Notes under the pieces: model-generated
Told to the model about the DNA's origin: nothing
Database searches by the model: none
What the model saw: the letters and a program-made list of their open reading frames with translations, nothing else
Assembly (NCBI GenBank): GCA_026414805.1
Contig: JAOAIH010000002.1
Coordinates: 7,156 to 71,155, forward strand
Length of the DNA: 64,000 bases
Source: Spirochaetota bacterium
GTDB lineage: Bacteria; Spirochaetota; UBA4802; UB4802
Direction of reading: 5' to 3'
Made by a program: the position numbers and the translations under genes
In this document: piece after piece, positions 1 through 64,000 of the stretch
Layout: each line of letters begins with the position of its first letter
How positions within the stretch are numbered: position 1 is the stretch's first letter

Positions 1-131
1 TAATATCTATCAGCATTATCAAGCTTTCCTAAATCCTGAAGTTTTTGAATCAACTCTTTAATTACTAATTGTTTTTCATTGCTTTTAACTGTAATTACAT
101 GTTCCTTTGGTAATAATTCTGATAGATCCAT
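1..131 (-). CDS. PTS EIIA type-2 (PtsN/fructose-IIA-like) protein, N-terminal fragment; gene continues past window start
   Basis: Reverse-complement translation from ATG at 131..129 gives MDLSELLPKEHVITVKSNEKQLVIKELIQKLQDLGKLDNADRY, a typical N-terminus of PTS EIIA(Ntr)-type proteins. Truncated by the window edge. Confidence 0.45.
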   Translation of the reverse strand, partial: MDLSELLPKEHVITVKSNEKQLVIKELIQKLQDLGKLDNADRY

Positions 132-280
132 TTTTTTATATGCTCCTTATAGTTTATAATTTATTTTTGGTATGATTAATTTTATCCACTAATGAAAGAT
201 ATAGTAACATTTTACCATAAATAATTTTTAAAACCAAAATCAAGAATATAAATTCAAAAAAAATTTATACACAAGAGTTG

Positions 281-1570
281 CTATTGTAATATTTTGCAAA
301 TATCTTTGACAAAGCTGTATAATCTGAATGTTCCAGTACATATTATGATGCTGTTGCTTTCAATAATTTTCTTTATCCCATTGTAAAGTAATGATGGACT
401 ATCGTATACGTACAGTGAAAATTGTTGTGATGTTTCATTATCGGGAATGTAACAGCGATTATCGGGTAGCGTAAAATAAAAAATTGGATGTGAGGTGTAT
501 TGACGCAATATAGTCAGCATTGAGTGAATGTCCTTGTCTTTCATAAAGCTAACACAAAAAGTCATATTATGATTTGGGTACCTGTGGTGTATATTTTTTA
601 TTGTGGTATCTAACGCTTGGGGGTTATGTGCACAGTCAAATAATACTACAGGGTTATCGCACAGCAATTCACACCTACCAGGAATGTACAGTGATGACAT
701 GGCGTGATATATATTCTCAGGAGCTATCGCCCACCCATATTTTTTTAAAAGTAAAGTTGTGGCGATAGCAACCGATGCATTTTGTGCCTGAAAGTCTCCA
801 GTTAAAGAACAGTGAATATCATTAAATTTTTGATTATCTCCAAAAATTGGATGATTACAGGCAACATCGAAAATAAGGGGAGTGGTAGATTTTATTGAAT
901 ACGATATTTCATTGCCAACAAAATATATTTTGGTCTGCTTACGTGATGCTTCTTTGTTTAAGACATTCATGGCTTCTTGTTTTTGTGGTGCACTAATTGC
1001 TGGTATACCATTTTTTATAATACCAGCTTTTTGATACGCAATCTGTTCAAGCGTTGTACCTAATATTGCCATGTGGTCATAGGATATTGGAGTAATGACA
1101 CTTGCCAGTGGCATAATAACGTTTGTTGAATCAAGTCTGCCACCCAACCCGGTTTCAATCACCGCTATATCAACTGAATTATTGAAGTAGAGTAAAGCAA
1201 TAATAGTAAAAGCATCAAAGAATGTTGGATTGTACTTGTGATTTTTACAAAGTGTTTCCACTATATCGGAGTAATGTGAAATTTCTTCATTAGTAATTTC
1301 CCTGCCATTAATGGTGATGCGTTCATTATATCTTATAAGATGTGGTGATGTATACAGGCCAACAGTATATCCTGCCGTTTGAAGAATTTTTGCTATCATG
1401 TATGTTGTGGAACCTTTGCCGTTTGTGCCTGCTACATGTATGCATTGTAATTTTTTATGGGGGTTGCCTAAATGTTTTAATATGGCAGTAATTGTATCAG
1501 GAGTGTAATTGGTGAAATGCGTTGTACTGGATTCATTATTTGATAATGATTGTAAAAACTGAGTAAGCAT
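281..1570 (-). CDS. folC: folylpolyglutamate synthase / dihydrofolate synthase
   Basis: 429-aa ORF with the Mur-ligase P-loop 'HVAGTNGKGSTT' and an FolC-like C-terminal domain. Lies 4 bp from aroE on the same strand. Confidence 0.9.
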   Translation of the reverse strand: MLTQFLQSLSNNESSTTHFTNYTPDTITAILKHLGNPHKKLQCIHVAGTNGKGSTTYMIAKILQTAGYTVGLYTSPHLIRYNERITINGREITNEEISHYSDIVETLCKNHKYNPTFFDAFTIIALLYFNNSVDIAVIETGLGGRLDSTNVIMPLASVITPISYDHMAILGTTLEQIAYQKAGIIKNGIPAISAPQKQEAMNVLNKEASRKQTKIYFVGNEISYSIKSTTPLIFDVACNHPIFGDNQKFNDIHCSLTGDFQAQNASVAIATTLLLKKYGWAIAPENIYHAMSSLYIPGRCELLCDNPVVLFDCAHNPQALDTTIKNIHHRYPNHNMTFCVSFMKDKDIHSMLTILRQYTSHPIFYFTLPDNRCYIPDNETSQQFSLYVYDSPSLLYNGIKKIIESNSIIICTGTFRLYSFVKDICKILQ

Positions 1571-1573
1571 AAT

Positions 1574-2413
1574 TTATTGCAACGCATTAATTAATGCTTT
1601 ATGCATAACCTCAACAGGTGCGGTTTTGCCAGTCCAGATTTCAAATTGTTTGCATGCTTGATGTAAAAGCATATAATCACCGGTAATGGTGGTACATCCT
1701 TTTTCTTTTGCTTTTGTTATAAATAATGTATGTAATGGCGCATAGATAATGTCTACAATAACATGATGCTGATGGATTAATTGTATATCGATTGGAGTAT
1801 TGTTGACATCAGGCTTCATGCCAACAGGTGTTGTATTTATTACAATATCATATTTTGATGTAATATCAGGATTCAGTTCATTAATTAAAATATCATGTAT
1901 TGTGTTAAAATATTTTCGTAAATCATCTGCTAACATTTTTACATTATTTTTATTGCGTCCACAAATAGTTATCTGTGCATTTTTTTCAGCTAAAGTATAG
2001 GCGATAGCTCTTGCAGATCCACCATTACCAATAATTAAAACATATTTGTTATGATATTCCACTCCATTAGTTTCAAGAGCGCGAATTAATCCATAGCCAT
2101 CGGTATTGTATCCTTTTATTATTCCATTATCATTTACAAGTGTGTTGACTGAACCAATCTTCATTGCCAATGGATCTACTTGATCACAAAGTGGCACTAT
2201 ATCAACTTTAAAAGGGATCGTCACACTTGCGCCTTTGATCCCTAATGCTTTTATGGCATCAATAGCATTATGAGCTTTGACTGGTTCAAAGGCTACATAC
2301 ACTGCATTGGTTTGCGTATAGTTAAAGGCAGCATTATGCATAACAGGTGAAAGCGAATGTTGCACAGGGTTGCCTATAATACAGTATACACTTGTATGTG
2401 CATTTATCATCAT
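1574..2413 (-). CDS. aroE: shikimate 5-dehydrogenase
   Basis: 279-aa ORF with the substrate-binding 'SLSPVMHNAAF' and 'NTDGYG' motifs and the Rossmann 'GNGGSARA' motif characteristic of AroE. Confidence 0.9.
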   Translation of the reverse strand: MMINAHTSVYCIIGNPVQHSLSPVMHNAAFNYTQTNAVYVAFEPVKAHNAIDAIKALGIKGASVTIPFKVDIVPLCDQVDPLAMKIGSVNTLVNDNGIIKGYNTDGYGLIRALETNGVEYHNKYVLIIGNGGSARAIAYTLAEKNAQITICGRNKNNVKMLADDLRKYFNTIHDILINELNPDITSKYDIVINTTPVGMKPDVNNTPIDIQLIHQHHVIVDIIYAPLHTLFITKAKEKGCTTITGDYMLLHQACKQFEIWTGKTAPVEVMHKALINALQ

Positions 2414-2772
2414 CGTGATTTTCGTTCTATAAATTCTGTTGTAAAATCTGTTTGTTCAACTACAATAAAGTAGCCATTTACGTCAACTTTAAATCCATTA
2501 TGATATTGAGTTACAAATATTGCCTCATTGGGGTTGAGGATATGTATTTCTTCTTGCCCCTCAACCATTAATAATAATCCGCATGGGGCGTTGCAGCATA
2601 TAAAAAGCTCTGGGCATGAATGTTTTTCAAGCACATCTATATCATCTGGATTGGAAAATTCAGGGTGATAAATACCAACTCGCCATTTTTTATCATCCTG
2701 TGCTATAATAGTCCAGCGGTTAGTTGTTTGTAAAGAAAAAGGTTTATCATTTATAGCGTTAGTGTGATCCAT
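2410..2772 (-). CDS. small cupin-like hypothetical protein
   Basis: 120-aa ORF overlapping aroE by 4 bp (ATGA coupling). Predicted beta-rich with no diagnostic catalytic motif. Confidence 0.5.
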   Translation of the reverse strand: MDHTNAINDKPFSLQTTNRWTIIAQDDKKWRVGIYHPEFSNPDDIDVLEKHSCPELFICCNAPCGLLLMVEGQEEIHILNPNEAIFVTQYHNGFKVDVNGYFIVVEQTDFTTEFIERKSR

Positions 2773-3021
2773 GCTAATAGCTTTTATTCAAATGAAATTG
2801 TTAAAACAAATACTACCTTGTTTGCTTAATATTGTGATGCATACCGCAGATTGTTTGTTAAATCAAAATATTTACGTATATGAAATAAAGCATTATTCAA
2901 TATATTATATTGTCAACTGTATGTACACCATGATAGTAAAAACAAGTAATTTTTGATATTTTATACAAAAACAATACTTATTACAAAATATCCTTGAAAA
3001 ATATATTAATATTATGAAACT

Positions 3022-3051
3022 TTGAACAATATTTATCATAAAAAATAATAT
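3022..3051 (+). promoter_or_regulatory. putative sigma70-type promoter for thiDN (TTGAAC-N18-TAATAT)
   Basis: TTGAAC at 3022..3027, an 18-nt spacer, then TAATAT at 3046..3051, about 23 nt upstream of the thiDN ATG. No TPP riboswitch core was seen in the leader. Confidence 0.3.
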
Positions 3052-3074
3052 TGTACGCGTGGGCTGGATAACAA

Positions 3075-4385
3075 ATGCAAACAACTTCTATTATCCGTAA
3101 TGTATTGACTATTGCTGGATCGGATTCCGGTGGTGGGGCAGGCATCCAGGCTGATTTAAAAACAATAACAGCGCTTGGCTGCTTTGGCATGACGGTAATT
3201 ACTGCAATTACCGCGCAGAATACATTAGGTGTTGTTGACTATATGCCGGTAACTCTTGATATGATTGAAAAGCAGTTTGATGCAGTGGCATCTGATATAC
3301 CTATTCATGCAGCTAAAACGGGTATGCTTGCAAATCCAGATATTGTGAAGTTAGTTGCCGAAAAGATAAAAAAATATTCTATTGATTACTGTGTTGTTGA
3401 TCCAGTAATGGTTGCAAAAGGCGGATCAAAATTATTATCCGATGATGCTGTACAATCAGTGATGCAATATCTTATACCGGTTGCGTATGTTGTAACACCA
3501 AATATATATGAAGCCGAAGTGCTAACCGGTATCACTATAAAAAATTGTGAAGATATGAAAATTGCTGCAAAAAAGATACATTCATACGGTGCACGATATG
3601 TTGTTGTAAAAGGTGGACATTTAGAAAGCGACCCCAGTGATGTAATATATGATGGAAAAGATTTCACGATATTAAAAAATAAACGTATTCAGACAAAAAA
3701 TACACATGGTACAGGATGCACTTTTTCTTCAGCAATTGCCACATATCTAGCTAAAGGTTATAAGACGATAGAAGCAATTACTAAAGCCAAGGAGTTTATT
3801 ACCAGAGCAATTACTTTTTCACTGCCCCTTGGGAAAGGGCATGGCCCAACCAATCATCTTGTTAGGATAGTAAATAATGAAGAAAAATTTATTGTAATTG
3901 AGGAACTAAACAAAGCTTTTTCAATCCTTCAAACCGCAAAATGTGGCAATATGTTTATCAGTGGATCTTCGAATATTGCATTCACATTACCCTATGTTAT
4001 AGATAATAATGACATTGCGATGTTTCCCGGGGGCATCATAACATATAATGATTCAATTTTCAGGATAAAGGATCCTTCATTTGGTGTGACTCATTCACTG
4101 GCAGTAACAATGGCAACGATTGCTATGATGAGCTATCGCGCAGCTATAACTATAAAAAATGAAAAAGAATATAAAGCGATTGCTCAGGCAATTGGTTTTG
4201 CGGTATATACTGCTAACAACTCTAATGATTTACAAAAGATTAATATTTCTACAAATAATAGTATAATGCTTATCGAAAATAAGGATGAAAATATGCTATA
4301 TATTATTGGCAACAGTCCCTGTGATATTGCTGAAACCATATTGAAAATAAAAGCAGGTTTAAAAACCAATGAAAATTACTCATAA
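3075..4385 (+). CDS. thiDN: bifunctional hydroxymethylpyrimidine/phosphomethylpyrimidine kinase (ThiD) fused to a ThiN-type thiamine-phosphate synthase domain
   Basis: The N-terminal ~265 aa is a PfkB-fold ThiD ('[20 protein letters not shown]', 'GGH'). The C-terminal ~170 aa extension is consistent with the archaeal-type ThiN domain, matching the known ThiD-ThiN fusion architecture. No thiE is in the window. Confidence 0.8.
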
Positions 4386-5187
4386 AGAGCTGTTTGATTA
4401 TCTTGAAAAACAATTTCCGCTTCAATTTCAGGAAGATTATGATAATTCAGGGAAACAGATTTCATTTGAAAACGAAACTGTAAATGGCATTCTCATCTCT
4501 ATGGATGTATCCCCGGCAATTATTAGTGAAGCAATTGAACACAATTGTAATTGCATTATTACACATCATCCAATGTTATTTAAACCTGTAAAACACATTT
4601 GTGATTATGATTGTATTGGTGAGATGATTATCTCATGTATTAAAAATACTATTAGTGTGTATGCTGCACATACCAATGCAGATGCTGTATGCTGGGATTT
4701 ACTTGCAAAATCATTAGAGCTTCACAATATTGAATTGATGTTTGCTGATAGGAGGTTTAATAATATAGGATATGGTGCAATAGGGGAATATTCCAACTAT
4801 ATGCAGTTGACAGATGTAGTGTACCACACATCCCAATGTTTGAGAACAAAGCCAATAATTTATTATGGTAATCCAACAAAAAAAATAAAAAGAGTTGCTG
4901 CATTGCAAGGAGCCGGTTCAAGAAAGATTAACACCATCATAGCTAATTTTTCCGTTGATTGTATAATTACGGGAGATGTTGGCTATCATGATGCAGTATT
5001 TGCAAATAATAATGGTGTAGCAATTATTGATACGGGACATTATGCCTCTGAAAAACCATTGATAGATTTTTTATATTCAATACTTCACAACTACTTGACA
5101 AATGAAGTCAACTGTAACGATATACCTTTAATGATTTCCCAAAAAGAATATAATCCTATGCAATGTGGTAAGGAATATGGGCCCTGA
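4369..5187 (+). CDS. Nif3-family dinuclear metal centre protein (YqfO/YbgI-like)
   Basis: 272-aa ORF with an N-terminus of the conserved type for the NIF3/GTP cyclohydrolase I type 2 family. Overlaps thiDN by 17 bp. Confidence 0.8.
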   Translation: MKITHKELFDYLEKQFPLQFQEDYDNSGKQISFENETVNGILISMDVSPAIISEAIEHNCNCIITHHPMLFKPVKHICDYDCIGEMIISCIKNTISVYAAHTNADAVCWDLLAKSLELHNIELMFADRRFNNIGYGAIGEYSNYMQLTDVVYHTSQCLRTKPIIYYGNPTKKIKRVAALQGAGSRKINTIIANFSVDCIITGDVGYHDAVFANNNGVAIIDTGHYASEKPLIDFLYSILHNYLTNEVNCNDIPLMISQKEYNPMQCGKEYGP

Positions 5188-5197
5188 GATTTATACA

Positions 5198-5875
5198 ATG
5201 CTGGAATTACAATCGATATGGGATAAAGTCCTTGCAGCAAAACATGAAATTTCAAGATCCCGCCATGCAATTGATTTCTGGCGTAATGAGATGAAAGCAA
5301 TGGAAGCCCAAATGTCGGAACTCCGTTCAAGGGTAAACCAATTGAAAAGCAATATAAAACAAAAGGAACTTGAACTTCATGATGTGGAGTCTAGGATCCA
5401 ATTTCTTGACAGCAAGAAACACAGTTTAAAATCACAGCGTGAATTTGACTCAATGCTGCAGGAATTAGATACTCTTAATAAAAGAAAAGATGAAATAGAA
5501 AGCAGTATGTTGCAATATATGGAAGATGCTGATGAAATTGAGGGTCAAATCGATACATTGCAGGTTGAAATGCCAAAGAAATTAAACCAGATAGAAAAAG
5601 ACGTGGAACAATTACAGAAAAAACTTGAAGCATTGCAAACGCAGGCTGAAGAAAATGCAGCACAATTTGACAAACAAGTAGTGCAACTGCCACCAGAAAT
5701 AAGAGCTCGTTTTATCAAGATTATAGAAACTAAAGGCAATGGCATTGTTCCTCTTGAAAATGGTATATGTATGGGGTGCCATTATCAGGTTCCTGTATAT
5801 GTAAAGGATGAGGTTGCTAAATCAAAAGCTGTAACCTGTACCAATTGTGGTAGATTTTTATATTTGAAAAATTAA
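5198..5875 (+). CDS. coiled-coil protein with C-terminal C4 zinc ribbon (COG1579/DUF164 family)
   Basis: Long heptad-rich coiled coil followed by 'CMGCHYQVP...CTNCGRFLY' (CxxC...CxxC). This is the canonical partner gene downstream of nif3. Start chosen at ATG 5198 (MLELQSIWDKV...); the ORF is open from 5165 (GTG). Confidence 0.75.
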   Translation: MLELQSIWDKVLAAKHEISRSRHAIDFWRNEMKAMEAQMSELRSRVNQLKSNIKQKELELHDVESRIQFLDSKKHSLKSQREFDSMLQELDTLNKRKDEIESSMLQYMEDADEIEGQIDTLQVEMPKKLNQIEKDVEQLQKKLEALQTQAEENAAQFDKQVVQLPPEIRARFIKIIETKGNGIVPLENGICMGCHYQVPVYVKDEVAKSKAVTCTNCGRFLYLKN

Positions 5876-6019
5876 AATAGTAATAATAAAAACAATACAG
5901 TACAGTCATTCAAAATATTTAATACAAAAAATAAAGTGATATGTAGTGAACATTATCCGACAAAAAGCTTTTGAGTTGAGTGATAAATATAAATTTTAAT
6001 TTTCAGGAGAAAGTTACTA

Positions 6020-6700
6020 ATGTTATTGAGTATAGATAGAGTATTACAGCTACTTGCAGAAGGTAAAACCCTGGAAAAAATTGCTGAATTATCTAATATG
6101 GATGTCAGTGAAATACAATCAATTATAGAAGAGGCACGAAAAATTATTCTAGAATATGACAAGCAACGTGCAAAAAGTAAAATTATAGTTAAAAAGAAGA
6201 GCAGCGTAACACAAGAAAAGAATAACATTAATCCACCAGGTGATAATATTTTTGATGGCCTTGAAGTATTGTCAACCATACCAACAGAATCTGTCCTGAC
6301 AATGTATATTGACGGTGCATCAAAAGGAAATCCTGGCCCTGCAGGAATTGGCATCGTTATTTATGATGGTGATGACAGGCTTGTTGGTAAAGTTTCAGCA
6401 TATATAGGGAAAAAAACTAATAATCAGGCAGAATATACTGCGTTATTGCGAGCAATAGAATTAGCACTGTACTTTAAAACAAAAACATTAAAGATACGAA
6501 GCGATTCAGAACTTGTTGTACGTCAGCTTTCTGGTGAATACCAGGTTACTAATACCAATATAAAAAAATTGTACGAAAAAATAATAGATTTAAAAAAACA
6601 AATACCTGTAGTGAAAATAGAACATGTAATGCGTAATTTTAACGAGAAAGCTGACTTTTTAGCTAAAAAAGCTGCTGATAAAAAAGACAAAGTACGGTAA
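6020..6700 (+). CDS. RNase HI-like protein with N-terminal helix-turn-helix-like extension
   Basis: The C-terminal ~140 aa has the RNase H fold signature ('MYIDGASKGNPGPAGIGIVI', 'NNQAEYTALLRAIELA', and a conserved acidic catalytic-residue pattern). The N-terminal ~55 aa ('LLAEGKTLEKIAELSNMDVSEIQSII') resembles a sigma-r4/GerE-type HTH. Confidence 0.7.
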   Translation: MLLSIDRVLQLLAEGKTLEKIAELSNMDVSEIQSIIEEARKIILEYDKQRAKSKIIVKKKSSVTQEKNNINPPGDNIFDGLEVLSTIPTESVLTMYIDGASKGNPGPAGIGIVIYDGDDRLVGKVSAYIGKKTNNQAEYTALLRAIELALYFKTKTLKIRSDSELVVRQLSGEYQVTNTNIKKLYEKIIDLKKQIPVVKIEHVMRNFNEKADFLAKKAADKKDKVR

Positions 6701-6711
6701 AGGTGGAATTT

Positions 6712-8709
6712 GTGTGTACCAGTGCATCTTCACATCTAAAGGAATTATTATTATCTCATTTTAATATTTCGCCATTAGTTGCAGATTTATTATTGCTGAG
6801 GGGTATAGATACCATTTATAATGCGTATGCATTTTTAAATCCCGATCTGTCATTATGTTACAGCCCCTTTTTAATGGATGAGATGGATGAGGCGGTACAA
6901 ATTATTAAACGTGCCATTACTAATAAGAAAAAAATAGGCATTTTTGCCGATTCGGATATTGATGGACTTACATCATTAACATTGTTAACGCATTTGCTGG
7001 ATTTGCTTGGTGCACAATATTTTTACCGCTATCCAGTAGGTGATGAATTATATGGTTTGACGGTACCCATCATTGAAGAATTTAAAAATAATACTGTTGA
7101 TTGTATTGTTACCTTAGACAGCGGTACTCGTGATATTGATGAAATTGCTTATGCAAGGAATTTAGGGATAGATGTGGTAGTATGCGACCATCATGAGCCT
7201 TCGGGAAACCTGCCTGATGCTGTTATAATTAATCCTAAATTGTTGTCATCGCGATACCCATTTAAAGAACTGGCTGGTGTTGGTGTGACATATAAATTAT
7301 GTTTGGCAGTTTTATTAAGTTACACAAAATATTATGATTCACATATTATAATTACTGCATTATCACATAACAATATTGGTTACAGTGTTATTCATAGAGG
7401 GGTGGCGATAGCTCATGATTCAGTCAGCAGTGCTGAAGAGCTGCTAACGTTAGAAAAAAACTATAACAATACCATTATCTTCAATTACGATGTACCAGAA
7501 TTAAACTTTTTGAAGCGTAGTAATTTTTTTACTATCAATGACTTTTTAGATGAGCTATCTCCAAATTGTGAAATTGTTAAAGGGCATGTCAAGGATGTAT
7601 TCCCATCTTCGATGGATTACGCAACAATGCTTGTGTCTAAACTACAATACCAGCAATCAAAAAAAATATTAAAATTTATTCACGATATGCTCCCTCTAGT
7701 AGCAATCGGTACCATTGCTGATATGATGCCAATGGTAGGAGAGAACAGAATTCTTGTAAGTAATGGAATATCATTTTTTGAAAAATCCAACCATTGCGGA
7801 CTTAAAGTAATCAGAGAATATCTTTCAAAAACAATGAATACTGACACAATTGGATGGGATATATCACCTCTACTCAATACCCCGGGAAGGTTTGGCAAAA
7901 CAAAGCTTGCGGCAGATTTTTTACTGGAAAAGAAATCATCAAAGGCAAGGGTGCTTTTAGAAGAAATTGTACAGCTCAATCAGGAAAGGAAAAATATAAT
8001 CCATACTTTAGTTTCAAAATTTTCAAAAAATGAAGCCACTGAAACAAATTCTCTACGGGTTATATGTTCCGAGGAAATTCCTGATGGATTAACAGGTATT
8101 ATTGCAAATAGGCTAGCTGATCAACTGTTACAACCAGTACTGGTCATTTCAGACAAATCAGATTCGCAAATTATCAAAGGTTCAGGAAGATCACGGAACA
8201 ACTTTGACTTTTTTTCTTGTGTTTCACAATTTGAACATCTTTTTGAAAAATTAGGTGGGCACAATCATGCATTTGGATTTTCAATTAAAAAGGATAATAT
8301 CCCCATACTTATAAATGAATTAGATAAAACCATAATGCTCCAAATTGAAGAGAGTAGCATTTCGGACTATGATTACGAGTTGCCTATAGAACAAATAACA
8401 TTTGAACTGTTAGATGAATTAAGGCTCTTTGAACCTCATGGCATTGGGCAAAAATCTTTTATATTTATATCAAAGAATTGTACAGTAAGTCAATTTTTCA
8501 TTATAAATGGAAAACATTGCAAGCTAATCATTAATGGTAGCATCCCATTAGAGGCCATGGCATGGAATGCTGCTGATAAATATAAACGGATTTTAAGCCA
8601 ATATATACCTGTGGATATAGTTTACACTATAAAATTGAATGAATATAATGGGTTGATGTCGCCATTACTAATTATAGAAAATATTACACGATCTCAGCTT
8701 TTAAAGTAA
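6712..8709 (+). CDS. recJ: single-stranded-DNA-specific exonuclease RecJ
   Basis: DHH family motifs are present ('FADSDIDGLTS', 'VVVCDHHEP'), and the RecJ N-terminal 'ISPLVADLLLLRGI' plus DHHA1 and OB regions. Start assigned to GTG 6712, 5 nt downstream of the AAAGGTGG Shine-Dalgarno. The ORF is open from GTG 6703, which immediately follows the RNase H stop. Confidence 0.85.
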   Translation: MCTSASSHLKELLLSHFNISPLVADLLLLRGIDTIYNAYAFLNPDLSLCYSPFLMDEMDEAVQIIKRAITNKKKIGIFADSDIDGLTSLTLLTHLLDLLGAQYFYRYPVGDELYGLTVPIIEEFKNNTVDCIVTLDSGTRDIDEIAYARNLGIDVVVCDHHEPSGNLPDAVIINPKLLSSRYPFKELAGVGVTYKLCLAVLLSYTKYYDSHIIITALSHNNIGYSVIHRGVAIAHDSVSSAEELLTLEKNYNNTIIFNYDVPELNFLKRSNFFTINDFLDELSPNCEIVKGHVKDVFPSSMDYATMLVSKLQYQQSKKILKFIHDMLPLVAIGTIADMMPMVGENRILVSNGISFFEKSNHCGLKVIREYLSKTMNTDTIGWDISPLLNTPGRFGKTKLAADFLLEKKSSKARVLLEEIVQLNQERKNIIHTLVSKFSKNEATETNSLRVICSEEIPDGLTGIIANRLADQLLQPVLVISDKSDSQIIKGSGRSRNNFDFFSCVSQFEHLFEKLGGHNHAFGFSIKKDNIPILINELDKTIMLQIEESSISDYDYELPIEQITFELLDELRLFEPHGIGQKSFIFISKNCTVSQFFIINGKHCKLIINGSIPLEAMAWNAADKYKRILSQYIPVDIVYTIKLNEYNGLMSPLLIIENITRSQLLK

Positions 8710-10670
8710 AACTCAGTTCTTCTATTCTTCTGCCTGCCTTCTTTAGTATCATTTGATGCAATTGGTTTTGTTTCGCCAAACCCTTTGGCGCTTATCCTTT
8801 CAGGGCTTATTCCATGCTTAATAATGTACTCACATACAGCATCTGCACGTTTTTCTGATAGCTTTTGATTATACAAATCATCGCCAATTGAATCTGTATG
8901 ACCCCAGACTTCAACCTTCAAATGAGGATTTACTTTCATCATTTCAACAAGTTTATCTAATATATTAATTGAATCTTTCCTGATATACCATTTGTCAAAA
9001 TCAAAGTGTATGTTGTCCACAACTACCGCTTTTCCTGGTTGTATCTGATCCAGCTTTACACTTAAATATTTGTCTGTTTTATTTATAATTACCTTTTTTG
9101 GTACATGGCCATCCGATTCAACAATCAGCTCAACATTATCTTTATCAGGAATAGAAATGTCCCCTTTGCCATTTACAGTTTCATTTTGGTTATAGTTGCC
9201 ATCTTCACCTTTGTAGTGAATAGTTATTTTTGATTTTAGAGGCACATTTTGATCGTTTGTAATTTCAACCGGCAATTTTCGTGTTGGGATTGGTTTTTGT
9301 TCTGCTTCTATTTCTTTCTGTGGTTGTGATTCGGGAGTTTTGGTTTTTTGAGCTAATTCCTTTTCAGATAATTGCTGCTGGGGTAATTTCAATTGTTCTT
9401 TTGTTTCATTCAAATTTGATTTATCAGATGTTGAATCCGATGCTAATCCCTTGTTGCCAATATATCCTGCACCAATTGCGTATAAATAATTACCTGCAGG
9501 TAAAAACAGGATGCCATCTGATGCAACTGGTTGCGAAACACCTCCGGGGAAAGGTGCAGTAAATTCCCACCATATATTGCCCCCACTAATGTAGATAGCT
9601 TTGACTTTTGCAACAGGTTGATTTTTATCATTCTGTTGATTATAAGCAATATATATGACATCACGGATAGTTACAAAATACGGTGATGATTGCTGTCCAA
9701 CAAATATGCTGGTAATTGTATTTCCGTTTTCGGGATTTATACCAACTATTGAAGCATTATCCAGTGAAAATAGTATTGATCTATCTGTGAAACTTAATGG
9801 TGAGGTAATTGTACCATTATATGTCTTTTGCCATAGTGTTTGGCCATTGGCAATATTCAAGCAATATATTGCATTGTTTAAAGGTACATATACATTTTTA
9901 TTCACGACAGGGGGTAGTATCGCAACTGGTTGATTAAAGTTTCTTTGCCAAACAACTTTCCCTGTTCTTTGTTCCAGACAAAATACGGTAAAAGTTTTTG
10001 TTTCGTAATTCATTGATTGTGTTATAATATATTGGTCATAGTAGACCGGAAAACCGCTATAGGTTGCTATATCTTTATTTTCCCATACAATATGACCATT
10101 TCTAATATCGCGTGATGCAAATATTTTGCGTGTACCATAGTAAATTAAATCTTGGTCAATAATAGGATCTGCATAAATTCCATCCACCGAAATCTGTGAT
10201 GTGATCCCTGTTAACCCTTGTGGCTTGGTTTCATCAACACGTAGTCCTGTTCTTGCCCAGATAACTTTACCTGTTTTCTTATCAAACGCGTAAATGGCTA
10301 TTGGGTCACTCACTACAACTGTATTGCCATACACCAGTGGATATTTGATTTTGCCAGCTGATTTTGAATATGCTTTAAATTGAGAAGAAATGGAACGTAT
10401 ATCGTTGAGCCATAAAATATTGCCCGAATCTTCATCAATGCAGTATAAGAACGCATTTTTATCTACAAAGTATATCCTGCCATCGCTTACAACTGGATTA
10501 AAAACCCTGTCCTTTGCTAAAAAGAGCCATTTTAACTGATTGTTTGAAACGATAATCTCATCGTTGTTGCCAGTAAAAAAAAGATTGCCTTTATAAATTG
10601 GCCAATCACCAGCTAATATTTTTGAAGCAATTGCAAGTAAAATAAATGTAAATAGTATAATTCTATGCAT
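8694..10670 (-). CDS. secreted PQQ-like beta-propeller repeat protein with C-terminal OmpA peptidoglycan-binding domain
   Basis: Signal peptide (MHRIILFTFILLAIASKILA). Repeated 'G.v.W......v.spvv.dg.iY' propeller blades. A Glu/Lys/Pro/Gln-rich linker. OmpA-C motif 'NPHLKVEVWGHTDSIGDDLYNQKLSEKRADAV'. Converges on recJ with a 16-bp overlap. Confidence 0.8.
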   Translation of the reverse strand: MHRIILFTFILLAIASKILAGDWPIYKGNLFFTGNNDEIIVSNNQLKWLFLAKDRVFNPVVSDGRIYFVDKNAFLYCIDEDSGNILWLNDIRSISSQFKAYSKSAGKIKYPLVYGNTVVVSDPIAIYAFDKKTGKVIWARTGLRVDETKPQGLTGITSQISVDGIYADPIIDQDLIYYGTRKIFASRDIRNGHIVWENKDIATYSGFPVYYDQYIITQSMNYETKTFTVFCLEQRTGKVVWQRNFNQPVAILPPVVNKNVYVPLNNAIYCLNIANGQTLWQKTYNGTITSPLSFTDRSILFSLDNASIVGINPENGNTITSIFVGQQSSPYFVTIRDVIYIAYNQQNDKNQPVAKVKAIYISGGNIWWEFTAPFPGGVSQPVASDGILFLPAGNYLYAIGAGYIGNKGLASDSTSDKSNLNETKEQLKLPQQQLSEKELAQKTKTPESQPQKEIEAEQKPIPTRKLPVEITNDQNVPLKSKITIHYKGEDGNYNQNETVNGKGDISIPDKDNVELIVESDGHVPKKVIINKTDKYLSVKLDQIQPGKAVVVDNIHFDFDKWYIRKDSINILDKLVEMMKVNPHLKVEVWGHTDSIGDDLYNQKLSEKRADAVCEYIIKHGISPERISAKGFGETKPIASNDTKEGRQKNRRTEFYFKS

Positions 10671-11000
10671 GGCCCTCCTCCTTACAATAATTGGATTTAA
10701 GCATTTTTGTTTTTAATTTTACATTTTGTATACGGTTTACCGCTTGAGTATACAACTTCTAAAAAATAAAGAATTTGTTGAAAAGATCTCTATTGCAACA
10801 TATTGTAAATTGTTTTTAAAGAATAAAGTTAGAGAAATGTCATTATCATCTATCAATTTTGGTATTTACTGATTATGTACCTTATTGCATAAATTACTGC
10901 AAGAAATAATTAATTAAAATTTTACAAATTGACAAATTTTATAACTTGATTTTGGTTATACAAAAATTTGATCAGAAATGAATAATAAACAATCCTTATT

Positions 11001-12575
11001 ATGAAAAGCCAATTGAAAGATAAAAGCTTTTTGAATACAGCAATGGTTGCCACTGGTATTTTCTTAAGCAGAATTGCTGGTCTTATTCGCGATAGAGTGT
11101 TTGCACATTATTTTGGAAATTCAGATGCTGCTGATGCCTTTAGAGCTGCCTTTCGCATACCAAATTTTTTGCAAAACCTATTTGGTGAAGGTGTGCTATC
11201 GGCTTCATTTATTCCGGTTTATGCAAAACTAATAGCAGAAAATAAACAAAAGGAAGCAACCAAGCTAGCACATACAATTGCGGGAATACTTTCAATACTT
11301 GTTTCATCCTTAGTGCTTGTTGGCATGCTTGTCACCCCGTTTCTCATTGATATCATTGCTCCAGGATTTCAAGGTCACAAGCGGGAGTTAACAATCTTGC
11401 TTGTTCGCATATTTTTCCCTGGTGCAGGCATTCTTGTATTTTCAGCTCTGTGCCTTGGAATTTTAAATAGCCATGGTAAGTTTTTTTTATCCTACAGCGC
11501 TCCTGTGTTATGGAATGTCATAATCATTATTACTCTTGTTTTTTTTGGCGATAGCTCCTCACAAAATAACTTGGCTATGTACACTGCATTAGGATCAGTT
11601 GCAGGTAGTTTAATGCAGTTAATAATACAATTACCATTTGTAATAAAAATAATACAAAATCTTCGATTACAATTCTCATTTAGAAGCACGGAAGTAAAAA
11701 CTGTCATTAATAATTTTATTCCTGTGTTTATTGGGCGCGGAGTAGTGCAGGTCAGTGCATACGTTGATTCATTGCTTGCCAGTTTGCTCCCAACTGGAGC
11801 TGTCGCCGCATTGTCCTATGCGCAAACACTGTATATGCTACCAATTAGTTTGTTTGGAATGTCAGTATCAGCAGCTGAATTGCCTGCAATGTCAAAAGTA
11901 ACTGGTGAAAAAGAAGAAATATTTAAAAAACTGCGTGAAAGAATAAACAACTCAATTAAGAGAATAGCATTTTATGTGGTTCCATCTACAGTTGCATTTT
12001 TTATCCTGGGTGATGTGATTGTAGGGGCAATTTATCAAACAGGTGAATTTACTAATAAGGATACTACATATGTATGGTTAGTACTTGCAGGGTCAACTGT
12101 TGGGTTGCTAGCAATAACGCAAAGTAGGTTATATTCATCTGCATTTTATGCAATGAACGATACAAAGACTCCATTAAAATTTGCTATAATACGTGTTGCC
12201 CTGGCAAGTTTACTAGGTTTTTTTGCTTCACAGTATGGCCCAACACTTTTGGGGATAAACAAACTATATGGGACAGTGGGGATAACCGCTGCTTCAGGTT
12301 TTTCAGGATGGATTGAATATAAATTATTGCAAACAGCTATTTCTAAAAAAATAGGGAAAGTTGGATTACATAAACGCTATCTATTTTATCTATGGGCAAG
12401 TGCGCTCATTGCAGTATCAATAGTTTTGATAATTAAATTGTATGTTCATTATCATCCAATAATTCTAGCAATGATATTGTTGCCCATGTATGGTTTTTTT
12501 TATTTTATTTGTGCGTATATTTTAAAGATTGAAGAAATGAATAATATATTGAAAATGATGCGCTTAAAAAAGTAA
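11001..12575 (+). CDS. murJ: lipid II flippase MurJ/MviN
   Basis: 524-aa polytopic membrane protein with the conserved MurJ N-terminus (RIAGLIRDRVFAHYFG...DAFRAAFRIPNFLQNLFGEG). Confidence 0.9.
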   Translation: MKSQLKDKSFLNTAMVATGIFLSRIAGLIRDRVFAHYFGNSDAADAFRAAFRIPNFLQNLFGEGVLSASFIPVYAKLIAENKQKEATKLAHTIAGILSILVSSLVLVGMLVTPFLIDIIAPGFQGHKRELTILLVRIFFPGAGILVFSALCLGILNSHGKFFLSYSAPVLWNVIIIITLVFFGDSSSQNNLAMYTALGSVAGSLMQLIIQLPFVIKIIQNLRLQFSFRSTEVKTVINNFIPVFIGRGVVQVSAYVDSLLASLLPTGAVAALSYAQTLYMLPISLFGMSVSAAELPAMSKVTGEKEEIFKKLRERINNSIKRIAFYVVPSTVAFFILGDVIVGAIYQTGEFTNKDTTYVWLVLAGSTVGLLAITQSRLYSSAFYAMNDTKTPLKFAIIRVALASLLGFFASQYGPTLLGINKLYGTVGITAASGFSGWIEYKLLQTAISKKIGKVGLHKRYLFYLWASALIAVSIVLIIKLYVHYHPIILAMILLPMYGFFYFICAYILKIEEMNNILKMMRLKK

Positions 12576-12619
12576 AAAATTTAAAAAGAGAAAGTATAAA
12601 ACCAGCTAACTCTTATTTA

Positions 12620-13555
12620 TTATAATACTATGCCTTTAATCCATTCAACCATTCTTTTTTGTTGTTCGATGCCACCAGCGCTATGCCCTTCTTCAGGATA
12701 TACTTCAATTGTTTTGTCACACCTTAAATGATTAAATAATGCAAACACACATTCTGCTGGTGATAATATATCCTTAAATCCAACAATTGTCAAAACAGGG
12801 CAGGTAACTTGATTAACAAATTGCAATGTATCAAAATAACTAAGATTTTTCTTTATAAGAGATTTTTTACTTCGATGTTGTTCAATAAAAGAGTTTATCT
12901 CATTTGCAATAGTGCTTTTTGCAATATTCTGAGCCATTTCAAGATAGCAAAATGAGGGTGTATCCAGAACAAGCGCTACAACTCTGTTGGAATTAGCTGC
13001 GGTGAAGACCGCCACTGCTGAGCCCAATCCCTTGCCAATAATTGCTATTTTGCTGCAATCAAGTTCATTGTGCAATCGTAGCGCATCAATTGTTCTTAGT
13101 CCATCTAAGTACAGTCCTTTAACATAATATTCATCTTTATCAAGCAAACCTTCGGCCATAAATCCAGGATATTTATTTTCTTCTTGATCAAAATGCATAA
13201 TGTTGCGATGCCCACGTAATTCCACAAAACAATAAGCAAATGGCAAATCAATTGGAAACTGAGAGTAACTTTCCATGTCATCATAATCATGAAATAATAT
13301 TACAACCCGTGGTTTTGTAATTTTATCTGGAATGTAGAGTGTTGCAAAAAGTTGCATTTTATTATATCCAACATACGTCATATCATACGCTGAAAATTTA
13401 CCTGTTGATTTTCGTTTGTTATGTACATACTGCACATCAATGGGTATTTTCTTTAATTCATTTATTGCATTTTGCCAGAATGTATCAAAATTTTCCGGAT
13501 GGGATATTCTGGGAAGGTGTAAAAAATATCTGTCAAAATCACTTACTAATGCCAT
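12620..13555 (-). CDS. acetyl xylan esterase/cephalosporin-C deacetylase (AXE1) family homolog, nucleophile elbow non-canonical
   Basis: AXE1 N-terminal signature 'DFDTFWQNAINELKKIP', 'YPGFMAEGLLDKDEYY', and C-terminal Asp/His regions ('GFKDILSP', 'EEGHSAGG'). The expected GGSQGG nucleophile elbow reads 'IIGKGLGSA'. Confidence 0.7.
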   Translation of the reverse strand: MALVSDFDRYFLHLPRISHPENFDTFWQNAINELKKIPIDVQYVHNKRKSTGKFSAYDMTYVGYNKMQLFATLYIPDKITKPRVVILFHDYDDMESYSQFPIDLPFAYCFVELRGHRNIMHFDQEENKYPGFMAEGLLDKDEYYVKGLYLDGLRTIDALRLHNELDCSKIAIIGKGLGSAVAVFTAANSNRVVALVLDTPSFCYLEMAQNIAKSTIANEINSFIEQHRSKKSLIKKNLSYFDTLQFVNQVTCPVLTIVGFKDILSPAECVFALFNHLRCDKTIEVYPEEGHSAGGIEQQKRMVEWIKGIVL

Positions 13556-13564
13556 TGAACTTTA

Positions 13565-13969
13565 TCACTGGTGTATTAATTTATACAGAAAAATATAGTT
13601 TGTTTTAAGTATAATATATATAAGCATTGTTAAAACTATTATAATTGCGACTATTATTAAAATAGACAATAAATATCGTAATGGCGTTACAATAGTATTT
13701 TTGATACTTATTTTAATTGGAATCCCCACTTTGTTAAAAGATATTATTCTATAAATAATAAAATAGATAAAGAATGCAATCAATCCTGTATACATGCACA
13801 TTTCAACAATTTTGGTGAAGATACTGGGGTTTATTTCTGAAAAAAGGACAATAGGGAAAATAAGAATATTTGAAATTAATATAATTACTAATAAACTGGC
13901 AAGTATAGCAATACAAAGTGTTATAGAATGCCAAACAATTATTTTAAGTGGAGCATTATTTTGACTCAT
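13565..13969 (-). CDS. small integral membrane protein (3-4 TM), unknown function
   Basis: 134-aa ORF that is strongly hydrophobic. Overlaps the downstream HEAT-repeat gene start by 14 bp. Confidence 0.45.
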   Translation of the reverse strand: MSQNNAPLKIIVWHSITLCIAILASLLVIILISNILIFPIVLFSEINPSIFTKIVEMCMYTGLIAFFIYFIIYRIISFNKVGIPIKISIKNTIVTPLRYLLSILIIVAIIIVLTMLIYIILKTNYIFLYKLIHQ

Positions 13970-15152
13970 CTATTTGTTCACCCATCTCTTTTAATGCTTC
14001 TTTAGCTGCTTTCTGTACTTTGGGACTTGGATCATATTGCATTTTATATTTTAAAATGTCAATAGTTCTTTTGTCTTTTAATTCTTTCATAAGCTCAACA
14101 GCACGCAGACGTACCACTGGATTGTTACTGCGCAATGATTCCATTAAACGGGGTATTGCGTTGCTGTCACCCATTTTAACCAGTGCCGCAGTGCAATACA
14201 TTGAAAAAGAATAATAATCTTTTCTTTTATTTACCGGGTAACTGTCAATTTCTTTTATTATTTCAAGTAAATCCATAGCAGTATCCTTTGCACCTATTTT
14301 TGCAAGTGCAACAGCTGCATAGGAACGCAGGGTTATATCTTCCTCTTTATCTTTCACAATTCCAAGAAGAAAATCTTTGGAAGTAATATCTTCTAAATCA
14401 CCAAGGAATAAAATAAACAGTTGCCTAAGATTATCTGTTGTTTTTGTATCTTTTATATGTTCAACAGCAAAATCTTTTAATTCAGTTGCTTTTAACTTGC
14501 CCAATGTGCGTATAAGTGCTTCGGTAAAATTGGAATTTTCAGTAAATTTTTGTTCTTTCAGAATCTTTATTAACTGTGGTATTGCCTCTGTTGCTTTCAA
14601 GGTATCTATGGCATATACTGCTGCAATTTTAACTTCTTCTGAGGGATCGTTTAAGGAGGCAACTATCCATGTAGTTGATGAACTGCTTTTGAGTTCACTT
14701 ACAACAGTAATTGCTGTACGTTTAACTTCTGGGTTTGATTCTTGTGGCATCAATTCATTCAAAAGTAGGATGACTTCGTTTTTATTGGTATCATCTTTTA
14801 GAGTTAACGTTGATTTTATGGCTTCTATCCTGTCATCATGAATGCCATATTGAATTGTTTTTTTAATCCATTCGGTCTTTTTCTTTTCTGCTTCGGCTTT
14901 TTTATCCTGGGAACTATCCTTCTTCTGATCATCTGTTGTTTTTTTAAGTTCAGGCTGCTTCACATTTGTTTTAACTTTATCATCTTTTTCTTGTGAAGAT
15001 TTTGTTTCTGTAGATGATATGGTACTTTCTGCAGATTTTTTCTGTGAGCTGTCACCAGTTATATCTATATTCTTCTTTTGATCAGACTGGGCATATATTA
15101 TTGCATTCATAAAAAGTAAAATAATAATATATAGAAGTATTTTCCTCATCAC
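13956..15152 (-). CDS. secreted HEAT/PBS-lyase-like repeat protein
   Basis: Signal peptide, a Lys/Glu/Ser-rich low-complexity linker, then several HEAT-like repeats ('NPEVKRTAITVVSELK', 'DPSEEVKIAAVYAIDTLKATEAIPQLIKIL', 'NNPVVRLRAVELMKELKDKRTIDIL', 'DPSPKVQKAAKEAL'). Confidence 0.6.
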   Translation of the reverse strand: MMRKILLYIIILLFMNAIIYAQSDQKKNIDITGDSSQKKSAESTISSTETKSSQEKDDKVKTNVKQPELKKTTDDQKKDSSQDKKAEAEKKKTEWIKKTIQYGIHDDRIEAIKSTLTLKDDTNKNEVILLLNELMPQESNPEVKRTAITVVSELKSSSSTTWIVASLNDPSEEVKIAAVYAIDTLKATEAIPQLIKILKEQKFTENSNFTEALIRTLGKLKATELKDFAVEHIKDTKTTDNLRQLFILFLGDLEDITSKDFLLGIVKDKEEDITLRSYAAVALAKIGAKDTAMDLLEIIKEIDSYPVNKRKDYYSFSMYCTAALVKMGDSNAIPRLMESLRSNNPVVRLRAVELMKELKDKRTIDILKYKMQYDPSPKVQKAAKEALKEMGEQIDESK

Positions 15153-15360
15153 CTTCTCTCAATGAAAAAGATATCATTATATAGTAACTATCGGCCTAAT
15201 ACTTCAAGTCATTTTATGTTCTTTGCAGTAAAATTAAATAATTTATAATAAAATCAAGATTGTAACATAAAGATGTAAAATTTTCCTTATTTATTATCTT
15301 GACTATCATATACTATTACATATATTGTATATAATTAATTCAGAAAAAGGGAAATATGCT

Positions 15361-16665
15361 ATGAAATTACGATTACTCACCATACTATATATTGTAATAA
15401 CAATTTTACTTTCTGATAAAACGGTATTTGCAGCGGATAAATATGCATTGATTGAATTAAATGGTTCGGTCAACCCTGTGATTGCAGAGTATATTGTAAA
15501 TGCAATAAAGAAAGCCAATCAGGATAATATGCAATTTGTACTCATGGTGATGGACACGCCTGGTGGTTTACTCAATTCAATGCGTGATATTATTAAGGCA
15601 ATACTTGATTCGGAAATTCCGGTCATAGTATACACCTATCCTAAAGGAGCACAGGCAGCATCAGCTGGTGGTTTTATAATGATTGCTGCACATATTGCAG
15701 CAATGTCACCGGGTACTGAAATAGGTGCAATGCATCCTGTAAGCCCTTTTTTAAATTTCAGTCCGGATGAGAAGCAGTCGGGAGTGATGGAAAAAAAAGT
15801 GCTGAATGATACTGTAGCCTATGCTAAAAGTTTAGCAGAAATGCGTAAACGTAATATTAACTGGGTAGAAAAGGCAGTAAGGGAAGCCATATCAAGCACC
15901 AATAATGAAGCATTGCGATTAGGTGTTATTGATATAGTTGCAAATGACATAAACGACCTTCTGGCACAAATTGATGGAAAAAAAATTAAAACCAAAGACA
16001 GTACTGTTGTGTTGAAAACAAAAAACATCCAGCAGCAACTCTATGCAATGGACTGGAAAGAAAAGATTTTAAACTATTTTGCTGACCCGCAGATGGTATT
16101 CTTTTTATTTATTATTGCTGTTGTAGGCATTGGTTTTGAGCTAAAAAATCCAGGCATGATAGTTCCCGGTGTAATTGGGGCTATTGCATTGTTTCTATTT
16201 TTGCTGGCTATCAAAGTACTTCCAATAAATTTTGCTGGACTTACTTTTATTATTCTTGCTATAATCCTGTTTATACTGGAGTTGAAATTTACAAGTTACG
16301 GGTTATTGACATTGGCAGGAATTGTATCGTTTGTTATTGGATCCATGATACTGTTTGATTCGCCATTGCCGGGCGGCCAAATACCACTTACTTCAATTAT
16401 TACCGTGCTGGCAGTACTTTTGCTTTTTATCTTTGTAGTAGTTCGTGCAGTGATTAAGGTACACACTCAAAAAGCTGTTACCGGAATTGAGGGAATGATT
16501 GGAGAAAAGGGTATTGCAACAGCTGATTTTACTAGCCGAGGAACTGTTGAAGTACATGGTGAACTGTGGACTGCTATTACGGATGAGCCTTTGCAAAAGG
16601 GAGATACTGTTGAAGTGGTAAAAATGGAAGGAATGGTAGTGCATGTAAAAAAAATACAGCAATAA
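15361..16665 (+). CDS. nfeD: membrane-bound ClpP-class serine protease NfeD
   Basis: Signal/TM, a ClpP-like domain ('MDTPGGLLNSMRDII', 'AASAGGFIMIAAHIAAMSPGTEIGAMHP'), a multi-TM region and a C-terminal OB-fold. Start assigned to ATG 15361 (MKLRLLTIL); the ORF is open from 15325. Confidence 0.85.
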   Translation: MKLRLLTILYIVITILLSDKTVFAADKYALIELNGSVNPVIAEYIVNAIKKANQDNMQFVLMVMDTPGGLLNSMRDIIKAILDSEIPVIVYTYPKGAQAASAGGFIMIAAHIAAMSPGTEIGAMHPVSPFLNFSPDEKQSGVMEKKVLNDTVAYAKSLAEMRKRNINWVEKAVREAISSTNNEALRLGVIDIVANDINDLLAQIDGKKIKTKDSTVVLKTKNIQQQLYAMDWKEKILNYFADPQMVFFLFIIAVVGIGFELKNPGMIVPGVIGAIALFLFLLAIKVLPINFAGLTFIILAIILFILELKFTSYGLLTLAGIVSFVIGSMILFDSPLPGGQIPLTSIITVLAVLLLFIFVVVRAVIKVHTQKAVTGIEGMIGEKGIATADFTSRGTVEVHGELWTAITDEPLQKGDTVEVVKMEGMVVHVKKIQQ

Positions 16666-16740
16666 TATGTTACTATAATTTAAATAAATATTTACCAAAA
16701 GTCTTAATAGTAAACATAAAACTAATTTAGGAGGAAAACA

Positions 16741-17502
16741 ATGTTTGAAGCGTTACCAACACTTATAATCCTTTTGATTTTATTAGCCGTATCATCAATA
16801 AAAATAATACGGGAATACGAACGAGCTGTTGTATTCAGGTTGGGTCGTTTACTACAACCGCCAACAGGTCCTAAAGGACCAGGACTGGTAATTATTATTC
16901 CCTTTGTTGATAAGATGATGAGGGTAAGTTTAAGAACGGTTGCAATGGATGTGCCACCTCAGGATGTCATCACCCGTGACAATGTTTCGGTTAAGGTTAA
17001 TGCAGTAGTGTATTTCCGGGTTATTGAGCCTAATAAAGCAATTACTGAAGTTGAAGATTATCTCTATGCTACATCGCAATTAGCTCAAACAACATTACGT
17101 AGCATCCTTGGAATGGTTGAACTTGATGATTTGCTTGCCGATAGAGAACGTATCAATCATGAACTTCAGAAAATACTGGATAAACAGACCGATCCCTGGG
17201 GCATAAAAGTGACCGCAGTTGAGATTAAGCATGTTGACCTGCCACAGGAGATGCAGCGTGCAATGGCAAAACAGGCTGAAGCAGAACGTGAGCGAAGAGC
17301 TAAGGTTATAAATGCTGAAGGTGAATTTCAGGCAGCCTCAAAAATGGTTGATGCTGCAAAATTAATGGAACCTCATCCCATAGCATTGCAATTACGGTAT
17401 TTGCAAACGCTGAGGGAAGTGGCAACTGAAAAGAATTCCACTACATTGTTCCCAATACCTATTGATTTAGTTGAACCATTTTTAGCAGGGCGTAAAAAAT
17501 AA
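16741..17502 (+). CDS. SPFH/band-7 (stomatin-like) protein
   Basis: Strong AGGAGG Shine-Dalgarno. N-terminal TM followed by an SPFH domain ('[16 protein letters not shown]', '[17 protein letters not shown]') and a coiled-coil tail. Forms the classic NfeD-stomatin operon pair. Confidence 0.9.
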
Positions 17503-17503
17503 A

Positions 17504-20065
17504 TTACTCAATAAGCCGCTTGAGGCGTGCAATTTCATTGAGCGCTTCAAGCGGTGTCAGGTTTTCTATATTTATGTCCTTTAGTGCCTGCACAAGGCGG
17601 TGATGAATAACCTGAAATATCTCCAATTGATCTTCATTATCAGGTGCTTTAGTCATTGCGTCAATTCGCGAAGACTTTTCCAATTTTTCCAGGATTTTGT
17701 TAGCTTTAACAGTTACAGGTTTTGGAATGCCCGCAAGTGTTGCAACATGAATGCCATAGGATTTATCCGCTGCACCTGGAACAACTTTATGCAAAAACTC
17801 AACACCGTTTATTGATTCCTTTACCATCACGGTATAATTAACAATACCTTTCTTATTTATTTTTGTCAATTCGTGGTAATGTGTTGCAAACAGCGTTTTG
17901 GCTTTTATATAATTGGCAATATATTCAACCACTGCCCATGCAATTGCCATACCATCATAAGTACTGGTTCCACGGCCAATTTCATCCATTATTACTAAAC
18001 TTTTATCAGTAGCGTTGTTTAAAATTATTGCAGTTTCATTCATTTCTACAAGAAAAGTGGATTCGCCTCGGGCAATGTTATCCGAAGCGCCAATGCGTGT
18101 AAAAATCCTATCAACAATACACACATTTGCTGATTGTGCAGGGATAAATGAACCAATTTGAGCCATAAGCTGTATTATTGCAGCCATTCGTATATAGGTT
18201 GACTTCCCTGACATGTTTGGTCCAGTAATAATAGCTATAACATTGTTAGCTGTATCAAGAAAAATGTCATTAGGCACAAATGGTTCTTTTATATAAAATT
18301 TTTCTACAACCGGATGCCTGCCAGCTTTTATGTCAATAATTCCTTCATCATTTAACAATGGCCGTACATAATTATGCTGATGAGCTGCTGATGCAAGCGA
18401 GCAGAACATATCCAGTATTCCAATATTATATGCAAGTTCCTGAATTTGAAGTTTATTTTCTATTATGGTATTTACTATGCTATCTAATATTTCATTTTCA
18501 ATTTCGATAATTCTATCAGTTGACTGGAGCACATCAGTTTCAAATTTTTGCAAAGTCTGAGTGGTATATCGTTCAGCATTAATTAATGTTTGTTTTCTGA
18601 AATAATCTTGTGGGACTTTTGCTGTCTGACCTTTACTAACTTCAATATAATAGCCAATTACTTTATTATACCGCACTTTTAGCGTTGGTATATCTAAACG
18701 CTTTTTTTCTTCTTCCTGATAATTAAGCAGCCACTGCCTGGCATCGGTTTTTAATGTATAAAGTCTGTCCAATTCTGCATTGACACCTTCCTTGATGACA
18801 CGACCCTGTTCAGAGGAAAGCGGTGGATTTTCAACAATGGTGTTTTTAATTTTGTTCGATAGCTCATGTAATGAATCGCTTATAGTGCCAAGCATGTTGA
18901 ACAATTCATCAGGATGTTGCTGCAAAAGTACATATATCTGATATGCAGCTTCTATTGATTGCTGCAGGGCAATAAAATCCCTGTTGTAATGTTTTTTCAA
19001 TGAAAATCGTGATACCAGCCGTTCAATATCATGAATTTGAGATAGCCTATCTTGAATTTCTTTCAGAAGGGTTATGTTTTTTATTAGGTACGATATAATA
19101 TCGTATCGGCTTTCAATGGCAGATTTATCAACAAGAGGATACAAAAGAGCCCTTTCCAGTGTCCGTTTTCCCATTGCAGTGTGGGTATGATTAAGAACGC
19201 CAAAAAGGGAATGTTGTTTGGAACCATCCTGACTTTTCAATATTTCAAGATTATGGATGGTTTGATGGTCCAGAACCATAAATTCGGTTCTACTTACATT
19301 CTTTGGATATTTGAGATGAATCAAAGTACTTTTGTGCGTATCTTTTAAATAGTGAAGAAGTGAACCTACAGTTAAAATTGCAGCATGCGATAACCCCAAA
19401 CCTTTAATATTACTCAATCCATAAATGTTGCAAATAATATTTGTAAGGTATTCAACATCATAGTACCATTCATTGATGGATGCCAATGCAATATTCTGCT
19501 GTTGCAATAACTCCTTTAAAAATAAAATCTCCTGCTTAGGCCCATATAGCAACATTTCCTTTGGCGAAAATCGTGAAATTTCTGTTGCAATAAACTCACT
19601 GCTATAATCAGCAGATGAAAGAAAGAAATCACCTGTCGATACGTCTACAAATCCGGTACAGGCACTATTATTATGAATAACTACTGAACCAAGGAAAATA
19701 TTTTCATCTGAGGGTATAAGATTACTTTCAATCACAGTGCCAGGAGTAATAACTCTAATAACTTCACGTTTTACAATTGTACTAGAACCGGGTGGTTCCA
19801 TCTGTTCGCATATTGCAACTTTATATCCTGCTTTAATAAGTCGGGCAATGTAACTTTCTGCAGCATGATAGGGAACGCCACACATAGGGATGTCGTTTTG
19901 ACGAGAGGTCAGTGCAATGTCTAAAATTTTTGAAGCAATCTTAGCATCATCAAAGAACATTTCGTAAAAATCACCAAGCCTAAAAAAAAGAATCTCATCC
20001 TTATAATTCTGTTTAATTTCAAGATACTGCCGCATCATTGGAGTGAGTTCTTTATCATTGCCCAT
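17504..20065 (-). CDS. mutS: DNA mismatch repair protein MutS
   Basis: Conserved N-terminus ('TPMMRQYLEIKQNYKDEILFFRLGDFYEMFFDDA') and Walker A 'GPNMSGKSTYIRM'. Start assigned to ATG 20065 (MGNDKELTPMM...). In-frame alternative starts lie at 20083 (ATG) and 20101 (TTG). The stop is 1 bp from the convergent SPFH gene. Confidence 0.9.
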   Translation of the reverse strand: MGNDKELTPMMRQYLEIKQNYKDEILFFRLGDFYEMFFDDAKIASKILDIALTSRQNDIPMCGVPYHAAESYIARLIKAGYKVAICEQMEPPGSSTIVKREVIRVITPGTVIESNLIPSDENIFLGSVVIHNNSACTGFVDVSTGDFFLSSADYSSEFIATEISRFSPKEMLLYGPKQEILFLKELLQQQNIALASINEWYYDVEYLTNIICNIYGLSNIKGLGLSHAAILTVGSLLHYLKDTHKSTLIHLKYPKNVSRTEFMVLDHQTIHNLEILKSQDGSKQHSLFGVLNHTHTAMGKRTLERALLYPLVDKSAIESRYDIISYLIKNITLLKEIQDRLSQIHDIERLVSRFSLKKHYNRDFIALQQSIEAAYQIYVLLQQHPDELFNMLGTISDSLHELSNKIKNTIVENPPLSSEQGRVIKEGVNAELDRLYTLKTDARQWLLNYQEEEKKRLDIPTLKVRYNKVIGYYIEVSKGQTAKVPQDYFRKQTLINAERYTTQTLQKFETDVLQSTDRIIEIENEILDSIVNTIIENKLQIQELAYNIGILDMFCSLASAAHQHNYVRPLLNDEGIIDIKAGRHPVVEKFYIKEPFVPNDIFLDTANNVIAIITGPNMSGKSTYIRMAAIIQLMAQIGSFIPAQSANVCIVDRIFTRIGASDNIARGESTFLVEMNETAIILNNATDKSLVIMDEIGRGTSTYDGMAIAWAVVEYIANYIKAKTLFATHYHELTKINKKGIVNYTVMVKESINGVEFLHKVVPGAADKSYGIHVATLAGIPKPVTVKANKILEKLEKSSRIDAMTKAPDNEDQLEIFQVIHHRLVQALKDINIENLTPLEALNEIARLKRLIE

Positions 20066-21179
20066 AGATATACTGACTGCCATCCTGTTCAAAGATTTCA
20101 ATAATAAAACCGTTAATGCCCAATTCTTCAGCCAACTGTATTTTAATATTCATGCTTTCATCAAGAGTTGAAAAATGACCTGCATAAATTTCAAAAGATT
20201 TTGATTTTCGTACAATATGTACAGGCGTTGTATAGTTTATAATCAATTTTTGCAATTCTTTTGCTTTTTGTAAATTATACAAAGGACCAATGCTAATGGT
20301 GTAATACATCATTGCTTTTTGTGGAATTTCCTTTTCTTCAATATCTGGCTTAATGTCTATTACCATACTTTGTGCAACTATTTTTTCATCGGGAATAAAC
20401 GCAACTGATTTTGGATTATATTTTTTTAAATTTTGAATATTTATTAATGCCTTGGCAGCCTCGGGTGATTTAGGGTAGCGTGTAATTAGAAAATTATACG
20501 ATGAATATGCCTCATTGTACATGGTGTGGTGCTCATAATATTGCCCCAGTTGAAGCAATAATGTTGGGTATATGGCAGCATCAGAATATCCATGCAAAAG
20601 TTCGGCCAGCCCCTTTATATATTGACGTGCATATCCATACATGAGCCTCTCCATTTCGGTTTTAAGAAATAATCCGTATGCTAACGTATTGATTTCACGT
20701 GAGAGGTGAGGAATCTTTTCACAATCTACAGCACCATCATCATAGTGGCTGTGATTAAAATGAGCTATCGCCCGCAATTGTAAAAATATTGGGAGATAGT
20801 TACTGGCGCTACACTCCTTGATTGCCTGACTAGATGTTAATAATAGATTGCCCCAATCGCTTTTCATGTAATACAGCTGGCATAACGATAGATATGCTAC
20901 GTCACGCTTTTTGTAAAACCGATAGAAGCTTAAAATTTTTTGGTATTCAGAAATGCTTGCATCAGCAGTTGGAGCATACGCTGCAATAAGCATTCTGATA
21001 TCGGGAATAAATGTGCTATTGGGGTACTGATTAAAAAATTTTTTTGTAAGCTCATGTTTATTATTACTATTGATTTTGAAAGCTTTTTGTATTGCTTCAA
21101 AATCTGACTGCTCACTTGCAGCAGCCATGCTGGCATAGAGCAACACAATGAGAATTGTTTTATGCACTACGCTCAGCAT
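20055..21179 (-). CDS. secreted TPR-like protein with possible C-terminal SPOR-like domain
   Basis: Signal peptide (MLSVVHKTILIVLLYASMAAAS), a helical repeat-like middle region, and a C-terminal ~75 aa segment ('YYTISIGPLYNLQKAKEL...FEIYAGHFSTLDESMNIKIQLAEELGINGFII') resembling SPOR domains. Overlaps miaB by 20 bp and mutS by 11 bp. Confidence 0.4.
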   Translation of the reverse strand: MLSVVHKTILIVLLYASMAAASEQSDFEAIQKAFKINSNNKHELTKKFFNQYPNSTFIPDIRMLIAAYAPTADASISEYQKILSFYRFYKKRDVAYLSLCQLYYMKSDWGNLLLTSSQAIKECSASNYLPIFLQLRAIAHFNHSHYDDGAVDCEKIPHLSREINTLAYGLFLKTEMERLMYGYARQYIKGLAELLHGYSDAAIYPTLLLQLGQYYEHHTMYNEAYSSYNFLITRYPKSPEAAKALINIQNLKKYNPKSVAFIPDEKIVAQSMVIDIKPDIEEKEIPQKAMMYYTISIGPLYNLQKAKELQKLIINYTTPVHIVRKSKSFEIYAGHFSTLDESMNIKIQLAEELGINGFIIEIFEQDGSQYIYGQ

Positions 21180-22479
21180 AGAGCGTTGAACCTTTTAATG
21201 ATACGATAGTGACTGTATATTTTTTTCCAATATCTTCTTTGCCGCCTTTGATAATTACCGGATGATTGTAAATAGTTTTGCCCATAACTTCATTAACTGA
21301 CTTTTTGCTTATTCGCTCTACAATCATATCGGTTGTTGTGTTAAGATAATTGATGAGGCGTTTTCTGGAAACATCTCGTACCGTATGTATGAGCTGATCA
21401 AGCCTTTGTTGCTTAATGGTATCAGGCACTGTATCAGCTAATGAATATGCTTTAGTCCCCTCACGCGGTGAATACTTATAAGTAAAAGCCTCGTCAAACT
21501 GTATTGTCTGTACGGCAGTAAGTGTGGCTTCAAAATCTTTTTGGGTTTCACCGGGGAATCCCACTATAAGGTCAGTAGATATTGAGGCCATTGGCAGTAT
21601 AGTATGTATGGCTTCAATAATGTAATTATATTGCTTCATTGTATACTGTCGATTCATTGCTTGCAAAATGCTGTCCGAACCACTTTGTAAAGGTAGGTGA
21701 ATGCTTTGCGCAATAACAGGATTATCCCTTATAACATATAAAATATTTTTGTTAAAATCTTTAGGATGTGAAGTAATAAAATTCAACTTGTATAAACCCG
21801 GCAATGCAGCAACAATTTCAAGAAGCTTGTAAAAAGGGATATCGTCTAAATCCTGACCATACTGGTTGACATTTTGACCTAAAAGAGTGATTTCGGTAAT
21901 ACCATTATCTATCAAAAGTTTACAGTATTCAATAATCTGCTGTGAAGGGAATGAAATGAGTTTACCTCGGACATAGGGCACAATACAGTAGGCACAGTAA
22001 TTATCACAACCATGCGATATAGTAACCCATTTATGCCATGGCAATTCGTCTTTATGGGTAACCAGTGAAGGATGTATTCGCGATACAAAATCGTTTATAT
22101 CTTGTGAGGTGTACTCACATACATTTTGATTATGTATGTAATTTTTTATTATTGAGCCAATAGCAGGAGAATGGTAAGGGCCAACAACAAGATCCACACC
22201 ATATTGTGTGCGTAATTGTTGTTTCAAGCGCTGAGCCATACACCCGGCAACTACCAGAATGGATTGCTTGTATGTATTCCGTGCCTCAACAATATGAGAT
22301 AGAGCTCTGTCTTCAGCATGTTTTCGCACTGAACAGGTGTTGAAAATGATTATATCCCATGAGCTATCGCTTTTTATAAATCCTTCTTGTTGTAGCGACA
22401 CCTCCATAAGTTCGGAGTCACTCTTGTTCATCTGGCAGCCAAATGTGATAATTGTAAATGTTTGAGGATTTTTCTTCAT
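21160..22479 (-). CDS. miaB: radical-SAM methylthiotransferase (MiaB family; tRNA-i6A37 methylthiotransferase)
   Basis: MTTase N-terminal domain ('FTIITFGCQMNKSDSE...NTCSVR'), radical SAM cluster 'ISHGCDNYCAYCIVP', and a C-terminal TRAM domain. 439 aa. Confidence 0.8.
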   Translation of the reverse strand: MKKNPQTFTIITFGCQMNKSDSELMEVSLQQEGFIKSDSSWDIIIFNTCSVRKHAEDRALSHIVEARNTYKQSILVVAGCMAQRLKQQLRTQYGVDLVVGPYHSPAIGSIIKNYIHNQNVCEYTSQDINDFVSRIHPSLVTHKDELPWHKWVTISHGCDNYCAYCIVPYVRGKLISFPSQQIIEYCKLLIDNGITEITLLGQNVNQYGQDLDDIPFYKLLEIVAALPGLYKLNFITSHPKDFNKNILYVIRDNPVIAQSIHLPLQSGSDSILQAMNRQYTMKQYNYIIEAIHTILPMASISTDLIVGFPGETQKDFEATLTAVQTIQFDEAFTYKYSPREGTKAYSLADTVPDTIKQQRLDQLIHTVRDVSRKRLINYLNTTTDMIVERISKKSVNEVMGKTIYNHPVIIKGGKEDIGKKYTVTIVSLKGSTLYAERSA

Positions 22480-22489
22480 ATTTTAAAAA

Positions 22490-23674
22490 CTAACTTTTGA
22501 CTATTACTTTGTTATTGTAAAGCTGTTTAATTGTATCATCATTATAGCCAATTGACATCAAAATTTCATCATTATTGTAACCTAACGGCACACCTGCAAA
22601 TGAGGCAATATATGTATCAGATGAAAACTTGATAGGATTTCCTATTTGTGAAAAAGTAGTCCCACTGTTTGATCGTATTGTTACAATCATATCGCGTTCA
22701 GAAAGTGGGGGATTATGAATTGCTTCTTCCAGTGTGCGTACGGGTTCCACACAGGCATCAATTTTTGAAAAAACAGTAATCCAATATGAAAGAGGTTGTG
22801 AAGCAATTATTGCTGCAATCTTTTTTTTATGGTTTTGTACACTTTCAGGTGAAAAATCCACATTTTGTAATATTTCGGTATATCCTATTGCTTCACAAAA
22901 TGTTTGAAAAAATTTTGGTTCAATTGGACCTACGGATAAAAAACGTCCATCAGAAGTTGCGTAATAGTCGTAAATTCCACCACCATTGAGCATCTGAGTT
23001 TCCGGCTTTGGCAGCGGTTCACCTTCTAGGTAAGCTCCCGTAGTAAATGCTGTCATTGCAAACACACCATCGGTGATTGATATGTCTATATAGTCGCCTT
23101 TACCTGTAGATTGGCGCTTAATATAGGCTGCAAGCACTGCAATAACCATATTTTTAGCACCACTTGCAATATCGGCAATCTGTATACCATGAAGGGCAGG
23201 GCCTGTATCTTTTTTGCCTGAGAATGAATCAACACCTGACAGTGCCATATAGTTTATATCATGTCCTGCACGTTGAGCATAGCTTCCTGTTTGGCCGTAA
23301 CCGGTGAGTGAACAATAAATTATTGAAGGGTTAATGTTTTTTAAATCGTTATATCCAAAACCTAATTTTTCAAGTACACCTGGCCTGAATTGCTCTATAA
23401 TGATATCATATTCTTTTACAAGTGAATAGATAATATCTTTTGATTCAGGTGATTTTAAATCAAGTGCCAGAGATTTTTTCCCACGGTTAATATGTGCATA
23501 GACGGCTGAAATCCCATTGACAAAAGGGGGCAGCATTCTAAGCATATCAGGATTATTGGGGTTTTCTACTTTTATAATATTGGCACCAAGGTCAGCAAGC
23601 ATCATAGTACCATAAGGACCTGGCAAAAGGTAAGTAAAATCAAGTATTTTAAGATTTTGCAGTGGCGGGGTCAT
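22490..23674 (-). CDS. family III CoA-transferase (CaiB/BaiF type)
   Basis: The N-terminus 'LQNLKILDFTYLLPGPYGTMMLADLGANIIKVENP' is the hallmark of CoA-transferase family III. 394 aa. Confidence 0.85.
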   Translation of the reverse strand: MTPPLQNLKILDFTYLLPGPYGTMMLADLGANIIKVENPNNPDMLRMLPPFVNGISAVYAHINRGKKSLALDLKSPESKDIIYSLVKEYDIIIEQFRPGVLEKLGFGYNDLKNINPSIIYCSLTGYGQTGSYAQRAGHDINYMALSGVDSFSGKKDTGPALHGIQIADIASGAKNMVIAVLAAYIKRQSTGKGDYIDISITDGVFAMTAFTTGAYLEGEPLPKPETQMLNGGGIYDYYATSDGRFLSVGPIEPKFFQTFCEAIGYTEILQNVDFSPESVQNHKKKIAAIIASQPLSYWITVFSKIDACVEPVRTLEEAIHNPPLSERDMIVTIRSNSGTTFSQIGNPIKFSSDTYIASFAGVPLGYNNDEILMSIGYNDDTIKQLYNNKVIVKS

Positions 23675-23905
23675 AGAATCCTCTTGGTAATAGTATAATG
23701 TAATGGTTACAATAGTTAATTGTGGTACGTCAAGTAAAAGTTGAGTTATATAATTTTTTTCAAAATATAAAACAATTTACATACCTAGCTTATAGAGCAT
23801 ATGCGACATAATAATATTTTGAATATATGTATAATAATAATTATATGTAAAAAAATACATTTATTGAAAAATGTTATATTTTTTCATTATTTTTTTGTTT
23901 TTTTA

Positions 23906-23935
23906 TTGACTTTTTTCGATAAAAAGTATTAATAT
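23906..23935 (+). promoter_or_regulatory. putative sigma70-type promoter (TTGACT-N18-TAATAT) for the surface-protein locus
   Basis: TTGACT at 23906..23911, an 18-nt spacer, then TAATAT at 23930..23935, in a 320-bp AT-rich divergent intergenic region. Same architecture as the thiDN candidate promoter. Confidence 0.3.
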
Positions 23936-23951
23936 ATAAGTGATTATTATG

Positions 23952-23991
23952 ACTGGACGGTTTTAATTATATTATTAATATCACTGGACGG
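23952..23991 (+). repeat. two copies of GC-rich 9-mer ACTGGACGG in direct orientation, 31 bp apart, in the 5' leader of the first locus gene
   Basis: ACTGGACGG at 23952..23960 and again at 23983..23991. This is the only GC-rich element in the intergenic region, and the second copy ends 3 nt before the ATG at 23995. Confidence 0.5.
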
Positions 23992-23994
23992 AAA

Positions 23995-24873
23995 ATGCAT
24001 TTTATAACTAAAAAATATCTTATATCCAGTGATTTCGTTATTATTTTTATAATAATGCCTTTCATAGTATGTTACCATTTACATTGTACTCCAGTATTAA
24101 AAGATTTTAGAGTGTATAAATTACACGGAGAAATATATATAGATAGCAATAAAGCCCAATTACATCAAACAGTAAATAATAACACAATAGAAACCAATTC
24201 TTCATCATATTGTGTAATAGGTAATGATACTACGTATATTTTTATAACTGGAAACAGCGCAATTGATTTTGACATTGATAATACAAAAAAAAGCATTAAT
24301 ATACAAATAAATAGAGGAAACATAATTTTAATATCCGATAAAATTATAAAAAATATAACCGTAACCACTCCAATATATGAATACAATGGCGATATAAAAA
24401 ATATTCAAATAATGACCAAAGATGATGCTTTGTTATTATGGAGTCTAGAAGCTAAGGGGACGCTGAAAAATACAAAGGATAATATAGTTAAATTTATTGA
24501 TAATAAACATCAATTTATTCAGGCCGATCAGGATGTTGTATATTTAGAAATGGATACAAACATTTATGATGAACTTAGAAACAACGCCGAAATATTTAAA
24601 AAGGGTTTAATGCACAACAATTTAGAAGAGAATTTTATGCATCAAAAACTTATCGCTTTGGGCAACAAAGATATAAAAGAAACAATTATGCTAGCACTTT
24701 TGGAAAAAAGGGAAGGTAAATTAAAAAAGGTTATAACAAAAAGTGGGAATGAATATATTGGAATAGCTGTTGCACGAGGTAAAATGTTAGAAATATTAAC
24801 TGTAAAAGGCAAAATAGTGATTCCACAATCAAATGTTAAGTATGTTTTATATTATTCGCCTTTTTTAGAGTGA
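23995..24873 (+). CDS. hypothetical membrane-anchored protein, first gene of surface-protein locus
   Basis: 292-aa ORF with an N-terminal TM helix (FVIIFIIMPFIVCYHL) followed by an Asn/Ile/Lys-rich extracytoplasmic region. No recognisable catalytic motif. Confidence 0.5.
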   Translation: MHFITKKYLISSDFVIIFIIMPFIVCYHLHCTPVLKDFRVYKLHGEIYIDSNKAQLHQTVNNNTIETNSSSYCVIGNDTTYIFITGNSAIDFDIDNTKKSINIQINRGNIILISDKIIKNITVTTPIYEYNGDIKNIQIMTKDDALLLWSLEAKGTLKNTKDNIVKFIDNKHQFIQADQDVVYLEMDTNIYDELRNNAEIFKKGLMHNNLEENFMHQKLIALGNKDIKETIMLALLEKREGKLKKVITKSGNEYIGIAVARGKMLEILTVKGKIVIPQSNVKYVLYYSPFLE

Positions 24874-24904
24874 TACTATCATAAGGTTATTGTATGAGGT
24901 TTCA

Positions 24905-27900
24905 ATGAACATAATAACAAAAAATACACACAATAGAACATTCACAAATAATAGATATATAACAATATTTTTCATTATTTTTATTGTATTTATTAATGGT
25001 TGTGTTGGAGGAGGTAATTCCGCAGATACCGAACCACCAGTTGTGATAAGTTTTACTCCGCACCGTGGTCAGACAGATGTGCCAATAAACACGCAAATAG
25101 TTGTTACATTCAGCAAAAGCGTTATTAATATAAATTCAAATACATTTTATATAGAAAAGTTGAGCGGTGGGAAAATAGCTGCCAGTATAATGTACAATGA
25201 TAGTACAAGAACTGCCGTATTGCAGTTGTTGGAAAATTTAGATTATAATTCGATATATTATGTTACCCTAACCAGTGAAATAAGAAGCCGTTCGGGGGTG
25301 GCTCTGATACCTGAAGCCTGGGCATTTATTACAGGAATTCAGGCTGATACGCAAAAACCAACAATTATTGAAAAAAGCCCTGCTTATGAATATTACGTTA
25401 ATTTAAGTACACCAATATATATTGTATTTAGTGAACCTGTCATCAATGTAAATTCAACTACTGTTTTTATTAAGAAAGGGAATGATATACTCCAGGCAAG
25501 TGTTGCTTATAATGAAACCACCAGAAAAGCAGAGATAACTCCATCACAACCGCTTGAGGAATGGACACGTTATACTATAGTTTTGACCGATAGTATAACT
25601 GATTTGTCAGGAAATTCGCTTGATGCGTATCAATATACCTTCCGTACTGATGACACAACCTATCCCTCTGTAATCAGCAAATACCCTGAGGGTGATGAAA
25701 TTCCTACTAATTCGCTGATCTCTGTCACATTCAGTGAATCGATTAAAAGTTATACTATAACAAATGTAAATAATTTTAAATTAGAAAAATGGACAGGTGC
25801 TACATGGGAAAATGTTGAGAGAATAATTACCTATAACGATAATACTAAAACAGCAATATGTTACTCTCAGAGTGGATTGGAACCCAATACAGAGTATAAA
25901 GTAACATTGAAAAAAGATATTCGCGATCAGGCACATAATCCATTAAATCAGGAAACCACTTGGCAATTTACCACTAAAAATGAACCGGATACCACACCTC
26001 CTCAGCTATCTTCAAAAGTTCCTAATGATAATCAAACAAATGTTCCAACTGATACAGTTATCACTATAACCTTCAATGAAAATGTTTTAGGGGTTGATTC
26101 TACATCGTTTGTGGTGAAGCGTGCTGATACTAATGAAGCAGTTCAGGGTACAGTTATATATAATCATAACATGTATCAGGCAACCTTTACGCCTGTATTT
26201 ACTCTTGCAGAGGGTGTTTGGTATAAAGTTGAATTGTCATCAAATATTCATGATACAGCAAATAATATGCTTGTGCCAGTGAGCTGGCAATTTAAAACTC
26301 AGGACACCACTAAGCCTGATATAACATATCGGTATCCATCAAACGGAATGGGAAATGTGGGAAATAATGTTAATATAGTTGTGACTTTTAGTGAAAGGGT
26401 TAATAATGTTTCTGTACAATCGTTTAAGATCCGCAATGAAACAACAGGACAATATATTGCAGGAAATGTGACCTATAATGATGCAACAAAAACTGCCACA
26501 TTTGATCCTGATGATCCATTGCCGTTTGAAACAACATTTACTGTTGTCCTCACAAACGATATAAAAGATGCAAGTGATAATAGTTTGAATTATACAGAAT
26601 GGTCATTTCAAACCGGTATTGAACCCGATACAACACCACCTTCAATTGTATCACGTTATCCATCTTCTGGACAAACAAATATACCCATATCATCCACTAT
26701 TCAAATACAATTCAGCGAACCTGTATCAGGAGTAGGTCCACAAACAATACAGTTAAAAAAAGGCGATCAAAATGGCATACCTATTCCTGTAATGGTAAAC
26801 TATGACTCGATATCCCAGCGAGTAAACATAACTCCACTCGGTAACCTGGAATATGAATCCCAATATACTGTTGTAGTAATAGGTGGCGATAGCTCCGACA
26901 TAAAGGACGTGGCTGGCAACAGATTTGCTTCAACTGTAAACTGGTCGTTTGCAACAACTGCTGATACTACATCACCGTATGTAACTTTTAAATCACCGGA
27001 ACAGGGGACTCCCGATATTCCTGGGAATGCTGTTGAAGTTCGAGTGCTTTTCAGCGAACAGGTAATGAATGTAAATACAAATACATTTAAATTACGAAGG
27101 GTTTCCGATAATACCGAGATATCCTGTAATGTAACGTATAGTTACAATCCTCAGAATAATATTGCACAAGCTGTTTTGACACCTCTTGCCAATATTACAG
27201 TGACTGGTACATATAGAGCAGAATTATCAAGCGCAATAACCGACATGTCTGTTGCACAAAATCCTTTACAGGCAGTACAATGGACATTTGAAATTACCGC
27301 AATTGATGAAACTGCACCAACGGTAGTGCTTAAATCTCCTGCTGCTGGGAATACCAACTGGAATAATAAAAAGGTTACCGTTATCTTTAGTGAAGATGTC
27401 AAAGGTGTAAGTGGTAGTTCATTTTTTATAAAAGATCAGTATAATACTACAATCCCTGCTACCGTCACTTATTATCCAGGTTTGCTTACTGCAGAATTAG
27501 AGGTTCTACAGGATCTTGAATATGAAAAAACCTTTACTGCATATTTAACCAATGCTATTAAGGATAAAGCAAATAATACACTATCACCAATATCATGGTC
27601 TTTTAGCACTCCACAGGATAGCATACCACCTTTTGTGTCAACTGTATATCCTCCAGATGGTACAACCGGATATCCGGTTAATGGTAGCATTTGGGCAAAA
27701 TTTTCTGAACCAATTCAAGGATATAGCAGTTCATCATTTTATCTAGATCCCCCTGTAAGTGCCACAATAGTGTATGATGAGCAAACAAAAACCCTGACTT
27801 TGATTCCTCAGTCCAACATGCAGGGTCAAACACAGTATACAGTACGTATTACCACAGCTATAAAAGACAGAGCTAATATTCCCAATTCGCTGCTTAACGA

Positions 27901-29833
27901 TTATATATGGCGTTTTACCACGCAATATGTACCGGATACCACACCACCTACAATAGTTGCTGGAAGCCGTTTCCCCGCTCCTGGCACAGTTAACGTACCA
28001 CTGAATTCCAATATCAGATTACAGTTTTCAGAAGCTGTAAAAAATATTGAAAAAATCACTTTGAAAAAAGGTACCATTACTATACCAGTTGAAATTTCGT
28101 ATAATCCAGCAACTTTTACAGTGACACTTGACCCAATTGATAATTTAGAACAGAATACAGTGTATACTGTTACAGTACCTGGTGGTTCCACTGGTATTGT
28201 AATCATGGACTTGGCCGACAACAGGCTTGCATCAACTGATACATGGCAATTTACTACAGAACTTGATACAACCCCACCATCAATTATTTCACGATATCCG
28301 GTGCCGGGGGCAGTCAATGTACAATTGAAGCCTGTTATAACAGTTACATTCAGTGAACCGGTTGTAAATGTTACCACTTCTACCTTTACATTAAGCGGAA
28401 GCGGCGTTGGGACATTTTATGTTGTTTATGATGATGCTACACGGACAGCTACGCTTACCCCAGGAACTGAATTAAGCAACAACACTACATATACAGTAAC
28501 TTTAACCAACGGAATACGCGACAGGTACAATAATTCATTATCAACAACTACATGGACATTTACCACATATAGCTTGCCTCAAATTACCAATATTGAAGTA
28601 TCAAATAATGGTGGCTCAAGCTATTCAGCAATTACAGATGCTGCAACAAATGTTAATTCATTATTAACTCATGTTCGTATAACCTTTAACCGTTCAATGA
28701 ATACCGAAAAACAATGGTTACAGATTTATGAAGGGGCTTCGGGCTCTACAACTCCAGCACCGTTAACACCTTTTAATTACTTCTGGGATTCAAACAATAC
28801 CAGAATAACGTATATATTAAAAGGTCGATGCAAAGGAGGAACACAATATCAGTTTAAACTGTTTGGTTGGGGTGGTAGTTTTGAAGATACTGATGGGAAC
28901 AGAGTGAGCAGAACAGCCTATGTTGGTGATGGTATTTTAAATTTTACCACTGCCGCTGATAGTATTGCACCACTTGTTATTGCTACAATACCTTATAATA
29001 GCGCTACAAATGTAGGAAGAGATATTGGTTTTATTATCATACAATTTAACGAAATGATGAATCAATCCAGGGATTCACGCATAACACTATCCCCAGCAAT
29101 AACTGCTACACGTCAGGGATGGATTGAAGGTGGCAGGACAGTTATATTTACAATTGGGCAACTTGCAGCCAACACTACATATTCAGTAACACTTAATTCA
29201 GGAACAAACAGTTTTCAGGATCTGGCAGGGAATAATGCTGCAGCTTCTGGACAGGTTATCTGTACTTTTACAACCGGGACTACCACTGGTTCATCCACAC
29301 AACTTTCAGAAAGCTTTGAAAATTATTCCCAACCATATTTTTCTAACTTTAAAAATATAAGTACCGATAACACCGATTGGATTAGAATTACGACCGAACG
29401 CTCAGGTAATGGTTCTACTCTGTCACCTCCGCAGGGCAGTTACTTTGCCAAAGCAGCAAGCTTTGAATATGATCCTGGCACATATTCAGATATAGTGAAC
29501 ATAAATTCAATTAATATGTCTACGCTGGGAAGTTATATATTAACATTCCAGATGTATCATGAAAGGATTTACAATGCCCCAGACAGAATAGAAGTGTTAT
29601 TAAGTACTGATGGAATTAACTTTAATCCCATAGATACTGGAGCAATGGGTCAGGTATACCGCTATGACTGGTCATTAGGCAACGATAATCCAGTGTGGCA
29701 AACACACTATGTTGATCTTTCTGCCTTTTCAGGTCCGGGGTATAATTCCGTATGGATAAAATTACGAGCTTACTCAGCAGGTGAAATGGGACAAAATATC
29801 ATTGTAGATGATGTTAGATTGCTGAAATATTAG
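24905..29833 (+). CDS. giant surface lipoprotein with 13 tandem SbsA/Big_5-type Ig-like domains and a C-terminal MAM/jelly-roll-like domain
   Basis: Signal peptide with a lipobox-like 'FINGC'. Thirteen ~105-aa units each open with a D-T-T-P-P-x-(V/I)-x-S-x-x-P motif followed by '...F.VvF(S/N)E.V.....tF.l' (e.g. ADTEPPVVISFTP, PDTTPPQLSSKVP, PDTTPPSIVSRYP, DTTPPSIISRYP). The last ~200 aa ('...YVDLSAFSGPGYNSVWIKLRAYSAGEMGQNIIVDDVRLL') resemble a MAM/choice-of-anchor-type beta-sandwich. Start assigned to ATG 24905 with a GAGGT Shine-Dalgarno; the ORF is open from TTG 24890. Confidence 0.8.
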   Translation: MNIITKNTHNRTFTNNRYITIFFIIFIVFINGCVGGGNSADTEPPVVISFTPHRGQTDVPINTQIVVTFSKSVININSNTFYIEKLSGGKIAASIMYNDSTRTAVLQLLENLDYNSIYYVTLTSEIRSRSGVALIPEAWAFITGIQADTQKPTIIEKSPAYEYYVNLSTPIYIVFSEPVINVNSTTVFIKKGNDILQASVAYNETTRKAEITPSQPLEEWTRYTIVLTDSITDLSGNSLDAYQYTFRTDDTTYPSVISKYPEGDEIPTNSLISVTFSESIKSYTITNVNNFKLEKWTGATWENVERIITYNDNTKTAICYSQSGLEPNTEYKVTLKKDIRDQAHNPLNQETTWQFTTKNEPDTTPPQLSSKVPNDNQTNVPTDTVITITFNENVLGVDSTSFVVKRADTNEAVQGTVIYNHNMYQATFTPVFTLAEGVWYKVELSSNIHDTANNMLVPVSWQFKTQDTTKPDITYRYPSNGMGNVGNNVNIVVTFSERVNNVSVQSFKIRNETTGQYIAGNVTYNDATKTATFDPDDPLPFETTFTVVLTNDIKDASDNSLNYTEWSFQTGIEPDTTPPSIVSRYPSSGQTNIPISSTIQIQFSEPVSGVGPQTIQLKKGDQNGIPIPVMVNYDSISQRVNITPLGNLEYESQYTVVVIGGDSSDIKDVAGNRFASTVNWSFATTADTTSPYVTFKSPEQGTPDIPGNAVEVRVLFSEQVMNVNTNTFKLRRVSDNTEISCNVTYSYNPQNNIAQAVLTPLANITVTGTYRAELSSAITDMSVAQNPLQAVQWTFEITAIDETAPTVVLKSPAAGNTNWNNKKVTVIFSEDVKGVSGSSFFIKDQYNTTIPATVTYYPGLLTAELEVLQDLEYEKTFTAYLTNAIKDKANNTLSPISWSFSTPQDSIPPFVSTVYPPDGTTGYPVNGSIWAKFSEPIQGYSSSSFYLDPPVSATIVYDEQTKTLTLIPQSNMQGQTQYTVRITTAIKDRANIPNSLLNDYIWRFTTQYVPDTTPPTIVAGSRFPAPGTVNVPLNSNIRLQFSEAVKNIEKITLKKGTITIPVEISYNPATFTVTLDPIDNLEQNTVYTVTVPGGSTGIVIMDLADNRLASTDTWQFTTELDTTPPSIISRYPVPGAVNVQLKPVITVTFSEPVVNVTTSTFTLSGSGVGTFYVVYDDATRTATLTPGTELSNNTTYTVTLTNGIRDRYNNSLSTTTWTFTTYSLPQITNIEVSNNGGSSYSAITDAATNVNSLLTHVRITFNRSMNTEKQWLQIYEGASGSTTPAPLTPFNYFWDSNNTRITYILKGRCKGGTQYQFKLFGWGGSFEDTDGNRVSRTAYVGDGILNFTTAADSIAPLVIATIPYNSATNVGRDIGFIIIQFNEMMNQSRDSRITLSPAITATRQGWIEGGRTVIFTIGQLAANTTYSVTLNSGTNSFQDLAGNNAAASGQVICTFTTGTTTGSSTQLSESFENYSQPYFSNFKNISTDNTDWIRITTERSGNGSTLSPPQGSYFAKAASFEYDPGTYSDIVNINSINMSTLGSYILTFQMYHERIYNAPDRIEVLLSTDGINFNPIDTGAMGQVYRYDWSLGNDNPVWQTHYVDLSAFSGPGYNSVWIKLRAYSAGEMGQNIIVDDVRLLKY

Positions 29834-29923
29834 TGTTTTATGAACTGGTTAACAACGCATGTTTTGTTACATGAAACATATTATTAATACAACTGCTAAC
29901 CCAAAAAGGGGTGGAGTAATAGT

Positions 29924-32900
29924 ATGAGACGATTGATTTGGTTAATTTTATTACTGGCTATTTCAAATATTGTATGCAGCGGTGATGTTTTTCACAATTA
30001 TAAAAAAGAACGCGATACAATGAGTATTCCCTATACGCCAGATACTACTCCTCCCCACATTGTAGAGGTAAAGGCATTAACAAGTAATACCATAAAAGTT
30101 ATTTTTGATGAACAAATTGATCCAGCAACAGCACTAAACTATGCTAATTATTATATTCAAGGCATCAATAGAGTAAATGTATTGTCTAACCCTGCACCAA
30201 GCATGGATGGCAGCAATGCTGTAATTCTCAACGTTTCAACTGGCCTTGAGTATGGAATGCACCACGGTAAACAATACACACTATTAGCTCAAAATATTAA
30301 AGATATTTCTGGGAATATATTACTGAATGGCATTTCCCAATTTACTGGTAAGGGTCAAATTGTTGCATCTATATGGTTTTATGATAAAAATAATGATTTG
30401 CGCCAGTTTAGCGATGATCTAGATTATATATATTTTAATTCTAAAAATATTGAATTTATAATTAAAGTAAATGATGATACAAATGGTTACTATTCTTATT
30501 CGATAGATGATTTACCTTACAGCAGCGAAATCCCGTGTACTGATAAATTAATTTTATCTAATCTTTCTGATGGTGTGCATACTCTACAAGTAATAGGAAA
30601 GGATAGTCAGGGGAAACTGCAAGATTTAAACCAGCCATCTTCAGTTTCATTTATTGTTGATACTACACCACCTGTTGCAACATTATCAAAGTTACCTGAA
30701 AGCGTAACAAATAACACTGAAATCGCGGTAGTAGTTGGCGGATTGGATGTAGTGATGTATCGATTTAGGCTCAATAACGAACCGTGGAGCAACGTTATAT
30801 CCGTAAACACACCTATTATCAGAAAAAAATTACTTGGCGGTAACTATCGCCTTGAAGTAAAAGGAATTGATAGCGCAGGTAATGAGCAAAATATTGCCAC
30901 AGCATATCAATGGAGAGTAACATCAGGCAATAGCATCTACTTTGTCAGTAAACCAGAACGTTATACTCGTTTACGAAATGTTGATGTAACACTTGGTGGT
31001 GAAAATATATATTTTTATAAGTATAGCATCAACAATAATATATGGAGCGGGTATATTTCTATAGATCAGCCAATAGTTTTACGAAACTTGCAGGATGGTG
31101 ATTACACAATACGTGTGATAGGAGCTGTCATCCCAGGCGATACTCCATCCGAAACCGATGAAATTGAATACACTTGGACTGTTGATACTAAACCTCCAGT
31201 ATGTACACTCAGCAACTTACCAGCAAATTTTACCAATAAGCAACGAGTTACGATGGTTGTTTCATCTACCGATGGTGAAGTGGTGGCCTATAAATATAAA
31301 CTTTTCAGAAACGGATATCTTCATGAAGAAAGTGGTGTATGTAGTGTAACACAACCATTGGAGTTGAGCAATCTGTCTGAAGCATCATATACTCTTAAAG
31401 TTATGGGAATAGACAAAGCGGGCAATATACAAAGCGAATCAAGTGCAACCGAATATACCTGGACAATAGATTTAACACCACCACAAGTAAGTCTTTATAA
31501 TTTGCCGGCAAGAGATTCCAAAATAAATTCTATTGATATAGCAGTTGGACCACCTGATGTGGTTTCATATAAATATTGTCTAAATACAGTAACCTGGTCA
31601 CAGGAAATAAATAGATCTATTAACATAACCAGAGCAAACCTGTCAGATGGCATCTATACACTATCGGTAATAGGTAAAGATCTTGCAGGGAACTGGCAGA
31701 GTTTTCAAACTCCAACTCAGCATATTTGGGAAATTGATACAACCCCACCTACTGCTGTGTTACTTAATAAACCTCCTGAAGTAACAAATTTACAGAGTGC
31801 CGATTTTGTAATAGGCGGAGTAGGAGTAGTTAAATACAGATATAAATATAACGGTGGAGAATGGAGTCAGGAATATGACCGGATTCAATATCCAAATATT
31901 GTACTCGATAATCTATATGAAGGTTCCCATACCATCCAGGTAATAGGATGTGATAAAGCTGGAAACTGGCAAATCATTCCAACACAGTATACATGGTCAA
32001 TCAATGTTTCATTACCAACTGCTATTTTAAGTGGTACCCCATCATACTATTCTAACGTAAATAATATAAATATTACTGTTGGTGGTGCAGGGATTATAGC
32101 ATATAGATATAAAATTGATAATCAATCATGGAGCGCAGAAATTGATGTTTCAAATCCTATAGTAATATCTAATTTATCCGAAGGGTACCATATCATCAAA
32201 GTAATAGGGAAAAACAGTTTGAATCAATGGCAATCTGTTGAAGCAGCTACTACTTTTGAATGGATAATTGATACAGTTCCTCCAGTTGCGCAGCTTACAA
32301 ATACACCACAAAGCCCAACAAACAACCAGTCCATAGCAATTAAAGTATATGGAGTGGGAGTGTATGCATATAAATATTCTCTGGATGATCCTGATCCGCG
32401 CGGCAGTCAGGAATTTTTAATTGATACTGATGATACAATTAATATTGATAATATACTAGGTGGTCAACACACATTGTATGTTATAGCCCGAGATGAAGCT
32501 GGAAACTGGCAGGATTATAATCACCCTACAACATATATTTGGACAATTGATACCAGTACACCAACAGCTATGTTTGATGCAGCTACATTGCCAAAAAATA
32601 TAACCAATCAAACAGGTATTAATATTAAAGTAATGGGTAGCAATATTGTTAAATATAAATATAAATTGGATACATTACCATGGAGCGGTGAAATTGATGT
32701 TAATGACCCTATTATGCGATTGGGATTAGCGGAAGGAACGCATATAGTCAAAGTTATAGGTAAAAATGAAGCAGGAACCTGGCAATCAGAAAGCAATGCA
32801 ACTGAATACAGCTGGATAATTGATATAACTCCACCAGCTCCGCCAGAAATACTTTTACAAAACCTTCCAAATAATTTAACCAATGAAACAAGTATTAATA

Positions 32901-35137
32901 TTATTGTCAATGGAACAGGAATAACACATTACAGATATAAACTAAATGAAGAAAACTGGAGTGATCCTATTCTACTGGGTACTAATATTGTACGTTCTGG
33001 ATTAATTGAAAATACATACAATCTTTATGTGATAGCAAAGGATGAAGCTGGAAATTGGACAAGTGAAAGTAATGCAAAAACATACTCATGGCGTGTTGAT
33101 TATACCAGTCCAATTGCAGCTATTACAAACAGACCTGATAATCCATCAAACCAAAACTGGGCTGAATTCATAATAGCGGGCACAGGGATTGTGCAATATA
33201 AATATAAAATAGATAATGGGTTGTGGAGTGATTGGGTTGATGTCAATCAGCATATAATTTTAAATAATCTACCTGATGGAATACATACAATTTCTGTGTG
33301 CGGACGAAAAAGTTCCAATCCACCTTATTTTGAACAGGCAGAACAGGATGCAACAACGTATACATGGGAAGTAGATACCGTTGCACCAACTGCTGTATTA
33401 AGCAACCTGCCATCAAATCCAACTACCAATACTTCAATAAGTATTACAGTAGGAGGTTTGCAGGTTGTGGCATATCGATACAGAATTAATAATGGAGCAT
33501 GGATACCTGTTACATCTGAAATCATCAAAGAATTCCCTATTGTCTTGAGCGGTCTTACCCCGGGTAACTATCAAATTGATGTTGTTGCTCGTGATTTAGC
33601 TGGTAACTGGCAAATCATACCAACAAGCTACGTATGGACAATAAATCCTCCTCCTCTTGTGTCACCAGCAACAGTGGATATTGGTGAATACAGTACATCT
33701 GCTGCACTAATGTTCAGTTGGGTGCGCCCGTATGGTACAGCAGATGTAAAAATACAAATAGCGTCTGATACCAATTTCAGCAATGTTGTTTTTGAAAGTG
33801 TAGTTGGCAACGTAGACAGCTATACATTTGTAGCGCAAAGTACCGAAATAGAACGTTATTATGCGCGTGTGGCTGTCAATGATCAACCTGGTAAGCCTTT
33901 AAATGATCCAAGCTGGAAACCATGGGGACAGGCAAGTAATGGAATTGCTATGGTGGGTTCAGTAAGTGGTGTTGTTAAAAATGCAGTAGGATTTGCAGCA
34001 TTGAGTAATGTAACTATTGAGTTAAGAAAAATGATTGATAATTCATTAATAGATACCACCACAACCGACACCAACGGTGGATTTACTTTTACTGGAGTAC
34101 CAATAGGCAGCAATAAATATAAACTTGTTGCTTCTCTTACAGGTTATTATACCGCAACAAAAAATAATATTACCATTACATTAGGTGTACAATTAAGCGC
34201 AGGAACAATATATCTTGTGCCAACCTCTGCATCAAGCGGTACCATTACCGGTACAGTCATTGATGCCAATGATGCAAGTAAATTAGCGGGAGTAACCGTT
34301 GAGGTATATAACTGGCAAAATATTTTAGTAGCATCTACAGTGACTGCATCAGGAGGTACATTTACAACAACAACGTTAAGTCCCGGTGTATATTCTGTAT
34401 TGTTTAAAAGGACTAACTATTATGATCTTTTAGTAGATAATATCGTAGTCAATGGCAACAGAGATATAGGACGCCAGGCAATTTGTGCATATCTTGTTGA
34501 GCCAATGGTACGTGTAATAGTGTTATGGGGACAAAACCCTCAGGATCTTGACCTGCACGTTGTTGGTCCAACATCACAAACAGTTGTCGAAGCCGATACT
34601 GCCTATAATAATCCTCAAAACAGATTCCATGTGGGCTATATTGGATATACAAATTATAAATGGCAATATAATTATAATGAACTCACTGGTGCATACGAAA
34701 GAGGTGATGATAAAAGCTCAACTACAGTTCCCGATAGAACAGGTACAAAATCAACCACTGCATTAGTACAGGATGTATATCCTGGAAATACCATTACAGG
34801 TTCCGGTTATGGTCCTGAGGCAATTAATTTATGGCGCTACGGAGGAGTTCAGTATGCCAGAGGTATTTTCACTTATACTGTCAGGAATTGGTCAGGAACT
34901 GATTGGTATGCTGGCGGAAGAGATGTCATAGTAAGGATATATGATTCACAAGGTATGGTACAGCAGATATTAATGCCGCAGGGAGCAACTGACCCTGGAA
35001 ATACAACCCGAGATTGGAAAGCGGTAAAAATCAATATACAGGGGAATACGCGTTCAAAACGTATTATTTATGTGCCAACGCAAGGAGTATTTTTCAATGC
35101 CGGTGTGGATAGAAACAAGGCTGGTTTTGACTGGTAA
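29924..35137 (+). CDS. giant secreted/surface protein: N-terminal Ig-like domain, 11 tandem ~90-aa beta-sandwich repeats, two carboxypeptidase-regulatory-like domains, PPC-like C-terminal domain
   Basis: GGGGTGGAG Shine-Dalgarno and signal peptide (MRRLIWLILLLAISNIVCSG). Repeats at ~30658..33660 share the pattern 'DTTPP.a.L.n.P...TN.......V.G.g...Y(R/K)YK.n...WS.........L.dG.H...V.g.D.AGNWQ'. These are followed by 'GVVKNAVGFAALSNVTIEL...TDTNGGFTFTGVP' and 'GTITGTVIDANDASKLAGVTVEVY' (CarbopepD_reg-like) and a C-terminus with 'VIVLWGQNPQDLDLHVVGP' (pre-peptidase C-terminal-like). Confidence 0.8.
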   Translation: MRRLIWLILLLAISNIVCSGDVFHNYKKERDTMSIPYTPDTTPPHIVEVKALTSNTIKVIFDEQIDPATALNYANYYIQGINRVNVLSNPAPSMDGSNAVILNVSTGLEYGMHHGKQYTLLAQNIKDISGNILLNGISQFTGKGQIVASIWFYDKNNDLRQFSDDLDYIYFNSKNIEFIIKVNDDTNGYYSYSIDDLPYSSEIPCTDKLILSNLSDGVHTLQVIGKDSQGKLQDLNQPSSVSFIVDTTPPVATLSKLPESVTNNTEIAVVVGGLDVVMYRFRLNNEPWSNVISVNTPIIRKKLLGGNYRLEVKGIDSAGNEQNIATAYQWRVTSGNSIYFVSKPERYTRLRNVDVTLGGENIYFYKYSINNNIWSGYISIDQPIVLRNLQDGDYTIRVIGAVIPGDTPSETDEIEYTWTVDTKPPVCTLSNLPANFTNKQRVTMVVSSTDGEVVAYKYKLFRNGYLHEESGVCSVTQPLELSNLSEASYTLKVMGIDKAGNIQSESSATEYTWTIDLTPPQVSLYNLPARDSKINSIDIAVGPPDVVSYKYCLNTVTWSQEINRSINITRANLSDGIYTLSVIGKDLAGNWQSFQTPTQHIWEIDTTPPTAVLLNKPPEVTNLQSADFVIGGVGVVKYRYKYNGGEWSQEYDRIQYPNIVLDNLYEGSHTIQVIGCDKAGNWQIIPTQYTWSINVSLPTAILSGTPSYYSNVNNINITVGGAGIIAYRYKIDNQSWSAEIDVSNPIVISNLSEGYHIIKVIGKNSLNQWQSVEAATTFEWIIDTVPPVAQLTNTPQSPTNNQSIAIKVYGVGVYAYKYSLDDPDPRGSQEFLIDTDDTINIDNILGGQHTLYVIARDEAGNWQDYNHPTTYIWTIDTSTPTAMFDAATLPKNITNQTGINIKVMGSNIVKYKYKLDTLPWSGEIDVNDPIMRLGLAEGTHIVKVIGKNEAGTWQSESNATEYSWIIDITPPAPPEILLQNLPNNLTNETSINIIVNGTGITHYRYKLNEENWSDPILLGTNIVRSGLIENTYNLYVIAKDEAGNWTSESNAKTYSWRVDYTSPIAAITNRPDNPSNQNWAEFIIAGTGIVQYKYKIDNGLWSDWVDVNQHIILNNLPDGIHTISVCGRKSSNPPYFEQAEQDATTYTWEVDTVAPTAVLSNLPSNPTTNTSISITVGGLQVVAYRYRINNGAWIPVTSEIIKEFPIVLSGLTPGNYQIDVVARDLAGNWQIIPTSYVWTINPPPLVSPATVDIGEYSTSAALMFSWVRPYGTADVKIQIASDTNFSNVVFESVVGNVDSYTFVAQSTEIERYYARVAVNDQPGKPLNDPSWKPWGQASNGIAMVGSVSGVVKNAVGFAALSNVTIELRKMIDNSLIDTTTTDTNGGFTFTGVPIGSNKYKLVASLTGYYTATKNNITITLGVQLSAGTIYLVPTSASSGTITGTVIDANDASKLAGVTVEVYNWQNILVASTVTASGGTFTTTTLSPGVYSVLFKRTNYYDLLVDNIVVNGNRDIGRQAICAYLVEPMVRVIVLWGQNPQDLDLHVVGPTSQTVVEADTAYNNPQNRFHVGYIGYTNYKWQYNYNELTGAYERGDDKSSTTVPDRTGTKSTTALVQDVYPGNTITGSGYGPEAINLWRYGGVQYARGIFTYTVRNWSGTDWYAGGRDVIVRIYDSQGMVQQILMPQGATDPGNTTRDWKAVKINIQGNTRSKRIIYVPTQGVFFNAGVDRNKAGFDW

Positions 35138-35148
35138 AATCTGTTATA

Positions 35149-35190
35149 CACTGCAGCATTGAAAATGAAAATCTACTCTTTGCTGCAGTG
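35149..35190. repeat. perfect 10-bp inverted repeat CACTGCAGCA/TGCTGCAGTG with 22-nt loop, 12 bp after the giant gene stop
   Basis: Arms at 35149..35158 and 35181..35190. It contains two PstI-type CTGCAG cores. No U-run follows, so it is not a canonical intrinsic terminator. Confidence 0.5.
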
Positions 35191-35375
35191 AAGATTTCAA
35201 GCAGCAAAAAACTTTACTTTAAAAGTTGTGTTGATAATGGTGACAGTGAGACTTCTTTACATAATTTAATAGATTTTACAAATAGAGCTGAATGAAATTA
35301 ATGGGGAAATTTTAGAATTTGTTTAAAAAAATTATATAAAATAAAGAAGTTAAATATAAATTAAGAGTTAAAGAA

Positions 35376-36002
35376 ATGATGCAAAAAAAAGTGCAATTGG
35401 TCATTACTGTTTATATCCTATTTATGTTTTCATTAAAGCTGTATGCTCAGCAAAAACAGGCCGATATAAAAAAACAAAAGTTTGAACCAACCAAGCCTGC
35501 TATTGAAATACAAAAAACAAATGATACAAAACAATATAGTAATATTATTTTTGCAATGTCTGGTGGATATTTTTCCCCTTTAGGAACCGAGTCTGTGATG
35601 TTAAATGGTAGCTGGATGATTAAATCGTTTATTCAGCAAAATAATATTGAAAATACCCTTTTTGGAATAGGTGGCGATTTGCTTTACACAAAACTTCAGG
35701 ATAAAAAGTATGATGGTTATATAATGTATGTAACATTTATACCAAATGCAACAGCAGTATTTCCATTGTACAAGAATTTAATGGTAATACTAAAAGCCGG
35801 ACCAGGCTTTACAGTACTACATTCACATTTAAATGACTTAAATGAAAGCTCACTATCAATGACATTAGCAGCTGGTGCAGGATTATTTATAATTATAAGT
35901 CAGCAATTTATATGGGGTATTGAAAACATGTATCATTATTACTTTCAGATACATGCTTCATCATCGTTAAGTTATTATTCCTATATTGGATATAGATGGT
36001 AA
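35376..36002 (+). CDS. small secreted protein, predicted outer-membrane beta-barrel (OmpW/OmpA-like size class)
   Basis: Cleavable signal peptide (MMQKKVQLVITVYILFMFSLKLYAQQ). Alternating hydrophobic beta-strand pattern with an aromatic C-terminus (...YSYIGYRW). 208 aa. Confidence 0.5.
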   Translation: MMQKKVQLVITVYILFMFSLKLYAQQKQADIKKQKFEPTKPAIEIQKTNDTKQYSNIIFAMSGGYFSPLGTESVMLNGSWMIKSFIQQNNIENTLFGIGGDLLYTKLQDKKYDGYIMYVTFIPNATAVFPLYKNLMVILKAGPGFTVLHSHLNDLNESSLSMTLAAGAGLFIIISQQFIWGIENMYHYYFQIHASSSLSYYSYIGYRW

Positions 36003-36047
36003 TTTTTGGAGTAATGGCATAATAAAATTAATTATCGGAGGAATAAA

Positions 36048-37550
36048 ATGAAAAGAATTGTCACAGTAATGGTATTAATGTTGAATTTTGTTTTTTTTGC
36101 ATTCAGGTTATCTGCTACTACTACCAGAGATATGGGACTTGGATTATTTGAATACCCCTGGTTTATTGATGGGTTGCAGTCGTATATCTATGAAAACCCT
36201 GCATATATCAGCAATTACGGTGACAAGATATATGCTGAGCGAATTGGAATTATAAATGGGGAAAATAAAGGTGGTGTCATTTATAATATAAAAAATAATT
36301 TGTTTATTGGAGTAGATTTGGGATCTCCAGTTGATACAAGCCTATGGAATACTAATGCTGTAGATAGCTTATTTAATGTAGATGTTTATTCAGCAAAATG
36401 TAAATCACACTACAACCATTCTATTATTACATCACAGTCAATGAAAGCATATCAGGTTGAATTGCTTGATGAAACAATTTTAGATATAAAAGATCCCTAT
36501 GATGCAAGTGAGCTTGTTGGTACCAACACTACATCGCCTCAATTACGTGAAAAGCTTAATCAGCGAAACTTCAGTGCATTATTTGGCTATAAGTTAAATA
36601 AATTTAGTGTTGGTTTTTATGCAGGCTACGCCACTTCATGGAAACATTACCGTGACAGCACTTCGGCAACAAATTCACATGAAGAATATAATCTAATCAA
36701 TGCTGAGTATTCTGCCAAATTAGGAGTTTCATATATAATAAATAATAAGGTAAGCTTTGATATATCAGGATTCTTTTTCATGTATGCATTAGACAATAAT
36801 TATATGCAAAGAAAGCCTGGTATTGATTTTGATATGTCATACAAATCGGACGGTGCAATGGATTTTGGATCAAATCTAAGAGTTAATTATGCAATGACTA
36901 ATAATCAAAAAGTGCATTTTTATGTAAGTTACTGGATGTTAAACAGAAGTACAAAAGGTGAGATGCTTATATCTGATTCAAAACCCATTAATAATGTAAA
37001 TGCTACTGATACCTTTGAACGTAAAGGTCAGAAAATAAGTGCTGGTGTTTCAGATGAGATAAGTATTGATAAGAATATGATAGTGTTCATTGGATTTTTA
37101 ACTAATATAGAATTCTTTAAAAATAATTACTACGGAGTGGATGCCATAACTCCCGCAAATAACGTAGATACGTATACGTTAAATTACAAGGCAATAGAAG
37201 TACCCGTAATAATTGGCCTTGAAGCTAATGTAAGTGAAAATTGGAAAGGACGCTTAGGGCTTGTGCAAAAGATATACAAACCATTGTCGTATGATGGTAC
37301 CAATATAATTAATCAAGGTGCAAATAAGATTCCTACCACCATTGATGAAATATCATCTTCATCTTCTACATTATATACAGGGCTATCCTATAAATTAAAT
37401 AATTTTACTTTTGATTGGCTGATGAATGTTGAATTATTTACGGTTGGTCCATACATTATTTCAGGTAAGTCCTGGACGGCTAATAATGAAAATCCTTTGG
37501 CTTTTGCATTTGCAATTACTTATAATTTTGAAACCAAAAGTAGTGAATAA
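36048..37550 (+). CDS. secreted 500-aa protein, predicted outer-membrane beta-barrel of unknown family
   Basis: GGAGG Shine-Dalgarno and signal peptide. Numerous amphipathic beta-strand segments rich in Y/F/N/S/G ('FSVGFYAGYATSW', 'VSFDISGFFFMYAL', 'VHFYVSYWML', 'LAFAFAITYNFE'). No soluble POTRA-like N-domain. Confidence 0.45.
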   Translation: MKRIVTVMVLMLNFVFFAFRLSATTTRDMGLGLFEYPWFIDGLQSYIYENPAYISNYGDKIYAERIGIINGENKGGVIYNIKNNLFIGVDLGSPVDTSLWNTNAVDSLFNVDVYSAKCKSHYNHSIITSQSMKAYQVELLDETILDIKDPYDASELVGTNTTSPQLREKLNQRNFSALFGYKLNKFSVGFYAGYATSWKHYRDSTSATNSHEEYNLINAEYSAKLGVSYIINNKVSFDISGFFFMYALDNNYMQRKPGIDFDMSYKSDGAMDFGSNLRVNYAMTNNQKVHFYVSYWMLNRSTKGEMLISDSKPINNVNATDTFERKGQKISAGVSDEISIDKNMIVFIGFLTNIEFFKNNYYGVDAITPANNVDTYTLNYKAIEVPVIIGLEANVSENWKGRLGLVQKIYKPLSYDGTNIINQGANKIPTTIDEISSSSSTLYTGLSYKLNNFTFDWLMNVELFTVGPYIISGKSWTANNENPLAFAFAITYNFETKSSE

Positions 37551-37576
37551 TCTAACTGTTATTTTAAAAAAGAAGA

Positions 37577-37605
37577 CCCCTGAATTATCCAGGGGTTTTC
37601 TTTTT
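37577..37605 (+). terminator. rho-independent terminator closing the surface-protein locus
   Basis: CCCCTG-aattatc-CAGGGG hairpin (37577..37595) followed by TTTTCTTTTT. Lies 27 nt after the stop of the 36048..37550 gene. Confidence 0.85.
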
Positions 37606-37784
37606 AACAGTTTGTCAACGTGTCACTATTACATAAAAGTAACAAATATTATTTCATACTATTGTAATATATTTATCGTCTATTGAAAACATAGTAAATA
37701 TTTCAGCATTAATTAAATTTTTATAAATAAATATCTTGCAATTATGTTAATTTATATTATTTATATATTCAGATATAAGGTGAT

Positions 37785-39923
37785 ATGGGGGTTGTGATGG
37801 AAGCAAAAAATATAATAAGGCAATTCCAGAAATATGGTACAGGTGTTATTTTATTCAATGCGATTATATTTATCATTATATTACAGCTTTCATTCCCACT
37901 ATTTCAGGATACAAGATTATTAATTACATTTTTAATCTTATGGGTTATTTCGTTTACCTCATTATTTATTTATTATATGTGGATGGTTAAAAGTATAATT
38001 AAAATTATTGAATCGGATGATGAGCAAAAAGAATACAAAATTTTTAATAAATTTAAAGTAAGTGCTAAGCAAACGATGCTTTTGAACATTGGTTATTTGG
38101 TTTTAGTTTATATTCCGCTATTCTTTTTTATGTATTTCCTGTATGGATACAATAATGTATATTATCACTTTTATGTTTTTTTTATTTTAGCATTTGTATT
38201 CTTGTTTTTGGGATTTAATTCGATGTTAGTTTGGTATACTCGTACATATCCCCTTGGAAGATTTGGTATACCAATTGCTGTGCAACGATTGCGAAGCAAG
38301 ATAGTTAGTATAGTATTGCCTATAACATTACTAACATCTGTGTTTATGTTGGTGCTATTTTATAAAATTGATAAATCCAATGTTGAATCATTAACTGCTT
38401 CTAGGATATTTGATGTTTTACAACAAATACAGATTGATTCAAAAGACTCATTTATTAAATCAATACCATCTATAGTTAATGAATATAATGGTGTAGTATT
38501 GGTTTGTGAGGATGAACAAATTGTTCAATGTAACAAGGAAGAATTTATTTCACAAAACATCCATAAAATTATAAATAAAGGCAAACAACCACAATTTCTA
38601 TATAACAAGACAATCAATTTTTTAAAAAATATAAAGAATAAAAACTTTTCAAGTACTGAAGGTGTATTTGAAGGTGAACAGGCGGTTTTATTTACTTATT
38701 CAGTACCTGATAGCAATAAAATAATACTTGTTGCATTCATAGAAAAAATATTATATTCTTCGGTATATAAGAGCATCTTTTATATCACATTAGGAATGAT
38801 TATTATTAATTTAGCAATCAGATATATAATTAACCGTCGTTTGATGAATTTGTCTTTAGCATTGGATATTGCTATGCCTTCATTACAGAAAGCTACTCGT
38901 GGTGATCTAACCGGCGAAATTAAACTTATAAAATCCCGCGACATAATGGAAGATTTTATTCGCAGTTTTATTGGCTTCAGGGAGCAGATAATTGATTTTA
39001 TACGCAAATCAAATGAACTCAGCGAAAAGGTATTGCTGTCATCTGAAGCTCTGGCATTTTCAGGAAAATCAATAAAGGAAGAAGCTGCTCAACAGGCTCA
39101 AAATATTGAAGAGGTGACCTCAATAATTGCAGAAGTATCAGGTGCTTTTTACACAATAGCTTCTGATGCCAACAAACAAAGTGAAATCTTAAAAAACCTT
39201 GAAGATATTATAAATAATCTCAATGAGGCAATGAATAGGCTCAATAACGATGCTAAACAGGTTATAGTTGCAATTCAAGGGGTACAAAAAAGTGCTCGTG
39301 ATAGTGAAACGCTGGTAACAAGTACTGCAGAATCTTCAAAACAAATTGCAACATTTTTTGAAAACATCATGAATGTTATTGGCCTAATATCAGATATTGC
39401 CGAACAGGTTAACCTGCTATCGCTTAACGCATCCATAGAAGCTGCACGCGCTGGTGAGCATGGAAGGGGGTTTGCCGTTGTTGCAGAAGAAATATCGCGG
39501 CTTGCAGACAGAACTGCACAAAATCTAAAGGAGATCACTAAGATCGTAAATGAAGGTAACACCGCGATGAACAGTAATATGAATATGATGAGCACAATGC
39601 GTCATGTACTGCTTTCTATTATTCAGGATATTGAACGCAGTGTAAATTTAATCACTGGTTTCATTGAAACAATCAATCAGCGGGTAATGGATTTTGCAAG
39701 GATCCATGAAGGCATTGCCAGTGCAAGTGAGTTTTCAAAGGGGCTATCGCTATCAATGGCCGAATTAAGTGATAATACCAAAAAGATAGTACAGTCTATT
39801 GAAAGTGTGAATGCAGTTGCAGGCCAGTTTGTTTCACTGTCTGAAAATTTAACTACTACTTCTTCAGAACTTGAAGCTATGGCAGCAGAACTTAAAAAGG
39901 TAATAGAACGATTCAAGATATAA
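37785..39923 (+). CDS. methyl-accepting chemotaxis protein with polytopic N-terminal membrane domain and HAMP
   Basis: About 6 N-terminal TM helices, a ~130-aa extracytoplasmic segment, another TM, a HAMP region, then the MCP signalling domain ('[35 protein letters not shown]'). The stop abuts the convergent purB stop with zero spacing. Confidence 0.85.
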
Positions 39924-41219
39924 TTATTCTAAACCAGCTTTCTTAAAAACATAGTCAATATTATGCAGGAAATTATCAAGTGTAAATATTTCTTCTATTT
40001 CTTCGCGTGAAAGTTTTGTTTGTATTCTTGTATCGTTAAGCGATAGCTCTTTTAATGAGCCCCCTTCATTCCAAACTTTCATGGCATTGTCCTGCACTAT
40101 CTGGTATGCTTCTTCTCGTGTATAGCCTTTTTCTACTAATTTTAGCAGTAACCCTTGTGAATAGAATAACCCGCCTGTTTTTTCAATGGTTTTCATCATG
40201 GCTTCAGGATATACATGAAGATTTTCTAGTATAAAAATCATTCTTGATAACAGATAATCCAATGCGATTGTACTGTCGGGTAAGATAACGCGCTCAGCAG
40301 ATGAATGGGAAATATCACGTTCATGCCATAATGTCATATTATCCAATGCAACCATTAGATTGGCCTTTATTACACGTGATAATCCTGATATCCTTTCACA
40401 CAAAATAGGGTTTCGTTTATGCGGCATTGCGGAAGAACCTTTTTGCCCTTTTTGGAAAGGCTCTTCAACTTCACGTACTTCGGTACGCTGCAGGTGTCGT
40501 ATCTCTGTAGCTAACTTATCTAATGTGCCTGCGCAAATTGCAATTGCAGACATATAGTGAGCGTGCCTGTCCCTCTGGATTATCTGTGTTGAAATTGGGT
40601 CAGGTTTAAGTCCAAGCTTTTGGCACACTATTACCTCAACCTGTGGATCAATATTGCTAAAAGTGCCAACAGCACCTGAAAGTTTTCCATAAGATATTTC
40701 GTCGATAGCATCCTGCATTCTTTTACGGTTACGTAAAAACTCATGATAATATAATGCCATCTTTGTGCCAAATGTGGTTGGCTCAGCATGAACGCCATGA
40801 GAACGGCCCATGCACGGTGTATGTTTGTATTTCAGTGCTAACTTTTTTAAAACTTCTAAAAGTTGATCAATATCATTGAGTATTATCTGTCCAGCCTGTT
40901 TCATCTGAATTGATAATGCAGTATCAACTATGTCGCTTGATGTAAGACCATAATGAATATATCTGCTGGATGGGCCCACATATTCGGCAACACAGGTTAA
41001 AAATGCTATCACGTCATGATGCACTTGATTTTCAATCTCTTCAATACGTGCAACATCAAATCGAGCTTTTTCTTTAATTATAGCTAAATCTTCAGGGGGT
41101 ATAATACCTAACTGCGCATTAGCTTCACAGGCAGCTATTTCAATATCAAGCCATATTCTAAATTTATTTTCTAAGGACCATATATCTGCAATGTGCTTTC
41201 GAGAATATCTATCAATCAT
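39924..41219 (-). CDS. purB: adenylosuccinate lyase
   Basis: Fumarate-lyase family with the PurB N-terminus 'MIDRYSRKHIADIWSLENKF' and 'GSSAMPHKRNP' signature. Start assigned to ATG 41219; the ORF is open upstream to 41300. Confidence 0.9.
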   Translation of the reverse strand: MIDRYSRKHIADIWSLENKFRIWLDIEIAACEANAQLGIIPPEDLAIIKEKARFDVARIEEIENQVHHDVIAFLTCVAEYVGPSSRYIHYGLTSSDIVDTALSIQMKQAGQIILNDIDQLLEVLKKLALKYKHTPCMGRSHGVHAEPTTFGTKMALYYHEFLRNRKRMQDAIDEISYGKLSGAVGTFSNIDPQVEVIVCQKLGLKPDPISTQIIQRDRHAHYMSAIAICAGTLDKLATEIRHLQRTEVREVEEPFQKGQKGSSAMPHKRNPILCERISGLSRVIKANLMVALDNMTLWHERDISHSSAERVILPDSTIALDYLLSRMIFILENLHVYPEAMMKTIEKTGGLFYSQGLLLKLVEKGYTREEAYQIVQDNAMKVWNEGGSLKELSLNDTRIQTKLSREEIEEIFTLDNFLHNIDYVFKKAGLE

Positions 41220-41409
41220 ATAAACCTCATGCACCAATATAGCGTTATAATATTTATTTATGAAAAAGCTAAATCTTGATATAGCTATCAAAATTATCAA
41301 GTAAAAAACAATAAATTAATAATAATGTGATCAAATTACTGCTTGACGGATAGGCTTAAAGTATAGCATCAATGTTCAAAAATACCATAATTTTTATAAA
41401 GGAAATGAT

Positions 41410-42747
41410 ATGGAATATCTTAACCAGATACGTGATTTTGTATGGGGTACGCCGCTTATCATTTTGTTATTGGGCACGGGCATTTATCTCACAATTTTGC
41501 TTAAGGGATTACAGTTTAGGACATTGTTTTCTTCATTATATCTGGCATTAGTTAAGCGCAAAGAGCATGGTGCTCATCCAGGAGATATCTCACATTTTCA
41601 GGCGCTGATGACAGCGTTGGCTGCTACCGTTGGTACTGGCAACATTGCTGGAGTAGCTTCTGCAATCGCCATTGGTGGGCCCGGTGCAATGTTCTGGATG
41701 TGGCTCACAGGTTTGTTTGGCATGGCTACAAAATACAGTGAGGCTGTTTTGGCAGTAAAGTACCGTGAAGTTGATGCACTGGGTACTATGTCAGGTGGGC
41801 CCATGTACTATATAGAAAAAGGTTTAAAGAATAGCTGGCTTGCAATGATATTTGCCGTATTTGCAGCATGTGCAGCGTTTGGCACCGGCAATATGATACA
41901 GTCAAACTCAGTTGCCGAAGCCATGAAAGCAACATTTAATATTGACCACTGGATTACCGGCATTGTTCTTTTTATTCTTACATTTTTGGTTATAATGGGT
42001 GGAATAAAAAGTATTGCTCGCGCTGCTTCGGCAATAGTACCTGTAATGATTTTATTTTATATGATAGCTGGCACAGTAGTGTTGGTGATATACAGTGACA
42101 AAATTTTATATGCATTTGAACTGATACTTGTGCATGCATTTACGCCTGTGGCTGCAGCTGGTGGCTTTGCTGGTGCTACTGTTAAGATGGCCATGCAGAT
42201 GGGAGTTTCACGAGGATTATTATCCAATGAATCCGGGTTAGGTAGTTCACCTATAGCGGCTGCTGCAGCAAAGACTGATGAACCGGTACGTCAGGCGCTT
42301 GTGTCCATGACACAGACATTTATTGATACAATAGTAGTATGTACTTTTACAGGACTTGTTATTCTGGTTACAGACGCATGGAAAACGGGTAAAACTGCTG
42401 CAGCGTTGACAGAACATGCATTCTCGTTAGGATTACCTGGCACATGGGGTGGTATTGTAGTATCATTAAGTCTTATATTCTTTGCATATTCTACAATATT
42501 GGGATGGGCATATTATGGCGAAAAATCGGTTGAGTATATAGTTGGTGAAAAAGCAATAAAACCATATAGGCTACTCTGGGTGATCGTCGTTTTTGTTGGA
42601 GCTGTCGGCAAATTAGAAGTAGTGTGGACAATTACGGATATCATGAATGGCCTTATGGCATTCCCCAACCTTGTTGCCTTATTAGGGCTTTCGTTTGTCA
42701 TAAAAAATGAAACAAATCATTTCTTCAGCAAACATAATTCTGTATAG
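41410..42747 (+). CDS. agcS: sodium:alanine (amino acid) symporter, AGCS family
   Basis: 445-aa polytopic protein with the AGCS signature region '[36 protein letters not shown]'. Confidence 0.85.
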
Positions 42748-42816
42748 CTAAATGTTTTTACAATGAGCTATCGCCACAATACTATTTCTGCGTTTGGGGG
42801 AAAATAATAATTAACT

Positions 42817-44403
42817 ATGAAATTCTTAATCAAATGTAAAATACAGTTTGTAATTTTTGCAGTAATAAATTTTATTTCGTGTACACGCTTTGAGACAGTG
42901 CGTGATCCCTATACATTATATGTACATATTTCGGCTGAACCTGGGCACCTAAACCCCATTACCTCAAACGAAGCTATTGCATCGTCAATAAACACCTATA
43001 TCTACGAAACGCTCCTTGACAGGGATTTTGATAGCCTTGAATTAAAACCGCAGCTTGCCGAAAAATGGGAAATATCTCATGATAAATTACATTATCGTTT
43101 TTATCTTAAAAAAAATATTTTTTGGAGCGATGGCAAGCCTTTTACTGCTGATGATATTGTGTATTCTTTCAAAGTGATTAAAGACCCAAAGGTTGCAAAT
43201 GCTCCATTAAAGGTGTACTATATCGATGTTAAGAGTGTAAAAAAAATATCTCCCTACATTGTTGAGTTTACGTATTCAAAGCCGTATTTCCTGGCTTTAG
43301 AAATTTGTGGAAGCATTCCGATAGTACCAAAGCATATTTTTGATGATGGCACTGATTTTAATACACACAAACATAACAGACATCCTGTTGGTACTGGCCC
43401 ATATAAATTTGTCAAATGGAATACCGGTAAAACCATAGAATTAGCGGTAAACGATAGTTACTGGGGAAAAAAACCTGAGATACAGCGCATTGTGTATAAA
43501 GTCATTCCCGAACCTAATGTGGCGCTTCAGATGTTAAAAAAAGGTGAACTTGATGTTATGGCTCTGCGCCCAATCCAATGGGTACGGCAGACAAATTCAC
43601 AACACTTTCAAGAATCCTTTTATAAATTTATGTATTATCAGCCATATTACAATTACATTGGGTGGAATGCCCGCAATCCACTGTTTAAAGATAAAAATGT
43701 CAGAAAAGCGCTTACCATGCTTGTCAATCGTCAGGCAATATTAGACAGCTTGCTTTTTGGATTGGGGGTAGTTGTTACAGGTCCTTTTTATATTCATGAC
43801 AAGTATTACAATCATGATATACAACCTTTACCGTATGATCCTGTAAAAGCCAAAATGTTATTACATCAATCTGGCTGGACAGATAGCAACGGCGATGGTA
43901 TTCTTGACAAAGATGGCGTCCCTTTTAAATTTACCTTAACGATAGCTTCTGCAAGCAAATTTGCTGAACGTCTAGCAACCATTTTAAAAGAAGACTTTGC
44001 AAAAGCTGGCATACAGATGGATATAAACCGCTATGAATGGGCTGTATTTGTGAATAAAGTGGATAAACGTGATTTTGATGCGGTTACTTTGGGCTGGTCT
44101 TTATCATGGGAGGGTGATCCTTACCAGCTGTGGCATTCGTCACAGGTCAAAGCAGGTTCAAATTTTTGTTACTTTATCAATGCAGAAGCTGATAAGATTA
44201 TTGAAAATGCACGCAAAGAATTTGACGTTGAAAAAAGAATAAAAATGTATCGCCGTTTTCATGAGATAATCCATGATGAGCAGCCGTATACATTTTTATA
44301 TTGCACTCCTGCATTGGTAGTAGTAAGTAAGCGTTTTGACAATGTTATTGTACATAAACGTGGATTAAATTATGTAGAATGGAAGGTTGGGCATCAACAA
44401 TGA
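42817..44403 (+). CDS. ABC transporter substrate-binding protein, family 5 (oligopeptide/dipeptide/nickel type)
   Basis: Lipoprotein-like signal ('FISC'), SBP_bac_5 architecture, and a GGGGG Shine-Dalgarno. The stop overlaps the permease start (ATGA). Confidence 0.85.
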   Translation: MKFLIKCKIQFVIFAVINFISCTRFETVRDPYTLYVHISAEPGHLNPITSNEAIASSINTYIYETLLDRDFDSLELKPQLAEKWEISHDKLHYRFYLKKNIFWSDGKPFTADDIVYSFKVIKDPKVANAPLKVYYIDVKSVKKISPYIVEFTYSKPYFLALEICGSIPIVPKHIFDDGTDFNTHKHNRHPVGTGPYKFVKWNTGKTIELAVNDSYWGKKPEIQRIVYKVIPEPNVALQMLKKGELDVMALRPIQWVRQTNSQHFQESFYKFMYYQPYYNYIGWNARNPLFKDKNVRKALTMLVNRQAILDSLLFGLGVVVTGPFYIHDKYYNHDIQPLPYDPVKAKMLLHQSGWTDSNGDGILDKDGVPFKFTLTIASASKFAERLATILKEDFAKAGIQMDINRYEWAVFVNKVDKRDFDAVTLGWSLSWEGDPYQLWHSSQVKAGSNFCYFINAEADKIIENARKEFDVEKRIKMYRRFHEIIHDEQPYTFLYCTPALVVVSKRFDNVIVHKRGLNYVEWKVGHQQ

Positions 44404-45401
44404 AGTACTACATACTTAAAAGAATACTTATAATTATACCTACTTTAATAGGTATAACGTTTATAACATATCTTATGATACGATTGGCTCCAGGCGATTT
44501 TACTTCTCTTAGAGCAGGCGTGGAAGGCGAATTAAAAGCGGGGAGCCTATCAAAAGAAATATTTGAGCAGGAAAAAAAACTCTATGGGCTTGATAAACCC
44601 ATCATTGTGGGGTATGCGGAATGGTTTTATAAAACAATACAACTAGATTTTGGTACCTCACGTAAAGATGGGCGCAAGGTTATTTTGCATATAGCAGATG
44701 CGTTGCCAATTACTCTTGCACTGAATGTTCTTTCTATTATAATTGTCTATATTATTTCCATCCCATTGGGTATCTATTCTTCGGTCAAAAAAGATACATT
44801 GCAGGATAGAATTATAAGTTTAGCATTATTTTTACTCTATTCCCTTCCATCTTTCTGGGTTGCCTTATTGTTGCTTAAATACTTAAGTGGTGGTGATTAC
44901 CTTAATTTATTTCCATTAGGTGGATTGTACTCCGACTGGTATGTCCAATTAAATCCTTTGCAGAAGTTTGCTGATATTATATGGCATTTAATTTTACCCG
45001 TGGTGACTTTAACCTATGGTGGATTTGCATTTTTATCGCGATACACACGTGCAACCATGCTTGATGTCATCAATCAACAATATATTATAACCGCACGAGC
45101 TAAGGGATTATCTGAAAAAAAGGTTTTATTTGTTCATGCATTTCGCAATTCATTAATACCATTGCTTACCCTTATGGCAACCATGCTTCCAGGGTTACTT
45201 GGAGGCAGTGTTATAGTAGAATCTATTTTTTCAATACCTGGAATGGGTATGCTGGCATTTGAATCGATACTGTCAAGGGATATACCCATTATAATGGCTA
45301 TAACCTCCATTTCGGCTTTTCTTACACTAATTGGGATATTTTTAGCAGATATCTTGTATGCTGTTGCTGATCCTCGCATACGGTTGGAGGCAAAACAATG
45401 A
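44400..45401 (+). CDS. ABC transporter permease, OppB/DppB-like
   Basis: 6-TM BPD-transporter permease with the conserved EAA-like loop region ('ITARAKGLSEKKVLFVHAFRNSLIPLLT'). ATG 44400 is coupled to the upstream stop. Confidence 0.85.
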   Translation: MKYYILKRILIIIPTLIGITFITYLMIRLAPGDFTSLRAGVEGELKAGSLSKEIFEQEKKLYGLDKPIIVGYAEWFYKTIQLDFGTSRKDGRKVILHIADALPITLALNVLSIIIVYIISIPLGIYSSVKKDTLQDRIISLALFLLYSLPSFWVALLLLKYLSGGDYLNLFPLGGLYSDWYVQLNPLQKFADIIWHLILPVVTLTYGGFAFLSRYTRATMLDVINQQYIITARAKGLSEKKVLFVHAFRNSLIPLLTLMATMLPGLLGGSVIVESIFSIPGMGMLAFESILSRDIPIIMAITSISAFLTLIGIFLADILYAVADPRIRLEAKQ

Positions 45402-46363
45402 AAGGCTACTGGTCAATCGTATGGAAGCGATTTGCTCAAAACAAGCTTGCTGTTACAGGTCTTTGCATTGTAATAGTATTATTTATTATAGCCTTATGTG
45501 CGCCACTAATAGCCAATAATAAACCATATATTTTAATTTATAAGGGTAAAACATATTTCCCACTTTTTTTTGATTATAAAGAATTTTCAGGAGTGGATTT
45601 TAAAAAACTAGAAGGATATAAAATATTCCCACCAATTCCATACTCATATTCAGAATATGATCTTAATGCTATTGTTCTCCCACCCACTTCCAAACATATT
45701 TTAGGAACAGACGAACAGGGTAGGGACCTTGCAGCACGAATGATTTATGGTACAAGAGTTTCCATATTTGTAGGATTTGTTGCGGTTTTTATTTATGTAA
45801 CTATTGGCATCATAATTGGTGCATTGGCAGGATATTATGGTGGCTGGGTTGATATACTGATATCACGAATAATTGAAATTGTTATGTGTTTCCCAACATT
45901 TTTTCTTATTCTTACCATTCTGGCACTTTGGGGACAGAGCCTTTTAAATGTAATGATAGTGATAGGAATAACAGGTTGGACAGGAATTGCACGAATTGTT
46001 CGTGGAGAATTCCTCAAATTACGTGAACAAGATTTTGTTATTGCATCTAAAGCACTGGGAGCCAGAGACTACTGGATTATTTTCAGGCATATACTGCCCA
46101 ATGCCATGGCTCCTGTTATGGTTTCGGCAACATTTGGAATTGCTTCTACTATACTTATTGAATCATCACTGAGTTTTTTGGGTTTTGGAGTTCAGCCACC
46201 AACACCAAGTTGGGGCGACATTTTATCACAATCACGTGATTTTATCGACTTTGCATGGTGGTTGACATTGATACCTGGCTTTGCTATATTTATAACCATA
46301 ACATCATATAATTTAGTTGGCGAAGGATTGCAGGATGCGCTTGATCCAAAGCAATATCGTTAA
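45398..46363 (+). CDS. ABC transporter permease, OppC/DppC-like
   Basis: OppC-type N-terminus and permease core ('IASKALGARDYWIIFRHILPNAMAPVMV'). 4-bp overlap with the OppB-like gene. Confidence 0.85.
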   Translation: MKGYWSIVWKRFAQNKLAVTGLCIVIVLFIIALCAPLIANNKPYILIYKGKTYFPLFFDYKEFSGVDFKKLEGYKIFPPIPYSYSEYDLNAIVLPPTSKHILGTDEQGRDLAARMIYGTRVSIFVGFVAVFIYVTIGIIIGALAGYYGGWVDILISRIIEIVMCFPTFFLILTILALWGQSLLNVMIVIGITGWTGIARIVRGEFLKLREQDFVIASKALGARDYWIIFRHILPNAMAPVMVSATFGIASTILIESSLSFLGFGVQPPTPSWGDILSQSRDFIDFAWWLTLIPGFAIFITITSYNLVGEGLQDALDPKQYR

Positions 46364-47228
46364 AATTTCATTTGTGTTTGTTGTATCAATTTTCATTTCG
46401 TGTCTTTCTTTTTTTGAAGAAAAGCAGGAAACGAAAGACCTGCTACCTAGTGAAACAGAACTTTATACCTGGAAACTAATAAAAATAACAAGTATAAATA
46501 ATAAAAATGAAATATTGAGCGTCTCTCCACATTACTACCAATATTATGCTGTTACCGAAATTGTGAAAGGTGAATATCAATCAATAAACAACCCAGCAGT
46601 TTATATAACAGTTACTATCGCCAAAACTACAACGATAGATGATGCATATGGACTTTTTACCCGTGAACGAGTAAATAATGAAAAATCTAATCTAAAAAAT
46701 AATTACAGCATTTACTGGAAAAACAGAAGTATTGCATTCAAGGGAAATATGTTAATCAAACTAGAAACAAATGATACAGATTATATAAAAACTCAGAAAA
46801 ATATGATTGAATTAATACTTGAAAAAATACAACTAAAGCAGGCTCTTCCCGACAGCATTAATACTATAGCCAAATATTGTGCACTTGATAATGTTATTAT
46901 ATTCAATGAAGGCATTCCGCCAATACCGTATATAAAAAAAATAATTGTTTGCAAAAAGCTCATCGAATCTAAGGAAATAACCGCATATTACAAGATATAT
47001 ACTACTAATCTTGAAGCATCTCAAAATTTTGATATGATGGTAACAATTGACAATACGTTGATGTTAGTGGAATCAGGTAAAATCAAATTAGCATTTAAAA
47101 AGTTTGGCGATAGTTACTGTTATATAGCTCAATATAATGAATGGATTTTTGGCGTATATGACATAACAGATTATAACATTGGTAAACAATATACGTATAC
47201 CCTTTACAAAGAATTGAGTACTCCATGA
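46335..47228 (+). CDS. hypothetical lipoprotein
   Basis: Signal peptide with lipobox ('VVSIFISC'). No conserved domain recognised. Overlaps the 3' end of the oppC-like gene and abuts the phosphatase gene. The ORF is open from ATG 46317. Confidence 0.5.
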   Translation: MRLIQSNIVKISFVFVVSIFISCLSFFEEKQETKDLLPSETELYTWKLIKITSINNKNEILSVSPHYYQYYAVTEIVKGEYQSINNPAVYITVTIAKTTTIDDAYGLFTRERVNNEKSNLKNNYSIYWKNRSIAFKGNMLIKLETNDTDYIKTQKNMIELILEKIQLKQALPDSINTIAKYCALDNVIIFNEGIPPIPYIKKIIVCKKLIESKEITAYYKIYTTNLEASQNFDMMVTIDNTLMLVESGKIKLAFKKFGDSYCYIAQYNEWIFGVYDITDYNIGKQYTYTLYKELSTP

Positions 47229-47882
47229 ATGTTCTACATAATAGGCGACATACACGGATATTATAATAAGCTCCTTTCGCTTTTTGAAAAGATAAAAAAG
47301 TATCTCACCAATAATGATACTATCATCTTTTTAGGCGATTATATAGACCGCGGCCCTCAATCTTTTGAAGTTATTGATTTTTTAATAGATTTAAAAGAAA
47401 AATATACTACTGTATGCCTTAAAGGCAATCATGAATCCATGTTTTTAAATTATCTTGCTGGTAAAGATATTTCACTCTATATGTATAACGGCGGTCAGGC
47501 AACAATCGACTCCTATGAAAACAATATGGGCTCATTGCAATTGCCTGAAGATCATAAGATTTTTTTTAATAGTTTGAAATTATATTTTGAAACTGATGAT
47601 TTTATAGCATTGCATGCCGGATTAAAACCCGGCGTGCCACTTGAATTGCAATCAAGTTATGATATGATGTGGATCAGGGAGGAATTCTTCCTAAAATTGT
47701 ACCGGTGGCCTAAGCTTATTGTATTTGGCCATACCACCACAGTTAATATAACAGGTCTACCAATATATGAAATATATGATGATACATACAGAAACATAAT
47801 TGGCATTGATACCGGTGCAGCGTATGGTGGCCCTTTAACCTGCTTACGCCTTCCAGATAAAAAGATTTTTCAGTCATACTGA
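47229..47882 (+). CDS. PPP-family metallophosphoesterase, lambda-phosphatase/PrpA-like Ser/Thr(/Tyr) protein phosphatase
   Basis: Canonical motifs 'GDIHG', 'GDYIDRGPQS', 'GNHE', and the distal His and 'FGHT' regions. The 217-aa size matches lambda PPase-type enzymes. Confidence 0.85.
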   Translation: MFYIIGDIHGYYNKLLSLFEKIKKYLTNNDTIIFLGDYIDRGPQSFEVIDFLIDLKEKYTTVCLKGNHESMFLNYLAGKDISLYMYNGGQATIDSYENNMGSLQLPEDHKIFFNSLKLYFETDDFIALHAGLKPGVPLELQSSYDMMWIREEFFLKLYRWPKLIVFGHTTTVNITGLPIYEIYDDTYRNIIGIDTGAAYGGPLTCLRLPDKKIFQSY

Positions 47883-48052
47883 TATAAAATCAAAAGCCAA
47901 AGGCTACAAAAAGTTCTTGATATTTTTTAACAATAAACTATCAGTAAATATATATCTCATTTTACTATTTGTAAACTTTAGCTATTTGACCGATTATTAA
48001 TAATATACTAAGGTTTGACGGATGTAATTATAAGTATTAAGGATATTGTAAT

Positions 48053-50275
48053 ATGAATATATTTGAATGGTTAAACAAAAAATTTTCATATACATTTGCA
48101 CTCTGTTTTCTAACAATCTTTGGGGGATGGATGAGTGCCGTTTTTGGTTACTATCTTGGTACTTCATTTATTCTTTCCGAATATACTGAAATGCATTCAC
48201 TAGCATTAAAATGGCTTCCACTTTCGGTTGTTATCCCAACCTTGCTGCATTACCTGACTTTTGGTTTTTTAACACCAATTGGGATCCCAGCTTTTTTTAA
48301 GCCCTTACGTGACATTAATAATGCATTTAAAGGGGGCACCATTGATAGGTCTTTAAGCAATGAAAATCTGCAGGTATTGTATATTCAATTGTCACATCTT
48401 CCGATGTACAACATGGTAGCTGCTGCGTTATTTGGCACACTATGCGGATTTTTCTTAATGGGGTTTGGATACTATGATATGCTAAGCCATGGTACATTGA
48501 CCGTTGTAAAAATGAAAATTGGAATTAAGATTGTAACAATTGGCGTATTAGTGGTTGTTGTATTATATGGAATGTCAACATATCTGTTAACTGAAATTAT
48601 TACTAATCCACACAGGGCTTTTGTATATCAAGAATTGCGCCAAAGAAATATTAATATCTACCCTCGTGGATTGATTGGCTTGCGTATTAAATTCAGCTTT
48701 TTCATCATACTTATGGTTATTACACTATTAACATTTGCTGCAATGATGGAACAGCATCGTTTATACGAAGAATCACGGTATATCAATATTTTAACGTATT
48801 TCTTTATATCAATTGTTGCTGGTGTTTTTCTCATGTACATTAATTCTGACTCGGTTATGCGTATTCTTGATGAAATGGGGATTGTTACTAAAAGAATTTC
48901 GTCTGGTCAGGATGCATGGTTCAGGGTCATGTCGTATGAACGTGAATTTGCCGAAATAGAATATTCTATTCTTGAAATGGCAAAAGAAATTGAAGAGCAT
49001 AGGAAAAATCTTGAATTAAAAGTTGAACAACGTACAGAAGAACTTCGTGAAGCACTGGCAAGCCTTAAAGAAAAAGATGATATGATTCAAAAACAGTTAG
49101 AGATAGCAAGCAATATACAACGAAGTATATTGCCCGGGCGTATTGACGACTGGAATGAACTTAAATTTTCAGTACGATACATTGCTATGGAGAAAATTGG
49201 TGGTGACTTCTATGATGTATATCAGATGAAAGGCGATAAATTGGGTATCTTAATTGCAGACGTATCAGGTCATGGTATTCCTGCAGCTCTCATTACTTCT
49301 ATGGCAAAAATTTCGTTTAGCTCTGCTACCCAGCAATATGATTCCCCAAAAAGAGTTTTTCAGGAAGTAAACCAGAGTATTCTTGAACATATCAAAACAC
49401 AGGATTACATGACTGCCTTTTTTGTTGTAATTGATGACGATTACAATGTTGTGTATGCAAATGCAAGCCATCAAAAAGCCATTCTGGTACGGTCCGATGA
49501 AGGCAGAACGGAGCTTCTGGATACTAACGGATTATTTATTGGAGCAATAGAGGAAGCTCGTGAAACGTATGAAGAAAAAGAAACAAAATTAAAATATGGT
49601 GACAGAATATTGCTCTATACAGACGGAATCCCTGAAGCAGCAAATGTTGAACGTGAAGAATATTCAGTTGAACGACTCATTGAAGTTGCACTCAAAAACC
49701 GACACCTCCCGCTTGAGGATTATGCAAGCTATATTATTGAGGATGTACAGCGATTTAAAGGGAAAGCTCCTGTTGAAGATGATATTACTTTGCTAGTTAT
49801 TGAGCTTGCACGAGATGAAGCCGTTGATATTATTAAGCAGGCAAAAAAGCTCATAGATGAGCATAAATATTATGAAGCAATTGAGTATTTAGAGAGGAGC
49901 TTAGCACTATATCCAAACAACCGTAAGCTTATCTATAATCTGGCAAAAAATTATTTCAGGGTAAATAATTTTGGCAAAGCTTCTGAACTTATTGAACAGT
50001 ATTTACAAATGGATAAACGGAATAAATATGCGTACTACGTTGGAGGTGCGGCTTATTATCAGATGATGAATTATGAAAAAGCCATACAATTATTGGAAAA
50101 AGCACAAAGTTTGGACCCTAACTTTACAAATGCCTTATTTGCATTGGGCATGTCCTATAAAAAGATAGGAATGTACCAGGATGCATTGCAAATTTTTGAA
50201 CGAGTTGCCAATATAGATCCGGATAATAAAATGGCATTATTTGAAATAAATGAAATACGCAAGGGGCTGACCTAA
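48053..50275 (+). CDS. PP2C/SpoIIE-type phosphatase with N-terminal polytopic membrane sensor and C-terminal TPR repeats
   Basis: Eight or so TM helices, a coiled coil, the SpoIIE/PP2C core ('GGDFYDV', 'ADVSGHGIPAALITS', 'LYTDGIPEA'), then ~4 TPR repeats ('YYEAIEYLERSLALYPNN', 'AIQLLEKAQSLDPNF'). Confidence 0.85.
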   Translation: MNIFEWLNKKFSYTFALCFLTIFGGWMSAVFGYYLGTSFILSEYTEMHSLALKWLPLSVVIPTLLHYLTFGFLTPIGIPAFFKPLRDINNAFKGGTIDRSLSNENLQVLYIQLSHLPMYNMVAAALFGTLCGFFLMGFGYYDMLSHGTLTVVKMKIGIKIVTIGVLVVVVLYGMSTYLLTEIITNPHRAFVYQELRQRNINIYPRGLIGLRIKFSFFIILMVITLLTFAAMMEQHRLYEESRYINILTYFFISIVAGVFLMYINSDSVMRILDEMGIVTKRISSGQDAWFRVMSYEREFAEIEYSILEMAKEIEEHRKNLELKVEQRTEELREALASLKEKDDMIQKQLEIASNIQRSILPGRIDDWNELKFSVRYIAMEKIGGDFYDVYQMKGDKLGILIADVSGHGIPAALITSMAKISFSSATQQYDSPKRVFQEVNQSILEHIKTQDYMTAFFVVIDDDYNVVYANASHQKAILVRSDEGRTELLDTNGLFIGAIEEARETYEEKETKLKYGDRILLYTDGIPEAANVEREEYSVERLIEVALKNRHLPLEDYASYIIEDVQRFKGKAPVEDDITLLVIELARDEAVDIIKQAKKLIDEHKYYEAIEYLERSLALYPNNRKLIYNLAKNYFRVNNFGKASELIEQYLQMDKRNKYAYYVGGAAYYQMMNYEKAIQLLEKAQSLDPNFTNALFALGMSYKKIGMYQDALQIFERVANIDPDNKMALFEINEIRKGLT

Positions 50276-50342
50276 ACCAATTAAAATTTGATAGATAACA
50301 CTATCAACAATTATCGATAATAATTATTATTTGTTGATTGTA

Positions 50343-50975
50343 TTATTTAATATTGGTTATATTTATTGTCCCATCGGGTAAAATATTCATATATAATTTT
50401 TCAACTTTAGCTGAATAATTGTGTGTTTCACCTGGCTGGTACAATTTCATTACATCATTCACGTACGTAATAGTTGACTTTATATTTGGTACTGCCATGT
50501 TTTTTTTAACCACTCCCAACCCTGCATGATATGCAGCCAAAGCCAAAATTACATCATTTTTAAAGAATGACAGTAATGATTTAAAATGTTTTACACCAGC
50601 TTTTATATTTTGTTCCGGATCAAAAGGATCCTGTACCCCATACGCCTGTGCAGTTTCCTGCATAAGTTGCATCAGGCCCATTGCACCAGCAACTGAAACC
50701 GCATCTTTGTTGAAGTTGGATTCAACTTTTATAATACAGCGTATGAGTTGTGGGTCAATATTTTCAATTTTACAAACATTAATAATTATTGAATCATACG
50801 GATTTTTTGAAAGATCACTTAATATGGAATTTGTTTTACTAGAGGGGCTTGTATTATAATATTCAACTGTGCCATCGTGTGCTTTTCTTGATTTAATCTG
50901 TGCGTGTACTGCTATCAAAGACAGTATAGTAAATATAATACAATTAAATATAAGGCTTTTTATTATTCTAATCAT
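50343..50975 (-). CDS. soluble lytic transglycosylase (SLT domain) protein
   Basis: Signal peptide plus the SLT catalytic motif 'ESNFNKDAVSVAGAMGLMQLMQETA' and 'AYHAGLG'. Start assigned to ATG 50975, overlapping the glgA stop by 8 bp; the ORF is open to 51053. Confidence 0.8.
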   Translation of the reverse strand: MIRIIKSLIFNCIIFTILSLIAVHAQIKSRKAHDGTVEYYNTSPSSKTNSILSDLSKNPYDSIIINVCKIENIDPQLIRCIIKVESNFNKDAVSVAGAMGLMQLMQETAQAYGVQDPFDPEQNIKAGVKHFKSLLSFFKNDVILALAAYHAGLGVVKKNMAVPNIKSTITYVNDVMKLYQPGETHNYSAKVEKLYMNILPDGTINITNIK

Positions 50976-52428
50976 CACATTTTGTAATGTTATTGTATAA
51001 TTCTTCATACTCTCTGGCCGTATCATCCCAACTTCTTTTAAATGACATTGCATTGTGAATTAATATCTTCATCATTGATTGGTTTTTGTATATTCTTAAT
51101 GCATATCGTATAATTGTATATAATTCACCAATATCGTTGTGCTGATATTTAAAACCATTTCCTGTTTTTGATTGAACATCAAAGTGTTTAATGGAATCAT
51201 CAAGTCCACCTGTTGCACGCACTATAGGTATTGTTCCATATGCCAGGCTGTACATCTGATTGAGCCCTGAAGGTTCATAGCGAGATGGCATTATATAAAA
51301 ATCACTGCCTGCTTCTATCAAATGTGCCAGTTGTTCATTGTATCCCCACCATATACCAACCCTTTCAGGATACATGGCATGTAACCACTCAAATCTATCA
51401 ATAATCCATTGTTCGCCACTTCCAAGAATTACAAATTGCACTTCCTGTTCATCAAAAAAAAGCCAATCTAATGTATCAATGAGAATATCAATACCCTTCT
51501 GATATGTCAAACGTGATATACAACCCAAAACTGGCACCTCGTTTACTTTTAACTTCATAAATTTCTGCAATTCTTTTTTACATTTCTTTTTACCACTATT
51601 ATGATTATTAATTGAATACTGGTATGGTATATATTTATCTTTTTCAGGATTCCAGTGTTCATAATCGACGCCGTTTAGGATACCAAAAAGTTTATTTGCA
51701 TGTTTTTTAAAAATTGGAGCAAGGTCCCAGCCATATTCAGGTTCTTGTATCTCTTGAGCATATTTTTTACTTACAGTAACCAGGCAATCTGCATTCACTA
51801 CACCAGCTTTCAATAAATTAACATTACCAAAAAATTCAACATTTTCAGGTGTAAAGAATTCTTCTGTAAGCTGCATCAGCCACAAAACATCTTTACCAAA
51901 TACACCCTGATAACCAACGTTATGAACAGTAAGTATTGATTTTGCATTTTTCAACACATTATCATGTGCATAATGTGTTTTTAAGAATAGCGGGATGCAT
52001 GCAGTTTGCCAATCATTACAATGAATTATTTCAGGAGCTATCGCCAACTGTTTTAAAGCTTCAATGCATGCGCGACAAAAATAAATAAACCTTTCCGCAT
52101 TATCATTATACGGTGTTCCATTATAATCATACAAACCATCACGTCCATAATAATCATCGTGTTCAATAAAATAAGTATGAATACCTTCAAGATAGTTGGT
52201 ATAGTATATGCCTGCCCATCGTATGCCATTCCCGATTGGCACTGGTAAAGGCATCCCGGTTAGTTTACATTGGAATTTATTTTTATCCACACAGTAATAG
52301 CGGGGTAAAAAAAGATATACATTGTGGCCACGTTTTGCAAGAGCCTTTGGTAAAGAGTATGAATAATCGGCAAGGCCTCCTGTTTTGGCAAAGGGGTATG
52401 CCTCACTTGTACAAAATACAATATTCAT
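50968..52428 (-). CDS. glgA: glycogen synthase (ADP-glucose type, GT5)
   Basis: N-terminus 'MNIVFCTSEAYPFAKTGGLADY' is typical of GlgA (KTGGL motif), with a GT-B C-terminal domain. 486 aa. Confidence 0.9.
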   Translation of the reverse strand: MNIVFCTSEAYPFAKTGGLADYSYSLPKALAKRGHNVYLFLPRYYCVDKNKFQCKLTGMPLPVPIGNGIRWAGIYYTNYLEGIHTYFIEHDDYYGRDGLYDYNGTPYNDNAERFIYFCRACIEALKQLAIAPEIIHCNDWQTACIPLFLKTHYAHDNVLKNAKSILTVHNVGYQGVFGKDVLWLMQLTEEFFTPENVEFFGNVNLLKAGVVNADCLVTVSKKYAQEIQEPEYGWDLAPIFKKHANKLFGILNGVDYEHWNPEKDKYIPYQYSINNHNSGKKKCKKELQKFMKLKVNEVPVLGCISRLTYQKGIDILIDTLDWLFFDEQEVQFVILGSGEQWIIDRFEWLHAMYPERVGIWWGYNEQLAHLIEAGSDFYIMPSRYEPSGLNQMYSLAYGTIPIVRATGGLDDSIKHFDVQSKTGNGFKYQHNDIGELYTIIRYALRIYKNQSMMKILIHNAMSFKRSWDDTAREYEELYNNITKCDD

Positions 52429-52429
52429 G

Positions 52430-54079
52430 TTATTTTACAAGTGTTACTAATGATGGGCAATAGCCTTCAGGATGATGAAATCCTAATAAAGTACAAAGTG
52501 TTGCGGCAACATTTGCAAGGCCCTGCTCTTTATGTGTGGTTAGCTGATATTCACCATTAAAGTGAGGATCATAGATTATGAAAGGCACCGGATTTAATGT
52601 ATGTGAAGTTTTTGGCTGAGGTTTGCCCGTCTTCTTATCAATTTTAATTGTTCCTGACTTGGCATCTTTTTCAAACATCTCGTCAAGGTTGCCATGATCA
52701 GCAGTAATTATGGCGATAGCTCCTGTATTATCAATTGCTTGTAGCAAACGGCCTATACAAAGGTCCACCGTTTCAGCTGCGATTATAGCAGCTTCCAGTA
52801 TACCAGTATGTCCAACCATATCGCCATTTGCGTAGTTTAATCTGATAAAATCATATTTTTGACTGTAAATTGCCTCTATTACAGCATCTGTGATTTCAGC
52901 TGCTTTCATCCAGGGGCGTTCATTAAATTGCACCTTATCAGAGGGAATTTCCTGATATGTTTCAAGACTAGGATCAAACATTCCGCTGCGATTGCCATTC
53001 CAGAAATAGGTGACATGGCCAAATTTTTGTGTTTCGGAAATTGCAAATTGGCGACATCCATTATGTACTAAATATTCACTTATGGTTTTATCAATGGAAG
53101 GGGGTAATACTAGATAATTTTTTGGAATATGAAGATCGCCATCGTATTCCATCATACCAGCAAAAACTACATCAGGGAATCGTTCTCTGTCAAATTTATT
53201 GAAATCTTTTTCTTCAAACGCACGTGAGATCTCAATTGCTCTGTCGCCACGAAAATTAAAAAGAATGACCGAATCACCATCAAGAATGGGGCCTACAGGC
53301 TTCCCATCTTTAGCAATAACAAATGGAGGTAAATATTGGTCAGTTATGCCAGGCTGTTCTTGTCGGTATGTTTCAATTGCTTCTGTAGCTTGAGTAAATG
53401 CTCTACCTTTTCCTAAAACATGCGCATCCCATCCACGTTTTACAATATTCCAGTCAGCTTCATAGCGGTCCATTGTAGTTACCATTCTTCCGCCACCTGA
53501 AGCTATGCAGAAATCAAAACCTTGTTGGTTAAAAGCATGAAGAAATTGTTCAAGGCTTTCAACGTATTGCAATGCAGATGTTTCTGGAACATCTCTTCCA
53601 TCTAACAATATATGAACACGAATTTTTTTTACTCCTTCTTTGGCTGCTTGTTCTATAATTTTAAAGAGGTGATTGATATGTGAATGCACATTACCATCAG
53701 ACAGAAGGCCAATAAAGTGCAATGTTGTGCCCACGTTAAGTGGCTTTGCCAGTAATTTTTTCCAGATTTCAGTTGAAAATATTTGTTTTGATTCTATTGC
53801 TTTATCTACAAGTTTGGCACCTTGGTCAAATATTCTTCCAGCGCCAAGTGCATTGTGGCCAACTTCTGAATTGCCCATATCAGCGTCTGAGGGAAGGCCT
53901 ACAGCAGTGCCATGTGCTTTAAGGGTGGTGTAAGGACAGGTTTGCATCAATCTGTCTAATACAGGAGTGCGAGCCAAAAAAAAAGCATTACCTTCATCGT
54001 TTGGACCTATTCCAATACCATCCATAATAATTAGTACAAGTCCTTTTCTTCTGTTAAAACCGTTTGGCAATAATTTCAT
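52430..54079 (-). CDS. gpmI: 2,3-bisphosphoglycerate-independent phosphoglycerate mutase
   Basis: iPGM signatures ('LIIMDGIGIGP', 'MGNSEVGHNALGAGR', 'LLDGRDV', 'ITADHGN'). 549 aa. Sits 1 bp upstream of the glgA start. Confidence 0.9.
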   Translation of the reverse strand: MKLLPNGFNRRKGLVLIIMDGIGIGPNDEGNAFFLARTPVLDRLMQTCPYTTLKAHGTAVGLPSDADMGNSEVGHNALGAGRIFDQGAKLVDKAIESKQIFSTEIWKKLLAKPLNVGTTLHFIGLLSDGNVHSHINHLFKIIEQAAKEGVKKIRVHILLDGRDVPETSALQYVESLEQFLHAFNQQGFDFCIASGGGRMVTTMDRYEADWNIVKRGWDAHVLGKGRAFTQATEAIETYRQEQPGITDQYLPPFVIAKDGKPVGPILDGDSVILFNFRGDRAIEISRAFEEKDFNKFDRERFPDVVFAGMMEYDGDLHIPKNYLVLPPSIDKTISEYLVHNGCRQFAISETQKFGHVTYFWNGNRSGMFDPSLETYQEIPSDKVQFNERPWMKAAEITDAVIEAIYSQKYDFIRLNYANGDMVGHTGILEAAIIAAETVDLCIGRLLQAIDNTGAIAIITADHGNLDEMFEKDAKSGTIKIDKKTGKPQPKTSHTLNPVPFIIYDPHFNGEYQLTTHKEQGLANVAATLCTLLGFHHPEGYCPSLVTLVK

Positions 54080-54382
54080 CTACTCCTCCAGAAGAAATGT
54101 TTCAAGTGATGCCAATTCAATAACACGCTTTACATAATTATTTGCATTAATGATTCTAAATTTTCTACGGTTGTTGTTAAAATTGTTGTACAATGTCATA
54201 AATCCAGCAAGAATTGTAGAGTCAACAACTTCTACATTCGTCATATCAATTATAGCATCACGGCTATCATTTTGTAAAAAATTATGCATTTCTTCAACCA
54301 ACTCTTTTAATGTCCTTGGATTTAACTGCTCATTAATAGTAAATATACATCTGTTTTTTTCTTCTTTTTTAGTAAATATCAT
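54080..54382 (-). CDS. STAS-domain protein (anti-sigma-factor antagonist, SpoIIAA-like)
   Basis: 100-aa protein with STAS fold features ('IIDMTNVEVVDSTILAGFMTLYNNF...FRIINANNYVKRVIELASL'). Abuts the gpmI start. Confidence 0.65.
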   Translation of the reverse strand: MIFTKKEEKNRCIFTINEQLNPRTLKELVEEMHNFLQNDSRDAIIDMTNVEVVDSTILAGFMTLYNNFNNNRRKFRIINANNYVKRVIELASLETFLLEE

Positions 54383-54393
54383 GGCTCACCTCT

Positions 54394-54735
54394 TTAAATA
54401 TTTATATTGTATCGTTTATATAATTCATCTTCAGTAAAAATATTAATTGCATATTTAGGCAATGCCCGTTCAAGGATCATGTAAATTTTATCATTTGCAC
54501 CAAAAAAAACAACATCAAAATTATGATTATCTCCAAATTTTAAAAGATTAATTATTGCTGCAACAGCGGCAGAATTAATAGTATCAACCTGAGAAAAATT
54601 AATTGCCACTGTTGATATTTTTTCAGGTAGTAATTTTTCAATATATTTTATTAATTTAACATCATCTCCATATTCACCAATACCCGTGATTGTGAGTATG
54701 ATTACATCAGCATAACTATTGTGTGTAAAATTCAT
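54394..54735 (-). CDS. second STAS-domain protein
   Basis: 113-aa protein with 'VIILTITGIGEYGDD...TVAINFSQVDTINSAAVAAIINLLKF' consistent with the STAS/SpoIIAA fold. Sits in tandem with the preceding STAS gene. Confidence 0.6.
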   Translation of the reverse strand: MNFTHNSYADVIILTITGIGEYGDDVKLIKYIEKLLPEKISTVAINFSQVDTINSAAVAAIINLLKFGDNHNFDVVFFGANDKIYMILERALPKYAINIFTEDELYKRYNINI

Positions 54736-55466
54736 CCTTTTCCCCTTGATTCTTTTAGCTTTTGTAGTAATTTTTCTAATTGTTCAATAGTTTTTATAGA
54801 ATCATCTGAAAGTTTTATTGTAGTATCACTTTTGAAGTAATCATTTATCAATGAATTCACTACACCAGTATATAGTACATTAATCGATTTAATTAATTCA
54901 ATAAACGAATGTTTTTGAATACCCTCTTTTTTTAGGAAAGGGAATATAAAATGAAAGATTTTCGATGCGGATTTTATTATAGTATCCTTATAATGTTTTA
55001 TTACAAGAAATGCAATATATGGAAATAATAATATTCCATTTGTTTTTAACATTGTAGCAATTGTATATATCCAATCTATTTCAAAACTTGTATTCCATGT
55101 AAACCATAAAATATTAATAATTACCATTGATAAAAAAAATGATATTTTGCCTTTTGGAAAGCCAATTGCTGATAAACCTGCAGAAGTGAAGGCAATAGCA
55201 AAAAATAATGCAATTGCCCTGAACCCTAAAAAGTTTGAGATTGCTGATATAAAAGAATAGATAGTATCTAAGAAACGTGACAACCCTTCAAATGTTGTTT
55301 TAATCTGGTTATATGTATCAAATAGTTCAATAGAATAAGATGGAATACTGGTAAAAAGACATATAAAAGAAATCATCAAAATAAAGAATAATTTGTTTTT
55401 AACTATCAAGTATTGATTTTTTCTAAATTGTATCATTGTATATATAAACAAAATACATTTTAACAC
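54732..55466 (-). CDS. polytopic membrane protein of unknown function with C-terminal coiled-coil tail
   Basis: 244-aa ORF with ~5 TM segments, heading the STAS-STAS-gpmI-glgA-slt minus-strand gene string. 4-bp overlap with the downstream STAS gene. Confidence 0.5.
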   Translation of the reverse strand: MLKCILFIYTMIQFRKNQYLIVKNKLFFILMISFICLFTSIPSYSIELFDTYNQIKTTFEGLSRFLDTIYSFISAISNFLGFRAIALFFAIAFTSAGLSAIGFPKGKISFFLSMVIINILWFTWNTSFEIDWIYTIATMLKTNGILLFPYIAFLVIKHYKDTIIKSASKIFHFIFPFLKKEGIQKHSFIELIKSINVLYTGVVNSLINDYFKSDTTIKLSDDSIKTIEQLEKLLQKLKESRGKG

Positions 55467-55621
55467 TTTTCATTGTTCTATACATTTTAATTTAATAACT
55501 TATTATTTGTCAAATATTTTATACATCAAAAACGCTTTAACAAGTAGTATATATTTTTTTTATGTTTTACGCTGACCAATTAATCTTTATAAAAAATTAC
55601 TTGCCAATATTAAATAGATAT

Positions 55622-55650
55622 AGTTTTTCTTAAAAACAATGTAGTATAAT
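55622..55650 (+). promoter_or_regulatory. putative promoter for cobB-mutL-coaBC string (perfect TATAAT -10)
   Basis: TATAAT at 55645..55650 lies 34 nt upstream of the cobB ATG, with an AAAGGT Shine-Dalgarno at 55672..55677. The -35 is poor (agtttt). Confidence 0.3.
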
Positions 55651-55683
55651 TACTATCATTTTAAAATTACATAAAGGTATGCT

Positions 55684-56427
55684 ATGGATGATTTAATTAA
55701 AACAGCCGCAAAAATTGTAAAGGAATCCATTTCTACCATAGCGTTAACTGGCGCTGGTATTTCTGTTGAAAGTGGTATTCCTGATTTCCGTAGTGCGGGA
55801 GGCCTGTGGACACGATACAATCCCGAAGAATATGCACATATTGATGGCTTTAGAAGAAATCCGAAGAAAATATGGAATATGATATTTGAACTTATGGACA
55901 TGACTAAAAATGCTATGCCAAATCCCGCTCATATTGCTCTTGCACAGCTAGAAGAAATGGGTTTGCTGAAAGCTGTTATTACACAGAATATTGATAATTT
56001 ACATCAGAGAGCTGGCAGCAGAAATGTGATCGAATTCCACGGAAATTCAGAGCGATTACAGTGTATATATTGTGGAGCAGAATATCCGGCAGAAGAGTTT
56101 GTTATAGAAAATGAACCACCGCAATGTAAAAAGTGTGGCGAGATATTAAAGCCTAGCGTAGTATTTTTTGGCGAAATGATACCTTACAATGCATTAATGG
56201 AATCACAAAATTTAGCCAGCGATGCAAGGGTGGTTCTTGTAATTGGTACATCCGCAGTTGTGTATCCTGCAAGCAGTATTCCACATATTGCAAAGGGTAA
56301 TGGTGCATATATTATTGAATTCAATCTGGAAAAAACTGTTATCACACCTACTATAACTGATATTTTTATACAGGGCAAGGTTGGCGAAACATTACCAAAA
56401 TTTATTGAAGCCATAAAAGCGTTGTAG
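55684..56427 (+). CDS. cobB: NAD-dependent protein deacylase, Sir2 family
   Basis: 'ALTGAGISVESGIPDFRS', 'QNIDNLHQRAG', and Zn-ribbon cysteines 'CIYC...CKKC'. 247 aa. Confidence 0.9.
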   Translation: MDDLIKTAAKIVKESISTIALTGAGISVESGIPDFRSAGGLWTRYNPEEYAHIDGFRRNPKKIWNMIFELMDMTKNAMPNPAHIALAQLEEMGLLKAVITQNIDNLHQRAGSRNVIEFHGNSERLQCIYCGAEYPAEEFVIENEPPQCKKCGEILKPSVVFFGEMIPYNALMESQNLASDARVVLVIGTSAVVYPASSIPHIAKGNGAYIIEFNLEKTVITPTITDIFIQGKVGETLPKFIEAIKAL

Positions 56428-56438
56428 GCTTGTGGTTC

Positions 56439-58193
56439 ATGGAGCTATCGCCCAACATAAAACAAAGAATACAGATATTACCCGATGCTGTAAAAAGAAA
56501 AATAGCTGCGGGCGAAGTTATTGATGGCCCTTATTCCGTAATTAAAGAACTTGTGGAAAATGCCATAGATGCCCAAGCCAGCCAAATTGAAATTGAAATT
56601 GAGGAAAGTGGGCTAAAGCGAATTGTTGTTAAAGATAACGGTATTGGCATATACAGGGAAGACCTGCCATTAGCGGTTGAAGAACATGCTACCAGTAAAA
56701 TCAGAAATATTGAAGACATTTTTTCAATTATAACCATGGGGTTTAGAGGCGAAGCGCTGTCAAGTATTGCAGAAGTATCAAAATGCACAATTTTGTCACA
56801 TACACAGGATGAAGATATCGGTGGCAAGCTTGTTGTTTCTGACGGTAAAAAAGAAATGTATGATTGGGCAGGTCCACATGGAACTACAGTTATTATAGAA
56901 AATCTTTTTTATAACACACCTGCACGGAAAAAATTCATCAAAGGATTAAAGGCCGAACTCAATCGCATTAAGGATATTATATTTTCAATAGCGTTGGCAA
57001 ATCCGCATATACAATTCAAAGTAACTATCGATAACAAAACTACATTTTTATTTGAACCAGCTGATACTTTGCAACGCATTGGGCAGATTTATGGCAGTGA
57101 AGTGGCAAGCAATATGATATATGGTTCACTTACAGATTTGCAGTGTACAATGGAGGGCTATTGCTCTAATCCTCACTATTACCGTTCCAACAGGTCAATG
57201 CAGTTTTTGTTTGTTAATCGCAGGCCTGTTCAGTTTCAATATTTTAGTTTTATATTACAGCAGGTATATCAATCTATTTTACACAAAGGTCAATATCCAG
57301 CTGCTTTTATTTTTTGCACAATAAATCCCGAATTAATTGATGTGAATGTACATCCTGCAAAAAAAGAGATCAGGTTTTTTGATAGCAATTACATCCATGC
57401 GATGATTTACAATTTTGTAAATAAGGTGATTAGCCAAACTGTGTTCACATTTCCAATCAAAGATAAGGATAATGAAAATATCCTACACCAAGAAACCCAT
57501 ACTACAACGCAAATTACTGATAATTCCTCTAATATTTTTGAAGCACCACCTTTAGTGTATTTAAACCAGACTGCTGTAAACAAGAATACTGTAATAAAAG
57601 AGGTGCAACGCTTATATACAGATCTTAAGCATAGAGATTATGAAGTACTGGGTACTGTATTTGGTACCTACATTTTGATTCAAAAACAAGATAACCTTTA
57701 CATAATAGATTTTCACGCTGCTCATGAAAAAAAAATATTTGATTATCTTATGCGTATAGATTCTACCGTGGGAAGCCAACAGTTGCTTATGCCTGTTGTC
57801 ATGGAGCTTTCGCCTGATTTACTCATTGATGTTAGTAATTATCATGATATCCTTGCACAGTATGGAATTATTATAGACCAATTTGATGATCATTCTATTA
57901 TTGTCAATGCTGTCCCTGATTTTTGCTCTACTAATGATATTGAAGGATTGGTAAGGGATATTATCGATAGTATCCATGAAAACAAAAATTCAATACACGA
58001 TATTAAAATTAAAATAATTGAAAAAATTGCTTGCCATTCTGCAAAACGAGCACACGATACAATTAATCACGATGATATAATTGCAATTGCTGATTATACA
58101 TTTTCAACAAATGATTATCGCTGCCCACATGGAAGGCCATTTGTATATGTACTATCAAAAACTGAATTAGAGAGGTTTTTCAAGCGATCATGA
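56439..58193 (+). CDS. mutL: DNA mismatch repair protein MutL
   Basis: GHKL ATPase N-terminus ('IQILPDAVKRKIAAGEVIDGPYSVIKELVENAIDAQAS', 'DNGIGI', 'GFRGEAL') plus a C-terminal dimerisation domain. Start assigned to ATG 56439; the ORF is open from TTG 56430. Confidence 0.9.
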   Translation: MELSPNIKQRIQILPDAVKRKIAAGEVIDGPYSVIKELVENAIDAQASQIEIEIEESGLKRIVVKDNGIGIYREDLPLAVEEHATSKIRNIEDIFSIITMGFRGEALSSIAEVSKCTILSHTQDEDIGGKLVVSDGKKEMYDWAGPHGTTVIIENLFYNTPARKKFIKGLKAELNRIKDIIFSIALANPHIQFKVTIDNKTTFLFEPADTLQRIGQIYGSEVASNMIYGSLTDLQCTMEGYCSNPHYYRSNRSMQFLFVNRRPVQFQYFSFILQQVYQSILHKGQYPAAFIFCTINPELIDVNVHPAKKEIRFFDSNYIHAMIYNFVNKVISQTVFTFPIKDKDNENILHQETHTTTQITDNSSNIFEAPPLVYLNQTAVNKNTVIKEVQRLYTDLKHRDYEVLGTVFGTYILIQKQDNLYIIDFHAAHEKKIFDYLMRIDSTVGSQQLLMPVVMELSPDLLIDVSNYHDILAQYGIIIDQFDDHSIIVNAVPDFCSTNDIEGLVRDIIDSIHENKNSIHDIKIKIIEKIACHSAKRAHDTINHDDIIAIADYTFSTNDYRCPHGRPFVYVLSKTELERFFKRS

Positions 58194-58726
58194 AACAAAA
58201 AATAATTTTAGGAATATCATCATCTATTGCTGCATATAAGGCATGTGATCTGGCACGAATGCTCACAAAAGATGGGTATGATGTGTTCTGCGTACTCACG
58301 GAAAATGCCACGCACCTGGTTGCTCCGCTTACATTGCAGACGCTCACTGGGAACCCAGTGTATACAACTAGTTTTGCACTACAATGGCGCCAGATGGGAC
58401 ATATTGAGTTAAAGGAAAATGCTGCATTATTGCTGGTTGCACCTGCAACAGCTAACATTATAGGGAAATTTGCAAATGGCATTGCTGATGATCTTTTAAG
58501 TACTACTTTTTTAGCAGTTGATTGTCCGGTTGTGATAGCTCCTGCCATGAATCCAAATATGTGGAAACATAAGGCGGTACAGGAAAACATAAAAAAATTG
58601 AAGGAATGGGGCTGTATATTTGTTGAGCCTGAAACTGGCCTTGTTGCGTGCGGTGATGAAGGCAAGGGCAGGCTTGCATCTATAGAATCCATCTATGAGG
58701 CAGCTATTTATGCAATTAAACGATAA
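58190..58726 (+). CDS. coaC: phosphopantothenoylcysteine decarboxylase (flavoprotein; CoaC domain), separate ORF
   Basis: 'MKQKIILGISSSIAAYKACDLARML' flavoprotein fold with the 'PAMNPNMW' region. Ends in a TAA that lies in a different frame from the downstream CoaB ORF. 4-bp overlap with mutL. Confidence 0.8.
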   Translation: MKQKIILGISSSIAAYKACDLARMLTKDGYDVFCVLTENATHLVAPLTLQTLTGNPVYTTSFALQWRQMGHIELKENAALLLVAPATANIIGKFANGIADDLLSTTFLAVDCPVVIAPAMNPNMWKHKAVQENIKKLKEWGCIFVEPETGLVACGDEGKGRLASIESIYEAAIYAIKR

Positions 58727-59378
58727 AAAGGTGATAGTTACCGGCGGTCCCACTCGAGAATGGATCGACCCGGTACGGTATATATCCAATGCTTCCAGTG
58801 GCAAGATGGGCATAGCAATAGCTGATGCTGCATATAAAAAATGCAAGGAACTTATCTTCATCCATGGGCCTATTGATGCATCATTGATTGCTGCAAAAAC
58901 TTACCGGTGTATAGGTGTGGAAAGCACTGTTGATATGCTTGAGGCTGTACAGAATGAGCTGTCGCCAGGTTGCATTTTAATAATGGCTGCTGCACCTGCT
59001 GATTATAAACCGGTAACAAAATCTCCTGTTAAAATTAAAAAAACAAATGAAAATCTTACTATTGAATTACAACGAAATCCTGATATTTTAAAAACAATAG
59101 CAAAACTAAAGAAAGATAAAAGTGAATTCAAAGATGTTGTTCTGATTGGTTTTGCTGCTGAAACTACTGATGTGATAGCCTATGGCAAAGCAAAGCTTAT
59201 TGAAAAAGAGCTGTCGATGATTTGCATCAATGATGTAAGTCGTAATGATACTGGGTTTGGAAGTGATTATAATGAAGTTACCGTGATGCTTGCAAATGGC
59301 AGTGTATTTGATCTTCATAAGATGACTAAAAAGGAAGTAGCTGAAGGGATAATCAATATTATAATTAATGAATTATAA
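58695..59378 (+). CDS. coaB: phosphopantothenate--cysteine ligase (CoaB domain), separate ORF in +1 frame
   Basis: 'VIVTGGPTREWIDPVRYISNASSGKMG' is the CoaB signature. In most bacteria this domain is fused to CoaC as Dfp. Here it overlaps coaC by 32 nt in another frame. Confidence 0.75.
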   Translation: MRQLFMQLNDKKVIVTGGPTREWIDPVRYISNASSGKMGIAIADAAYKKCKELIFIHGPIDASLIAAKTYRCIGVESTVDMLEAVQNELSPGCILIMAAAPADYKPVTKSPVKIKKTNENLTIELQRNPDILKTIAKLKKDKSEFKDVVLIGFAAETTDVIAYGKAKLIEKELSMICINDVSRNDTGFGSDYNEVTVMLANGSVFDLHKMTKKEVAEGIINIIINEL

Positions 59379-59441
59379 TTTTTCACAAATATATTTATTT
59401 ACTCACTGGGTAAGACTATGCCGTACTGATAATAACAATAC

Positions 59442-60134
59442 TTATAATAATATTGTATTTTTATATTTTGCTAAAATCCTTTTATTGAAAATATCGTTGC
59501 ACACAATTCTACCTTTTTCAAGTACAATGATCCTATTGGCTAATTGTTGAACAGCATATGCTGAATGTGTGGAAAATATCACAGGTACTGAAATTCCTTT
59601 TAATATATTTAAAACAGCATCTGCTGACGGTTTATCTAAATTGGCTAATGGTTCATCAAGTAAAAGTATTTTTGGTTTTTTTGCAAGTACGGCAGCCAAT
59701 GCTGCCCGTTTCATCTGTCCACTTGAAAGGGCTAATGGATTATGAAAGATGCTATCTCCAAGCTGAACTTTTTCAAGCCACATTTGTGCCTGTAACTTTT
59801 TATCTTCCTTTGAGCCTTCCTTGATGCTGAGCATTACATCATTTAAAAGGTCAGGCATTATGAACTGATATTCAACCTGTGAAAACAGCATGCCAACGTT
59901 TTTTCTTATTGTTGATTTATTGCTATTAGTTAGTGGAATATCAAAAATAGTAATTTTACCACTTGTTGGCAATTGCAATGCTGATAATAATAAAAGTAAG
60001 GTTGACTTGCCCGATCCATTGTGCCCAATAACAGCTACTTTTTGATTATACATTAGCGAAAAGGATATATCCTTTAAAGCTTCAGTTCCATTTGGATATC
60101 TATATGACACGTTTTCTACGCTAATTATTTTCAT
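59442..60134 (-). CDS. ABC ATPase, ECF/CbiO-type energizing component
   Basis: Walker A 'GHNGSGKSTLL', ABC signature 'LSSGQMKRAALAAV', and Walker B 'ILLLDEPLANLD'. 230 aa. Confidence 0.85.
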   Translation of the reverse strand: MKIISVENVSYRYPNGTEALKDISFSLMYNQKVAVIGHNGSGKSTLLLLLSALQLPTSGKITIFDIPLTNSNKSTIRKNVGMLFSQVEYQFIMPDLLNDVMLSIKEGSKEDKKLQAQMWLEKVQLGDSIFHNPLALSSGQMKRAALAAVLAKKPKILLLDEPLANLDKPSADAVLNILKGISVPVIFSTHSAYAVQQLANRIIVLEKGRIVCNDIFNKRILAKYKNTILL

Positions 60135-60150
60135 GACTGTAATTATACCA

Positions 60151-60807
60151 TCAAAAAATAATATTTATAATGAGAAGTATTATTATTAGTACAGTAACAA
60201 TATATTCTTTCATTGAATAGTTATGGTAAATAATTATTTCTGGTATTGTATCAGCAGTACGTGAAATAATTCCATTTCTGTAATGTGCAAGTGAATAAAA
60301 CTGATTTGAAACAAATGCTACAGAATAATATTTTGGTATATAATATTTCTCATTGCTTTTCATGTTGATGCGTGACTGAATCTGATATACTATCATTGTA
60401 TTCAATCGTAATAATTTATACAGAATACGTGTAAACACCAGGAAAAAAAGTTTTATTGTATCAGGAAAAACATTAATAAATGCTTTGAATCCATTGCTGC
60501 CAATAAAAAAGCGAGAGCCTATAATGATTATTGTGGCACATACTATTTTAAATGTAGTTTGTATTATCAAAAAAACATTATATTGTGAAAAAATTAATCC
60601 ACTTACTATTTGCATTATTATAATAGTTATTACCAGAGGAATAATAATTATTAATGTATAACGCATATATGCTGGAATATTACTATAATAAATAAAAGCA
60701 AATATAATACACGACACAAACCATAATAAAGACATTTCGGTGAATACAGTGATAAATATAAGCACACTAATAGTTATAATAATTTTAACCCATTCAAATA
60801 AAGGCAT
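60151..60807 (-). CDS. ECF transporter transmembrane (T/CbiQ-like) component
   Basis: 218-aa protein with ~5 TM segments and Arg-containing cytoplasmic segments near the C-terminus. Lies between the methyltransferase and the ATPase with 1-bp coupling. Confidence 0.5.
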   Translation of the reverse strand: MPLFEWVKIIITISVLIFITVFTEMSLLWFVSCIIFAFIYYSNIPAYMRYTLIIIIPLVITIIIMQIVSGLIFSQYNVFLIIQTTFKIVCATIIIIGSRFFIGSNGFKAFINVFPDTIKLFFLVFTRILYKLLRLNTMIVYQIQSRINMKSNEKYYIPKYYSVAFVSNQFYSLAHYRNGIISRTADTIPEIIIYHNYSMKEYIVTVLIIILLIINIIF

Positions 60808-61427
60808 TATGATACTTCCGCATGTATGAAGTTCAACTCAGGTTGGTCTATATACTGTTTCATTATAAATCCTGTTTGGTGGAGCATGTTTTGTATTTCT
60901 TCACGGTATGGCATATAATCTCTGCTTACCGGTGCATTGAGATTATGATGGAAATCATTGAGCGTTTTTGTATCTGATAGGTGAAAGATATACAGCAGGC
61001 CATTCTGCTTTAAACATTCATGACATTTTTTTAATGCCTGTAATTTATCCTCAATATGAGGGAAAACAGCAAAACACAGTATAACATCAATACTGTTATG
61101 GGGTAAAGAAATATCTTCAAGGGGTGAAACGATATATTGAATATTAAAAAAACGCTTATGCCGTTCTTTAGCTACTTCAATCATCTTGTCAGATGCATCA
61201 ACAGCAATCAAAGAACCGTTAGGCCCAATGTATTCTTGAATAATCGGGAAAAGCACCCCTGTACCGCAACCAACATCCAGTACGCAATCGCCATTTTTAA
61301 TGTGCATCATTTCAAAAATTTTTTTAATTTTTTGTAATCTAACTGCATCATTACCAACAACTTCGTCCCAATTTTTACTTAAATTATTGAAGTATAGTAT
61401 TTTATCATCATAATTGCTATTTACCAT
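60807..61427 (-). CDS. class I SAM-dependent methyltransferase
   Basis: Motif I 'VLDVGCGTGVLF' and an acidic motif II 'LIAVDASDKM'. 206 aa. Embedded between the S and T components of the ECF operon, with an 11-bp overlap upstream and a 1-bp overlap downstream. Confidence 0.8.
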   Translation of the reverse strand: MVNSNYDDKILYFNNLSKNWDEVVGNDAVRLQKIKKIFEMMHIKNGDCVLDVGCGTGVLFPIIQEYIGPNGSLIAVDASDKMIEVAKERHKRFFNIQYIVSPLEDISLPHNSIDVILCFAVFPHIEDKLQALKKCHECLKQNGLLYIFHLSDTKTLNDFHHNLNAPVSRDYMPYREEIQNMLHQTGFIMKQYIDQPELNFIHAEVS

Positions 61428-61950
61428 AACTATCGCCTATTTTTTGTAATAATGAAGTAATACTAATAACAGCTGGTGGTGTTATTATAATTAGTAATAT
61501 GATACCCGGAAAACTTTTAAAAAGGTCGTATATACTGAACACTGCCACTGATATTTTAAAGTAAGGTAGCAGAAATGCATATAATATATAGAGAACAATT
61601 CTATCTATAATAATAGCAGTTATTATAACTAAATAATTGTTTAAATTGAATTTGTGCTTTAACGCTGATATAACACAACAAAAAATTGACAATTCAACAA
61701 CCATAATAAACGTAATTGGGGGATAGAGAGGAGGCATGCCTGTTACAATAGTTGATGTTATGGGTGCGATAGCTCCTGCTAAAACAGCATAACCCGGTGT
61801 AAGAAAATATGCTCCAATCGACAGTGGAATAAACATTGGTAAAAAGATTGACCCCAGTCCTAACATGTGGAATAGAATAGGTAATAGGACAGCACAAGCT
61901 GCAGATATAGCAGTGATAATTATTTGATTTATGTGAAACTCATCATGCAT
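61417..61950 (-). CDS. small 6-TM membrane protein, putative ECF transporter substrate-capture (S) component
   Basis: 177-aa protein with ~6 TM segments. It is the first gene of the S-MT-T-A string. N-terminus is MHDEFH... Confidence 0.45.
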   Translation of the reverse strand: MHDEFHINQIIITAISAACAVLLPILFHMLGLGSIFLPMFIPLSIGAYFLTPGYAVLAGAIAPITSTIVTGMPPLYPPITFIMVVELSIFCCVISALKHKFNLNNYLVIITAIIIDRIVLYILYAFLLPYFKISVAVFSIYDLFKSFPGIILLIIITPPAVISITSLLQKIGDSYGK

Positions 61951-62128
61951 ACTAATATTATTATTATACTATTTTTAGTTTAATAAATCAGCTTTTGTAA
62001 TACGTTGATTATCATAATTTTTATCAAGAAGTTTTTTCTTTTTTATATAATTTTTTTCTTGAACTGCACAATATAATAGATATGTTTGTAATAAGTGGTT
62101 GAACCACTGAACCACCAAAACAAGGAGA

Positions 62129-63850
62129 ATGTTTATGGCAAAAAAATTTATACCTGACTGGTCCGAAAAAGCACCAGAGCCGTATTCATATCGTTCAATT
62201 TTCAAATGGGGTAATCCGCAAACATTTAAACATCCTAATCCAAAGTTATATCAAGAATTAAAAGAAATATTTAAACTTGATGATAGTTATTTTGCCAGTA
62301 AGAAAAATGAGGGACGAGAAGAAGTTAAGTATTCAAAACCGGTTAAATTAAGTAAAAAACATATTGAGGCTTTGGCAAAAATTGTAGGCTATGAAAACGT
62401 AAGTACCAAAGAATATGATAGGCTAAAATTTGCCACTGGTAAAACATTAGAAGAAGCATTGAAACTACGACAAGGTATTGTAGAACGTGTAGCTGATTGT
62501 GTTGTGCACCCTCGAGATACTGAAGATGTGGAAAAAGTTGTATCATATTGCAATAAACATAAAATCCCAGTATATGTGTATGGCGGTGGTTCGTCAGTAA
62601 ATTTTGGATTACGTCCAGCTAAGGGTGGTGTTACACTTGTCTTATCAACACATATGAATAAAATATTGCAACTTAATGAAACAAACCAAACAGTTACTGT
62701 ACAGGCTGGTATTTTAGGGCCTGCACTTGAAGAAGCATTAAACAATGCAAAAAAACTTTACGGCACAAAATATAATTACACCTGCGGCCATTTTCCGCAA
62801 TCGTTTGAATATTCTTCAATTGGCGGTTGGATTGTGACTCTTGGTTCGGGTCAGGCATCAAGCTATTACGGCGATGCCTACGACCTTGTTATCAGCATGA
62901 AATGGGTAACTCCTGTCGGTACTTTTACTACAAAAGACTACGCAGCCACAGCAACGGGCCCAAAAGTAAATGATATTATGAAAGGTTGTGAAGGCACCTT
63001 TGGAGTTCTTGTTGAAGTGACATGGAAAATTTACCGGTATATGCCAAAAAACCGAAAGAGGTTTGGATTTATATTTAAAACATTTGAAGATGCTGTAAAC
63101 GCTTCTCGTGAAATTTCGCAGGGTGAATTTGGTATGCCAGCAGTATTCAGAATCTCAGACGAAGAAGAAACACATATTGGATTAAAATTGTATGGAATAG
63201 ATGGTACAATATTAGATAAACTGATGCAACTGCGAGGCTATAAACCAATGCAGCGCTGCCTGTTTATAGGCTCAGCCGAAGGACAAAAGAATTTTACAAA
63301 GAATATTAAAAAGCAGGTAAAGAAAATATGCAAAAAATATGGTGGCCTGTATATAACAGGTTTACCAACACGTATGTGGGAGCCGGGGAGGTATAAGGAT
63401 CCTTATATACGTGAAGACTTAAATGATTATGGCATTGTAATTGATACTCTTGAGACTAGTGTAAAATGGGATAACATTCATGATGTGCATAAAGCAGTGC
63501 GACAATTCATAAAAGCAAGACCTCAGACTGTATGCATGACACATGCATCACATTTTTATCCACAGGGTACAAATCTATATTTTATCTATATTATGAAAAC
63601 TGACGACATCAATGAGTATATTAAATTCCAGGATGGCATTATTGATACAATTGCAAAAAGTGGCGGTTCATTGAGCCATCATCATGGTGTAGGGCGAATG
63701 TTAGCGCCATGGATGGAAGAACATATTGGCAAAGAACAGATGGCAGTGCTTCGTGCACTTAAAAGACATTTTGATCCTAACAATATAATGAATCCTGGCG
63801 GACAGTTGGGACTGGATTTAAAAGATAAGAATTGGAGGAATATTAAATAG
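62129..63850 (+). CDS. FAD-linked oxidase of the alkyldihydroxyacetonephosphate synthase (AGPS) family
   Basis: AAGGAG Shine-Dalgarno. An N-terminal extension with 'FKWGNPQ', an FAD_binding_4 domain ('VYVYGGGSSVNFG', 'TVQAGI'), and a C-terminal 'SLSHHHGVGRM...FDPNNIMNPG' containing the AGPS-diagnostic HHH triad. Confidence 0.8.
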   Translation: MFMAKKFIPDWSEKAPEPYSYRSIFKWGNPQTFKHPNPKLYQELKEIFKLDDSYFASKKNEGREEVKYSKPVKLSKKHIEALAKIVGYENVSTKEYDRLKFATGKTLEEALKLRQGIVERVADCVVHPRDTEDVEKVVSYCNKHKIPVYVYGGGSSVNFGLRPAKGGVTLVLSTHMNKILQLNETNQTVTVQAGILGPALEEALNNAKKLYGTKYNYTCGHFPQSFEYSSIGGWIVTLGSGQASSYYGDAYDLVISMKWVTPVGTFTTKDYAATATGPKVNDIMKGCEGTFGVLVEVTWKIYRYMPKNRKRFGFIFKTFEDAVNASREISQGEFGMPAVFRISDEEETHIGLKLYGIDGTILDKLMQLRGYKPMQRCLFIGSAEGQKNFTKNIKKQVKKICKKYGGLYITGLPTRMWEPGRYKDPYIREDLNDYGIVIDTLETSVKWDNIHDVHKAVRQFIKARPQTVCMTHASHFYPQGTNLYFIYIMKTDDINEYIKFQDGIIDTIAKSGGSLSHHHGVGRMLAPWMEEHIGKEQMAVLRALKRHFDPNNIMNPGGQLGLDLKDKNWRNIK

Positions 63851-63866
63851 AAAATGAAATATTATA

Positions 63867-63887
63867 GGGGCGAATATCCTTCGCCCC
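63867..63887. terminator. perfect 8-bp stem hairpin (GGGGCGAA-tatcc-TTCGCCCC), candidate bidirectional terminator between convergent genes
   Basis: GC-rich palindrome 16 nt after the AGPS-like stop and 12 nt after the stop of the minus-strand gene at 63899. The flanks are only moderately U-rich on either strand. Confidence 0.5.
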
Positions 63888-63898
63888 TAAACAGTTTA

Positions 63899-64000
63899 TT
63901 AGAACGTATGGTTAAAGTTTACAGATATTGATGTATCCTCTTTACTCATACCATAGTAGAAGTGTATAATTGTAGCCATATTCCAAGCAATAACCAAACC
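63899..64000 (-). CDS. C-terminal fragment of unidentified minus-strand gene (runs off window end)
   Basis: Open reverse frame ending ...GLVIAWNMATIIHFYYGMSKEDTSISVNFNHTF-stop, with the stop codon at 63901..63899. Too short to assign. Confidence 0.3.
   Translation of the reverse strand, partial: GLVIAWNMATIIHFYYGMSKEDTSISVNFNHTF

Follow-up and report, generated by a model that had tools for sequence, protein, structure and literature searches.

A conserved cassette of two giant Ig-repeat lipoproteins and two predicted outer-membrane barrels, a candidate cell-envelope module of uncultured Leptospirales

The locus described here raises the question of whether two giant proteins of surface type and the putative outer-membrane proteins encoded after them form one functional unit, and what such a unit would do for the cell. 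Within the window (the whole 64,000-nt stretch of DNA analysed, from an uncultured Leptospira-like spirochaete), five ORFs on the + strand start at positions 23995, 24905, 29924, 35376 and 36048, as the earlier note had it: g1 (23995..24873, 292 aa), g2 (24905..29833) and g3 (29924..35137), giant lipoproteins of 1642 and 1737 aa, and g4 (35376..36002, 208 aa) and g5 (36048..37550, 500 aa), outer-membrane proteins with predicted barrels. The flanks were rightly described as housekeeping, with genes for MutS, a MiaB-like radical SAM enzyme, a CoA-transferase, adenylosuccinate lyase and an Opp transporter. Gaps had been put at 91 bp or less, and at 24 bp between the first two genes; the largest is in fact 238 bp (g3-g4, 35138-35375), and g1 and g2 lie 31 bp apart when g2 is started at ATG 24905, which has a GAGG Shine-Dalgarno sequence upstream, or 16 bp apart at the alternative TTG at 24890.

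The AT-rich region with a direct repeat that was said to precede the genes is present. It is a divergent intergenic spacer of 320 bp (23675..23994) between the CoA-transferase gene on the - strand and g1, and contains an 18-nt direct repeat (ATTATTATGACTGGACGG / ATTAATATCACTGGACGG, 23943-23960 and 23974-23991), its copies 31 bp apart and each including the exact 9-mer ACTGGACGG; the second copy overlaps the ribosome-binding region of g1. The g1 product has an N-terminal hydrophobic segment and no Pfam or NCBIfam match, and a search of 5.8 billion proteins returned only g1 itself. GC content of the gene is 26.5%, versus ~37% for the giants, and in the two related loci for which sequence upstream of g2 is available (L002 and L022) g1 is missing and cysS is found instead. 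Because it is an orphan, low in GC and absent from these two loci, g1, which adjoins the cassette in the same orientation, does not belong to the conserved unit. The unit thus comprises four genes (g2-g5) rather than the five originally proposed. By our estimate, an open frame of 292 codons in DNA of 26% GC is far too long to be due to chance, and g1 is therefore probably a real, lineage-specific gene.

Both giants consist of tandem beta-sandwich modules, as had been read from their translations. In g2, a signal peptide is followed by 13 tandem Big_5 Ig-like domains (Pfam match in 13 stretches, E = 3e-191; 11 canonical and two divergent, the repeat count being taken from a self-profile) and by a C-terminal jelly-roll of ~178 aa with weak, sub-threshold similarity to MAM (E = 0.0018). 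The lipobox attributed to this protein was recovered as a lipobox-like FINGC with Cys33, and the post-signal-peptide Cys lies in MAVSC and FATAC in the orthologues of L002 and L022, respectively. The signal peptide reported on g3 is also there, and is more than a plain one: it is a lipoprotein signal with Cys18, which opens the conserved motif C-S-G-D-x-F-x-x-Y-K-K-E-R. In g2 as well as g3, the signal-peptide Cys is invariant in all orthologues seen. Domain searches of g3 further identified one Big_5-like domain, twelve Ig-like repeats of ~89 aa (weak matches to Big_13, Y_Y_Y and OmpL47-type), an FN3-like module, two CarboxypepD_reg domains and a C-terminal domain of 218 aa ending in an invariant ...DW. 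This last domain had no Pfam or PDB sequence match, and is the best-conserved part of the protein (84% identity to the closest relative, L001, versus 72% over the full length of g3). Both giants are acidic (pI 4.7 for g2 and 4.9 for g3), with much Thr, Ser and Asn and little Cys, a composition typical of surface-layer proteins.

Structure models of g4 and g5 both predict outer-membrane beta-barrels, not soluble proteins, in line with the expectation that two such barrels follow the giants. The g4 protein starts with a signal peptide (…LYA/QQ) and a low-confidence linker rich in Lys, Glu and Gln; the remaining ~150 aa are modelled, at low confidence (pLDDT 58.8), as an 8-stranded OmpA/NspA-like barrel of the OMP_b-brl type ending on an aromatic residue (…GYRW). 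The g5 model is confident. Its signal peptide (…LSA/TTT) precedes the highly conserved segment TRDMGxGLFEYPWFIDGLQSYIYENPAY, which probably forms a plug, and the predicted barrel has 16-17 strands (four short, nine tall ones of 20-25 residues, four short), with a conserved 20-residue loop (464-483, low-confidence in the model) just before the last strand.

The best structural match of g5 was PopA, with no match between the two at sequence level; judging from the monomer model and this similarity, g5 is predicted to be a plugged 16-stranded barrel of the PopA superfamily. These are radial-oligomer, lipid-trapping outer-membrane proteins, among them Bdellovibrio Bd0427/PopA (PDB 9GA1, 9GF0) and two spirochaetal members, T. 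denticola TDE_2508 and, from Leptospirales, Turneriella parva Turpa_0960; the PopA lumen is closed and plugged, and liposome swelling assays gave no porin activity (PMC12228718). Shared with PopA are the ~16 strands, short at both ends with a tall central wall, the plug-like N-terminal segment, and the conserved loop at the position of PopA oligomerisation loop 8; g5 may oligomerise as well. On the other hand, g5 exceeds PopA in length by ~150 aa and carries 80 additional residues inserted after strand 3 and before strand 4, nor has a link to giant lipoproteins been reported for any member of the PopA family, a single two-OMP operon being the only genomic context mentioned in PMC12228718.

The same four-gene order (Big_5 giant, Y_Y_Y/CarboxypepD_reg giant, ~200-aa protein, ~500-aa protein) was found in at least nine distinct Leptospirales/Spirochaetota MAGs at 35-77% identity and with unrelated flanks. 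The full order is seen in the window, L001, L002, L003, L004, L011, L017, L020/L021 and L022, with g5 identities across syntenic loci of 35% to 71%, and six incomplete contigs (L006, L008, L010, L019, L024 and L029) agree with it. Every homologue is annotated as 'hypothetical protein' and comes from an uncultured MAG. All four proteins diverge in step: identities to the window in L001, L003, L004, L011 and L002 were 67, 53, 59, 31 and 28% for g2; 72, 53, 63, 42 and 35% for g3; 42, 42, 49, 26 and 27% for g4; and 70, 55, 63, 43 and 35% for g5. On these values, the giants behave in evolution like structural partners and not like fast-diversifying adhesins. In the clade having both giants (at least nine loci), giants were never seen without barrels. 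In two reduced loci (L026 and L028), a g3-like giant is accompanied by a g4-like barrel alone, which argues for giant plus barrel as the functional core. Among more distant loci, L025 and L027 have g3-like giants but no barrel, and L014-L016 have tandem arrays of g5-like barrels but no Big_5 giants, so the partnership is clade-specific.

Gene spacing is consistent with co-transcription of the cassette. In relatives the g2-g3 gap is operon-like (2 to 59 bp), the g3-g4 spacer measures -7 to 103 bp outside L001 (of five relatives measured, three lie between -7 and 41 bp), and cassette genes abut or overlap in several of them. The proposal that the giants form one functional unit with barrels of their own thus holds up, given the barrel models, the loci carrying both and this close packing. 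In the window, the 238-bp g3-g4 spacer contains a + strand hairpin (35149..35190; 10-bp stem CACTGCAGCA / TGCTGCAGTG, 22-nt loop, no U-tract, z = -2.5), so g4-g5 may be expressed independently or at an attenuated level. The hairpin, which is not kept in the 299-bp spacer of L001, may be a partial attenuator or RNA-stability element, or nothing. No terminator was found within g2-g5; a strong one follows g5 only, and is a bidirectional intrinsic terminator (37565..37605) with an A-tract, the stem ACCCCTG…CAGGGGT (37576-37596) and a T-tract (dG -28.1 kcal/mol, z = -6.95). It had been called the strongest in the window, which is true of the + strand in a crude whole-window scan, but it is surpassed by one near 63858 on the - strand.

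As previously stated, no hallmarks of autotransporter, two-partner (TPS), T1SS or T9SS secretion were found in the cassette proteins, nor were those of Slam. To say that the arrangement matches no described pathway was too strong, given the PopA-superfamily fold of g5 (PMC12228718) and the precedent for a lipoprotein paired with a barrel in BT1927/BT1926 (PMC4611039, PMC12578637). The latter, from Bacteroides thetaiotaomicron, is the closest known analogue. BT1927, a surface lipoprotein of 100 kDa with an extended and conserved N-terminus, forms an S-layer lattice that reaches ~50 nm out from the membrane; seven related 'S-layer lipoprotein + OmpA beta-barrel' loci are known, and surface-lipoprotein/barrel complexes are found in Bacteroidota more generally (PMC4611039; bioRxiv 10.1101/521070; PMC12578637). 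In both systems, the gene for a large acidic lipoprotein of surface type, conserved past its signal peptide, lies directly upstream of one for a small 8-stranded barrel, regarded in the case of BT1926 as anchor or secretion partner; g3 and g4 repeat this layout, and L026 and L028 have this pair alone. In published models, BT1926-type barrels form radial oligomers that enclose a lipid chamber, as PopA-type ones do (PMC12228718). The likeness seen is one of layout; the spirochaetal cassette has two giants (~180-190 kDa) of Big_5 and other Ig repeats and adds the second, PopA-type barrel. It also has no recombinase or invertible promoter and therefore, unlike BT1927-BT1926, no sign of phase variation.

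LigA, LigB and LigC, from the same bacterial order as the cassette host, are N-terminally triacylated surface lipoproteins with 12-13 tandem bacterial Ig-like domains, and the C-terminal extension of LigB and LigC also has two Big_5 domains; unlike the cassette giants, they are known as host-interaction adhesins of pathogenic species (PMC7821625). Their repeats are Big_2, for which the cassette gave no match, as opposed to Big_5 in g2 or the g3-type repeat. To our knowledge, lig genes do not form operons with outer-membrane barrels.

With a probability of about 0.5, we read g2-g5 as a module of the cell envelope, conserved in a lineage of uncultured Leptospirales: a coat of surface lipoproteins and barrels. 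The two acidic Ig-repeat giants would be made together with the g4 and g5 barrels, which would act as dedicated membrane partners, keeping the giants, lipidated at their N-termini, on the outer membrane, and perhaps helping to assemble them there. Rod-like arrays of 13-17 beta-sandwich domains could then build a fibrous or S-layer-like coat.

An export function, in which one or both barrels are an outer-membrane translocon for the giants rather than a static anchor, is unlikely, if the least so of the alternatives. Substrate-like giants do adjoin barrels in conserved order, and the post-Cys peptide of g3 could be a recognition signal. How spirochaetal surface lipoproteins cross the outer membrane is understood only in part, an LptD homologue of Borrelia having been implicated (bioRxiv 10.1101/2022.12.21.521298), and BT1926 was first proposed as a secretion partner for BT1927 (PMC4611039). 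Slam/type XI secretion, known in Proteobacteria (PMC9090332), and two-partner secretion (FhaC, CdiB) likewise set a dedicated barrel gene beside the surface (lipo)protein served. Yet the PopA-like lumen expected of g5 would be closed, the cassette has no DUF560, TPR or POTRA/ShlB (TpsB) domain, and the giants have no TPS domain. Barrels of the 8-stranded OmpA/NspA type have no lumen wide enough for a polypeptide. Also doubtful, and slightly more so, is capture and uptake, with giants binding a polymeric or hydrophobic substrate for g5 as a FadL-like plugged import channel, as in surface lipoprotein-transporter pairs. The MAM-like jelly-roll of g2 and the CarboxypepD_reg modules of g3, also found in glycan-handling proteins and cellulosomal scaffoldins, would suit this role, but no catalytic or recognised carbohydrate-binding domain and no TonB-dependent receptor, ABC or other uptake gene was found inside the cassette; the strand-height profile of g5 matches PopA, not the 14-stranded FadL, and a binding protein would hardly need rigid repeat rods totalling over 3,000 aa.

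In spirochaetes, some lipoproteins are surface-exposed and others face the periplasm, which weakens the case for a surface location of the giants. A role of the giants as a scaffold that structures the periplasm, anchored either in the inner membrane or in the inner leaflet of the outer one and attached to the barrels, is nonetheless less probable still. PopA has its lipid chamber on the periplasmic leaflet side (PMC12228718), and for its relative TDE2508 surface exposure was not conclusively shown (PMC3931704); however, rods of 13-17 Ig-like domains would by our estimate span tens of nanometres, exceeding a typical periplasm, and both the composition of the giants and their domain types (Big_5/SbsA-type, Lig-like architecture) are those usually seen in exposed proteins. 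Least probable, and already disfavoured, is the chance placement of two adhesin-like lipoproteins upstream of two ordinary OMP genes: the long g3-g4 spacers of the window and L001, and the distant homologues of each component that stand alone, are outweighed by an order kept in at least nine lineages down to 35% identity with all flanks different, by overlapping or abutting genes and by the matched divergence of all four proteins.

If g2-g5 do form a surface-lipoprotein/barrel coat, the cassette would supply a genomic-context hypothesis for the role of PopA-type proteins.

Five co-oriented open reading frames (ORFs, here g1 to g5) lie on the forward strand between positions 23995 and 37550, their starts (23995, 24905, 29924, 35376 and 36048) falling exactly where an earlier note on this DNA had placed them. 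The last four form a cassette encoding two giant Ig-repeat proteins (g2 and g3) followed by putative barrels of 208 aa (g4) and 500 aa (g5). The synteny search proposed in the earlier note showed that this order (a Big_5 giant, a Y_Y_Y/CarboxypepD_reg giant, a barrel of ~ 200 aa and a barrel of ~ 500 aa) recurs in related Leptospirales and Spirochaetota MAGs. Among loci with a g5 homologue at least 35% identical and with upstream DNA present, the full order was seen in L001 (the closest relative), L002, L003, L004, L011, L017, L020/L021 and L022, and L006, L008, L010, L019, L024 and L029 fitted it as far as their contigs extend. A g4-like gene stands immediately downstream of g3 at all loci, the flanks of the cassette differ at every locus, and the divergence of its four proteins runs in parallel. 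Every carrier is an uncultured MAG, and the evidence throughout is computational.

g5 belongs to a small family: a word search of 5.8 billion proteins returned 31 clusters, and a full profile scan covering 1.84 billion proteins gave 213 when clustered at 50% identity. Its named members, all from uncultured Spirochaetota or Leptospirales MAGs, are without exception annotated as ‘hypothetical protein’, and the same is the sole annotation of 20 distant family members from uncultured Spirochaetota. Proteins of the window matched NCBI entries N3F66_00765, N3F66_00780 and N3F66_00785 from a ‘Spirochaetes bacterium’ MAG. Distant g5-like barrels (≤ 29% identity) had no g2- or g3-like giant nearby. At locus L016 (2918–7440 and 9950–14450), three tandem g5-like paralogues (510, 510 and 471 aa) are followed ~ 2.5 kb downstream by a giant ORF (≥ 2776 aa) with no Pfam hit, which may represent another kind of barrel-giant association. 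Very long ORFs (> 1400 aa, running off the contig end) were also observed ~ 5.5 kb past the g5 homologue in L008 (7841–12125) and L012 (6458–10854).

A search seeded with the C-terminus of g3 recovered a reduced two-gene form in L026 (6797–11910) and L028 (6794–11839), consisting of a g3-like lipoprotein giant (~ 1410 aa, ending …FDW) and then a g4-like barrel with a long Lys/Ala-rich linker, and lacking both the Big_5 giant and the PopA-like barrel, a makeup that hints at two pairs, g3 with g4 and g2 with g5. More distant g3-like giants found by the same search, in L025 and L027, stand alone. A divergently oriented cysS gene lies beside the cassette or its two-gene variant at four loci (L002 1–1065, L022 1–1071, L026 5142–6569 and L028 5124–6572), and in the window and its closer relatives the cassette is found elsewhere, suggesting that the cysS-adjacent site is ancestral and that relocation came later. 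Since this adjacency is shared by four divergent lineages, the cassette appears to be of old, vertical descent and to have changed its position in the lineage of the window. Recent horizontal acquisition was rejected on the same ground, and because the GC content of g2 and g3 (37%) is near the window average.

The first giant, g2 (24905–29833, + strand; 1642 aa), starts with a signal peptide whose last residues, FINGC, resemble a lipobox, in agreement with the lipobox noticed earlier, and orthologues with a visible N-terminus retain the cysteine (MAVSC, FATAC). It contains 13 Big_5 domains (Pfam E = 3e-191), which a self-built profile resolved into 11 canonical and two divergent copies, and closes with a ~ 178-aa jelly-roll domain matching MAM only below threshold. 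The second giant, g3 (29924–35137, + strand; 1737 aa), does possess the signal peptide previously attributed to it. The peptide is not a plain one, however, but a lipoprotein signal followed by Cys18, and this cysteine is invariant in all recovered orthologues. In the cassette-bearing clade it opens the motif C-S-G-D/N-x-F/I-x-x-Y-K/Q/E-K/V-x-R, present in g3 itself as C-SGD-x-F-x-x-Y-K-K-E-R. With Sec-type lipoprotein signals on both giants and the lipobox cysteine kept in the orthologues of each, both are therefore best read, from their sequences, as lipoproteins.

The modules of g3 are, in order, one Big_5-like domain, twelve Ig-like repeats of ~ 89 aa (weak matches to Big_13, Y_Y_Y and OmpL47-type models), an FN3-like domain, two CarboxypepD_reg domains and a C-terminal domain of 218 aa. 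The last is the best-conserved part of the protein (84% identity to L001 vs 72% overall), invariably ends in ...DW, and matched nothing in Pfam or PDB. From its motifs DLDLHV and GYGPEAIN we had presumed a resemblance to DUF2135, an identity that was dropped as no Pfam match supported it. PDB sequence searches were likewise negative for g2, g3 and a profile of the g2 C-terminus; a profile spanning both CarboxypepD_reg domains and the g3 C-terminus matched PDB through its CarboxypepD_reg part only. Both giants have an acidic pI (4.7 and 4.9) and abundant Thr, Ser and Asn with little Cys, and neither carries haem motifs; a porin-cytochrome (Mtr-like) complex was ruled out, CxxCH motifs being absent.

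The suggestion that g4 and g5 encode outer-membrane barrels was borne out by structure models, that of g4 being weak. g4 matches PF13505 (OMP_b-brl / OmpA-like) and is predicted to form a closed 8-stranded barrel with an aromatic C-terminal residue. The sequence of g5 gave no match in Pfam or NCBIfam (E ≤ 10) or, searched as a profile, in PDB, and its monomer model (26-sequence alignment) reached a pLDDT of 81.7 and a pTM of 0.79. The closest structural relative of this model, clearly above generic barrels, is PopA, the lipid-trapping outer-membrane protein of Bdellovibrio, which Foldseek also ranks first, by a narrow margin. PopA is a plugged 16-stranded barrel in which strands 1–4 and 14–16 are short and strands 5–14 form a high outer wall (PMC12228718). 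The g5 model shows the same short-tall-short pattern, with DSSP strand lengths of 7, 11, 7 and 8, then 20, 21, 22, 24, 24, 25, 22, 20 and 23, and finally 10, 12, 11 and 10, giving 16–17 strands, as one kinked strand can be divided in different ways. Conservation in the g5 family peaks in an N-terminal segment (residues 26–57; two short model helices at 45–49 and 51–57, with residues 32–41 at pLDDT < 50), which may correspond to the tight, conserved FadL-like plug that closes the lumen in the PopA superfamily. A conserved 20-residue loop (464–483, FTVGPYIISGKSWTANNENPL; G467, P468 and S472 invariant; low pLDDT in the monomer model) precedes the last strand, where PopA places its oligomerisation loop 8. 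Members of the superfamily assemble radially around loop 8 as tetramers, pentamers or hexamers that enclose a hydrophobic lipid chamber, and the published spirochaetal ones are TDE_2508, two T. vincentii proteins, Turneriella parva Turpa_0960 and one Brachyspira protein (PMC12228718). On the basis of the monomer model, g5 is a candidate PopA-type protein.

The earlier note had described all five ORFs as one unit, from which g1 (23995–24873, + strand; 292 codons) has to be removed. The Big_5 giant directly adjoins the divergent cysS in L002 and L022, with no g1 between them, and g1 found no homologue in a search of 5.8 billion proteins, nor a Pfam or NCBIfam match even at E ≤ 10. Its GC content is 26.5%, ~ 10 points under that of its neighbours, and it encodes a hydrophobic N-terminal segment with Cys26 and Cys31. 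Chance would not leave an ORF of this length open in DNA so rich in A and T, and g1 therefore probably represents a lineage-specific gene that was inserted ahead of the cassette. The AT-rich 320-bp spacer preceding the ORFs is present as noted before and contains the direct repeat, two 18-nt copies (23943–23960 and 23974–23991) that are 89% identical, share an exact 9-mer, ACTGGACGG, and are 31 bp apart. The repeat is a GC-rich island within the spacer and reaches, with its second copy, into the ribosome-binding site of g1. A regulator might bind here, but the repeat is tied to the orphan g1 and not demonstrably to the cassette; the idea of a cassette operator was discarded in view of its location in front of g1. 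A third copy of ACTGGACGG with one mismatch, at 37471, is at chance level.

Within g2–g5, a search for forward-strand terminator-like elements found none apart from one weak in-gene match, and good Shine-Dalgarno sequences precede g2, g3 and g5; we infer that the four genes are co-transcribed. Folding of the g2–g3 spacer is marginal (z = -2.0). The gaps are not all within the 91 bp previously claimed, as g3 and g4 are separated by 238 bp (9, 41, 103, -7 and 12 bp in five relatives) containing a moderate hairpin (35149–35190) with a 10-bp stem and no U-tract (z = -2.5). The missing U-tract and the lack of conservation in L001 led us to reject a conserved attenuator; an internal promoter or attenuator in this spacer is possible. 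A strong bidirectional intrinsic terminator follows the ORFs at 37576–37596 (dG -28.1 kcal/mol, z = -6.95); its description as the strongest in the window holds for the forward strand, on which it ranked top in a crude whole-window scan.

The surroundings are of housekeeping character, as stated earlier, with MutS, a MiaB-like radical-SAM enzyme and a CoA-transferase upstream on the reverse strand, and an MCP, adenylosuccinate lyase, an alanine symporter and an Opp transporter downstream. The MCP (37785–39923, + strand; 712 aa) lies directly past the terminator and has several N-terminal transmembrane segments; its match to SpiroCoCo, a coiled-coil model specific to spirochaetes, is weak. Near the cassette in L004 there is another, different MCP, and the proximity is probably coincidental. 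Two ORFs amid otherwise well-annotated runs of housekeeping genes, of 374 aa (20055–21179, - strand) and 303 aa (46317–47228, + strand), have no Pfam match at E ≤ 1e-5, and the whole window gave no Rfam match.

The most plausible reading of g2–g5, to which we assign a probability of about one half, is a surface-lipoprotein/barrel module. The giants would leave the cytoplasm through Sec and receive their lipid at the invariant cysteine, g4 and g5 would act as dedicated barrel partners holding them at the outer membrane, and the rods of 13–17 beta-sandwich domains could then build a fibrous or S-layer-like coat. The four proteins evolve at matched rates, which speaks for a structural assembly and against a fast-evolving adhesin. 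Mere co-location of the genes is contradicted by the conserved synteny. That the giants and barrels instead form a periplasmic scaffold is a rival reading. A dedicated export route for the giants through the barrels is weakened by the barrels being probably plugged or lumen-less and by the absence of POTRA, TPR and DUF560 domains.

Hallmarks of known export systems, already reported missing for autotransporters, two-partner secretion, T1SS and T9SS, were again not found, nor were Slam features. The giants have no barrel domain of the autotransporter or inverse autotransporter kind, the barrels being separate genes; there is no POTRA/Omp85-type TpsB and no N-terminal TPS domain in the giants. 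No RTX or C-terminal secretion signal and no neighbouring ABC, MFP or TolC genes were seen (a ‘Ca_tandemer’ match fell under the cutoff, 42 vs 50 bits). Por_Secre_tail did not match g2 or g3, and three of seven g3 orthologue C-termini gave sub-threshold matches (best E = 0.014). The Slam/type XI layout (N-terminal TPR plus a 14-stranded DUF560 barrel) had no Pfam/NCBIfam support in g4 or g5 to E 10, and g5 differs in having just ~ 35 residues ahead of its first strand and ~ 16 strands. The likeness of the giants to the Lig proteins of Leptospira is architectural only, as the Pfam scan found Big_5, Big_12, Big_13 and Y_Y_Y but not the tandem Big_2 (PF02368) of Lig.

By analogy, the best functional precedent for the module is the S-layer locus of Bacteroides thetaiotaomicron, which encodes BT1927, a surface lipoprotein of 100 kDa whose extended N-terminus is conserved. 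Its ‘S-layer lipoprotein + OmpA beta-barrel’ layout recurs at seven further loci (PMC4611039, bioRxiv 10.1101/521070, PMC12578637). The likeness to BT1927–BT1926 is one of layout: g3 has an invariant Cys with an extended N-terminal motif, and g4, a predicted 8-stranded barrel, lies directly downstream. The cassette differs in joining a PopA-type and an 8-stranded barrel to two giant lipoproteins. The cassette also lacks the phase-variable invertible promoter and adjacent site-specific recombinase of those loci: inverted matches upstream, beside the direct repeat, are AT-rich and weak, and no recombinase was found among the neighbours (CoA-transferase, radical-SAM, MutS, MCP). BT1926-type barrels have been modelled as a second radial-oligomer family with a lipid chamber (PMC12228718). 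A more elaborate picture, speculative and in our estimation improbable, is that g5, and perhaps also g4 by oligomerising radially in the BT1926 manner, assembles into rings of 5- or 6-fold symmetry. The lipidated N-termini of the two giants, with their motifs, would be seated in the lipid chamber on the periplasmic side of such a ring, or in its rim. Ig-domain rods would project from each ring as from a symmetric hub and tile into an S-layer-like lattice, and the two-gene variant and four-gene cassette would be successive elaborations of a principle common with the BT1927/BT1926 S-layers.

We found no published description of the cassette or of PopA-type barrels linked to giant lipoproteins. 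The surface localisation of lipoproteins in Spirochaetota is a long-standing problem, and S-layers are not known from Leptospirales. The PopA superfamily was defined in 2025, with a founding member that is not a porin (PMC12228718), and a PopA-like barrel is now placed in a tightly conserved cluster with two giant lipoproteins and an OmpA-like barrel. Pairing a surface lipoprotein with its own dedicated barrel has been called a hallmark of Bacteroidota, and the cassette would extend this design to Spirochaetota. The cassette offers the testable hypothesis that PopA-type barrels are platforms for surface-lipoprotein arrays, which bears on their unexplained lipid chamber. Should the ring-hub arrangement prove true, it would be the first such structure in Leptospirales and would give the PopA superfamily its first physiological role, that of nucleating surface-lipoprotein arrays.

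Follow-up and report, generated by a model that had tools for sequence, protein, structure and literature searches.

The locus and the layout of the repeat protein

The repeats lie in a single open reading frame of the 64,000-nucleotide stretch of DNA analyzed here (the window), which belongs to an uncultured Leptospira-like (Leptospirales) spirochaete known as a MAG. The features of the locus are listed in Table 1, and no rival long open reading frame was found on either strand of the repeat region. NCBI calls the product, MCX8122680.1, a "carboxypeptidase-like regulatory domain-containing protein," a name taken only from its CarboxypepD_reg domains (PF13620; E 6e-21, 2 stretches).

Table 1 Features of the repeat protein and its gene neighborhood, in window coordinates
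Feature	Position (nt)	Strand	Basis or remark
Upstream partner gene MCX8122679.1, lipoprotein with 13 Big_5 domains	24890..29833 (NCBI start 24905)	+	Syntenic in orthologous loci
Whole open reading frame, 1,737 aa	29924..35137	+	Identical to GenBank MCX8122680.1, Spirochaetota MAG
Signal peptide ending in lipobox-like ...SNIVC	29924..29977	+	Predicted lipid anchor, from sequence
N-terminal Big_5/SbsA-like Ig domain, aa 37-153, weak match	30032..30382	+	Pfam Big_5, S-layer 2ra1
Repeat 0, aa 156-245, twelfth, more diverged copy, directly upstream of the other eleven	30389..30658	+	Leave-one-out, family profile, orthologues
Repeat 1, aa 246-333	30659..30922	+	Y_Y_Y 19.4 bits
Repeat 2, aa 334-420, lacks DTxPP opener	30923..31183	+	No Pfam match at E<=0.1
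Repeat 3, aa 421-515	31184..31468	+	Big_13 22.4 bits
Repeat 4, aa 516-604	31469..31735	+	Y_Y_Y 20.8 bits, Big_13 20.8 bits
Repeat 5, aa 605-693, copy used for the model	31736..32002	+	Y_Y_Y 21.5 bits; OmpL47-type 25.1 bits
Repeat 6, aa 694-782	32003..32269	+	Y_Y_Y 21.0 bits
Repeat 7, aa 783-875	32270..32548	+	Leave-one-out profile
Repeat 8, aa 876-966	32549..32821	+	Leave-one-out profile
Repeat 9, aa 967-1058	32822..33097	+	Leave-one-out profile
Repeat 10, aa 1059-1150	33098..33373	+	No Pfam match at E<=0.1
Repeat 11, aa 1151-1242	33374..33649	+	Y_Y_Y 25.3 bits, top single-copy score (cut-off 26.6)
Segment of ~100 aa between repeats and CarboxypepD_reg domains	33650..33958	+	No Pfam or NCBIfam match
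Two CarboxypepD_reg (transthyretin-like) domains, aa 1346-1424 and about 1440-1504	33959..34435	+	Pfam PF13620
C-terminal 217-aa domain, conserved, weakly TerD-like beta-sandwich, putative distal "head"	34484..35134	+	
Two downstream genes, 208 aa and 500 aa, with signal peptides	35376..37550	+	Syntenic

The N-terminus of the protein reads MRRLIWLILLLAISNIVC followed by SGD. Both Cys18 of the lipobox and Gly20 are invariant in column conservation across 13 orthologues, and we infer that the protein is lipidated at Cys18. The N-terminal domain behind this predicted anchor scores below threshold with Big_5 (E 4.6e-4, 21.3 bits against a Pfam cut-off of 23.6) and resembles the S-layer protein 2ra1 (E 0.022), which is the sole direct PDB sequence match of MCX8122680.1. 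Toward the other end, Pfam and NCBIfam searches with the ~100-aa segment returned no match, and the C-terminal domain is without family assignment, its fold matches to TerD-like proteins being only weak. A suspected resemblance of the C-terminal domain to YfaP/DUF2135 found no support in Pfam.

The gene cluster made up of the Big_5 protein, the repeat protein, orf208, and orf500 recurs in 8 MAG loci of Leptospirales or Spirochaetota. No family model passed its threshold in searches with the neighbors orf292, orf208, and orf500; the 208-aa protein has a weak match to OMP_b-brl (E 0.039) and the 500-aa protein has none, and judging from their sequences the orf208 and orf500 products look like putative outer-membrane beta-barrels. 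This setting raises the possibility that the two giant proteins build an S-layer-like coat lattice instead of projecting stalks, which we consider quite improbable. The N-terminal domain of the repeat protein and the whole of its neighbor are made of Big_5/SbsA-type Ig domains, 2ra1 is an S-layer protein, and strict synteny links the two giant genes to those of the two putative outer-membrane proteins. The similarity to 2ra1 is weak, however, and fibrillar surface proteins are the more usual setting for a lipid anchor combined with 12 domains in a row; Leptospirales are also not known for S-layers.

Copy number, divergence, and age of the array

Eleven in-frame copies of 87 to 95 aa occupy nucleotides 30659 to 33649, and all eleven repeat openers located in the preliminary description correspond to domain boundaries within the one forward-strand frame, with offsets of 1 to 2 nt. 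Scored with a profile made from the remaining copies, every copy reaches 50 to 109 bits, while shuffled controls (300 per copy) never exceeded 11 bits. The eleven copies counted before are thus real, but the total is twelve: the diverged Repeat 0 had been missed. It reaches 50.2 bits in the leave-one-out comparison and 57.9 bits against the family profile, and it is found in every full-length orthologue.

Pairwise identity among the eleven copies ranges from 23 to 49% with a mean of 36%, in agreement with the earlier estimate of 30 to 40%. The statement that each copy keeps a common motif skeleton was overstated, as the exact motifs are patchily distributed (TPP in 4, Y[RK]YK in 6, WS in 8, D-x-AGN in 7, and AGNWQ in 4 of the 11 copies) and the sole residues shared by all 12 are one Tyr and one Val. 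At the DNA level, the repeats survive as remnants of 20 to 60 nt with 60 to 89% identity, spaced at multiples of ~270 nt, and Tandem Repeats Finder reported no ~270-nt array. That neighboring copies share only ~36% identity is in line with the general rule of divergence between adjacent domains, by which misfolding between domains is avoided.

Comparison with orthologues dates the array as old. All 16 of the 16 full-length orthologues have 12 copies, and each copy pairs best with the copy at the same position in the orthologues, down to about 47 to 53% protein identity, so that the Leptospirales orthologues have kept both the number and the order of the copies. The proposal that the repeats are old, maintained duplications and not the product of recent slippage is borne out by this position-wise pairing and by the constant number of copies. 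Periscope proteins are rod-like surface proteins with a variable number of near-identical tandem domains, Big_13 examples included (PMC9704523). The window protein resembles them in having a linear E-set array in a cell-surface protein, where it probably serves as a stalk, but it differs in that periscope arrays combine very high repeat identity with copy-number variation, whereas the present copies share ~36% identity. In view of the degraded DNA repeats, the fixed 12 copies, and the positional orthology, we reject both recent slippage and a variable array of the periscope type.

Fold and family relationships of the repeats

The AlphaFold2 model of Repeat 5 (pLDDT 97.9) has six strands of at least 3 residues plus short bridges. 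The modeled fold is the classic Ig-like (E-set) Greek-key sandwich of about 90 aa, of the seven-strand type, in keeping with the beta-sandwich nature proposed at the outset. Foldseek ranked the Y_Y_Y domain of BT4663 first (TM 0.74-0.77, probability 1.00), followed at lower similarity by the BIg domains of SiiE (TM 0.62-0.67), with NCAM FN3 and collagenase PKD domains as further neighbors; nearly all of the top 50 PDB neighbors are Y_Y_Y, BIg, FN3, or PKD domains. A new fold is ruled out by the model and these neighbors.

Profile searches lead to the same clan. On the whole protein, Big_13 (PF19077) matches with E 8e-21 (74.9 bits against a Pfam cut-off of 27) and Y_Y_Y (PF07495) with E 5e-20 (71.7 bits against 26.6, 5 stretches). 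Single copies score 13 to 25 bits, and all stay below the Pfam and NCBIfam cut-offs; the highest are 25.3 bits against 26.6 for Y_Y_Y, 22.4 against 27 for Big_13, and 25.1 against 40 for the NCBIfam OmpL47-type beta-barrel domain (NF047446), which reaches 42.3 bits on the whole protein. Because no copy passes a cut-off, assignment to one named family is ambiguous. Six of the 12 window copies are without a Pfam match at E<=0.01. In a set of 149 diverse copies, 48 match Big_13 and 41 match Y_Y_Y at the same threshold (best E 2.7e-8); about a third match one or the other model, and most match neither. The NCBIfam model Ca_tandemer ("Ca2+-stabilized adhesin repeat") gives 42.3 bits on the protein, below its cut-off of 50, and Big_2 (PF02368) has no match at E<=1 on the protein and none at E<=0.1 on single copies.

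A phmmer search of the whole protein against PDB sequences returned nothing for the repeats, and matches to them came from profiles only. The profile of the 149 copies matches 2yn3 of SiiE, the reference structure for Big_13, with E 3.2e-8 (36.6 bits, profile positions 15 to 86 of 90), a PKD domain of KIAA0319L with E 4.9e-6, and the Y_Y_Y region of BT4663 with E 0.08; 2yn3 is named as a BIg_13 structure (PMC9704523). The repeats and the Big_13 domains of SiiE, the giant adhesin of Salmonella, have in common the arrangement of tandem ~90-aa Ig-like sandwiches in a giant surface protein and the late segment L-x-DG-x-Y/H-T-L-x-V-x-A-x-D-x-AGN. In contrast, the first half of the window repeats (Y-[RK]-Y-K-L-D...W-S) is nearer to Y_Y_Y, with which it shares the Y-x-Y-x-L...W motif. 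Two of the motifs are standard for Big_13- and Y_Y_Y-type families: the opener "DTxPP" links one domain to the next, and "D-x-AGN" marks a late-strand loop. The repeats are thus ordinary bacterial Ig-like (E-set) beta-sandwich domains related to Big_13 and Y_Y_Y, and they form a large, poorly modeled branch of a known clan that is placed between Big_13 (SiiE-type BIg) and Y_Y_Y.

The branch has 25,466, 9,855, and 2,070 cluster representatives at E<=1e-3, 1e-10, and 1e-30, respectively, and its proteins carry up to ~51 copies each. Close relatives score 50 to 110 bits per copy. Geobacter hydrogenophilus DSM 13691 has the repeat type alone. Myxobacterial AgmC and other giants named "Ig-like domain-containing" are matched by the same profile and hold 13 to 17 copies per protein, but their 10 to 35 bits per copy mark them as a distant sister group, and they carry OmpA and other domains that are absent from the window protein.

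The preliminary description had taken the repeats for an unrecognised type and possibly a new family, a view contradicted by the Big_13 and Y_Y_Y scores (74.9 and 71.7 bits), the SiiE match, and the Ig-like fold. The match to an established Ig-like family that it had put forward as decisive was essentially found, in Big_13 and Y_Y_Y. Its impression that the repeats are not recognised holds in part, in that no single copy passes a Pfam cut-off, and fails in part, as both models match the whole protein. We regard a new domain family as unlikely. In favor of it are the sub-threshold scores of every single copy, the half of the window copies without a Pfam match, the majority of the diverse copies that match neither model, the tightness of the cluster relative to AgmC-type proteins, and an NCBI name that reflects only the CarboxypepD_reg domains; against it stand the whole-protein matches at E~1e-20, the match of the profile to SiiE (E 3e-8), and a textbook Ig-like sandwich superimposable at TM 0.74-0.77 on a solved Y_Y_Y domain. 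In its strong form, as a new fold or superfamily, the proposal is excluded by the sequence matches together with the fold. In its weak form, as a family-level cluster of its own inside the Ig-like clan, deserving a model of its own, it concerns how databases are curated rather than the biology.

Similarity to Y_Y_Y also brings up the canonical role of that domain, as a dimerisation or signal-transmitting module of a periplasmic sensor. Y_Y_Y domains are known from Bacteroides hybrid two-component sensors (BT4663, 4a2l/4a2m; BT3049, 3v9f; BT4673, 3ott/3va6), one of which provides the best structural match, and the Pfam model matches the protein. Unlike these sensors, with their single membrane-proximal copy, MCX8122680.1 has twelve tandem copies and no propeller or kinase context: Pfam and NCBIfam detected no Reg_prop, transmembrane helix, histidine kinase, response-regulator, or DNA-binding domain in it. 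A sensor role is contradicted by this domain architecture, and we give it hardly any credence.

Proposed role at the cell surface

We consider it likely that MCX8122680.1 is a surface lipoprotein of its Leptospirales host in which the twelve Ig-like domains act as a stalk of fixed length. The architecture of the protein and the synteny of its neighbors point to this role, to surface exposure and lipidation, and to a partnership with the adjacent gene products. Strung end to end, the twelve domains would extend roughly 40 to 50 nm, given the ~3.5 to 4 nm that each Ig-like domain spans in SiiE-type adhesins. Such a stalk would hold the C-terminal module, composed of the ~100-aa domain, the two CarboxypepD_reg domains, and the TerD-like domain, at a distance from the outer membrane, where the N-terminal lipid anchor would sit, and the protein may work with the adjacent 13xBig_5 lipoprotein and the two putative outer-membrane barrel proteins.

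The repeats themselves might instead be adhesin modules that bind a substrate, as in the Lig proteins of Leptospira, or Ca2+ at their junctions, as in SiiE, and candidate substrates would be a polysaccharide, a mineral, or the surface of another cell. The lipoproteins LigA and LigB carry 13 and 12 Big_2 domains in tandem, respectively, and LigB has a C-terminal non-repeat domain. They belong to the same bacterial order as the window protein and share with it the overall design of an N-terminal lipid anchor, which is predicted for the window protein, 12 to 13 Ig-like domains of moderate mutual identity, and a C-terminal domain, a parallel in favor of adhesion, but the window protein has no Big_2 match and derives from environmental MAGs rather than a pathogenic Leptospira, and a functional parallel is only suggested by the layout. 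Among relatives by sequence that have a solved structure, the Ca2+-binding adhesin SiiE is the closest, and the NCBIfam adhesin-repeat model scores below its cut-off as noted above; unlike SiiE, a type I secretion substrate, the window protein has a predicted lipoprotein signal peptide. The position-by-position conservation of the copies would fit copy-specific functions, but it is also expected of a purely structural, non-recombining array. Moreover, no ligand-binding motif was found, and the conserved YxY, W, L, V, and W residues of the Repeat 5 model lie mostly inside predicted strands, which suggests a structural rather than a binding role. Adhesion by the repeats thus appears possible but doubtful to us, and the stalk remains our preferred reading.

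A broader proposal joins two claims. The tight cluster defined by "DTxPP...Y-[RK]-Y-K-L-D..W-S...D-x-AGNWQ" would be a distinct, unmodeled family of the Ig clan, with thousands of proteins in Spirochaetota, Desulfobacterota, Riflebacteria, CPR bacteria, and some archaea, and in Leptospirales it would at the same time be part of an undescribed five-gene surface apparatus comprising two giant Ig-repeat lipoproteins and two putative outer-membrane barrels, with the TerD-like C-terminal domain as the working end. We put this combination forward tentatively, as a conjecture that may well prove wrong.

Tandem Ig-like domains are commonplace in giant bacterial surface proteins, and the repeats described here are routine members and not a new kind of domain. 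Since Big_13 and Y_Y_Y already detect the domain type, if weakly, the repeats carry little weight as a discovery, and the parts of the locus that call for explanation are the C-terminal domain and the conserved gene cluster. For the family as a whole, current models recognize the variant, with about 9,900 cluster representatives (E<=1e-10), only when the scores of many copies add up, and a dedicated model would therefore improve its annotation.

Extent and divergence of the repeat array

The repeats lie in a single long open reading frame encoding 1,737 amino acids, with no rival frame of more than 100 amino acids in this region on either strand. The preliminary description listed eleven tandem repeats of ~90 amino acids, and its eleven repeat openers match domain starts in the translation within 1 to 2 nt. 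Pairwise identity among these eleven copies is 23 to 49% (mean, 36%). Every copy scored 50 to 109 bits against a profile of the remaining copies, whereas shuffled controls (300 per copy) never exceeded 11 bits in this leave-one-out test; the ~90-amino-acid periodicity is thus genuine and far outside what chance would give. The listed copies were thus confirmed, but the count is twelve, as a more diverged copy directly upstream had been overlooked (50 bits leave-one-out; 58 bits with the profile of the wider family). At the DNA level, the ~270-nt array was not detected by Tandem Repeats Finder, and the remnants of the repeats are stretches of 20 to 60 nt with 60 to 89% identity that keep the register of the ~270-nt period.

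The motif skeleton said to be kept by each copy is a consensus and is not retained copy by copy. Among the eleven copies, exact AGNWQ and TPP each occur in 4, Y[RK]YK in 6, and WS in 8, and the only residues invariant across all twelve copies are one Tyr and one Val.

Features of the repeat protein and its neighborhood
Feature	Position (nt)	Strand	Position (aa)	Remarks
Gene cluster	23995-37550	+		orf292, predicted 13xBig_5 lipoprotein, predicted 12-repeat lipoprotein, orf208, orf500
Upstream giant protein	24890-29833	+		13 Big_5 domains (622.9 bits); lipobox-like N terminus; TTG start at 24890 versus NCBI start at 24905 (MCX8122679.1, 1,642 aa)
Repeat protein	29924-35137	+		MCX8122680.1
Signal peptide			N terminus	Ends ...SNIVC; Cys18 invariant in orthologues
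Big_5/SbsA-like domain			After signal peptide	Weak match
Twelve repeats			After Big_5/SbsA-like domain	
Upstream (twelfth) copy	30389-30658		156-245	
Eleven listed copies	30659-33649			87-95 aa each
~100-aa segment	33650-33958	+	1243-1345	Between last repeat and CarboxypepD_reg domains
Two CarboxypepD_reg domains			After ~100-aa segment	Pfam
C-terminal 217-aa domain	34484-35134	+	1521-1737	Conserved, in at least 27 homologues
Methyl-accepting chemotaxis protein gene	37785-39923	+		Adjoins cluster downstream

Relationship to known Ig-like families

Established families match the whole protein well: Pfam Big_13 (PF19077) at 74.9 bits (E, 8e-21; sequence cut-off, 27 bits), Y_Y_Y (PF07495) at 71.7 bits (E, 5e-20; cut-off, 26.6 bits), and the NCBIfam OmpL47-type domain at 42.3 bits, barely over its cut-off of 40, all of these scores being sums across many weak matches. 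Single copies in the window peak at 25.3 bits (Y_Y_Y), 22.4 bits (Big_13), and 25.1 bits (OmpL47-type domain), and 6 of the 12 have no Pfam match at an E value of ≤0.01. An alignment of 149 copies (A2) combined the window's twelve with 137 others (<55% mutual identity) from 46 homologous proteins. Scanned singly at the same threshold, 48 of these 149 copies matched Big_13, 41 matched Y_Y_Y (best, 2.7e-8), and 8 matched PKD.

Against PDB sequences, the A2 profile matched the SiiE adhesin (2yn3; E, 3.2e-8), the KIAA0319L PKD domain (4.9e-6), chitinase FN3 domains (2e-3 to 5e-3), and the BT4663 Y_Y_Y region (0.08). In a review of periscope proteins, 2yn3 is given as the structure of BIg_13 (PF19077), a family of the E-set clan CL0159 (PMC9704523). 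The front half of the repeat (Y-x-Y-x-L-D...W) is Y_Y_Y-like, and the back half (L-x-DG-x-H/Y-T-L-x-V...D-x-AGN) is Big_13-like. As an opener, 'DTxPP' is generic linker sequence; it also begins the neighboring protein's Big_5 repeats, which the repeat profile does not match.

The beta-sandwich nature proposed for the repeats was upheld by an AlphaFold2 model of copy 5 (numbered from 0; computed with A2), which is an all-beta sandwich (pLDDT, 97.9). In the PDB, the model came closest to the Y_Y_Y domain of BT4663, a Bacteroides sensor (4a2m/4a2l; TM, 0.74 to 0.77); SiiE BIg domains and the FN3 and PKD domains of NCAM and collagenase, respectively, are also among its best neighbors. A sensor-type Y_Y_Y role is contradicted by a protein that is without any signaling domain. 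Taken together, the Pfam, profile, and structural matches identify the repeats as ordinary Ig-like (E-set) domains, in a branch between Big_13 and Y_Y_Y. The suggestion of an unrecognized, possibly new family is unsupported, because known Ig-like families match confidently at the protein, profile, and structure levels. Taken one copy at a time, the domain is still poorly recognized by existing models, and there may be a case for giving it a family model of its own inside the E-set clan; this is a matter of curation and no biological surprise.

Age and distribution of the array

All 16 full-length homologues (42 to 72% identical) carry exactly twelve copies, and window copy i pairs best with orthologue copy i at nearly all positions, down to ~47 to 53% protein identity. 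The array is therefore older than these lineages and has not been homogenized, which bears out the earlier view of old, maintained duplications. In a second protein class, the same C-terminal module is combined with eight copies. The MAG CAZHNW01 carries both versions (eight copies at locus L011, twelve at L018), and the Big_5 gene, orf208, and orf500 flank only the 12-copy version.

A check of lineage distribution placed full-length relatives among GTDB species genomes only in Leptospirales and Spirochaetota MAGs. Repeats of this type extend further, to Riflebacteria, Desulfobacterales, Nitrospirota, Geobacter (including cultured G. hydrogenophilus DSM 13691), CPR bacteria, Kiritimatiellota, Oligoflexales, and two archaeal MAGs. 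The [RK]-D-x-AGNWQS type was seen on archaeal (L031, L052) and CPR (L041, L043, L044) MAG contigs. The archaeal and CPR occurrences suggest wide horizontal spread or binning contamination. Among 1.84 billion cluster representatives, the profile matched 25,466 at an E value of ≤1e-3, 9,855 at ≤1e-10, and 2,070 at ≤1e-30, and a single protein can contain as many as ~51 copies. Ordinary Big_13/Y_Y_Y proteins are certainly counted at the looser thresholds; one is myxobacterial AgmC, whose copies score only 10 to 35 bits each.

Protein architecture, gene neighborhood, and possible role

The GenBank name of the protein, from a Spirochaetota MAG, is taken solely from its CarboxypepD_reg domains. The ~100-amino-acid segment preceding them matched no family and is conserved in sequence among orthologues, with many invariant columns (orthologue alignment A3). 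The C-terminal domain, with invariant residues W15, D21-x-D23-x-H25, and G110-P-E112, matched nothing in Pfam, NCBIfam, or PDB sequences. Its AlphaFold2 model (pLDDT, 82.7) has only weak, TerD-like fold matches (2qng, 2qz7; TM, 0.41 to 0.54), including a phage 'tellurium resistant like' protein. The repeats are better explained than this domain.

The cluster core recurs in eight Leptospirales/Spirochaetota MAG loci (L001-L006, L015, L018). The orf208 and orf500 products (208 and 500 amino acids) are signal-peptide proteins that, judged by sequence, look like outer-membrane barrels; the OMP_b-brl match of orf208 is subthreshold (E, 0.039), and no family match was found for orf500 or for orf292, which encodes 292 amino acids. 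The C-terminal ~177 amino acids of the 13xBig_5 protein have a weak MAM-like match below the cut-off (E, 0.0018). The downstream chemotaxis gene is non-syntenic in most orthologous loci.

A periscope-type variable stalk was ruled out, because the copies have diverged and their number is fixed. Adjacent domains are typically 30 to 40% identical, which is thought to limit misfolding (PMC9704523), and the ~36% identity of neighboring copies falls within this range. Rival proposals are that the repeats themselves bind ligand or Ca2+ directly, or that they build an S-layer-like coat together with the Big_5 partner. The best reading, from architecture and analogy with SiiE-type and Lig-type proteins, is that the repeats would form a stalk of fixed length, which may keep the C-terminal module at a distance from a predicted lipid anchor on the outer membrane.

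Follow-up and report, generated by a model that had tools for sequence, protein, structure and literature searches.

A putative flavoenzyme of a widespread, divergent bacterial branch of the AGPS family

The window analyzed here, a 64-kb stretch of Spirochaetota DNA, carries on its forward strand a coding sequence (62129..63850, stop codon included) for an AGPS-family flavoprotein, recognized from the open reading frame (ORF) list, Pfam and PDB matches, and dN/dS. Read from the ATG at 62129, the gene would encode 573 amino acids (aa); the ATG at 62135, which gives 571 aa, is the more probable start. A Shine-Dalgarno sequence read from the DNA, AAGGAG (62122..62127, forward strand), lies 7 nt ahead of the second ATG and 1 nt ahead of the first, and the four nearest orthologs (loci L001 and L006 to L008) are 571 aa long and begin MAKKF, MSKKF, or MVKKF, matching the second Met. 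Given this spacing and these lengths, the true start is probably 62135 rather than 62129. Past the stop codon, a terminator-like scan picked out a GC-rich hairpin, TAGGGGCGAATATCCTTCGCCCCTA (63865..63889, no strand assigned), between the AGPS-like gene and a convergent downstream gene, and this hairpin is a probable terminator common to both. In the syntenic locus L001, a convergent Omp85 gene likewise comes next. The AGPS-like gene is monocistronic in the window and in its four syntenic relatives, and it is under strong purifying selection, with a dN/dS of ~0.035 against four orthologs. A look-up for identical sequences returned no match to the protein, and its context was therefore read from orthologs.

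Three domains are encoded on this strand. An AGPS-specific N-terminal domain (62129..62413, approximately residues 1 to 95) includes ~20 clade-specific residues and an FKWG motif at 62201-62212. It is followed by a VAO-type FAD-binding domain (62495..62926, residues 123 to 266; PF01565, FAD_binding_4, E = 5.1e-33) and by a cap or substrate domain (63044..63799, residues 306 to 557; PF02913, FAD-oxidase_C, E = 6.1e-39). Inside the cap domain, R341 (63149-63151), R428 (63410-63412), and Y484 (63578-63580) map onto known AGPS residues, and a His-His-His loop, H517 to H519 (63677..63685), sits within SLSHHHGVGRM (residues 514 to 524, nt 63668-63700). The sequence-only reading had taken this string for the AGPS His-His-His motif, and the phmmer alignment to guinea pig AGPS (4bby) bears this out, pairing H517 to H519 with His615 to His617 of the catalytic site, Y484 with Tyr578, and R341 with Arg419. 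In an alignment to Dictyostelium ADPS, R341, R428, and Y484 correspond to R352, R447, and Y508, all of which matter by mutagenesis (PMC3509576). Among 139 family representatives, R341 and Y484 are kept in 134 to 135, and H517, H518, and H519 in 136, 131, and 136, respectively; the three His residues are invariant inside the clade of the window protein. Related loci were chosen by cluster membership, and the motif varies among them, HHHGIG occurring beside HHHGVG.

In ADPS, the N-terminal domain gates the lipid channel (PMC3509576). Residues 1 to 92 of the window protein gave no alignment to eukaryotic AGPS by BLASTP or phmmer; Foldseek alignments to AGPS include the N terminus and cover ~580 columns, compared to ~500 for D-LDH. 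W27-G28 of FKWG pairs with the second W-G of KWNGWG, the form found in Dictyostelium, trypanosomatid, and classical bacterial AGPS. This W-G is conserved in 121 of the 139 representatives, and the whole N-terminal region is almost invariant inside the clade. The earlier suggestion of an AGPS-like N-terminal W-G motif thus stands, with FKWG as a variant form.

Both Pfam domains are held in common with GlcD-type, D-lactate, and other 2-hydroxy-acid dehydrogenases of the VAO family, and the GlcD model TIGR00387 is the top NCBIfam match, so that an ordinary dehydrogenase merely resembling AGPS had to be considered. Such an enzyme would suit glycerol catabolism, whose DHAP can be turned into D-lactate via methylglyoxal. 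However, TIGR00387 scores 148 bits against a cutoff of 568, and NF008408 scores 76 against a cutoff of 897. In a phmmer search of PDB sequences, the AGPS structures 2uuu (E = 4.9e-75) and 4bby (E = 1.1e-61) came first and the best non-AGPS match reached 2.5e-21, a lead of more than 50 orders of magnitude. The fold agrees, as the top 37 Foldseek matches are all AGPS, with a TM score of ~0.81 versus 0.68 for D-LDH. BLASTP to Dictyostelium AGPS gave E = 1e-83 and 33% identity across residues 98 to 556, and the AGPS-specific His triad, Tyr, and Arg residues and the N-terminal domain are all present. Sequence, fold, and tree comparisons place the protein in the AGPS family, not among GlcD or D-LDH clades; with scores below curated cutoffs and AGPS residues in place, the dehydrogenase assignment was rejected as highly improbable.

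AGPS had been described as rare in bacteria when the sequence alone was considered, and this description does not survive the database searches. Among scored candidates, at least 4,547 matches reach E <= 1e-10 (none of the top 120 falling below 65% identity), a relative occurs in at least 596 species-representative genomes from many phyla, and 813 clusters formed at 50% identity match at E <= 1e-30. Published MAG surveys agree that bacterial AGPS homologs are not rare (PMC11868695). Within this large family, the window protein is 26 to 33% identical to eukaryotic and classical bacterial AGPS, while those two groups are 36 to 41% identical to each other, and a neighbor-joining tree built on a MAFFT alignment puts it in a tight, separate clade outside the eukaryote-like branch. 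We therefore assign it to a position outside the eukaryote/MXAN_1676-like branch, a separation made through published identities and eukaryotic anchors, as MXAN_1676 is absent from the tree. A myxobacterial- or eukaryote-type (MXAN_1676) ether-lipid pathway finds no support in this placement or in the window, which carries no FAR, GNPAT-type acyltransferase, or alkyl-DHAP-reductase-type SDR gene. Taken together, these comparisons assign the protein to a widespread and divergent bacterial branch of AGPS.

The neighborhoods of this clade have a character of their own. At 71 loci with proteins 50 to 74% identical to that of the window, 177 genes are tightly linked to the clade gene and run in its direction, comprising 37 GlpD/GlpA-like dehydrogenases, 31 FGGY kinases, 18 GntR/FadR-type regulators, 24 Pyr_redox_2/DUF1667 partners of the GlpA-like form, 4 DUF362 genes, and 63 heterogeneous genes. 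In most phyla, the clade gene comes after a GntR/FadR regulator and a GlpD-like dehydrogenase, usually with an FGGY kinase. Neither the partner dehydrogenase nor the partner kinase is the housekeeping enzyme, because their scores fall below the curated cutoffs for GlpD (302 versus 360 bits), GlpK (157 versus 590), and XylB (256 versus 380). The window protein is 71 to 74% identical to operon-embedded orthologs (L003, L005, and L009 to L014) and groups with all operon-bearing loci. In the window itself, tblastn with GlpD-like, GlpA-like, FGGY, GntR, DUF362, and Pyr_redox_2 representatives gave no match, and the syntenic loci L001, L002, and L006 to L008 are also without a GlpD-like dehydrogenase or kinase. 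As no GlpD-like, FGGY, GntR, or DUF362 gene lies within these 64 kb, the coupling is extrapolated from orthologs ~72% identical to the window protein.

Fusions in other branches tie AGPS-like and GlpD-like domains together. Four separate 50%-identity clusters consist of single AGPS-like::GlpD-like proteins of ~1,100 aa. A kinase expected beside these fusions was not found: two are solitary in their loci, and one is followed, three genes on, by a PF01553 acyltransferase and an SDR. The latter arrangement indicates that one partner set does not preclude the other. An acyltransferase::AGPS fusion (P0162) is also present in the family.

These last two arrangements favor an alternative in which the window protein carries out classical ether-lipid synthesis, joining acyl-DHAP from a GNPAT-type enzyme to a fatty alcohol from FAR, with the product reduced by an SDR and the partner genes located elsewhere in the genome. 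Every AGPS catalytic residue is present, and the classical module does exist in bacteria, both in the MXAN_1676 operon and in our controls from the eukaryote-like branch. In two of these, L087 and L088, the identical method did find operons of acyltransferase, SDR, and NAD_binding_4 reductase/PKS genes, and one of the three, L086, is solitary; gene context is informative, if not universal. The identity gap between the window protein and the eukaryote/classical branch argues against the classical assignment, as do the 177 linked genes in the 71 loci of its own clade, which include no FAR, no PF01553 acyltransferase, and a single SDR, in L072. A Pfam inventory of 43 window ORFs likewise revealed no FAR, acyltransferase, or other ether-lipid gene, and no FAR, GNPAT-type acyltransferase, or alkyl-DHAP-reductase-type SDR was found in the conserved neighborhood of 74 related loci. 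Leptospira, of the same phylum, Spirochaetota, is also reported to be without FAR1. We consider it improbable that the protein acts in the classical route, and a tie to ether-lipid metabolism that involves other partners is plausible.

Further partners come from actinobacteria, where the RefSeq annotation is independent of ours. In Kitasatospora, Tsukamurella, and Streptomyces, the homolog has a "glycerol-3-phosphate dehydrogenase/oxidase" with a TetR regulator on one side and a lipid kinase on the other, the latter annotated as [quoted passage not shown] Rv2252 is a characterized diacylglycerol (DAG) kinase (PMC3229680).

Whether the module handles lipids at all deserves consideration, as kinase, GlpD-like dehydrogenase, AGPS-like enzyme, and GntR repressor could instead form a catabolic module for a soluble glycerol or polyol derivative, in which the AGPS-like enzyme would remove or exchange a small C1 substituent or act as a dehydrogenase. 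GntR/FCD regulators, like FGGY kinases, are a usual feature of inducible pathways that break down carbohydrates and polyols, and the pairing of a kinase with a GlpD-like enzyme presumably resembles EryA and EryB of the Brucella erythritol pathway. The FGGY partner is nearest to xylulokinase models, and many of the hosts are fermenters or syntrophs. Yet the regulators give matches to the FadR C-terminal domain as well, the actinobacterial kinase partner is of the DAG kinase family, and no sugar or polyol transporter recurs among the linked genes of clade loci. In two myxobacterial loci, acyl-CoA dehydrogenases and SDRs flank the AGPS-like gene, and the AGPS-specific N-terminal domain, with its gating role in ADPS, has been retained and is highly conserved. 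A soluble, nonlipid substrate is thus unlikely in our view.

We lean instead, with modest confidence, toward a functional AGPS-family flavoenzyme of a distinct bacterial clade that would receive its substrate from a GlpD-like dehydrogenase and effect a net interconversion of ester and ether in lyso-glycerophosphates. Four observations underlie this proposal: the protein belongs to the AGPS family, its catalytic residues are in place, its gene is under purifying selection, and in relatives the gene is linked to GlpD-like and kinase genes. Because the catalytic set is intact, the enzyme most likely performs an AGPS-type acyl/alkyl exchange on 1-radyl-DHAP, and the predicted chemistry is non-redox. 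The Tyr base would deprotonate a 1-substituted dihydroxyacetone phosphate at C1, the resulting carbanion would add to N5 of the FAD, the C1 substituent (a carboxylate in AGPS) would depart, and an alcohol, or the partner of the reverse reaction, would add. The DHAP-level substrate most likely comes from the GlpD-like flavin dehydrogenase acting on 1-radyl-sn-glycerol-3-phosphate, that is, lysophosphatidate or its alkyl analogue, rather than from a GNPAT-type DHAP acyltransferase. The kinase, where present, probably makes the phosphate ester from 1-radyl-glycerol. The net outcome could be formation, salvage, or breakdown of ether lipids without oxygen, and the solitary copy in the window would work with an unlinked partner; substrate and direction are predicted in the same way. 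The FGGY kinases known to us act on soluble sugars and polyols, not on lipids, which counts against the proposal. No fatty alcohol source (FAR) is linked to the clade genes, and this also weighs on the other side.

A more tentative extension, which we put forward as a possibility, is that the AGPS-like enzyme and its GlpD-like partner, separate or, in other branches, fused, constitute a machine that is self-contained, independent of oxygen, and possibly redox neutral. In it, 1-radyl-glycerol-3-phosphate would be oxidized to the DHAP level, ester and ether would be swapped at the flavin, and the product would then be reduced again, with a kinase of the FGGY or DAG kinase type feeding in free alkyl- or acyl-glycerols. 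If so, a way to make, salvage, or cleave alkyl-ether lipids would be open to bacteria that lack FAR and GNPAT, among them Leptospira and many strict anaerobes. The literature searched contained no report of an assayed member of this clade, and a full-text search returned no paper joining AGPS, FGGY, and glycerol-3-phosphate dehydrogenase.

In metagenomics, AGPS homologs are already in use as markers for the capacity of bacteria to form ether lipids and plasmalogens, and the sole bacterial AGPS gene with genetic support, MXAN_1676, belongs to the other branch and has other partners. If a GlpD-like dehydrogenase and a kinase are the working partners of the branch described here, marker-based inference must tell the branches apart, and the puzzle of AGPS without FAR in Leptospira becomes testable. 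Alkyl-glycerol ethers are abundant sediment biomarkers, and their oxygen-independent making or breaking would then be a concrete biochemical hypothesis. If the protein is instead an ordinary AGPS with unlinked partners, the result is one of routine annotation.

Compared to the eukaryotic enzymes AGPS and ADPS (4bby and 2uuu), the window protein has the same succession of N-terminal domain, VAO-type FAD domain, and cap and the same His triad, Tyr, two Arg, and W-G. It differs in having FKWG in place of KWNGWG, ~20 extra clade-specific N-terminal residues, and no peroxisomal context, and its relatives are partnered by GlpD-like dehydrogenases and kinases rather than by GNPAT, FAR, and PexRAP. 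In bacteria, deletion of the AGPS homolog MXAN_1676 of Myxococcus xanthus slightly lowers ether lipids; sampled members of the classical branch lie in acyltransferase-SDR-AGPS-reductase/PKS operons, whereas the window clade is without such neighbors. In L. interrogans, where an AGPS is annotated and PEDS1 is functional, there is no FAR1, and the literature notes this AGPS without FAR1 as an open puzzle (PMC9131029). The ortholog in a Leptospiraceae MAG (L009), also of the Spirochaetota, is 72% identical to the window protein, although loci of the Leptospira type keep the order GntR-GlpD-like-AGPS, which the window lineage has lost.

The actinobacterial cluster of glpD, TetR, flavoprotein, and DAG kinase is alike in setting an AGPS-like protein, complete in its catalytic residues, beside a glycerol-3-phosphate dehydrogenase/oxidase and a kinase. 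It is unlike in its ~30 to 32% identity to the window protein, in a TetR rather than a GntR regulator, and in a DAG kinase-family rather than an FGGY kinase. We take the M. tuberculosis counterpart of this Rv2252-family cluster to be Rv2249c-Rv2252; the literature searched on Rv2251, Rv3107c, and agpS consists of proteomics listings and establishes no function for the flavoprotein. PlsA/PlsR and Ger, which serve anaerobic formation of ethers and plasmalogens, are unrelated proteins with unrelated chemistry and no homology to the window protein, and Ger reduces the ester on intact phospholipid. What they may share with this AGPS branch is a way to sn-1 ether lipids that needs no oxygen, in anaerobes that in many cases carry the window clade as well.

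By every test run, the protein encoded at 62129-63850 (+) is AGPS-like. Its top matches in a PDB-wide sequence search are Dictyostelium ADPS (2uuu, E=4.9e-75) and guinea-pig AGPS (4bby, 1.1e-61), whereas glycolate oxidase/D-LDH, the family that comes next, gets no further than ~1e-21. In BLASTP, residues 98-556 are 33% identical to the Dictyostelium enzyme (P0307; E=1e-83). A PDB structure search with its AlphaFold model (pLDDT 85, pTM 0.87) returned AGPS for all of the top 37 matches, at TM ~0.81 and, since ~580 columns are aligned, with the N-terminal domain taken in; D-LDH gives TM 0.68 over ~500 columns. The protein reaches no NCBIfam equivalog threshold, the top score being GlcD, at 148 bits against a cut-off of 568. 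Counted through the PDB alignment to 4bby, H517-H519, Y484 and R341 fall on His615-617, Tyr578 and Arg419, and R341, R428 and Y484 correspond to R352, R447 and Y508 of the Dictyostelium enzyme, residues whose importance was shown by mutagenesis and is listed in a review (PMC3509576). FKWG (residues 25-28) lines up with KWNGWG of Dictyostelium, trypanosomatid and bacterial AGPS; of 139 family representatives, 121 keep W27-G28 and 131-136 keep the catalytic residues. The protein thus belongs to the AGPS family in fold and catalytic residues, and the sequence-only reading was right to place its His-His-His triad at the AGPS active site, to regard its N-terminal W-G motif as AGPS-like, and to prefer AGPS over GlcD/D-LDH.

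The listed start, which gives 573 aa, is probably two codons early. A Shine-Dalgarno sequence, AAGGAG (62122-62127, +), lies 1 nt before the ATG at 62129 and 7 nt before that at 62135, and each of the four closest orthologs has 571 aa and begins at the second Met of the window ORF; the better spacing and the orthologs argue for ATG 62135. Between the gene and the convergent gene downstream, which in the syntenic locus L001 encodes Omp85, lies a GC-rich hairpin (63865-63889). Against four orthologs, dN/dS is ~0.035, with dS near saturation, showing strong purifying selection on this solitary copy.

The sequence-only reading called such proteins rare in bacteria, a view that does not survive wider searching. 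In a word-indexed protein search, 4,547 of the scored candidates reached E<=1e-10; the best 120 are all >=65% identical and come mostly from Spirochaetota MAGs, and many carry the JGI name alkyldihydroxyacetonephosphate synthase. Scanning a single genome for each species confirmed at least 596 relatives, spanning Spirochaetota, Thermodesulfobacteriota, Bacteroidales, Clostridia, Chloroflexota, Actinomycetota, Thermotogae, Caldisericota and Myxococcota, and HMMER, run exhaustively against 1.84 billion cluster representatives, gave 813 clusters at E<=1e-30. Equal breadth of bacterial AGPS is in print from MAG surveys (PMC11868695).

In a distance-based neighbour-joining tree of 139 representatives, which does not contain the MXAN_1676 sequence, the window protein sits in a tight clade apart from the branch with the eukaryotic anchor. 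Members of this clade share 50-74% identity across phyla and only 26-33% with Dictyostelium, trypanosomatid and "classical" bacterial AGPS, which are 36-41% identical among themselves. NUDIX::AGPS-like fusions (P0129 and P0136; 693 and 792 aa) form a sister group to this clade. Five other AGPS-like proteins of ~920-990 aa (P0223, P0234, P0239, P0246 and P0266) show two FAD_binding_4 matches and one cap domain in a Pfam scan.

The surroundings of the window gene are uninformative. In the window and in its syntenic relatives (L001, L002 and L006-L008; 86-90% identical) it is monocistronic, flanked upstream by a divergent ECF-like transporter/methyltransferase operon and downstream by the convergent Omp85 gene. 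The four-gene divergent operon (59442-61950, -), syntenic in five related loci, encodes a 177-aa membrane protein, a UbiE-like methyltransferase, a 218-aa membrane protein and an ABC ATPase; neither membrane protein has a Pfam match, the whole resembles an ECF-type transporter operon that includes a methyltransferase gene, and we found no link between it and the AGPS gene. No FAR, acyltransferase, GlpD or FGGY kinase is present among the 43 window ORFs scanned. Elsewhere in the window, the halves of CoaBC, usually a fusion, occupy separate overlapping ORFs (58190-58726 and 58695-59378, +; Flavoprotein/PF02441 and DFP/PF04127 in L001). A pair of neighboring giant ORFs (24890-29833 and 29924-35137, +; 1,647 and 1,737 aa), the first with 12 Big_5 Ig-like repeats and the second with Big_13, Y_Y_Y, CarboxypepD_reg, SdrD_B and SpaA-like domains, probably encode surface or adhesin proteins. 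For six sizeable ORFs of 208-500 aa (20055-21179, 23995-24873, 35376-36002, 36048-37550, 46317-47228 and 54732-55466), Pfam gives no match at E<=1e-5.

Elsewhere in the clade the gene lies in a conserved operon. ORFs were called in all loci and clustered, and an outward walk through co-directional genes <200 bp apart gave 177 linked genes. GlpD/GlpA-like flavoproteins account for 37 of them and FGGY-family kinases for 31; a further 24 encode the Pyr_redox_2 and DUF1667 proteins that partner the GlpA-like form, 18 encode GntR regulators carrying FCD/FadR_C domains, and 4 are DUF362 genes. The other 63 are heterogeneous, each family occurring at most twice, with no FAR or PF01553 acyltransferase among them. 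Since the partner dehydrogenase (302 vs 360 bits for GlpD) and kinase (157 vs 590 for GlpK, 256 vs 380 for XylB) score below curated thresholds, they are paralogs rather than housekeeping glycerol enzymes. Among relatives with the operon, those nearest to the window protein, a Leptospiraceae MAG among them, carry no more than GntR, the GlpD-like gene and AGPS. The clade is therefore genomically tied to a GlpD-like dehydrogenase; for the window gene, whose own neighborhood is silent, coupling would be an extrapolation from orthologs. We found no description of this linkage in the searchable literature, an absence that is not proof that none exists.

Two other arrangements were seen. In the Spirochaetota locus L003 (8264-15204) the AGPS-like gene lies between both dehydrogenase forms, a GlpD-like gene (DAO+DAO_C) upstream and a GlpA-like (DAO+Fer2_BFD)/Pyr_redox_2/DUF1667 trio downstream. 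In the myxobacterial MAG loci L068 (4167-7251) and L072 (2806-10695), two acyl-CoA dehydrogenases, and in L072 also two SDRs, flank the clade member, a lipid-flavored context unlike both the GlpD and the classical arrangements.

Independent support comes from gene fusions and actinobacteria. Single AGPS-like::GlpD-like polypeptides of ~1,100 aa (FAD_binding_4 + FAD-oxidase_C + DAO + DAO_C) form four distinct 50%-identity clusters; two are solitary in their loci, and a third lies downstream of a MarR regulator, with an acyltransferase and an SDR following three genes further on. The actinobacterial homolog (RefSeq-annotated Kitasatospora, Tsukamurella and Streptomyces) keeps the whole catalytic set, with a divergent TetR regulator and a "glycerol-3-phosphate dehydrogenase/oxidase" on one side and a [quoted passage not shown] downstream. 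In two of three loci the start of the kinase gene overlaps the AGPS-like stop codon; Rv2252 is a characterized DAG kinase (PMC3229680). The triad of kinase, GlpD-like and AGPS-like proteins thus recurs with non-homologous kinases, one a lipid kinase. The lipid kinase speaks against a serious rival, that the window protein acts on a soluble, non-lipid substrate, which we consider improbable.

Three loci of bacterial members of the eukaryote-like branch served as positive control for the context method. One (L087) carries PKS, acyltransferase, SDR and AGPS, another (L088) acyltransferase, AGPS, SDR and an AMP-binding/PP-binding/NAD_binding_4 reductase, and the third is solitary. In L087 (1-9659) AGPS is the last gene of the cluster and the PKS exceeds 4,400 aa, which suggests ether lipids on a polyketide-derived chain. 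The interpretation in the sequence-only reading is thus partly supported: AGPS family membership stands; sequence and context distinct from the classical branch, with another partner set, speak against the classical form of the pathway. A classical pathway with unlinked partners we rate somewhat lower still than a soluble substrate.

Bacteria acylate glycerol-3-phosphate, not DHAP, so in the most likely reading a GlpD-like enzyme acting on 1-radyl-G3P would supply the required ketone without GNPAT, and the same or the reverse step could bring the product back to the G3P level without an SDR. In AGPS chemistry, Tyr removes the pro-R hydrogen from C1 of acyl-DHAP and the resulting carbanion attacks FAD N5, after which fatty acid departs and fatty alcohol adds; the C2 ketone is essential (PMC3509576). 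Such a GlpD-based supply and return would explain the missing classical partners, the occasional fusion and the occurrence in strict anaerobes. Placed ahead of these steps, a kinase of FGGY or DAGK type would let free 1-radyl-glycerols enter; in mammals the analogous step falls to the unrelated ACAD10 kinase domain. A synthetic direction would need a fatty-alcohol source, and none is linked; a catabolic or salvage direction would fit the GntR/FadR-type regulators and the kinase.

As annotation the gene is ordinary; its value lies in pointing to a possible different route for ether-lipid metabolism in bacteria, one open to testing. L. interrogans has AGPS and a functional PEDS1 with no FAR1, the precursor source being noted as an open question (PMC9131029), and that question sits in the window's clade. 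MXAN_1676, the sole bacterial AGPS with genetic evidence, is reported to be ~42% identical to human AGPS and to share an operon with a FAR-GNPAT fusion. Judged by sequence and context, the window gene is a distinct bacterial variant, with a partner set unlike that of every characterized ether-lipid pathway.
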